Positions 1 through 30,279 of a DNA stretch of 30,279 bases are shown here, in pieces. The stretch is from contig JBBIRR010000044.1 of the NCBI GenBank assembly GCA_037441705.1, positions 1-30,279 of the forward strand. The letters run 5' to 3'. Position 1 is the stretch's first letter. Every line of letters starts with the position of its first letter. The DNA comes from Ignavibacteriales bacterium (GTDB lineage: Bacteria > Bacteroidota > Ignavibacteria > UBA10030 > UBA6906). The notes beneath the pieces were generated by a model that was not told the origin of the DNA, ran no database searches, and saw only the letters and a list, made by a program, of their open reading frames with translations. Position numbers and translations under genes: made by a program.

Positions 1-43
1 GATGGGCGTTCGGTGTAGCTTATGGAGGGCAGGCGTCCAAAAA

Positions 44-1327
44 TCAAGACGCCCAATACACTCTGCCGTTGTTGATGACTCCTACCGATTTGCCGATGAG
101 TGTCCGTCCGTGGAAGGGCGAGTTCTTGGATTTAGATTTGAATCGCTGAACATCCACAGTCCATTCAACACTCGGATCAATGATCGTCAGGTTGGCCTCT
201 TCTCCTTCACGAATAAGGATCGGTGGAAGGTGAAGAATGCGACGAGGATTGGTCGAAAGTTTCTCAATGATCTGGTTTAACGAAAGAATACCCCTTGCAA
301 AGAGTTCTGTGATTGCAAGGCCAACGGCGGTCTCAAGACCCACAATGCCGAACGGCGCACATTGAAACTCTACCTGTTTGTCATCGAAAGAATGCGGAGC
401 GTGATCGGTCGCGATTACCTCGATTGTTCCGTCCCGTAAACCCTCTTTGAGTGCCTCGACGTCATCACGTGTACGCAGCGGCGGATTCATCTTCGTGTTC
501 GTATCGTACGAACGAACGGCATCGTCGGTAAGCGTGAAGTGATGCGGGGTAACTTCGCAGCTGACATTGAGCTTGTCCTTCTTCGCCCGTCGGATCAGCG
601 CAAGGGAACCTGCGGTGCTCATGTGCGCCACATGATATTGAGCACCCGTGTAGCGCACAAGAGCAATATCTCTGGCGACCATGACATCCTCGGCAATTGC
701 CGGCATGCCGGGCAGTCCGAGCGTGGTTGCGTTGAAGCCTTCGTTCATCACTCCGCCCTTCGTCAGCGGCAGGTCCTGTGCGTGTTGGATGATGGGCTTG
801 TTGAACATTTTTGCATACTCCAGTGCGCGCCGCATGATCTCGGCGTCGTGCACGGGATCGCCGTCGTCAGTGAAGGCAACCGCCCCCGCCGTTGCAAGCT
901 CGGCCAGCGGCGCCAGTTGCTCGCCTTTCCTGCCGATAGTAGCGGCGGCAACCGGATACACATCAACCAAACCGCCGAGAGCCGCCTTTGCTTTTTCGTG
1001 AATGAATTTGATGACGGCCTCATCATCAATTGCGGGATTGGTGTTGGGCATACAGGCAACGCCGGTGAAACCACCAGCCGCTGCCGCAGTACAGCCGGTC
1101 AGGATCGTCTCCTTGTACTCAAAGCCCGGTTCGCGCAGATGCACATGCATGTCGAAAAAGCCCGGTGCAACAATCTTCCCTTTCACATCAACAACTTCGG
1201 CTGATGCGGGCACGGGCATCCCTGCTCTAATCGTTTCAATCATTCCATCAACGATGTGAATGTCCACCGTCTCATCGCGTCCGGAGACTGGATCGATCAG
1301 GCGACCGTTTTTCAATACCATGTTCAT
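44..1327 (-). CDS. pyrC: Dihydroorotase (type I, multifunctional-complex type), ~427 aa
   Basis: Motifs PGFFDMHVHLREPG, ACMPNT, CEVTPHH, KMNPPLR, IATDHAPH and SKSKNSPF; lies downstream of pyrB. Start moved to ATG 1327 (MNMVLKNG) because the longer ORF overlaps pyrB. Confidence 0.96.
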   Translation of the reverse strand: MNMVLKNGRLIDPVSGRDETVDIHIVDGMIETIRAGMPVPASAEVVDVKGKIVAPGFFDMHVHLREPGFEYKETILTGCTAAAAGGFTGVACMPNTNPAIDDEAVIKFIHEKAKAALGGLVDVYPVAAATIGRKGEQLAPLAELATAGAVAFTDDGDPVHDAEIMRRALEYAKMFNKPIIQHAQDLPLTKGGVMNEGFNATTLGLPGMPAIAEDVMVARDIALVRYTGAQYHVAHMSTAGSLALIRRAKKDKLNVSCEVTPHHFTLTDDAVRSYDTNTKMNPPLRTRDDVEALKEGLRDGTIEVIATDHAPHSFDDKQVEFQCAPFGIVGLETAVGLAITELFARGILSLNQIIEKLSTNPRRILHLPPILIREGEEANLTIIDPSVEWTVDVQRFKSKSKNSPFHGRTLIGKSVGVINNGRVYWAS

Positions 1328-1355
1328 AAGTGTTTCACCGGCATGTTCTTTCAGA

Positions 1356-2273
1356 TTATCGTGTCCCGAGCAGGTAGAGCACGGCCATTCGGACGGCGAC
1401 CCCGTTGAGCACCTGTTGGAGGATGACGGAGTTCTCGCTATCGGCAACGTCGGCGGAGATTTCGACATCGCGGTTAATGGGTCCGGGATGCATAATCACG
1501 ATGTCGCGACCGGCTTTCTCCAATCGTTGTCGCGTGATGCCGTAGAAATTGTGATATTCACGGATGGACGGGAATAGCCGTCCCGCGTCGCGCTCGAGTT
1601 GAATCCGAAGAACGTTCAACGCGTCCACACGCGGCAGGACATCGTCGATGTGGTAGTACACATCAACGCCCAGCCGCTCGATCTCCCGCGGAATCAACGT
1701 CGCCGGTCCGCAGACCGACACCTTCGCCCCCATTGTTTTCAGCCCGTAGATGTTCGAACGCGCAACCCGACTGTGAGCAATGTCGCCGACGATGCAGACA
1801 TGCAAGCCCTCGAGGCGACCGAACTTCTCGCGCAGCGTGTACATATCCAGTAGCGCCTGCGTTGGATGTTCGTGACCACCGTCGCCGGCGTTGATAACGC
1901 TGGAGTTGATGACGGTAGAAAGATAATGCGGCGCCCCGGCCGCGGAGTGCCGCATCACGACCATGTCAATCTTCATCGCCTCGATGTTGCGAGCAGTATC
2001 CTTGAGGGTTTCTCCTTTTGCAACGCTGCTGCCCGCAGCCTGAAAACCTAACACATCCGCCGAGAGCCGCCGCTCGGCAAGCTCAAAGGACAATCGGGTC
2101 CGGGTCGAGCTTTCGAAAAACAGATTGGCAACCGTCTTGCCTTGCAGCGGCGGGACTTTCTTGATGGGCCGCTCAAGCACTTCGCGGAACGACACCGCCG
2201 TATCGAGGATAAGTTCAATATCCTCCTTCGGCATGCCATCGAGACCCAACAGGTGTTTACTGTGCAGGGGCAT
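1356..2273 (-). CDS. pyrB: Aspartate carbamoyltransferase catalytic subunit
   Basis: FFESSTRTRLSFE carbamoyl-phosphate motif, plus KGETLKDT, INAGDGGHEHPTQALLD, GDIAHSRVARSN, RIQLER and MHPGPINR. Confidence 0.97.
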   Translation of the reverse strand: MPLHSKHLLGLDGMPKEDIELILDTAVSFREVLERPIKKVPPLQGKTVANLFFESSTRTRLSFELAERRLSADVLGFQAAGSSVAKGETLKDTARNIEAMKIDMVVMRHSAAGAPHYLSTVINSSVINAGDGGHEHPTQALLDMYTLREKFGRLEGLHVCIVGDIAHSRVARSNIYGLKTMGAKVSVCGPATLIPREIERLGVDVYYHIDDVLPRVDALNVLRIQLERDAGRLFPSIREYHNFYGITRQRLEKAGRDIVIMHPGPINRDVEISADVADSENSVILQQVLNGVAVRMAVLYLLGTR

Positions 2274-2282
2274 CTTTTTCAG

Positions 2283-2419
2283 AAATCTCCAAATCTCAAA
2301 TGTTCAAGCTCCAAACAAATCTCAAGCATCAAAGGAAGAAACATCCGTTTGCTTCAAGCCGCTGCATTGGATTGTGATTTGAAATTTGGACCTTGTTTGG
2401 AACTTGGAGCTTGAGCATT
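2283..2419. repeat. Intergenic element of degenerate 7-nt repeats forming a long imperfect inverted repeat
   Basis: Left arm is rich in AAATCTC/CAAGCTC-like units and right arm in TTGGAAC/TTGGAGC/TTGAAAT-like units. AATGTTCAAGCTCCAA (2299-2314) is the reverse complement, with 1 mismatch, of TTGGAGCTTGAGCATT (2404-2419). Confidence 0.7.
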
Positions 2420-2425
2420 ACCCAA

Positions 2426-3281
<856 letters not shown>

Positions 3282-3295
3282 TCGCAATTGCTGCA

Positions 3296-3326
3296 CAAAG
3301 ATACGAAACATCCGTCATGCGCGCAA
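3296..3326 (-). promoter_or_regulatory. Putative primary-sigma promoter for tRNA-Val (and probably the pyr leader)
   Basis: TTGCGC-17 nt-TATCTT. The -10 region TATCTTTG also fits the Bacteroidota TAnnTTTG element, and it ends ~14 nt upstream of the tRNA. Confidence 0.6.
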
Positions 3327-3391
3327 GGGGTCAGGATGTGGCTCGTCCCGGATGGTACGAGGAACATCCTTGCGTCAGTCTTTCTGTATTC

Positions 3392-3646
3392 CTAGAATTG
3401 TTTCCCCTGCCAGGCCAACCCCATCGTTTCGTTTATGCTTGCTCCGGTAAGGTCCGCGCCTGTAAGGTCGGCACCAGTGAAGACGGTGTTGTTGAGATTG
3501 GCTTTGCTGAAATTGACCTGCGCGAGATTGCGACCGCTGAAGTCGGCTCCGCTCAGGTCGGGCACAATTTCCGGATTAGTCTTCCGCCAGTTGTTCCAGA
3601 AGCTGACCCCCTTCGATAGAACATCGAGATGCGTTGGGTTAGCCAT
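3392..3646 (-). CDS. Small pentapeptide-repeat protein (84 aa)
   Basis: MANPTHLDVLSKGVSFWNNWR..PDLSGADFS cap followed by A(D/N)Lxx-type repeats (ADFSG RNLAQ VNFSK ANLNN TVFTG ADLTG ADLTG); AAGGAG RBS. Confidence 0.85.
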   Translation of the reverse strand: MANPTHLDVLSKGVSFWNNWRKTNPEIVPDLSGADFSGRNLAQVNFSKANLNNTVFTGADLTGADLTGASINETMGLAWQGKQF

Positions 3647-3789
3647 GAGTGTAGCTCCTTAGGTTTGGTTGTGGGGATAGTGATTGATGGTAAGGCGATG
3701 TCCGGTTTGTGCGCAGGATCAGGTGGCTTTTGACGAAACAACGTACGCAGAAGATTCCCCAAAGGCAAGGAAATCCTTCCGCAGCGACG

Positions 3790-3818
3790 AAAAGCCCCAA
3801 CCGCGCCGATCGGGGCTT
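3790..3818 (-). terminator. Intrinsic terminator after the T9SS-domain gene
   Basis: Minus strand AAGCCCCGATCGGCGCGGTTGGGGCTTTT, ~20 nt after the stop codon. Confidence 0.7.
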
Positions 3819-3840
3819 CAGCTCAAACATCGAGCACGCG

Positions 3841-6093
3841 TCATCGCGTGAGCAGGAGTTTTCTCGTCGCGACGAAGTTTCCAGCTCGGAGCCGATAGTA
3901 GTAAACGCCGCTGGCAAGGTGAGAAGCGTTGAACGTCGCCTCGTACATTCCGGGCTGTTTCACTTCGTTCACTAACGTCGCAACCTCACGACCCAACACA
4001 TCAAGCACCATCAACGAGACAAATGCCGGAGATGCTACCGCAAAGGGAATGCGCGTGGAGGGATTGAACGGGTTGGGATAGTTTTGCGCAAGCGAGAATT
4101 CCGTGACGGTCGGCGCCCCGTGTTCCGCAACATTCGTCAGCACATCAACCTGAATCGGATCGGTGAAGTGCACCGTGCCATCGAGATCAATTTGCTTGAG
4201 CCTGTAAAGCCATGCCCCGGGAGTTGCAGTAATGTCCACGAACTCATAGTGCTGAGGCTCGAGCGTTGTTCCATGACCCGGCACGAAACTGTTGGGGATG
4301 GTCTGGTAGGGTTCAGCCTGGCTGCGCGACTTCTGCACCTCAAAGCCGTAATTGTTGATCTCGCTGATCGTTCCCCAACGAAGATGCACATGGCCCCCGT
4401 TGATCACGGTACCAGCGAAGTATGCAAGCTGGATCGGGAGTACGGATCCCGGATCGATCTTTGCCCACCATGTGCCCCAGCGCCCATCATTTATCCCTGG
4501 TCCAACGTTCGAATCAGCATACTCCTGAATCGTCCAGAACGTATAGTCATCCGCCGGATCGACCACAACGGCACTGTAATCGCCCCACCGATTAGACGAT
4601 CCGCCAAAGAATTTTCTGTAGCTACTCTCGCCATGTTTGATCACATCTACAGGCATCATTGAAGCGGGGGGATGCGTGCTCAGGCGTCCGGCAAAAACCG
4701 CCTGCGCATACTTTGAGGCATCCGATCGGGTGAAGCCGATGACTGCATCGTTGTTAGAGTTCGCAGAGATGCTCGGGAAGTAGTGATGCACACCGACGCC
4801 GCCGTCAAGGACCCCGGATTGAACGATAGGAAAAGTTGACGTGGGATCAAGTTGATACCAGAACACTGCCGTTCGGTTCGGGGCTGCGGGTCCTACCGGC
4901 AGTCCGGCGCTGTGCGCACACCAGATTCGTCCGTTGCGGTACACGGCGCTCAGCATGCGCGGGTCGTTTGTTTCGATGTCTGTTGCAGTACCTAACTGGT
5001 CTGCATCAATCTGTGAGTAGTTGAAGTTGTTGGTAACGAAGAATAGCCCTGTTCCGGAAAACGGTGAGCCGGGAATCACTGACCATGACGGAGCGGAAGC
5101 TGTTCCTGTAATGCGGGAAATTCTGATCAAGAAGACACCGCCCGCGTACCAACCGGAGTTATCGACAATGTAAAGCGTATCTCCGCCGAATGCCTGGCAA
5201 GGCTGCAACGTGAAACCATCAACGCCACCTGATAGATCAAAGCCTGTAGCGAAAACAGTCACAGTTAAGGTTCCTCCTGTAAGGGCAGTCGCCTTATCTA
5301 TCACCCACATCTTCGCACCAGCGAACGTTGGCGAGCCGGCCACCGTGAACATATTCTGGGTGATTGCAATCCAGAGACTATTCACACCGAACCCTGGATA
5401 ATCCGCCCACGTCGCGTTCGTAGCATCGGCGTCAAGCTCGTAGAACGTCCACGTCCCAGTGGGGTCGCTCGTTGATGAGATGGCAAAACACACTCTGGAG
5501 GTCGTAGAGTTTGGGTCTCCATCGCACACGGCGATCCACCGTCCGGCGAGCGCATCATACAGGATTTTCGGGTCGTACTTCGACCCGCTGATGGATGACC
5601 AAAAGGAGGAGAGACTGACGGTACCGATCACAGTTCCGGTTTTCGTTTGGATCCTCACCTGGCTGTTGAGCATTGTCATCGCGTGCGATGGACCTATAGC
5701 TCCATGTGTATCCGGAGGAATCACTGTGTTATTATCCGGTAGCGCCTCAAAATCCAGCGTGGGAGACAACGGTGTCATGGTTGCGTCGCGCTGCAGCGTG
5801 TGGGACCTCGTTGCCGTTCGTGCAAGCTCAGCTTGCGGCCGGATGTACCCTATTCGCTCGGGAGCGCCGACAGCACGCGGCCCCGGTCCCTGACCCGGCG
5901 GAGGAGCAATGCTCGGTTGTTCGTGAACGCCTCCTCTTTGCCTGTCAATAGCAACAATCTCACTCCATGTTCGTTTGCCGAGAGGCTCGACCGTGATTGT
6001 TTGCTGCGCAGAAGCGGATTGCGGCGTGGCGTTTCCCAAGGCAAATACCAACCATGCTGCCAGAGAGCTTCGAAGGAATCGTTCAACCCGCAT
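3841..6093 (-). CDS. Secreted protein with T9SS type A sorting domain; uncharacterised beta-rich (probably propeller-like) N-terminal domain
   Basis: N-terminal signal peptide; motifs PPDTHGAIGP, DPKILYD, DYPGFG and RWGDYS; LPIQL..LRWGTISEINNYGFEVQKS Ig-like module; C-terminal FSLAQNYPNPFNPST..LASGVYYYRL..TRKLLLTR. Confidence 0.85.
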   Translation of the reverse strand: MRVERFLRSSLAAWLVFALGNATPQSASAQQTITVEPLGKRTWSEIVAIDRQRGGVHEQPSIAPPPGQGPGPRAVGAPERIGYIRPQAELARTATRSHTLQRDATMTPLSPTLDFEALPDNNTVIPPDTHGAIGPSHAMTMLNSQVRIQTKTGTVIGTVSLSSFWSSISGSKYDPKILYDALAGRWIAVCDGDPNSTTSRVCFAISSTSDPTGTWTFYELDADATNATWADYPGFGVNSLWIAITQNMFTVAGSPTFAGAKMWVIDKATALTGGTLTVTVFATGFDLSGGVDGFTLQPCQAFGGDTLYIVDNSGWYAGGVFLIRISRITGTASAPSWSVIPGSPFSGTGLFFVTNNFNYSQIDADQLGTATDIETNDPRMLSAVYRNGRIWCAHSAGLPVGPAAPNRTAVFWYQLDPTSTFPIVQSGVLDGGVGVHHYFPSISANSNNDAVIGFTRSDASKYAQAVFAGRLSTHPPASMMPVDVIKHGESSYRKFFGGSSNRWGDYSAVVVDPADDYTFWTIQEYADSNVGPGINDGRWGTWWAKIDPGSVLPIQLAYFAGTVINGGHVHLRWGTISEINNYGFEVQKSRSQAEPYQTIPNSFVPGHGTTLEPQHYEFVDITATPGAWLYRLKQIDLDGTVHFTDPIQVDVLTNVAEHGAPTVTEFSLAQNYPNPFNPSTRIPFAVASPAFVSLMVLDVLGREVATLVNEVKQPGMYEATFNASHLASGVYYYRLRAGNFVATRKLLLTR

Positions 6094-6326
6094 GAATACT
6101 TCTCCGGAATTGTTCTGACGTGAATGATTGCATTCTTCACAGAGGCACGTCGTGAGGTGGCACAGGGATGCCTGTCCTCCGAATGATGGGCTTTGATCAA
6201 ACAGGAGTATGTGGGCAGAGGATGGATGGGTAGGTTTCTACTCCACACGGCAATTTGCCCCCCTCTTGTGCAATAGAAGCAATCTACCAAAACATATCAA
6301 CTTCACCAGAAATGGGCAAGAATTGT

Positions 6327-8801
6327 TTAAGATAAATTTCTCCTTTTTTTAGGCAGAGCATGCATGGGATTCTCAGGCCAATCATGCTTGGGATAGCGGC
6401 CGCGCATGTGTTTCCGAACCTCGGTGTAGGCATTCTGCCAGAAGCTCGGTAGATCCTGCGTCACCGCTACCGGGCGCTGAGCTGGAGAAAGCAGATGCAG
6501 CATAACTTTCTCTTTTCCGTCCGCAATCGTGGGCGTTTCCGTTTCTCCGAACATCTCCTGTACGCGTACAGCAAGAACGGGCGGATCGCTTGTGTAATCA
6601 AGTTGGATGCGCAACCCCGTTGGAACGGTCACATGAGTCGGAGCGAGACGGTCTAGCAGCCGCAGTTTCTCGTGCGAGAATTGCGCACGCATCACTTTCT
6701 TCATATCAAGCTTCTGAAGCTGAGCAAAACCCATCATGCCCACGACGAACGGTGCCAACCACTCATCGAGGGTCGCCACCAGATGATCGTCGGAAAGAAC
6801 GGGCCAGTCATTGCCAACGAGAGAACGCATGCGAAGCCACTCGCTTCGATCCTTAATCGAACGACTTTCTTTTGTCCACGGAAGAATGTCCAGCCCCCGC
6901 TTCCGTATTGCCTCCATCAGCATGGAGCGCACGAGTTCCTGTGATGGCGTGATGGGAACCGCCGAGAGTTCTACCGCGCCAAGTCTGGTTACGCGCTCGC
7001 CGACCACGGCCTCGCGCTTTTCATCCCAGCGTACCTCATCGTTGCTCACAAGCTCTTCAGAGAAGACAGAAACGATGTCCTCTTCAGAAATAGGAGCAGC
7101 AAGGAGGATGCGCACCTCGCTCCCGGCTCCATCCACCTCGCCGACGGCGAGATAGCGTTCGCGAGAAAGTATGCTGCTCTTCGGGAGAGTTGCGCTTGTG
7201 CCCCCGGCAAGCTGATAGCGTACACCGTCTTTCTCTCGCTGCTTAGCTACACGCTCGGGGTAGGCAAGGGCCAGCAAAATGCCGAGATCCCTCTCTGACC
7301 CCTTCTCGTTCTTCACACCGATCATTTTTCGATAGCGCTCGGCCTGCCGTTGTGCCCGGTCAACTACGAAGCGATCACGGGCGCGACCGCTTTGAAGAAT
7401 GTGCCACCGTGAGGCGAGGTCGATGTCCCTGTCACGTTCACCGTGCAGCAAGTCTCGCTCCTCCAGCATCGCCGCGACATCGCAGGCAAGAGCGCCGAGG
7501 CCCCTTTGTTTGCCGCGAAGCATCATGTGCGCAAGACGAGGATGCGTGGGAAGATCAGCCATTGCGCGACCGTGCGCGGTGAGTCTGCCCTCGGCATCGA
7601 GAGCGCCGAGTTGGGCGAGCAGTGTTCGTGCCTGCGCGAGATGCGCTTTCGGGGGAGGGTCGAGAAATTGGAGATGCTCTCCAAGCGGGTCGCCCCATCG
7701 GGCAAGCTCCAACGCGAGTGCGGCGAGATCACTCACGAGAATCTCCGGCGGATGAAAGCGCGATAACTCGGCGTGCCGCTTCTCCGTCCACAACCGATAG
7801 CAGACGCCCGGCTGCTGTCTCCCCGCACGTCCCCGGCGTTGTTCGGCATTCGCTTGCGACACGGGCACGGTGATAAGGCCCGTCATGCCGCGCCGTGGAT
7901 CGAAGCTTACGGTGCGCATCAAACCCGAATCAATCACGACGCGCACGCCATCAATGGTAAGGCTCGTCTCAGCGACGTTGGTAGAGAGGATGACTTTGCG
8001 CATCCTTGGAGGAGCAGGGCTGAGCGCTGCACGCTGCTGCTCGAGAGAAGCTTCGCCATACAGTGTCGTCAAGAGAACATCATCGGGCAGCCCTTTATCG
8101 ACGAGCAATTGTTCTACGCGGCGGATTTCTCGCTGTCCGGGAAGGAACACGAGTATGTCCCCGCTCTCCTTGTTCAACGCCCGAACAACCGCATCAGCAA
8201 CAATCTGCTCTATGCTTCCTTTCGGTTCGTGCTGCACATAGTGTGTGACGACCGGAAAGGCCCTCCCTTCGCTTTTCACGATCGGCGCGTCAGCTACGAG
8301 AGAAGCAATTCTCCCATCATCAAGTGTTGCGGACATCAGGAGAATGCGTAAGTCATTCCGTAGATGGCGTTGTACATCGAGGGCGAATGCCAGGCCGAGA
8401 TCGGCGTGAAGGCTGCGCTCATGAAACTCATCGAAAATGACAAGTCCGACACCCGACAAAGATTGGTCGTCTTGCATCATCCGGGTCAGGATTCCTTCCG
8501 TTACAACTTCGATCCGCGTTCTGCTGCTCACCCGCGTTTCGCCGCGAATGCGGAAGCCCACAGTTTCGCCGACACGCTCGCGAAGAAGCTGTGCCATGTA
8601 CGCTGCGGCACGTTGAGCGGCAAGCCGACGAGGCTCGAGCATTACAATCTTTTTTCCGGCAAGCCAATGATCATGCACGAGAGCTAAAGGCACGCGCGTG
8701 GTTTTGCCTGCACCGGGCGCAGCACCAAGAAGTAGCGTGGTCGCTCGCTCAAGTGCGGAACGCAATTCCGGAAGAATGTGATCGATAGGAAGAGAAGACA
8801 T
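6327..8801 (-). CDS. hrpB: ATP-dependent RNA helicase HrpB
   Basis: GAGKTTRVPL, EPRRLAA, DEFHERS, MSATL, STNVAETSLTIDGV and QRRGRAGR; HrpB C-terminus LHLLSPAQRPVAVTQDL..GRYPKHDWP. Confidence 0.95.
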   Translation of the reverse strand: MSSLPIDHILPELRSALERATTLLLGAAPGAGKTTRVPLALVHDHWLAGKKIVMLEPRRLAAQRAAAYMAQLLRERVGETVGFRIRGETRVSSRTRIEVVTEGILTRMMQDDQSLSGVGLVIFDEFHERSLHADLGLAFALDVQRHLRNDLRILLMSATLDDGRIASLVADAPIVKSEGRAFPVVTHYVQHEPKGSIEQIVADAVVRALNKESGDILVFLPGQREIRRVEQLLVDKGLPDDVLLTTLYGEASLEQQRAALSPAPPRMRKVILSTNVAETSLTIDGVRVVIDSGLMRTVSFDPRRGMTGLITVPVSQANAEQRRGRAGRQQPGVCYRLWTEKRHAELSRFHPPEILVSDLAALALELARWGDPLGEHLQFLDPPPKAHLAQARTLLAQLGALDAEGRLTAHGRAMADLPTHPRLAHMMLRGKQRGLGALACDVAAMLEERDLLHGERDRDIDLASRWHILQSGRARDRFVVDRAQRQAERYRKMIGVKNEKGSERDLGILLALAYPERVAKQREKDGVRYQLAGGTSATLPKSSILSRERYLAVGEVDGAGSEVRILLAAPISEEDIVSVFSEELVSNDEVRWDEKREAVVGERVTRLGAVELSAVPITPSQELVRSMLMEAIRKRGLDILPWTKESRSIKDRSEWLRMRSLVGNDWPVLSDDHLVATLDEWLAPFVVGMMGFAQLQKLDMKKVMRAQFSHEKLRLLDRLAPTHVTVPTGLRIQLDYTSDPPVLAVRVQEMFGETETPTIADGKEKVMLHLLSPAQRPVAVTQDLPSFWQNAYTEVRKHMRGRYPKHDWPENPMHALPKKRRNLS

Positions 8802-8941
8802 GGTGGGTTCTGCCCAGCTACCTCAGGCAAGAAACTGAATCATGGCAAAACGAGTCGTGCACCGGCGAACTCGAGACCGACGTTTACGACCAGCAATGGA
8901 AGCGGAATGCAAGTTATAAGAAGCTATCGAGAATGTCAACG

Positions 8942-9832
8942 TTATCGTAAAAACAAAACGGCCACTCCAACAACCGCGACAACCGCTCCGACAACTGCGC
9001 GCACAGTAAGTTTCTCCTTGTAGATGAACCGTACGAGCGGCAGCATCAAAACAGGAACGGTCGCCATGATGGTCGCCGCGATGCCTACCTTCGTGTGTTT
9101 GATGGCAATGAGACTGAAGGAGATGCCGAGGAAAGGCCCCAGCACGGAGCCGGCAGCAGTCAAGTAAAACGACGTTCGATCCTTCGCAAACATGGTTTGC
9201 GGGCTCTCGTACCGTCGGGCTGCCGCGGCAACGGGAAGCAGCAAGACTAATGATGCGGCGATCCGCACTGCGGTGGCAACAAACCCATTGATGGCTCCTT
9301 CCCGAAATGCCATCTTCGCGAAGATCAACCCCGCGCCCTGGCCCGTTGCAGCTAACAACGCCAGGATGATGCCGGAGAGCGAATCGGTAATCATGGAAGA
9401 TCGATCGGGGCTTCGCTCAAGAACGACGAGGCATATGCCCGTCACGGTGATCACGATGCCGACAATTCCGACGGCAGAGAGAGTTTCATCCAACACAAAA
9501 TACGCAAGAACGGCTGCGATGGCAGGAGCGAGCGACATGATGAGCATTGTGATGCGGGCGCCGATGCTCTGAAACGCCTTGAAGAGAAACGTATCGCCGA
9601 GCGCAAGTCCGATGACACCGCTGATGCCAAGGTTGAGAATCTGCGTCGAAGAGAGCGCGAGGCTCAACCGGGCAGCGCCAATCAACACAACGAGATAGAC
9701 AAGCGCCAGGAGCAGTCGTGTAACGTTCACCTGAAACGACCCGGCGCGCCGCGTAGCCTCGGCGAATGCCAACGAACTCCCCGACCAGCAACACGCCGTC
9801 AGCAATGCACTCAACTCGCCGAGAAGCGGCAT
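8942..9832 (-). CDS. DMT/EamA family transporter
   Basis: About 10 hydrophobic helices arranged as two EamA-like halves (GLALGDTFLFKAF..IGAR, GISFSLIAIKHTKVGIA). Confidence 0.88.
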   Translation of the reverse strand: MPLLGELSALLTACCWSGSSLAFAEATRRAGSFQVNVTRLLLALVYLVVLIGAARLSLALSSTQILNLGISGVIGLALGDTFLFKAFQSIGARITMLIMSLAPAIAAVLAYFVLDETLSAVGIVGIVITVTGICLVVLERSPDRSSMITDSLSGIILALLAATGQGAGLIFAKMAFREGAINGFVATAVRIAASLVLLLPVAAAARRYESPQTMFAKDRTSFYLTAAGSVLGPFLGISFSLIAIKHTKVGIAATIMATVPVLMLPLVRFIYKEKLTVRAVVGAVVAVVGVAVLFLR

Positions 9833-9838
9833 ACTGTT

Positions 9839-10675
9839 CTATCGAAAAATGGAGTTGAGACGGAGCGGCGTCCCGCTGACCGGAAACTTGAACAACTTTG
9901 CCGCGTTCTCATACATGATCTTGTTCATGTCCTTGGGCGGGAGTTTGATTTCCTCCATGAACTCCAGATACGACTCCATGGAGGAGATAGGCCAATCGGT
10001 GCCAAACAGCACGTTGTCCGCCTCGACGCCATAGAGCAACATGTCATGCAACTGTTGACGCATGTAGCGCTCGAAACGATCCGTGAAATCACCCAACACC
10101 AACCCCGAAATATCCGTGTATACATTCTTGTTCTTATACACCACCTCCATGCAGTCCCGTATCCACGGGTTGCCGATGTGGCAGATCACAAAGTTCACGT
10201 TCGGATGATCCACCGCAACATCATCGATATGAAGCGGATGGGCATACTTCACTTTCCCCTTCGGGTCATACGTGTCGCCGGAGTGAATCATGACCGGCAC
10301 GCCGAATTCTTCAGCCAGTGCATATACCGGCTCAAGTTTTGGATCGAAGGGATAGAACGGTTCGTAGCCTGGATAAAGCTTCAAGCCCCGCACGGAACCC
10401 TCCTTCAAATACTCTCGTACTTCGTCAAGATATTCTTGCGTGAAATTGAGGTAGCTGACGCCCGCAACAACATAGATGTTGGTGAGATGACGCGTTGCAT
10501 TCACCACATCGCGAGTGGAGGGGCGTCCCGGGTTCACCTTATACGATGTAAGAACGAGCGCGATATCAATCCGGTTGCGACGCATCTGAAGCTGAAGGTC
10601 GTCCAGACATTGCTGCAGCGACTCGATCTCTTCGTTGTGGTAGTTGTTGAGATGGGTGTGACAATCAATGATCAT
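9839..10675 (-). CDS. Amidohydrolase family 2 metal-dependent hydrolase, 278 aa
   Basis: MIIDCHTHL (HxH), GLKLYPGY, VPVMIHSG, ICHIG, YTDIS and LFGTDWP; start set at ATG 10675, 8 nt after the upstream stop. Confidence 0.9.
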   Translation of the reverse strand: MIIDCHTHLNNYHNEEIESLQQCLDDLQLQMRRNRIDIALVLTSYKVNPGRPSTRDVVNATRHLTNIYVVAGVSYLNFTQEYLDEVREYLKEGSVRGLKLYPGYEPFYPFDPKLEPVYALAEEFGVPVMIHSGDTYDPKGKVKYAHPLHIDDVAVDHPNVNFVICHIGNPWIRDCMEVVYKNKNVYTDISGLVLGDFTDRFERYMRQQLHDMLLYGVEADNVLFGTDWPISSMESYLEFMEEIKLPPKDMNKIMYENAAKLFKFPVSGTPLRLNSIFR

Positions 10676-10683
10676 GCGGTGCG

Positions 10684-11349
10684 TTATTTCTTCCAGAGTT
10701 TTTCGAGAATATGGGCAGCCCATTCTTTGCCGCCCAGCCCGAAGGCCAGGGCAAGCGCGAGACACAGCGCGCCGAAGGCGATCTGAAATGCGGAGACCAG
10801 AATCTGCCCGCCGATGGCCAACTGTTCCAGCGCGACGGAAAAGACGAAGACAAGGATTGCCCACTGGGCGATACTGCTCATCACTTCGGCACCCGTAATG
10901 CCGATGTTGCTGAGATAGGTGAAGGCAACGCCTTTCACAAACCGCGCAAACAGCGCACCGAACATGAGCACCAGAACGGCCACGATGACGTTGGGAATGT
11001 AGAGGATGATGCGGTTGAACAACTCCGCCGCCGATTGCAAGCCGAGACTATTCAGCAGCGCAAGCATGACGGTAAAAAGGATGAACCAGTAGATCAGATT
11101 GGCGACGATCGTCGTGGTCGTGTACGGGACTCCCCCCTTTACCAGGAAATCGTCAACGCCGGATTTTTCCGCAGCGACATCGAGACGGACGAACTTGAGA
11201 AACTTCAGCGCGACCTTGCGCAGCAGTTTTGCCACCAGCCAGCCGAGTATCAGCAACACAAAACTGCCGACGATCTGCGGCAAGAACCCGCTCAGATTGC
11301 GCCAGAAGGTTTCGAGAGAATCCAGAAATGCACGGAGTTGCTCGGGCAT
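10684..11349 (-). CDS. Conserved TM-helix (CmpX/MscS N-terminal-like) membrane protein
   Basis: Two repeats of the xxPxxxxxxxxLxxG helix (FLPQIVGSFVLLILGWLVA; YIPNVIVAVLVLMFGALFA) and C-terminal ALALAFGLGGKE; no MscS beta/C-terminal domain is visible. Confidence 0.8.
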   Translation of the reverse strand: MPEQLRAFLDSLETFWRNLSGFLPQIVGSFVLLILGWLVAKLLRKVALKFLKFVRLDVAAEKSGVDDFLVKGGVPYTTTTIVANLIYWFILFTVMLALLNSLGLQSAAELFNRIILYIPNVIVAVLVLMFGALFARFVKGVAFTYLSNIGITGAEVMSSIAQWAILVFVFSVALEQLAIGGQILVSAFQIAFGALCLALALAFGLGGKEWAAHILEKLWKK

Positions 11350-11524
11350 GCTCTTCTTTGGTTATGGGTGATAGCAGATTAGGCGTATGTACAATAGAGA
11401 TTTTTGGGGAGAAGTTCTAATGGTTGTTGCGTGTGTTGACATACGATGTTTTCTCAAACCTCTACCGCTTCCGCAACTGACGGGTAATGTTGTCTCTGGC
11501 CGGAATGAGCGGGGTTGGAAGCAT

Positions 11525-11737
11525 TGAACTCCTGACGGAGTTCATAACATCCCGTAGCTCTTGAACGATCTACAACCATCGAACGCATACGGCGTTCGCC
11601 TGAAACATCCAATCCATCAACATCTCCGGATACCGTTCCGGACGCCGACGGCGTTCATTCTCCTGTACATCAATCCCGTTAGGGATTGAATGGTTGTAGA
11701 ATGATGTAGATCATTTTAGCGAACCCCGGAGGGGTTC
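11525..11737. repeat. Cluster of five REP-like palindromes
   Basis: TGAACTCC-TGAC-GGAGTTCA (11525-11544), CGAACGC-ATACG-GCGTTCG (11580-11598), GGACGCC-GAC-GGCGTTC (11640-11656), CAATCCC-GTTA-GGGATTG (11671-11688) and GAACCCC-GGA-GGGGTTC (11721-11737). The tail TCTACAACCAT (11569-11579) recurs inverted as ATGGTTGTAGA (11690-11700). Confidence 0.8.
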
Positions 11738-11795
11738 AAGCGAACGCATTCCATTGGTTGCCTGCTGCGATCCCCCTCCACGCAATCCATCTGAT

Positions 11796-13172
11796 TCACA
11801 CAAATACCTCGGCATTCGCGTCCACGGCTGCAAACAACTCCTCATGCAGCGCTTGAACGGCGCGACGGATTTCTACCTCACGAATAACCATCGTAAGATT
11901 GACCTCCGAACCTCCGTGCGAGATCAACTCCACATTCACTCCCGCACGATCGAGTGAGGTGAACACCTTCGCAGCAATGCCCTTCGTGTATTTCATATTC
12001 TCGCCCACCACACACAGCACGGCTCGGCCGGGCAGGACTTCTACATCGGCAAACGCACGCAATTCCCTTTCGATCAAATCCAATTCCTTCGGGTCGTCAA
12101 CGGTGAGCGAGACGCCGATTTCGGACGTGGCAATCACGTCCACAGCTTTCTTGAATCGAGCAAACACTTCAAACAACCGGGCGAGGAACCCGTGGGCCAT
12201 CAGCATGCGCGAGCTTTCGATGTTGACCACCGTGATGCCCGCCTTGTAGGCCACGGACTTGACAATGCATCGCTCGGCGTGGATATTTTCCTGGGCGATG
12301 AGTGTACCGTCTGTCTCGGGACGTTTAGAGTTGAGCACACGGACCGGTATGCCCTTTTCGATTGCAGGAAGGATTGTCTTCGGATGCAGAACACGCGCGC
12401 CGAAGTACGCAAGCTCTGCCGCTTCGCGGAATGTGAGATAGCGTATCCTTCTTGCGTCGTGCACAATGGTCGGGTCGGCAGTGAGAATGCCATCAACATC
12501 CGTCCAGATTTGAATCTCTTCCGCCCCGAGCACGGAGCCAAAGATCGCCGCCGAATAATCCGACCCTCCCCTGCCGATCGTGGTCGGAGTCCCATCGGCT
12601 GTCGCGCCGATGAAGCCCTGGGTCACCACGACGCGACCCGGCATCAGAAGCGGCGCGCAGATTTCTCTCGTTCGCTCTTCAACATGATTCATCTGCGGAA
12701 CGGCAGCCGTAAACTGATCGTCCGTAATCATCATGCGAGAAGCCTCCAGCAGTTTCGTCTCGACCCCCTGCTGCTGCATGTAGGTCGCCAGCAAAAGCGA
12801 AGAAAGCCGTTCGCCGTAGGAGGTGAGCTGATCGGTCAGGCGGGCAAGCTCATCCGGAGGATACAGTGTGAGGTGCGATGCGTGTTCGAGTTCCGTGAGG
12901 AGCCGGTCAAGTTCATCACGCTGCTCACCGAGCTGCAACTCATTCCAGATGCGAAGATGGCGCTCCTTGAGAATTGCCACCTCGTTGGCCGCTTCATCGG
13001 TTCGTCCATGACCGATCGCCCGTGCCGTTCGGACGAGTGCATTCGTGACGCCTGCACACGCTGAGAGAACGACCAATGGGGCGCGGGGCAGTTCTCGCCG
13101 TACAATGCCTGCGACGTTCCGCATTGCGGAAGCGTCCTCGACGGAAGTCCCGCCAAACTTCATGACAATCAT
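11796..13172 (-). CDS. lysC: Aspartate kinase (monofunctional, AKIII-like, two ACT domains)
   Basis: MIVMKFGGTSV, VVLSACAGVTN, SYGERLSS, TQGFIG, TTIGRGGSDYSA, IWTDVDG and ELAYFGARVLHP; ACT motifs GFLARLF and SEVNLT. Confidence 0.95.
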   Translation of the reverse strand: MIVMKFGGTSVEDASAMRNVAGIVRRELPRAPLVVLSACAGVTNALVRTARAIGHGRTDEAANEVAILKERHLRIWNELQLGEQRDELDRLLTELEHASHLTLYPPDELARLTDQLTSYGERLSSLLLATYMQQQGVETKLLEASRMMITDDQFTAAVPQMNHVEERTREICAPLLMPGRVVVTQGFIGATADGTPTTIGRGGSDYSAAIFGSVLGAEEIQIWTDVDGILTADPTIVHDARRIRYLTFREAAELAYFGARVLHPKTILPAIEKGIPVRVLNSKRPETDGTLIAQENIHAERCIVKSVAYKAGITVVNIESSRMLMAHGFLARLFEVFARFKKAVDVIATSEIGVSLTVDDPKELDLIERELRAFADVEVLPGRAVLCVVGENMKYTKGIAAKVFTSLDRAGVNVELISHGGSEVNLTMVIREVEIRRAVQALHEELFAAVDANAEVFV

Positions 13173-13213
13173 GTGGATACGGATGGCTCCTGAGACATGC
13201 TGCTGTGCCAGCT

Positions 13214-13242
13214 ACCATAATGAAATGGCAAACGTGTGTCAA
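13214..13242 (-). promoter_or_regulatory. Putative sigma70-type promoter of lysC
   Basis: Minus strand TTGACA-17 nt-TATGGT, ~40 nt upstream of the ATG. Confidence 0.65.
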
Positions 13243-13322
13243 GCTCGACTCATGATCAGGGCGGTCGGTGGTTCAGTCAACCCGTTCGCTCGAGACGCGC
13301 AGCGGATGGTTGCCTGCTCATT

Positions 13323-14321
13323 TTACAACCATCTGTTCCGCTTGAAAACCCACAACATGCCCAGTCCCACCGCAAGCATGAAGAGACTTGCAGCAAGAAC
13401 GCCATATTCCCACTCCGCCCCCGGAAGATAGGTGAAGTTCATCCCAAAGAATCCTGTAATGAAGCTGAGAGGAAGGAAAATCGTGGAGATAATCGTGAGC
13501 ACCTTCATCACCTGATTGAGGTTGTTGGAGGTGACGGAGAGATAGGCATCGAGAAGTCCGGCCACCATATCCCGATAGGAATCTGCGAGGTCCGACATTC
13601 GAATGAGGTGGTCATACACATTGCGGTAGTAGAGCATTTCGTCGGCCGTGATCAGCGAGAACTCGCCGCGTGACAGGCGATTCAACATCTCCTTCTGGTA
13701 TGTCGCGATGCGCCGCACGGTCATCACATCTTTCTTCAAGGAAAGAATTCTGACCATCGTCCGTTGGGTTGGACGCTTGAACACCTCGTTTTCCATGCTG
13801 TCGATCGCCGCATCCAACGCATCGAGAATAGGCGTGTAGTTGTCGACGATGTCATCGATAATCAGATGGAAAAGGAAATCTGGTCCGCGCCCGAGGACTT
13901 GACTGTTCTTGCTCAGCATCTGCGCTGCATAGTTGATCGAGCGCAGCGGTTTGAAATGATGCGTGACCAGAATCCGCTTCGAAAGGAAGGCACTGAGCTG
14001 TGTCGTACGAATCTGCAGGGATTGCCGGCTACTTACGTCTGCCGACGCATCCACCTCGATCGGATTGAAGATCACAAAAATGTACTCGCCAAAATCCTCC
14101 ACCTTGGGCAAATGCCCCTCCTCTTCTTTCCCCTTCTGACAGTCCTCAATAGCCAACGGGTGAAAGTCTAACAGCGAAACCAACAGCGTCTCTTCTTCGG
14201 CATCTGTCGGCGCCTCAAGGTCGATCCAGAGTGTGCCGGACTGCTGCGGAAGAACCTGCGCCAGCTCTTTGATCGAGAGTCGTTTGATTTCATTGTTGAG
14301 ATGGTAGTAGATGGCAACCAT
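13323..14321 (-). CDS. corA: Magnesium/cobalt transporter CorA
   Basis: WIDL, FHPLAIED, PKVE and NQVMKVLTIISTIFLPLSFITGFFGMNF (GMN signature). Start is ATG 14321 or TTG 14342. Confidence 0.94.
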   Translation of the reverse strand: MVAIYYHLNNEIKRLSIKELAQVLPQQSGTLWIDLEAPTDAEEETLLVSLLDFHPLAIEDCQKGKEEEGHLPKVEDFGEYIFVIFNPIEVDASADVSSRQSLQIRTTQLSAFLSKRILVTHHFKPLRSINYAAQMLSKNSQVLGRGPDFLFHLIIDDIVDNYTPILDALDAAIDSMENEVFKRPTQRTMVRILSLKKDVMTVRRIATYQKEMLNRLSRGEFSLITADEMLYYRNVYDHLIRMSDLADSYRDMVAGLLDAYLSVTSNNLNQVMKVLTIISTIFLPLSFITGFFGMNFTYLPGAEWEYGVLAASLFMLAVGLGMLWVFKRNRWL

Positions 14322-14419
14322 GACATCGCTTTCGGAAAGCAATACTTCGGTGAGGCGGTTGAAAGATTGGTAAATCAGGAGAGAGATGCAACGTCAGGAA
14401 AGCCTTCGCAGAGATGATG

Positions 14420-14454
14420 TCCCTCCGCGCACACTGCTACAATGCGCGGAGGGA
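14420..14454. other. Perfect 12-bp GC-rich hairpin between the radical SAM gene and corA
   Basis: TCCCTCCGCGCA-11 nt-TGCGCGGAGGGA. There is no U tract, so it may be an mRNA-stabilising or atypical terminator hairpin. Confidence 0.55.
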
Positions 14455-14476
14455 ACGTAAGGCTGATACGCGAACG

Positions 14477-15724
14477 CTACGCTTCCACCTTCTTTCCGAC
14501 ATTATTCTCCGGCACCGCCCGCACCCAATCTCCGAAGTTGATCAGTTCCTCCATCCGGCAGGACCAGACGAGCCGGTCTTCGTACAGCGTGATGTCGGGA
14601 CAGCCGTCACACATGCTCAGCGCGCCGTTGGGCATGAAGTCCGCCGGTTGGATGATCATGATCGACTGCATGTGCAATCGCTTGAAGAAGAGTTGCGGTG
14701 AGCGAACGGCATCATGCAGGTAGGCCGATGCAGTGCGCGCAAGTCCTTTGTCGATAGGCGATAAGGCGAGCATCGAGCGGGCGCGGGCCAACACTTTCGG
14801 GTGCGTGTAGGCAAGGTAGGAGCCGGTCTTCAAGTGATGTAAGGTCTGTGCAAGCTCCATAAACTTGGGTCCTGCGTAGCCGAAGATTTTGTCTTTCGTG
14901 CCGATGCGCATCGTGAGGAGCCACTTGAAATGATCAGGCCGCTCCGTGCCGTTCAGGTATGCGCACGGCTGGAAGTCCGGATACTTCTTTCTGATTTCCT
15001 GCACAATGTCGGTGGACATGATCGAAATCTCACGCTCGCCCTGGATGGCATAGGCAATGGGAGACATATCAATTTTCTGTCCCCCGACGAAATACTCGTA
15101 GCCTTTGTGAATGGGTGCGGCCCGGAAGGCGATAAACACGAGAATGTGTACGATATCAATGTGCTTGTGCCCCCATGCAACGATCTCGGGAACGTCCTTC
15201 AGCGTGTGCCCGTACACCGTTGCGTTGAACGCGCAAGAAAGCCCACCGACGGTGGCAAGCATTTGCGCGTAGTGCAAACGCAGATCGTTCAGTTCGACTT
15301 CGGTTTTGCCTTTCATGCGCGGGCGCTGCTGGCCGCTATCGATGTGGAACGTGAAGCCAACGACGCCGGCGTTCTTCAGCGCGCGCAGCTTATCCATCGT
15401 CAGCGCCAGTCCGTTCGTGTTGATGATCGGCTTCAGCCCATCCTTCGCGATCATCTCCACAATCTGTTCGATCTGTGGATGGGTCAGGGGATCGCCGCCC
15501 GCAATGGAGACACCGTCGGTCTTGCGGAGTCGTTTGAACACTTCCAGCTCATGGCGGATTTGGTCGAGCGACTTGTGTGCCTTCGGATCGTTATTGCGAT
15601 AACACCCATCGCAATACAGGTTGCATGCGCTGGTCGGCTCCAGCCAGCTGATCGCATTGTCGGGCAGCGACCAGGGAAGCCGATACAGCTCACTGTGGTT
15701 CAACACATTGTTCGATCCTTTCAT
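14477..15724 (-). CDS. Radical SAM protein of unknown function with a C-terminal Cys cluster, 415 aa
   Basis: CNLYCDGC (CxxxCxxC), AGGDPL and INTNG; C-terminal MCDGC..WSC could ligate an auxiliary cluster. GGAGG RBS before ATG 15724. Confidence 0.9.
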   Translation of the reverse strand: MKGSNNVLNHSELYRLPWSLPDNAISWLEPTSACNLYCDGCYRNNDPKAHKSLDQIRHELEVFKRLRKTDGVSIAGGDPLTHPQIEQIVEMIAKDGLKPIINTNGLALTMDKLRALKNAGVVGFTFHIDSGQQRPRMKGKTEVELNDLRLHYAQMLATVGGLSCAFNATVYGHTLKDVPEIVAWGHKHIDIVHILVFIAFRAAPIHKGYEYFVGGQKIDMSPIAYAIQGEREISIMSTDIVQEIRKKYPDFQPCAYLNGTERPDHFKWLLTMRIGTKDKIFGYAGPKFMELAQTLHHLKTGSYLAYTHPKVLARARSMLALSPIDKGLARTASAYLHDAVRSPQLFFKRLHMQSIMIIQPADFMPNGALSMCDGCPDITLYEDRLVWSCRMEELINFGDWVRAVPENNVGKKVEA

Positions 15725-15747
15725 TGGTACCTCCATGATGTTTGGGG

Positions 15748-15792
15748 AAAAGAAAAAGCCTATTCCTCTCCTGTCGAAAAGAAGAATAGGCT
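15748..15792 (-). terminator. Intrinsic terminator-like hairpin immediately upstream of the radical SAM gene
   Basis: Minus strand AGCCTATTCTTCTTT-TCGAC-AGGAGAGGAATAGGCT-TTTTCTTTT. Confidence 0.7.
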
Positions 15793-15979
15793 CTGTAAAT
15801 GAACGATGACAGCGATATGCAACTCAGAAGCCGACGCTCGCCCCAACCCCTTCCATCATCACGTCAGCCGTGCAGCCGCAAGCAAATGCCGCAGCGCAAA
15901 TCGGTTGCTCACAATCTACTCATCCCCGCCAACATTCGCAACATCGGGGCTGTGATACAAGCTGCAACCGACGGCGGTA

Positions 15980-16540
15980 TCAGAGCGAGCTGAATCGCAG
16001 AGAGAACACGACGTACTGAAAGTTGATGCCGTCATTGTCCTCGAACATGCTTGCGTTGGAGAGGTGGCGGAACATGTAGAACACGCCGAGAAAGCCGCCG
16101 GCCCACGGAACTTCAACGCCTGCACTTACGGTGGGACTGAACAGGACGTTACTCCCCAATTGGCGTTTGTTGATCTCGCGTGTGGAAATGAGGTTCACCC
16201 CGACGCCCGCTTCCAGTAGCAGACGCGGCGCGTCGTTTGAGAAGAGAATACGCGCCATAGGACTCACGCCCACGATGCCATCCCATCCACGGCTCCCTTC
16301 AGAAAATGAGACACTCTCCTCGAGATACACGACGACATTCTCACGCGAATGAAAAAACACGTGGCCGGGTCTGGAGAGGAAGATGCTGCGATGCGCCGGT
16401 TCGGTCATGGTGGTACCCTTCCCAAGGCGGATATCGAAGTCCCGCATGACGTCCTGGGCAAGAACGTGGGCTGGTGTTCCGAAGGTCAGCAGGAACAGCA
16501 CAAGCCGCAGTAGCCGATGGTGTTCGATGCGTCGAGGCAA
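15980..16540 (-). CDS. PagL-family outer-membrane lipid A 3-O-deacylase / acyloxyacyl hydrolase
   Basis: Signal peptide, amphipathic beta strands, LEAGVG and LGSNVLF; catalytic-type RHLSNASMFEDNDGIN (H-x-S-N-A...N-x-G). Confidence 0.8.
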   Translation of the reverse strand: MPRRIEHHRLLRLVLFLLTFGTPAHVLAQDVMRDFDIRLGKGTTMTEPAHRSIFLSRPGHVFFHSRENVVVYLEESVSFSEGSRGWDGIVGVSPMARILFSNDAPRLLLEAGVGVNLISTREINKRQLGSNVLFSPTVSAGVEVPWAGGFLGVFYMFRHLSNASMFEDNDGINFQYVVFSLRFSSL

Positions 16541-16630
16541 AGCCGTGATCGCGAGCCGGGTGCTGAACTACATGATGCTATGGAACTGACGGCAGAAAAG
16601 CAACGAGTTTCTTCGCGCAAACGCGGCGCC

Positions 16631-16873
16631 TCACACGGCGTTCTGCTCGTATCGCTCCGCCTGCCCTGGAAACTGCCGGAACGCAGCAACGGCGACGCTT
16701 TTGTCTCGCACAAGAACGGAAATCTTCCCGTTTTCGGCCACCACTACATGATGCGGATACACTTTCTGGACAGCCAGGCAAGCCGTTTCTTCGCTGCGAA
16801 AGTCGTTGTTCTCCAGCAGCGTGCGAACCAACTCGGAGAGAGTCGCCTTGCCGATAATCTGCTGCAATCGCAC
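16631..16873 (-). CDS. Hypothetical small protein (~80 aa, GTG start MRLQQIIGKATLSELV...)
   Basis: Fills the gap between a sigma54 promoter and the PagL-like gene and has a globular-looking composition. The annotated TTG start (16933) lies inside the promoter, so GTG 16873 is preferred. No clear RBS. Confidence 0.5.
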   Translation of the reverse strand: MRLQQIIGKATLSELVRTLLENNDFRSEETACLAVQKVYPHHVVVAENGKISVLVRDKSVAVAAFRQFPGQAERYEQNAV

Positions 16874-16929
16874 TGTATATTTTCGTGGAGGTGTTACGAA
16901 AGGAATAGAACGGTTTGGCCTTCCAAACC

Positions 16930-16945
16930 GCAAATCGCCTGCCAG
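16930..16945 (-). promoter_or_regulatory. Putative sigma54 (-24/-12) promoter
   Basis: Minus strand CTGGCAGGCGATTTGC gives GG-N10-GC with TGGCA and TTGC; it is intergenic and correctly oriented. Confidence 0.65.
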
Positions 16946-17128
16946 TCACTGATGTGAAGTGAGATACGGAAGACGAGGTGAAGTTTGCAATGATTTGGCA
17001 TCAATTCAAGGGTCGAGCGCGAGCGCACCGAACGAACGCATGTCTGTTCGTGTAAAGAGTTGAACCATCAATGCCGTTTGGAGTGTGAACTATTTTCTCA
17101 CCTGGGAGGTGAACGACCACTCAGCCGC

Positions 17129-18421
17129 TTATGCAACTATCGGCAGCGAAATAATGAACGTGGCGCCTTCGTGAGGCGTTGATTCGACCCGAATCGTTCC
17201 GTTGTGGTGCTCAAGGATGTGCTTGCAGATGATAAGTCCGTAGCCGTAGCCATCCGGCTTCGTGGTGATTTTCTCGCTGAACAGTTTGGCCATCACCTCT
17301 TCTTCGATGCCCGGCCCGTTGTCTCGAACCTTCAACCTCACTTCTTTTTTCTCCCAATCCGCTTCGGTGATGAACTCGATCGTTGCTTCCGAATACGCTT
17401 CGACGATATTGTTGGCGAGATTCAGCAGGACTTGTTGGATCTGCTCAATATCGACGTTCACCGGCGGCAATGTTTCATCCAGCGACGTGATGACGGAATT
17501 CCCTTTGAAGCGAGGAAGGAACTTCATGAATTCCGCGAAGTCGCTGACGATCTTGTTGAGGTTCATCGGCTGTAGGCGGGCGGCGGGATGCGAGCGCGAA
17601 AGGAGACTCTTGGAGAAACCTTCGATCTTGCGGACGCCGCTAATCGTCTTATCGATGATCGCGTTCAACTCCGCCGATGAGTACTCGCCGATTTTCGACT
17701 GCAAACGCTGCAGGCTCAGAAGGACAACGGACACGAGATTCTTCAGCTCATGACTGACTTCAGCCGCCAGCTCGCCTTTCATCGCCATCCGCTCCGAGCG
17801 AATGATGTGCTGGTGTGCCTGCTTGAGTTCCTCATAGGTGTTCTTCAGATTAGCATACAGGCGCGCATTGCGGATGGCGATCGCGGCCTGCCCCGCAAGA
17901 ATCTCAAACAACGAGAGCACCTCAGTTTTGTCGACCGCCTGAATGTACTTGCTGTCCACGTACATCACGCCGATCTTTTCTTCCTGTGTTTGAAGAGCCG
18001 TACACAGAATCGTTTGCAGAGCAAGGTCTACAATGCTTCGCCGCTGCTCGAACCGTTGATCGGTCAACGCGCTTTCGATGCAGAGCGATTCCCCCGTTGT
18101 GAAGACGTCCTCCAGGACACTCTTGCTGACCCGGAGATTCTCCGCGGCAATGGATTTGCCGTGCGCGTCACGACCGACGACAAACTCGAGTTTACCCTCC
18201 TTGTTGACAAGAAACAGAAAACCGCGATCGGCCCGCACGATGCGAATGGCTTCATCCGTCACCAACTCAAGAACTTCAGAAAGTTCGAGCGACGTGTTCA
18301 CCTTCCGCACCACATTCAGAATCGTTTCCAAATCGTGAAGTTTGGAATGCGATGCCGCGCTGCTTTCCGAAGTAGAATGAAGCAGTCCTCCGCTCTCGTC
18401 AATCAGTTCGTCGAGTTTCAT
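17129..18421 (-). CDS. Soluble GAF-domain sensor histidine kinase (paralogue 2)
   Basis: GAF (ADRGFLFL..IGVMYVDS..LAGQAAIAIRNARLY); H box EVSHELKN; N box QVLLNLANN; DNGPGI, TTKPDGYGYGL and GATF. No TM segment. Confidence 0.92.
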   Translation of the reverse strand: MKLDELIDESGGLLHSTSESSAASHSKLHDLETILNVVRKVNTSLELSEVLELVTDEAIRIVRADRGFLFLVNKEGKLEFVVGRDAHGKSIAAENLRVSKSVLEDVFTTGESLCIESALTDQRFEQRRSIVDLALQTILCTALQTQEEKIGVMYVDSKYIQAVDKTEVLSLFEILAGQAAIAIRNARLYANLKNTYEELKQAHQHIIRSERMAMKGELAAEVSHELKNLVSVVLLSLQRLQSKIGEYSSAELNAIIDKTISGVRKIEGFSKSLLSRSHPAARLQPMNLNKIVSDFAEFMKFLPRFKGNSVITSLDETLPPVNVDIEQIQQVLLNLANNIVEAYSEATIEFITEADWEKKEVRLKVRDNGPGIEEEVMAKLFSEKITTKPDGYGYGLIICKHILEHHNGTIRVESTPHEGATFIISLPIVA

Positions 18422-18799
18422 CCTGAGTCTTTGCTTATCCTTTCACAGAATCCTTACCCATGACCCGCTGTGTATATTCATCAGCAAATCTGTCTAATCT
18501 TGTTGTGCCATGAGTCATGAGCCTCATGTGCCGCTTCTGGCGGCGTCCCAGATTACGCTACGGCTTGCCCTGATCCTACCTACGCGGCCGATCGTCAACG
18601 GGCGGCAACGAACGGGTTTCGCTGCCTATTCCATCAGAAAAATGTGTGAAGGCCGTTTGGCTTGCCAACAAAATCATACGGGGGGTGTTGCAGGAGGGAA
18701 TGGACTCGTCCCCCATTCGAGTCTCATGCAGAACACATTTCCAAGAAAGCTTCCTGCTGTGAAGAGGCCCCTGTAATCGTTCTGCCGGGGACGGTGGCC

Positions 18800-18815
18800 G
18801 CAATGGCCATGCCAG
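18800..18815 (-). promoter_or_regulatory. Putative sigma54 (-24/-12) promoter upstream of HK paralogue 2
   Basis: Minus strand CTGGCATGGCCATTGC gives GG-N10-GC, close to the TGGCAC-N5-TTGC consensus. Confidence 0.65.
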
Positions 18816-18887
18816 TTAGAGGAGAGATGAGTTACAGTCCAAAAGCGTTGGAAACAAGCGGTTTCCCGGTGTTCACATCACTCGGGA

Positions 18888-18945
18888 TGTTACGATTTGA
18901 GACATGAGCAGTGACGGCTGGAACGAAATGTTACAATGCGGTTCA
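18888..18945. promoter_or_regulatory. Candidate tandem enhancer (UAS) sites for the sigma54 activator
   Basis: TGTTACGATTTGAGACA (18888-18904, TGT-N11-ACA) and TGTTACAATGCGGTTCA (18929-18945) are 41 bp apart and ~75-130 bp upstream of the -24 element. Confidence 0.35.
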
Positions 18946-18999
18946 TCAAACCATTACAATCCTACGAAGAGTAATAGCAGCAGTGGAGAGCACGTTGGT

Positions 19000-19776
19000 C
19001 TATAAACAGACCTCGTCTTCCGAGAATGCGGCAAGCCTGGAAACAATGATGGAAACGTCGTCTTCTCCGTTCTTCTGGACAATCGCCCTCTGCAAAGCTC
19101 CAGGAAGAGCGTCAAAGGGCTCTGCGGCCATGATTTGTTCAATCTCCGTATCGGAAACAACTGATGTCAGTCCGTCTGAGCAAAGCAACAGAAGGTCGCC
19201 ACCAGCCATCGCTGTCATTGCAATGTGGGGACTGAGGACGGGCTGCGTACCAATTGCTTGAACGAGGACATGTGACAGACGATGAGACCGTCGCGCATGT
19301 GGGAAAAAAAAGTTACCGCTCAGCGTGTGGTCCACGGTTAGCTGGCGCAATCTTCCTTTCTCACACAGATACGCTCTGCTATCGCCGACGTTGACCGTAA
19401 CAACCACGGAATGCAGGATGACAGCAGCTACAACCGTACTGCCCATAAGCTTGTCCGAACCCATACTTCGCCTGGCTTCGTACACTCGACGATGAACGTC
19501 GTGCACGGCTTGAACAAGCGCTCCAACAGGTTCAGGTATGGTCGATGTGAGATAGAGCCTCGGTAATTCAGCTGCGATCAGCCTGCTTGCTTGCTCACCT
19601 GCCTCCAGGCCTCCCATCCCATCAGCCACGATGAGAAGGGTCCCCTTCTCGGGAATGCCATGTTGCTCAGGCGTGATGACAACGCAACTATCTTCGTTCT
19701 CGCTTCGTGCCGCTCCCCCCTCGCTGAGACAAACGTATTCAATGACGGCGGGTCCCCCGCCCGAGACTTCACACAT
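19000..19776 (-). CDS. PP2C/PPM-family Ser/Thr protein phosphatase (Stp1/PrpC-like)
   Basis: RSENEDS, IVADGMGG, MGSTVV, NVGDSRAY, QLTVDHT, LLLCSDGLT and GEDDVS. Start ATG 19776 overlaps the HK stop; the exact start is uncertain. Confidence 0.92.
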   Translation of the reverse strand: MCEVSGGGPAVIEYVCLSEGGAARSENEDSCVVITPEQHGIPEKGTLLIVADGMGGLEAGEQASRLIAAELPRLYLTSTIPEPVGALVQAVHDVHRRVYEARRSMGSDKLMGSTVVAAVILHSVVVTVNVGDSRAYLCEKGRLRQLTVDHTLSGNFFFPHARRSHRLSHVLVQAIGTQPVLSPHIAMTAMAGGDLLLLCSDGLTSVVSDTEIEQIMAAEPFDALPGALQRAIVQKNGEDDVSIIVSRLAAFSEDEVCL

Positions 19777-21103
19777 CGGATGTTTCATTCGCACTCGGCG
19801 CAACTCTGTGTTGAGTGGAAACCGGGAATTTCATAATGAACGATGCCCCTTCTCCCTTCCTCGATTGGGCGGCGATGGTTCCGCCATGAGCTTCAATGAG
19901 ATGCCTGCAAATGGGAAGTCCGTACCCGTGTCCCTCAGGCTTCGTTGTCACCTTTTCTGCAAAAAGCTTGTCGAGAATTGCCTCGTCAATGCCCGGCCCG
20001 TCGTCTCGGAGCGTGAGGGAGACCATATTTGTTGCCACGTCATATTCCGTCTTCAGTTCGATCCTCGCCGTGGGCTTTGCTTCGACACTGTTGTTGACGA
20101 GGTTCAGAAGAACTTGATGGAGCTGATCGATGTCGAGATCGATCGGTGGAATATTTTCTCCCAACACAACGCAGATGTCATTCTGCTTGAACTTGGGGAG
20201 AAATCTTACAAACTCAACAAAATCGGAAGCAACTTTGTTGAGGCTCCCGGGCAGAAGCTTCGACGAGGCCCGTCGGCGTGTCAGAAGACTCTTCGAAAAA
20301 CCTTCGATCTTCCGCACGCCCGTGATGGTCTTTTCGATCAGCGTGTTGATTTCCTGAAGCGACACCGTGCCTGCCTTCCGCTGCATCAACTCAAGATTGA
20401 GCAATACAACTGCGACCAGGTTCTTCAGCTCATGACTTACCTCCGCGGCCAGTTCCCCCTTCATGGCCATTCGCTCGGACTGAATGATGTGTTGATTGGC
20501 CTGCTTCAGTTCTTCGTACGTCCTCTTCAGATTATCGTACAAGCGGGCATTCTTGATGGTAATGGCGGCCTGTCCCGCCATGATCTCAAAGAGCCGGAGG
20601 ATTTCTTCTTTGTCCACAGCCTGAATGAATTTGCTGTCAACATAGATGACGCCGATTTTTTCTTCGTGCGTTTGCAGAGGGGCACAAATGATCGTCTGCA
20701 ACTCTAAATTCATGATGCTTTGCCGTCGTTCAAAGCGCTCATCGTTCAAAGCGTTCTCGATGCAGAGCGACTCGCCCGTGGTGAACACATCCTCTAATAC
20801 ACTCGAACTGACGTGAAAATGGTCGGCGCTGATTGACTCGCCGCGAGCGTTCCGACCGACGACAAATTCCAGCTTACCATCTGGTGATGCGAGCATCAGG
20901 AAGCCTCGATCGGCGTTCGCAATGCGAATGGCCTCATCCGTTACCAACTCCAGCACATCCTTCAGCACCAATGAGGTATTGATCTTCCGGACAATATTGA
21001 GGATTGTCTCGAGGTCCTGCGCGGTTGACCTTCCGGGCTGAGCCTCGACGGTCTCAGTGACCGAGGCTGCAAGTTCCCGATTTAGGAGTTCATCCAGATT
21101 CAT
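19769..21103 (-). CDS. Soluble GAF-domain sensor histidine kinase (paralogue 1)
   Basis: GAF (ADRGFLML..IGVIYVDS..MAGQAAITIKNARLY); EVSHELKN; QVLLNLVNN; DDGPGI, TTKPEGHGYGL and GASF. No TM segment. Confidence 0.92.
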   Translation of the reverse strand: MNLDELLNRELAASVTETVEAQPGRSTAQDLETILNIVRKINTSLVLKDVLELVTDEAIRIANADRGFLMLASPDGKLEFVVGRNARGESISADHFHVSSSVLEDVFTTGESLCIENALNDERFERRQSIMNLELQTIICAPLQTHEEKIGVIYVDSKFIQAVDKEEILRLFEIMAGQAAITIKNARLYDNLKRTYEELKQANQHIIQSERMAMKGELAAEVSHELKNLVAVVLLNLELMQRKAGTVSLQEINTLIEKTITGVRKIEGFSKSLLTRRRASSKLLPGSLNKVASDFVEFVRFLPKFKQNDICVVLGENIPPIDLDIDQLHQVLLNLVNNSVEAKPTARIELKTEYDVATNMVSLTLRDDGPGIDEAILDKLFAEKVTTKPEGHGYGLPICRHLIEAHGGTIAAQSRKGEGASFIMKFPVSTQHRVAPSANETSDV

Positions 21104-21138
21104 GCGTGCGCACCGGCTTCTGTTTCCATCATCCTGTC

Positions 21139-21702
21139 TTACTGGAGCCTTCCGAATCCATACTGGGAAAAGTGATTGATCTGCACAATGAATCTCCTCC
21201 CCTGCAAGTCAACCACCGTCGGCTGCGGCTCATAGTCACGCGTTACCGGATTGTAGTAGCAGCACGTCAGTGTTGATGGATCGATTGCACCGAGTTCAAG
21301 TTCGTCGAACGGGACGATGAGCTGGCACGGCCGCAGAAACACCAGCCCATCAGGATAAAACCTGAATATTCGGCGAGGCATATCCAACATGCCGGGAGGG
21401 GGCGTTTTGCGCACCACGGTGTAGCTGATCCACTGCGGCGCTAACACTGCACCAGATGGAACGGTAAACGACGTGGTGGCGACATTCAGGGTCGCCCCGA
21501 ACAGGGGTTTCACCAGGCTGACAGAGAAGCCAACCAATGAATCCGGAAGCGAAATGGCATCCAGCTGATCTGCAACGGGACCGTTGTTCACCTGGGCAGC
21601 GGCACCTGTACGCTCTAACGGGGCATTCAGTTCGCCATCATGGCGGCAACCGAGAAAGAGGGCCAAGACAATCAAGCCCGAGGTAAGAAGACGACGATGC
21701 AT
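21139..21702 (-). CDS. Lipoprotein with ZU5-like domain ending in an HFS motif
   Basis: MHRRLLTSGLIVLALFLG-C lipobox; ZU5-like pattern FTVPSGAV..FRFYPDGLVFLRP..YYN..YE..VQINHFSQYG. Start is 21702 or 21711. Confidence 0.72.
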   Translation of the reverse strand: MHRRLLTSGLIVLALFLGCRHDGELNAPLERTGAAAQVNNGPVADQLDAISLPDSLVGFSVSLVKPLFGATLNVATTSFTVPSGAVLAPQWISYTVVRKTPPPGMLDMPRRIFRFYPDGLVFLRPCQLIVPFDELELGAIDPSTLTCCYYNPVTRDYEPQPTVVDLQGRRFIVQINHFSQYGFGRLQ

Positions 21703-21967
21703 AGGCTCCATTAGCACGTGTGGTGACTGATGTATGCTGTTGAGTTAACGTTCTTACAACAATGTATGGGGGGATCCGTGCGTACACAGACGTCTTCTCA
21801 CTATCTATCCGCATGCCACGAACGAAAAGCGCACACAGGGTAACGGTTTTTTGATTTTTGACTTGTAGATCGAGGGGCAAAATGTAGAATCAGGAAAGAA
21901 AAACTTCAAAAGGAAAAAACGAGGCGGGTTCGTGCGTGAGAGAAGCGAAGCGGAGTGTCTTACATAC

Positions 21968-23392
21968 TTACTTTGCCTTCTTTGCGTTGCGCAGAATGCG
22001 ATCCAGGCGGGGTCGAGAGACTTTCAGGATTCTCGCTGCTTTCATCTTATTGCCTCCAGCATACTCGAGCACCTTCTGCGCCAACATACGTTCTACCTCG
22101 TGTGCCGAGGCATGTTCCATTGGTACGCACAAGACAAGGGTCTCACGCGCGCCAGCTGAGTCCGATGAGGGAGACACGGCCGGTCGTTTCTGCGTTTCAG
22201 AAAGATACGAAGCATTCACCTCAAAGTCTCCCTCTGTGAGCCAGTCACCTTCTTCGAGCAAGACCGCACGCTCGACCGCATGCTTCAGCTCACGCACATT
22301 GCCTTCCCAGGGTCGCTCGATGAGCATCTGAAGTGCCGACGCTGTAATCCCCTTGATTTTCTTCTTATAGAGATGATTGAACGCTTTCAAAAATGCATCA
22401 ACCAGGAGAGGAATGTCCTCAACGCGTTCGGCAAGGCTCGGCAATTCCAGCGGCAGAATTTTCAGGCGATGGTACAGGTCCTTTCTGAACTGTCCTGCCT
22501 TTATCTTCTGTTCCAGGTCGGCACTCGTGGCGGCGATGATGCGCGCCCGCACCGGCACATCCCTGATGCCGCCTAACCGGCGCATCGTCCGATCTTCGAG
22601 CACCTTCAGCAGCTTGGCCTGCGTCGTCAGTGAGATATCGCCGATCTCATCGAGAAAGATTGTTCCATCACCGGCAAGTTCGAATAGCCCGATCTTCCGC
22701 TCCTTGGCATCGGTGAACGCTCCTCGCTCGAACCCGAACAATTCTGCTTCCAGCAAGCTCTCAGGCAACGCCGTGCATGCAATGTCAACGAAGGGGCTGT
22801 TGCGGTTGGCGCTGTTGTAGTGAATGGCCCGGGCAAACAATTCTTTCCCCGTTCCTGTTTCGCCGGTAATGAGCACCGTGCGCGCATTGTTTTTGATGAC
22901 CGTGCGGGCACGTTCGATAGTTTGCTTGAGACGCGGCGATGTGCCGATGATCGAGCGGAAATCGTACACCTCCTGCTGGGTCTCGATAAAACGTTCCTTC
23001 CGCCTCTTGACCTGCCAGTCGTTGTACATGAGAACCACATGATCGCGGATCTTGCGGTGTTCATCCGGAAAGATGAAGTAGGCCGAGACGCCGATCTTCA
23101 CTAACTCAACGGCAAAACCGTGATCGGGCTCCCGCGCAAGGGCAATGATAGGAACGTCAGGAATCTCGGAGCAGAACTCCCGGAGCGACGAACGCAGCGT
23201 CTGCGTATCCCGCGTAACGTCAATCAACACCAGACGCGGCACATTGAACAAAGCCCTGCCCACGAGGAAACCCGGCGAGGAGGCAAACTGCAGATGCACA
23301 TCATCGGCCGGCATGATGAGGCGTCGCACATCAGCCATCATTTCCTTTCTTCCGCAGAGGAGTATGTTGAATCTGTCTTTTGCCGAAGCCAC
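21968..23392 (-). CDS. Sigma54-dependent enhancer-binding protein (Fis-type HTH) with degenerate receiver domain
   Basis: LITGETGTGKE, ELFGFERGAFTDA, IFLDEIG, QAKLLKVLE, FRKDLYHRL and WEGNVREL; HTH GNKMKAARILKVSR; N-terminal REC-like fold (PRLVLID..PIIAL). Confidence 0.93.
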   Translation of the reverse strand: MASAKDRFNILLCGRKEMMADVRRLIMPADDVHLQFASSPGFLVGRALFNVPRLVLIDVTRDTQTLRSSLREFCSEIPDVPIIALAREPDHGFAVELVKIGVSAYFIFPDEHRKIRDHVVLMYNDWQVKRRKERFIETQQEVYDFRSIIGTSPRLKQTIERARTVIKNNARTVLITGETGTGKELFARAIHYNSANRNSPFVDIACTALPESLLEAELFGFERGAFTDAKERKIGLFELAGDGTIFLDEIGDISLTTQAKLLKVLEDRTMRRLGGIRDVPVRARIIAATSADLEQKIKAGQFRKDLYHRLKILPLELPSLAERVEDIPLLVDAFLKAFNHLYKKKIKGITASALQMLIERPWEGNVRELKHAVERAVLLEEGDWLTEGDFEVNASYLSETQKRPAVSPSSDSAGARETLVLCVPMEHASAHEVERMLAQKVLEYAGGNKMKAARILKVSRPRLDRILRNAKKAK

Positions 23393-23407
23393 GAAGGAGA
23401 TTCCCGC

Positions 23408-26400
23408 TTAAGATGGTGTGAGTGATTCGATCGTAGCCAACACGCGATCCCTATGGTCTGCCGCCAGGTACTTCCTCTTCAATTCATCCGATCGAAAATG
23501 GGAGAGAAAGTACTTAAGCACCAAACGCGCCTTCGTCAGGAACTCCCTTGCACGTTCGTATTGGCCGCGCTCATGGTATGCGTGTGCGAGAGCGTAGGCG
23601 AGCTTCCATGTTGCTTCGCAGACGGGTTCCTTTGCAATTGCATCCATGCCGCGCTTGAAGTAGACGATCGCCTTTTCCGGGACGGCATCGGAGCACACAT
23701 TTGCGATCATCCCCAACAGGTAATCAGCTTCGGCAACAACGAGGGGGAAAGACGCGGCGTGAGGGCTTTGGCGCACGTGCAGCAGCATCCTAGCGGCCGT
23801 GCTACTGTCCCCTTCGTGGAAATGACATTCCGCGCGACGGATCATAGCAAGAAAATACAATTCCCCGCGCTCGTCACTCCTCGAGCGAGCGCATGCGCTA
23901 TCGAAGCTGCTGGCCGCTTCGCGGAAGTTGCCTTGCTTTTGCCGGCACACCCCTAGAAGGAAGTCGTGCAGCATCCCGAACGCTTCGAGGCCATGTTCCA
24001 TCATCTGGACTGACGCCTGACGCAAGTATTCTTCCATTTCGTTTGCTTGTCCGAGTTCTCCAAAAACCTCTGCGATATGGAGATAAACTTCCGTCAAACC
24101 GTGAGCGTTGTCCATCGCTACATACAGGTCCTTTGCCAGTTGCCATGTCTGCAGTGCTGCTTCATATTCGCCTTCGGCAAACTGGACTTCACCGAAATTC
24201 GTCAGCGTGTGAGCAAGGGTAATCTTCGAGTCCGTCCGCCTACACAGATCAAGCGCCGTCGTGTAAAATTCCTTTGCCTTGCTATATTGTTTGAGATTGT
24301 AATGTGCAATGCCGAGATTGCTATAAATTTGCGCCTGCTGGTTGAGCGTTCCAAAATCGAGGCTTGCTTTCAGCGCACGTTCCCAATACCGGATTGCCTC
24401 CCGGTAATCGCCTTTGGCACTCAGGGCATTGCCGATATTGTTGATGGCGTTCGTCACTTGACTCTTTTCATTGAGCAGTTCGTACACCTTCAGCGCCTCT
24501 GCAAAGTAGTGTACGGCGTCGTCAAAACGATCCTGAAAGAAACTGGCAATACCCAGGTCTGTGTAGATCGCTCCGAGAAGGCGATTGTTTTTTAGACCGA
24601 TGGCCGTGGCCAACTGTTCCCGGCAATTTTCTTCTGCTTGCCTGAAGTGGCCCGCGGCAATCTGCAAGCCGACGAGTTCCTGTCGTAATTCAAGGCGTTC
24701 GACTTCATTCGTTGAACGCTGGAGGGCGGCGCTGATATACTCCTCCGCCTGGTCACTTGCCCCCAGCCGCGAGAGGGCAAGGCCCATATATTTCCAGATC
24801 ACGCCTTGCTCTTCAGCTTGCATGAGAGGCAGCAAAGCACTGCCGGCTTCTACGGCCTCCTTGAACATCCCTGCTCGGTAGAGCACCATCACGCGCCTCA
24901 TCTGCAAGCGCAACGTAGAACCACGGTCAGCTCCCTGTTCCGATTCGTTGATCGCGTGTTCAATGAGTTGAACGGAGCGTTGCAGAGCAAACCGTTCCAG
25001 TCCTGCTTCGGCCGCCTGTTCATAATATAACGCCGCCTTCTGGTGGTTGCCCGATACTGAGCACTGAAATGCAATCTCCTGCATCCCCGTGAAGTCGTCT
25101 TTTGTGATGTCCTGCTCAAGCGTCGCTGCAATGAGTGCGTGAAGCTCCGCCTTCTCTCGCCCAATCGAGTCATAGATCGCATCCTTCAATCTCTTCATTC
25201 GGATGAAAAGTACCTGGTCGGCATTGGCCGAGCCGAGGAACCCTTCAAGGAGCAGAAAGCGAAGATGATCGCGGCTGCGCAGATGATGAAACGGCAAGAG
25301 GCGAATCAGGATCTCGCGGCGGACAGGATACTGAAAGCATGCGACAATACTTACCACGAGTTGGCGTTCCTGACTGAGTTTTCGGAAGCGCGCGAGCAGG
25401 AATTCATCGATATTTTTCGGCAGGCGCGCCTCAAGCCCGCTCACCACCCGTTTCGCCGTTTCGGCATTCCTCAGTTCCTCAGGCGTAACCACGTCCGCAA
25501 GCGCATTGAGCGCCTCTACGAGAACGCCCGGCGTTCCACCATATAGAGAGAAGAGTAATGAGCCGATGTCGCCTGCTGCAGGCCCCAGATCAAGCGCCGA
25601 TGTGCACATCTCCGTCACCTCATCGGCCGTCAGTTCTTCAAGTCGAATCATCTGCGCAATGCCTGCAAGGGATGAACCGGCCTCCTCGCCCGATTGTGCT
25701 GCAAGCAAAATGATCTTGCCCGCCGGCGCATCACGCAACACGGTTCGGAGAACCTTCAGTGAAGACTCGTCGGCAAGTTGGAAATCATCGGCCACGAGAA
25801 CCAGCGGGAACACGCCGCTGCATTCGCCTAAGAATCTCGAAACGGTCTCGATGAAGGCATCCTTCTTATCTCCCCACAGATCGAAGTGGAAGGAATCGCC
25901 ATCGTCAAGGCCCAAGGTCCTGGCGAACCTGTCGACAATTGCGCTCCCCTCGTTCGAGAACGAGCGGACGTCGCTTCCGAGCAGCGGAAGCGCCGAGGCG
26001 ATTGCCTGAAACGGAATGCCGTTGGCGAGGGCTTCAAGTTCATAGACATGCACCTCGCAACAACGGGCGTACGTGATAACCTCGCGGAGGAATGTGGTCT
26101 TTCCGATCCCCTCGCCGCCCGCAACAACGACTGCGTTCGGGCGAGGGATATCACTGGGCCCTCCGAGGGCATCAATGGCATTGTGAACGACGGCTAACTC
26201 ATTTTTACGACCGACAAACCTCGGCTGGCGAGCCAGACCGAAATACGATTCCAGAAGCTCGTTGCCTGATGGCATTTCGCTCACCAGTGCTCGTGCGGCT
26301 TCCTCGGCAGAGCCGAACCGGCGCTGCGGGTTTTTCTCCATCAGTCCCCGAATCACCGCGCGCAGTCGAGAGCTGCCACCTGTCGAAAATGTAGCCTCAT

Positions 26401-27100
26401 CACTCAGTATGCGTTTAACAAGTTCGACCGGACTCCTCGCTTCGAACGGACATCGACCCTCCAGCAAATGAAAGAATGTTGCACCCAGGGAGTACAGGTC
26501 CACGCGATGATCGAACGCCTTACCCTCCAACAATTCCGGTGCAGTGTATTCCAGCGTTCCGCGAAGCGACACATCCAGAACTTCTTCACGCTTCTTGCTG
26601 AACCCGAAATCCATGAGCTTGACCAAAGGCGCCTCAGATACGCCCTTCTCTCCCACCAGCGCAAGGTTCTGCGGCTTCACGTCGAAGTGAATGATTCCTT
26701 CACGATGAATGTAATCCAGCACACTGAGCGTTTGCAGCAGAACCACCTCCAGAAAGGCTTCCTTCCGTGCGGGATGGACGCTCGTTGCAATCCATTCAAG
26801 CGGGTCTGCACCTTGCACAAACTCCATCGTGAAGAAGCGCCGATGAAGCAAGAACTCCTCATGCGCATGGCGCACGAGACCGAAATCAAAAATGCGGACG
26901 AGATTGGGATGCGAAAGCTTGATGAGCTGCGAGACCTCATTGCGAAATGCCTCGTCACTTGCCACACCAACTTTCTCGGCGCTGTGTAGGATTTTTATTG
27001 CGAGACGTCGGTTCCTTTTCAGCGTATCTTCGATTTGAAACACTTCGCCGCTGCCACCTTCGCCCAGCTTCTCGACAATACGATAGCGATAGTTGATCAT
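23408..27100 (-). CDS. Ser/Thr protein kinase - STAND (AAA_16/MalT-like) ATPase - TPR protein, ~1230 aa
   Basis: Kinase motifs LGEGGSG, AIK, IIHFDVKPQN, DFG, GTLEYTAPE and DLYSLG; P-loop region FVGR, GGEGIGKT, LVLVADDFQLAD and GGTPG; TPRs IYTDLG, AINNIG, IYSNLG and TLTNFG. ATG 27100 overlaps the upstream TGA. Confidence 0.92.
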   Translation of the reverse strand: MINYRYRIVEKLGEGGSGEVFQIEDTLKRNRRLAIKILHSAEKVGVASDEAFRNEVSQLIKLSHPNLVRIFDFGLVRHAHEEFLLHRRFFTMEFVQGADPLEWIATSVHPARKEAFLEVVLLQTLSVLDYIHREGIIHFDVKPQNLALVGEKGVSEAPLVKLMDFGFSKKREEVLDVSLRGTLEYTAPELLEGKAFDHRVDLYSLGATFFHLLEGRCPFEARSPVELVKRILSDEATFSTGGSSRLRAVIRGLMEKNPQRRFGSAEEAARALVSEMPSGNELLESYFGLARQPRFVGRKNELAVVHNAIDALGGPSDIPRPNAVVVAGGEGIGKTTFLREVITYARCCEVHVYELEALANGIPFQAIASALPLLGSDVRSFSNEGSAIVDRFARTLGLDDGDSFHFDLWGDKKDAFIETVSRFLGECSGVFPLVLVADDFQLADESSLKVLRTVLRDAPAGKIILLAAQSGEEAGSSLAGIAQMIRLEELTADEVTEMCTSALDLGPAAGDIGSLLFSLYGGTPGVLVEALNALADVVTPEELRNAETAKRVVSGLEARLPKNIDEFLLARFRKLSQERQLVVSIVACFQYPVRREILIRLLPFHHLRSRDHLRFLLLEGFLGSANADQVLFIRMKRLKDAIYDSIGREKAELHALIAATLEQDITKDDFTGMQEIAFQCSVSGNHQKAALYYEQAAEAGLERFALQRSVQLIEHAINESEQGADRGSTLRLQMRRVMVLYRAGMFKEAVEAGSALLPLMQAEEQGVIWKYMGLALSRLGASDQAEEYISAALQRSTNEVERLELRQELVGLQIAAGHFRQAEENCREQLATAIGLKNNRLLGAIYTDLGIASFFQDRFDDAVHYFAEALKVYELLNEKSQVTNAINNIGNALSAKGDYREAIRYWERALKASLDFGTLNQQAQIYSNLGIAHYNLKQYSKAKEFYTTALDLCRRTDSKITLAHTLTNFGEVQFAEGEYEAALQTWQLAKDLYVAMDNAHGLTEVYLHIAEVFGELGQANEMEEYLRQASVQMMEHGLEAFGMLHDFLLGVCRQKQGNFREAASSFDSACARSRSDERGELYFLAMIRRAECHFHEGDSSTAARMLLHVRQSPHAASFPLVVAEADYLLGMIANVCSDAVPEKAIVYFKRGMDAIAKEPVCEATWKLAYALAHAYHERGQYERAREFLTKARLVLKYFLSHFRSDELKRKYLAADHRDRVLATIESLTPS

Positions 27101-28299
27101 GCGGACACTCCGGCTCGGCGTTCGGCGACGGAATGCAGCGCGAGCAGAATCGCGGCAAGGACAAGTCCGGGAAACACACCCAACCACCACCCGGTAGGCA
27201 TGTAGGAGAGTGCCTGGCCGAGCATGTTTCCCAGACTCGGCGTGGGCGGTTGAACACCTAATCCCAGGAAGCTCAACGATGCCTCGGCGAGTACGGCGTT
27301 ACTGAATTGAATTGTTGCCGCGGTGACAAGAAGGGGCTTGACGTTCGGCAGAATATGCCTGAGCAAAATTGTTGTTGCCCGCTGGTTCAGAAGTTTCGCT
27401 GCAAGGACAAACTCGCGCTCACGCAAACGGATTACCTCCATGCGAACGGTGCGCGCAATTCCCATCCATCCCGTGAACGAAAGAATGAGAATGAGGGTGA
27501 AGACCGAAGGCTGAAGAAATGCCGTCATCCCTACAACAAGAAACAAACTCGGAATGGCAAGCATCAGGTCCGTGAACCGCATCAATAGCGAGTCCACAAA
27601 CCGGGTCGTGTAGCCGGCAAGGAATCCGACAAGCGTCCCAATGCACACAGCCCCGAGTGCCGCGGCAAGTCCGATAGCCGTGGAGACCCGTGCTCCGTAC
27701 ACAACCCTGCTGAAAACGTCACGGCCGTTGTCGTCCGTACCAAAGAGAAAAATGACCGGCTGAGGGTACGCCTCGTTTTGCGGAAGAGCGGCCGTCGCGC
27801 CGGCGAATCGCTCGGGGCGGTGCAGAAGGAAGGTCGAAGTCGTGCGTACTGTGCGTGCAATCCAACTCTCGTCGCTGCTCATCGTTGATTCATCGTGGGT
27901 GAAAGTGCGCACACCAGCAGAAAGCGGCGGAAGAAGCCTCGTCGTCAGCAACTCCCCCTGCACATGCGGATGTACGGGCGAAACGAACGGAGCAGTCATG
28001 ATAACAAAGGCGAGCAGGAGGAGCGCCTTCTCAGCAACACATGAAGGTTGTGTCGGAACCTGCGGCCGCATCAGCGATCGAAGAGCGACCGCGCCTCCGA
28101 GCGTCCAGACAACAAGCGCAATCCAGTATTCCAACAGCTCTACACGCCAGAATGCATCGAGAATGTGGCGTTCCCAAAAAGCTGCCATGGCGAACGACAG
28201 GAGAGAAAGAACACTCGCCCACATGATATCCGACCTCACCCATGTGATAGCGGCAAAGACAAGCACGGCGCCGAGCAAAATGTATCTTGAGAGATTCAT
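27097..28299 (-). CDS. Peptide/nickel ABC transporter permease (DppC/OppC type) with extended N-terminal TM region
   Basis: LFGTDDNGRDVFSRVVYGARVS, EFVLAAKLL (EAA loop), RHILPN and AEASLSFLGLGVQPPTPSLG; ATG 28299 lies 4 nt after the upstream stop. Confidence 0.92.
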   Translation of the reverse strand: MNLSRYILLGAVLVFAAITWVRSDIMWASVLSLLSFAMAAFWERHILDAFWRVELLEYWIALVVWTLGGAVALRSLMRPQVPTQPSCVAEKALLLLAFVIMTAPFVSPVHPHVQGELLTTRLLPPLSAGVRTFTHDESTMSSDESWIARTVRTTSTFLLHRPERFAGATAALPQNEAYPQPVIFLFGTDDNGRDVFSRVVYGARVSTAIGLAAALGAVCIGTLVGFLAGYTTRFVDSLLMRFTDLMLAIPSLFLVVGMTAFLQPSVFTLILILSFTGWMGIARTVRMEVIRLREREFVLAAKLLNQRATTILLRHILPNVKPLLVTAATIQFSNAVLAEASLSFLGLGVQPPTPSLGNMLGQALSYMPTGWWLGVFPGLVLAAILLALHSVAERRAGVSA

Positions 28300-28303
28300 C
28301 GGC

Positions 28304-29266
28304 TCATCGGGCCAGTCGGATACGTGGGTCGAGAAGGGCATTGGCCACGTCGGCAACGAGGTTGCCGAGCACAACAACGACTCCGGCAACCAAAACGCAT
28401 CCCATGACGAGTGGGTAGTCTCGTGCGAAGATCGCATGAACCGTAAGTTGCCCCATGCCCGGCCAGGAAAAAAGGGTTTCGGTAACCAGCACTCCGGTCA
28501 TCAGTACGCCAATCTCGACTCCGAGGAGAGAAACTACCGGAGATGCGGCGTTTGGGAGAACATACGATCGGAAGACGCGGCCGGATGAAAGTCCCAAGCT
28601 CCGTGCGTACAATACGAACTCTTGCTTCTGGACATCGCGTACACTACTGCGCAAGTATCTCGCAAACGCTGCAGCAGCAGGGATTGCGAGCGTGAGCGAG
28701 GGAAGCACAAGATGCTGAAGCAGATTTGGAAATGAGCCATAATGCTGAGATGAATACATCTGAGACGATGGAAGCACGCCCAAGCCATATGAGAAGCAAA
28801 GCAGCAAGATCATCCCTACCCAAAACGATGGGACGGTGTATACGGCAAGAAGGAAGCCGGAAAAAATCTTCTCGATTCTCTTTCCGTCAAGAAAGAAAGT
28901 CGGCAGCGCAAGAAGCAATCCAAGAACAACCTCCATCACCAATGCTGCAGCAGCAAGAATGACGGTATTCGGAAACACGCCGGCGATGACGTTGAGGACC
29001 GGTTGGCTGCGCGTGAATGATGTGCCCAGGTCGCCCGACATCACAGAGCGAATCCAGATGAAATACTGTTCAACGATTGGCCGGTCGAGTCCAAGCTGCA
29101 AACGAAGTTGGTCACGAACCGAGGCCGGCACCGAGGGAGAAATCAGCACATCGGTGACGTCACCCGGCAGGAATCGGGAGAGAAAAAACACGAACGTCAC
29201 GAGTCCGACTATGAGCGGAAGTGCGCCGGCCAAGCGCCGTATGATGTATCCGAGCAGCGAGTTCAG
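28304..29266 (-). CDS. Peptide/nickel ABC transporter permease (DppB/OppB type)
   Basis: LPGD, LGLDRPIVEQY, GDLGTS, PSFWVG, ARSLGL and ETLFSWPGMGQL..ARDYPLV. The frame is open upstream through GYIIRRL to CTG codons at 29257/29266; first TTG is at 29233. Confidence 0.92.
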   Translation of the reverse strand: MNSLLGYIIRRLAGALPLIVGLVTFVFFLSRFLPGDVTDVLISPSVPASVRDQLRLQLGLDRPIVEQYFIWIRSVMSGDLGTSFTRSQPVLNVIAGVFPNTVILAAAALVMEVVLGLLLALPTFFLDGKRIEKIFSGFLLAVYTVPSFWVGMILLLCFSYGLGVLPSSQMYSSQHYGSFPNLLQHLVLPSLTLAIPAAAAFARYLRSSVRDVQKQEFVLYARSLGLSSGRVFRSYVLPNAASPVVSLLGVEIGVLMTGVLVTETLFSWPGMGQLTVHAIFARDYPLVMGCVLVAGVVVVLGNLVADVANALLDPRIRLAR

Positions 29267-29267
29267 C

Positions 29268-30279
29268 TTACTTCTCCTCGAGGGTCCATTGCCATGCTTT
29301 GTGTGTTGTGCCGAGGATGCCGATATTCTGCCCTTTCACCCGCTTGTTCACGCCCACAAGATCGTTGATCCAGAAGAGAAACGTGTAAGGCTGTTCATCC
29401 TGCACGATCCGTTGGAATTCTTTCCAGAGCGGAGCGGCATCGGTTGCGCGGCTAACGGTTTTGGCGGTCCGAAGGATTTCATCCACCCGAGGGTTGCGAA
29501 ATCCCACCAGGTTGAACGGCGCCCGCTTCAAGTCCGAATTCCACCAGACATCCAACTCCATTTGTAATGGAAGTCGGAAGCCGGCGATCCAGGCGTCGTA
29601 TTTTCTCTGCATCAAATCATTCCAGAACGTCCCTCGTTCCACCTGCTCGATCCTCGCGTCAATCTTTACGTCGCGCAGGCGCTGCTGCACGACAGCAGCA
29701 ATCACCTCACGCAGGTCGTTGCCGGACGCAATCTTGATCACGAACGAGAACTCGGTGCCGCCTTTGTCGAGCACACCATTGCCATCGCTATCAACCCAGC
29801 CTTCCGCGCGCAGCAGGTTCTGCGCGCGCTGCCTGTCAAAAGGGAGTGGCTTCAATGTATCGTCGAACGCCCATTTGAAAAGCGGTGAAATCCCGCCCGC
29901 AGCGGCCGCACCATGGCTGCCGAGATACGCACGCACGATTTCCTCCCGATCAATACTCATCGTAAGCGCGCGGCGGACGTTTTTCGATCCAAATAACCGA
30001 TGCGGCCGGATGATGCTACCGTTGGATTTCCTGTACATCTCGTGGTCAATATTGTTCCAGCCGATGAAGTCATAATCTCTACCAATCGTTGAAATGATCT
30101 GCACCGTCGTTGACCGCGAGAGAGAGGCGACATCCTCGAGTCGTAAGCCGCCGACGATGTCCACTTCCCCTGATTCAAGTTGTGCGACGCGTGATCTGTA
30201 ATCGGGGAGGACTTTGAACACGAGGTGGGAGAGATTCGGTTTGATGCCGCACCAACCAGACTTGTTCGCAGCCAGGACG
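29268..30279 (-). CDS. Peptide ABC transporter substrate-binding protein (family 5), 5'-truncated by the window edge
   Basis: LESGEVD, VRRALTMSIDREEIV, FDRQRAQNLLRAEGWVDSDGNGVLDKGG, N..GFRNPRVD and DEQPYTFL; the frame stays open to the window end. Confidence 0.92.
   Translation of the reverse strand, partial: VLAANKSGWCGIKPNLSHLVFKVLPDYRSRVAQLESGEVDIVGGLRLEDVASLSRSTTVQIISTIGRDYDFIGWNNIDHEMYRKSNGSIIRPHRLFGSKNVRRALTMSIDREEIVRAYLGSHGAAAAGGISPLFKWAFDDTLKPLPFDRQRAQNLLRAEGWVDSDGNGVLDKGGTEFSFVIKIASGNDLREVIAAVVQQRLRDVKIDARIEQVERGTFWNDLMQRKYDAWIAGFRLPLQMELDVWWNSDLKRAPFNLVGFRNPRVDEILRTAKTVSRATDAAPLWKEFQRIVQDEQPYTFLFWINDLVGVNKRVKGQNIGILGTTHKAWQWTLEEK

Follow-up and report, generated by a model that had tools for sequence, protein, structure and literature searches.

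The window, a 30,279-nt stretch of Ignavibacteriales DNA, carries a block of genes for an ABC importer, a Ser/Thr kinase, a sigma-54 activator, a lipoprotein, histidine kinases and a phosphatase, which raises the question of whether these genes form one signalling system and what signal it would carry. The original prediction proposed that an envelope-derived peptide is imported and activates the kinase, and that Ser/Thr and His phosphorylation, reset by the phosphatase, gates sigma-54 transcription. The co-occurrence of the genes, the ZU5 identity of the lipoprotein and its HFS motif stood, whereas HK1 and PP2C look more like outputs than like gates, the twin kinases are specific to this lineage and His-Asp transfer to the activator is unlikely.

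Gene content and organization of the block

The features of the block are the following.
29268..30279, minus strand: SBP_bac_5 family-5 substrate-binding protein (SBP) of an Opp/Dpp/Nik-type importer (Pfam SBP_bac_5, E 4e-36; 5' part outside the window)
28304..29233, minus strand: ABC importer permease B (BPD_transp_1, E 1.8e-42, and BPD_transp_1_N)
27097..28299 (or start 28437), minus strand: ABC importer permease C (BPD_transp_1, E 2.9e-25, C-terminal half only)
23408..27100, minus strand: cytoplasmic Hanks-type Ser/Thr kinase with STAND NTPase (AAA_16) and TPR region, 1230 aa (Pfam)
21968..23392, minus strand: sigma-54 enhancer-binding protein with predicted pseudo-receiver, GAFTDA loop and Fis-type HTH (Sigma54_activat, E 9e-64; HTH_8)
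21804..21818, minus strand: sigma-54-like -24/-12 element TGGCAT-N5-TAGA upstream of the lipoprotein gene (pattern match)
21139..21702 (start also 21717), minus strand: lipoprotein with predicted ZU5-type beta-sandwich, HFS and a 9-residue tail (lipobox LFLGC)
21142..21174, minus strand: HFS motif (21174..21166) together with the predicted released tail SQYGFGRLQ (21168..21142)
19769..21103, minus strand: HK1, soluble GAF histidine kinase (GAF_2, HisKA and HATPase_c matches)
19000..19776, minus strand: PP2C Ser/Thr phosphatase (PP2C, E 6.9e-13)
18800..18814, minus strand: sigma-54-like promoter TGGCATGGCCATTGC, 186 nt past the PP2C stop (one mismatch)
17129..18421, minus strand: HK2, second GAF histidine kinase, a paralogue 63% identical to HK1
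16930..16944, minus strand: third sigma-54-like site TGGCAGGCGATTTGC, function doubtful (one mismatch)

Every named gene of the block lies on the minus strand (ORF coordinates in the window) and the domain matches agree with those claimed, so the co-oriented block is real. The claimed spacings were all measured as well: the permease C and kinase genes share an ATGA overlap, 15 nt separate the kinase from the activator and 35 nt the lipoprotein from HK1, and the HK1 stop overlaps the PP2C start by 8 nt. Tight spacing holds at these four junctions but not throughout the block, since gaps of 250 nt and 578 nt lie before the lipoprotein gene and before HK2, respectively. A sigma-54-like site is present in both gaps, so the block comprises at least three transcription units. 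The PepT-family ABC importer, the Ser/Thr-kinase-STAND-TPR protein and the sigma-54 activator with its predicted pseudo-receiver were shown to form one operon, in which the kinase is translationally coupled to permease C. In the window and in the related locus L001, GAF histidine kinase and PP2C genes belong to the lipoprotein unit as well. The L003 unit instead pairs its GAF histidine kinase with a TPR protein, and a search of the L003 flank gave no PP2C.

The claimed peptide importer is indeed a family-5 importer, but the models are split among peptide, nickel and opine classes. The best matches of the SBP, permeases and ATPases are a mix of Opp4, nickel (Nik) and opine models, all below cut-off, and the best NCBIfam match of the SBP is Opp4A, far under its cut-off. 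The full-length SBP orthologues of L001, L002 and L003 carry lipoprotein signal peptides, and the permease B orthologues in these loci are 34-59% identical. Permease C has about three extra N-terminal hydrophobic segments ahead of the canonical core in 4/4 orthologues. No ABC ATPase gene was found within the window. In L002 and L003, the region upstream of the SBP gene holds a divergent pair of NikD/NikE-like ATPase genes, and the equivalent position here would fall beyond the window end.

The kinase protein matched Pkinase (E 2.5e-40), AAA_16 (E 4.2e-15) and many TPR families in Pfam, as well as TPR_MalT below cut-off (E 1.2e-9). Conservation among 84 full-length relatives covers both the catalytic residues of the kinase and the P-loop GxxxxGK (G328 and G333 invariant, K334 in at least 90%). 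The N-terminal 150 aa of the activator were predicted to adopt a REC fold in which the acceptor Asp is not conserved, suggesting that this region is a pseudo-receiver. Its GAFTDA loop is invariant in 4/4 activators, and the available text of PMC4641369 counts GAFTDA among functional variants. Since the receiver-like domain has no conserved acceptor Asp, His-Asp transfer to the activator is unlikely. No response regulator is visible for the histidine kinases.

As predicted, no TM segment was found in the kinase, activator, HK1 or HK2 by a Kyte-Doolittle screen (19-residue windows, threshold 1.6). PP2C, for which the same had been claimed, has a single hydrophobic stretch (residues 110-128), and this sits within the catalytic core; the protein also matched the Stp1/IreP-type model at E 2.2e-48, below cut-off. 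HK1 shares 73% identity with the only histidine kinase of L001 and 42% with that of L003. Both of the ‘twin’ GAF kinases are present in the window, but L001 and L003 have only one, together with a stand-alone TPR protein that is missing from the window; HK2 is a lineage-specific paralogue of HK1. Because a sigma-54-like promoter and the lipoprotein gene precede both, HK1 and PP2C look like outputs or feedback of the activator instead of the upstream gates of sigma-54 transcription that had been proposed.

Mismatches in sigma-54-like sites were counted against TGGCAC-N5-TTGC. Over the whole window, matches with up to two mismatches were not above chance (38 observed, 33.8 expected), and the weight of these sites lies in their position and their conservation between loci, not in their number. 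The activator-to-lipoprotein spacer holds such a site in 4/4 loci, with a chance expectation below about 0.01 for each, under a pattern that was relaxed after data inspection and with 3/4 sites having no canonical -12 GC; the site in the L002 spacer is a perfect TGGCAC-N5-TTGCA match. The two sigma-54 promoters claimed originally both exist as sites, with one mismatch each. The one past PP2C has a counterpart in L001, TGGCATATTGATTGC, which lies 177 nt past the PP2C stop of that locus and ahead of the TPR-protein gene. The other (16944..16930) is doubtful as a promoter, as it overlaps a terminator-like hairpin (16931..16910); no relatives were detected for the 80-aa ORF that follows this site.

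Conservation of the cassette in related loci

Co-occurrence of the importer, kinase, activator and lipoprotein genes elsewhere had been set beforehand as the test by which the system might be refuted. Neighbourhoods were compared in four loci, the window and L001 to L003, all from one superphylum. The SBP-permease-permease-kinase-activator order was found in 3/3 family-level relatives (L001 to L003) and in 0/77 generic-kinase loci of the same query, in both cases among the matches listed. A lipoprotein gene follows the activator in 4/4 loci, and the HFS C-terminus is visible in 3/3 complete lipoprotein genes, the L002 contig stopping 70 nt into the gene. Kinase identity ranges from 47% down to 23% in L001 to L003, and the order persists with the kinase at 23-28% and the lipoprotein at about 19% identity. 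The permease C stop overlaps or abuts the kinase start in L003 and L002 (ORF coordinates), while the L001 junction was taken from the start of a tblastn match at 4580, its start codon being placed by that match only. In four further cases the lipoprotein and kinase clusters agree in the length of their longest contig (89089, 11777, 22535 and 18622). The block represents a genuine signalling cassette that is conserved within the FCB group (Ignavibacteria/Bacteroidota), and this importer-kinase-activator-lipoprotein cassette is undescribed.

Elsewhere, Pkinase-AAA_16-TPR-GAF occurs within one polypeptide together with either a sigma-54 AAA+ domain or HisKA-HATPase. In Zixibacteria (L007) and Planctomycetes (P0111, P0113), the kinase-STAND-TPR module is thus joined in cis to the output types of the cassette, which would support a coupling of the kinase to these outputs. 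In the single-chain fusions GAF precedes the activator domain, whereas the cassette activator has the predicted pseudo-receiver instead. No adjacent family-5 importer or HFS lipoprotein was found at the L007 locus.

The ZU5-type lipoprotein

The lipoprotein is 187-192 aa long, depending on whether start 21702 or 21717 is used, and gave no Pfam or NCBIfam match. Pfam ZU5 stayed below threshold, with 0 matches for the window lipoprotein and 2/69 family members matched at E >= 0.005. The ZU5 identity was upheld by the predicted structure and Foldseek. The AF2 model is a beta-sandwich (domain pLDDT about 90) with HFS in the turn ahead of the last strand; its top Foldseek matches are the ZU5 domains of ankyrin, ZO-1 and UNC5b, followed by GAIN and FIIND (NLRP1), and its best PDB match is the ZU5 domain 3kbu_C (E 3.7e-5). 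The lipoprotein is therefore predicted to fold as a ZU5 domain.

The protein is a member of a large family that carries no annotation and comprises 395 representative clusters (E<=1e-30). The H, F and S of the claimed motif are invariant in 69/69 family members, and HFS is present in 141/145 further representatives, two of the 4 exceptions being HFT and HFC, which are still nucleophiles. The tail is exactly 7 residues long in 103/141, with the consensus S-R-Y/F-G-F/W-x-R/K/N. HFS and the tail are the most conserved part of the protein, the rest being only 17-25% identical between subfamilies, and conservation of the tail is high even in distant relatives.

The beta-sandwich and the H-F-S in the turn ahead of the last strand are common to the lipoprotein model and GAIN/ZU5 domains, which include those of adhesion-GPCR Stachel peptides and bacterial MAIN domains (e.g., B. 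subtilis YfkN). According to the available text of a bioRxiv preprint (10.64898/2026.05.12.724683), bacterial GAIN-like domains are cut between the F and the S of HFS, as proven by Edman analysis, their fragments remain associated after cleavage, and the C-terminal fragment of MAIN domains has no known signalling role. In the MAIN proteins, which that text presents as large enzymes or adhesins of the cell surface, a cell-wall anchor follows the domain, whereas the lipoprotein is a lone domain with a lipid anchor and ends 7-15 residues past the predicted cut site (69 members; up to 24 among the further representatives).

Possible signals and comparison with known systems

We tentatively favor a self-made peptide loop through the lipoprotein, importer, STAND kinase and activator, which is plausible. 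The exported lipoprotein would self-cleave between F and S in the manner of its bacterial and animal ZU5/GAIN relatives, and strain or unfolding of the domain would release the last strand, SQYGFGRLQ here and a heptapeptide in most relatives. The lipoprotein SBP would capture this tail peptide, the importer would bring it in and the TPR sensor of the STAND kinase would bind it. The active kinase would turn the activator on, probably via Ser/Thr phosphorylation of the pseudo-receiver, and the activator would drive more lipoprotein as positive feedback, PP2C as reset and the GAF kinase(s) as relay to targets elsewhere.

MalT and Mycobacterium PknK, the latter a kinase with an AAA_16/MalT-like region, are STAND regulators in which an effector domain goes with a P-loop NTPase and a sensor made of C-terminal helical repeats. 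The window kinase likewise has an N-terminal effector, a STAND NTPase and a C-terminal repeat sensor, but translational coupling links its gene to that of an ABC permease, and a sigma-54 activator gene comes next. Pneumococcal RitR, with StkP/PhpP, is an atypical response regulator controlled by a Ser/Thr kinase. The cassette activator resembles it in its predicted receiver fold without a usable acceptor Asp, encoded beside a Hanks kinase and PP2C; RitR is not a sigma-54 activator, whereas the cassette regulator is one, and its phosphorylation is proposed.

In RRNPP systems (PlcR-PapR, Rap-Phr), a short peptide made from an exported precursor is reimported by Opp and sensed by a cytoplasmic TPR protein, often with autoinduction. 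The cassette resembles them in its Opp/Dpp/Nik-type ABC importer and cytoplasmic TPR protein, and would do so in the step from precursor to peptide. The RRNPP receptor is an HTH regulator or a phosphatase, whereas the receptor here would be the 1230-aa kinase-STAND-TPR protein, and the RRNPP precursor is a propeptide of about 40 aa cut by external proteases, whereas here it would be a folded, self-cutting lipoprotein of about 190 aa. Here a sigma-54 activator forms the output, diderm FCB bacteria are the hosts in contrast to Firmicutes, for which the accessible part of PMC10569065 is the reference on RRNPP peptide signalling, and the tail is conserved, not diversified. This conserved tail is unlike the diversified pheromones of known peptide quorum sensing and is equally expected if the tail does no more than form the final strand of the fold, and the mixed Opp4/Nik/opine importer models, all below cut-off, also count against the peptide loop.

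Sensing of a nutrient or small ligand is a real if doubtful possibility. The importer would take up external oligopeptides, a nickel/metallophore complex or an opine, the STAND kinase would sense substrate or flux and switch the activator on, and the lipoprotein would be only a regulated envelope protein, e.g., an SBP helper, with a structural HFS tail. Nik, Opp4 and Cnt models fit the importer parts about equally well, the ATPases are of the short NikD/NikE type, the permease C-kinase coupling and the extra N-terminal membrane segments (4/4 loci) suit a transporter-sensor complex, and strong tail conservation in distant taxa suits a structural role. However, this leaves unexplained why a ZU5 protein ending just past H-F-S/T/C lies behind the activator and a sigma-54-like promoter in 4/4 loci, and why HFS and the tail are conserved above the remainder.

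An envelope-damage sensor without peptide import, like TagQRST-PpkA-PppA of Pseudomonas type VI secretion, is unlikely. The lipoprotein and ABC transporter would signal membrane perturbation to the Ser/Thr kinase by protein contacts, and PP2C would reset it. The available portions of PMC13713981 and PMC7817224 describe TagQRST-PpkA-PppA as answering to envelope damage, with TagQ/TagR signalling triggered by membrane damage; its lipoprotein, ABC transporter, Hanks kinase and PP2C, encoded together, all have equivalents here, and ZU5/GAIN domains are force- or unfolding-sensitive modules in the preprint text at hand (10.64898/2026.05.12.724683). However, PpkA spans the membrane and the window kinase has no membrane segment, the window transporter is a binding-protein-dependent importer, which TagST is not, and no LolCDE-like module, and TagQRST-PpkA-PppA acts via an FHA protein on type VI secretion, whereas no FHA or type VI secretion genes were found in the window or L001 to L003. 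Adjacent but functionally unrelated operons held together by shared ancestry, already disfavored, are very improbable: the context comes from only four loci of one superphylum with at least three transcription units, yet the order is kept despite the low kinase and lipoprotein identities, the loci examined show stop/start overlaps where importer and kinase genes meet, corresponding positions again hold sigma-54-like sites, and other phyla have fused kinase-GAF-activator and kinase-GAF-histidine-kinase proteins.

With the self-made peptide loop as the favored reading, the cassette may be an undescribed signalling route that uses a short peptide cut from the cell's own envelope protein.

Gene content and conservation of the block

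The domain assignments of the original prediction were upheld by Pfam and NCBIfam, and the whole block lies on the minus strand.

Genes of the block in the window
Minus strand, truncated at the window end: family-5 SBP (Pfam/NCBIfam)
Minus strand: two permeases, B and C (BPD_transp_1)
Minus strand: kinase protein of 1230 aa (Pkinase, AAA_16 and many TPR matches)
Minus strand: sigma-54-type activator (Sigma54_activat and Fis-type HTH)
Minus strand: lipoprotein of 187-192 aa (lipobox, no family match)
Minus strand: HK1 (GAF-HisKA-HATPase)
Minus strand: PP2C phosphatase (Pfam/NCBIfam)
Minus strand: HK2, the second GAF histidine kinase (Pfam/NCBIfam)

The junctions quoted earlier were correct: permease C and the kinase share an ATGA overlap, the kinase and activator are 15 nt apart, the lipoprotein and HK1 35 nt apart, and HK1 and PP2C overlap by 8 nt. 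The larger gaps had been understated and measure 250 nt before the lipoprotein gene and 578 nt before HK2. The soluble signalling proteins were found to lack membrane-like segments, as claimed, the sole hydrophobic stretch (in PP2C) being located within the catalytic core. No Rfam match was obtained at E ≤ 1 in window 15900-30279.

Among 7999 candidates scored, 697 proteins were related to the kinase at E ≤ 1e-20. Within the best 120, which were listed, about 90 are approximately 1230 aa long with a coverage of 95-100% (mostly 100%) and an identity of 34-100%, and the few of these 120 that carry a taxon label are Ignavibacteria or Bacteroidota MAGs. An alignment was built from 84 of the listed relatives P0006-P0092, omitting the partial P0030, P0073, P0076 and all from P0093 on. 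Pfam placed Pkinase at 36-296, AAA_16 at 324-493 and TPR matches from about 810 to 1221, in the numbering of the 1260-aa ORF translation, which runs 30 residues ahead of that of the 1230-aa protein. Across the 84 aligned relatives, conservation covers the kinase catalytic residues and the P-loop motif GxxxxGK, with G328 and G333 invariant and K334 present in at least 90% (1230-aa numbering).

The same alignment was used as the query for a genome scan, in which at least 602 stretches gave matches, 80 loci being retained. Since the scan was keyed on generic kinase motifs, 77 of the 80 were ordinary kinases, and these served as a negative control. The three family-level, full-length loci (L001, L002 and L003) are all from FCB-group MAGs, and their kinases are 47%, 28% and 23% identical to that of the window, respectively. 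A BLAST comparison of the window proteins with every ORF in the 80 loci detected the SBP, the two permeases and the activator together in all three family-level loci, and the SBP and permeases in none of the 77 controls, which bore out the predicted co-occurrence of importer, kinase and activator. The order SBP-permease-permease-kinase-activator was confirmed by Pfam in each of the three. In L003 and L002, the ORF coordinates show the stop of permease C overlapping or directly adjoining the start of the kinase; the same junction in L001 was deduced from the start of the tblastn match at 4580, the listed ORF beginning earlier with TTG. An indirect proxy for kinase/lipoprotein co-location gave only four independent pairs besides the window's own, most lipoprotein matches belonging to an L003-like subfamily whose kinases are too distant for the best-120 list. 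From its context in the four loci, the gene set is very probably a conserved functional cassette, and this conclusion is well supported.

The remainder of the window begins with a pyrimidine group at 44-3079 (amidohydrolase/dihydroorotase-like, aspartate carbamoyltransferase and a PyrR/UPRT-like phosphoribosyltransferase), whose first two ORFs overlap as listed. A 750-aa protein with a type IX secretion C-terminal sorting domain is encoded at 3841-6093 and a PagL-like lipid A deacylase at 15980-16540, and both fit an FCB-group diderm host. Housekeeping genes unrelated to the cassette occupy 6327-15736: an HrpB-type helicase, an EamA transporter, an amidohydrolase, a protein with mechanosensitive-channel TM helices, an aspartokinase with ACT domains, CorA and a radical SAM protein.

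The lipoprotein family and its fold

The gene after the activator encodes a lipoprotein ending in HFSRYGWGN in L003 and in HFSRYIFGRVTDR in L001, and in L002 the contig end falls 70 nt into a gene opening with a lipoprotein signal peptide. Therefore, a lipoprotein gene follows the activator in all four loci, and the HFS end is visible in the three complete genes (window, L001 and L003). A 10-N scaffold gap at 10188-10197 interrupts the L001 gene, the middle part of which is missing.

An initial search yielded five relatives only, and a profile search found 66 proteins. With the two sets pooled, all 69 members carry HFS at a distance of 7-15 residues from the C-terminus, and 55 of the 69 have a lipobox-like motif. 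The subfamilies are 17-25% identical to each other; only five alignment columns are invariant, and H, F and S occupy three of them. When 1.84 billion representatives were searched exhaustively with the profile, 5617 matches were obtained at E ≤ 1e-3, of which 1217 reached E ≤ 1e-10 and 395 reached E ≤ 1e-30, the last figure putting the family at a minimum of 395 clusters at 50% identity. Nearly all of the 150 best matches are 180-220 aa long and align end to end. HFS is near the C-terminus in 141 of the 145 newly listed representatives, and the tail, counted from the S of HFS to the C-terminus (SQYGFGRLQ in the window protein), is exactly 7 residues long in 103 of these 141, with the consensus S-R-Y/F-G-F/W-x-R/K/N. 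The four exceptions include P0225 with HFT and P0286 with HFC; Thr and Cys are the only other residues able to serve as nucleophile in place of Ser. The motif is lost in P0229, and P0224 is an 1815-aa protein with profile matches in 19 short stretches.

A PDB sequence search with the first alignment profile returned a chance-level match only (E 1.6), and the fold was recognized by way of a structural model. In the AF2 model of the window lipoprotein, the blocks from residue 60 onward have pLDDT values of 70-97, mostly 86-97. In the PDB, Foldseek ranked ZU5 domains highest (ankyrin, ZO-1 and UNC5b; best E 3.7e-5, TM about 0.5-0.6), with GAIN and NLRP1 FIIND after them, indicating a β-sandwich of the ZU5 type. 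HFS (residues 178-180) falls in the modeled turn between strands 171-178 and 184-187 and fits the motif H-[FL]-[ST]. The window lipoprotein has no Pfam match, the ZU5 model included; Pfam ZU5 matches, short of the gathering score, were found in only two of the 69 members (E ≥ 0.0054), and ZU5 is annotated on 50% of the members of a look-alike Atlas cluster. The model, the Foldseek ranking and the conservation of HFS together support the ZU5/HFS assignment originally made from the sequence.

ZU5, GPS and Nup98 domains form one autoproteolytic superfamily, and ZU5 domains occur in bacterial surface proteins, according to PMC3482391. A 2026 preprint (10.64898/2026.05.12.724683) describes cleavage between F and S of HFS in bacterial GAIN-like domains, with the fragments remaining associated, and states that the C-terminal fragment has no known signalling role. 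These related bacterial domains are the sole precedent for self-cleavage of the lipoprotein. A literature search on ZU5 autoproteolysis in bacteria led to these sources.

Importer, activator and probable transcription units

The SBP and two BPD_transp_1 permeases of the window are parts of a PepT-family importer. No ABC ATPase gene was found within the window. In L002 and L003, the only loci where they were seen, a pair of ATPase genes (short NikD/NikE type) is located upstream of the SBP gene in divergent orientation; the corresponding position would be just past the window end. The SBPs of L001-L003 are lipoproteins. Permease C is encoded as follows.

Permease C genes (400-450 aa)
Window, 27097-28299
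L001, 3388-4587
L002, 7486-8835
L003, 5291-6586

In all four loci, this protein has about three extra hydrophobic segments before a canonical DppC/OppC-like core, which may be a docking or sensing module. Opp4A and Opp4C were the best NCBIfam models for the SBP and permease C, respectively; permease B scored best with Opp2B (nickel) and the ATPases with NikD/NikE. All equivalog matches were far below the curated cut-off, and the importer was not assigned to oligopeptide, dipeptide, nickel or opine.

The activator is of the NtrC type in its output half, having a sigma-54 AAA+ domain (Sigma54_activat E 9e-64), HTH_8 and a GAFTGA-type loop. The sigma-54 contact loop reads GAFTDA in all four activators, and this sequence is among the functional loop variants listed in PMC4641369. 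A REC fold was predicted for the N-terminus, with CpaE/TadZ-type atypical receivers among the best matches, and Pfam Response_reg did not match the window activator. The acceptor-Asp column reads D, D, E and gap across the four loci; the only invariant positions of the domain are I10, D31, E72 and P109. With pocket, Thr and Lys positions assigned by eye from the sequence, the set of an NtrC-type receiver (acceptor Asp, acidic pocket, Thr/Ser and Lys) was not found. Since the acceptor-Asp column is not conserved in the four loci, the predicted domain is classified as a pseudo-receiver. Phosphorylation of this receiver by the histidine kinases was considered and rejected, the acceptor Asp not being conserved.

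HK1 and HK2 are 63% identical. L001 and L003 have one GAF kinase each and homologous stand-alone cytoplasmic TPR proteins, of a type absent from the window; PP2C is present in the window and L001 only among the four loci.

Stand-alone TPR proteins within the cassette (26.5% identical, E about 1e-37)
L001, 12938-13987
L003, 12501-13757

These TPR proteins are a candidate alternative receptor for the tail peptide. Fusion proteins from other phyla support a direct functional link of the kinase-STAND-TPR module to both outputs. A single 1724-aa protein of a Zixibacteria MAG (L007, 5749-10920) combines Pkinase, AAA_16, TPR, GAF, sigma-54 AAA+ and HTH_8, P0111 has the same domain plan, and in P0113 the module ends in GAF x3-HisKA-HATPase. 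Neither an importer nor an HFS lipoprotein is adjacent at the L007 locus.

Two sigma-54-like sites lie on the coding strand of the window.

Sigma-54-like sites (one mismatch to the strict consensus)
18814..18800, minus strand
16944..16930, minus strand

The distance from the PP2C stop to the sigma-54-like site is 186 nt in the window and 177 nt in L001, where the site stands about 90 nt upstream of the TPR-protein gene missing from the window. A perfect site is present in L002, 205 nt past the activator. With a relaxed pattern (TGG[CT]A[CT]-N5-T[TA]G, loosened at -12), a site was found on the coding strand of the activator-lipoprotein spacer in all four loci; the chance of each, estimated from shuffle means and spacer lengths, is about 0.006-0.01, which is a rough figure because the pattern was relaxed after the data had been seen. 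Over the whole window, sigma-54 consensus matches with up to two mismatches were at chance level, as were the scans for sigma-70-type promoters and terminators. Based on the positions of the sites across loci, the block is likely split into three transcription units: importer-kinase-activator; a sigma-54-like promoter followed by lipoprotein-HK1-PP2C; and a second such promoter ahead of HK2 (window) or of the TPR-protein gene (L001).

Approximately 380 nt (window 18422-18799) separate the post-PP2C site from the HK2 start; this stretch contains no convincing ORF, Rfam gave no match to it, and the 369-nt leader before HK2 folded no better than shuffles (z -1.13). In window 16631-16944, site 16944..16930 overlaps a terminator-like hairpin (16931..16910) and is followed by an ORF of 80-100 aa; this small ORF (16631-16873) had no relatives in Pfam, NCBIfam or the loci, and no usable Atlas match. 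Downstream of the L003 cassette, a relaxed sigma-54-like site, TGGCATTATATTTGA (17990-18004), precedes a sodium:solute symporter gene (18034-19668) by about 30 nt, and this gene may belong to the regulon.

Proposed signalling chain and its significance

The anatomy of the cassette suggests a peptide loop. The exported lipoprotein would cut itself at HF|S, and the conserved heptapeptide, the last strand of the protein, would be freed on strain or unfolding. The dedicated ABC importer would bring it to the cytoplasm, where the TPR-STAND kinase would sense it and switch on the pseudo-receiver activator and thereby the sigma-54 regulon, with feedback via the lipoprotein and PP2C. Taken as a whole, from self-cleavage, tail release and import to sensing, activator switching and feedback, the chain is a tentative reading. 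A complex prediction of the kinase TPR region (640-1230) with the last 30 lipoprotein residues gave a score of 0.02 (mark 0.32) in a run without controls, a result that speaks neither for nor against binding. In its boldest form, which is less likely than not, the reading makes the cassette a diderm equivalent, within the FCB group, of peptide pheromone or tethered-agonist signalling, in which a heptapeptide cut at HF|S from a minimal ZU5/GAIN-type lipoprotein would be imported to act through a STAND kinase on a sigma-54 regulon.

In the main rival account, the cargo of the importer is an external ligand, the lipoprotein being no more than a regulated envelope protein. This account is favoured by two observations: the importer parts match no substrate-specific equivalog above cut-off, and conservation of the tail is strong. 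A sensor of envelope damage resembling TagQRST-PpkA is the weaker of the two rivals, since this kinase is soluble, with no hydrophobic segment, and the transporter is a true importer; TagQRST-PpkA-PppA has a membrane-spanning kinase, an FHA partner and type VI secretion genes, whereas no FHA or type VI secretion domains were among the Pfam matches of the window and L001-L003.

The proposed peptide loop also differs from RRNPP systems. In the receptor, the TPR shares one chain with a kinase and a STAND NTPase and there is no HTH, unlike a transcription factor or phosphatase receptor, and the candidate precursor is a folded lipoprotein of 187-192 aa instead of a small propeptide beside the receptor, the activator gene standing between the two. 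In RRNPP systems the mature peptide enters through an oligopeptide permease; here a family-5 importer, again with no substrate-specific equivalog above cut-off, is in the same operon as the receptor. The kinase has the plan of MalT/PknK-like STAND proteins, with an N-terminal effector, an AAA_16/STAND P-loop NTPase and a helical-repeat sensor.

Each part is a member of a known family. Full-text literature searches for the combination of parts found no paper describing such a system, and neither the conserved combination nor the family of minimal ZU5 lipoproteins appears to have been described. Peptide signalling by re-import and a cytoplasmic TPR receptor is known as a Firmicute trait, and ZU5/GAIN self-cleavage in bacteria is known only for shedding surface enzymes. 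If true, the proposed loop would be the first Opp-plus-TPR peptide circuit outside Firmicutes and the first case of a bacterial GAIN/ZU5 domain whose C-terminal fragment has a signalling role, linking re-import peptide signalling with ZU5/GAIN self-cleavage in a different superphylum. It would also assign a role to an unannotated family of lipoproteins (at least 395 clusters at 50% identity), and show how a bacterial STAND kinase turns on and feeds a sigma-54 activator that has no functional receiver. Should the peptide loop prove wrong, the link between ABC importer and STAND kinase, being conserved, is still a testable new input route into bacterial Ser/Thr signalling.
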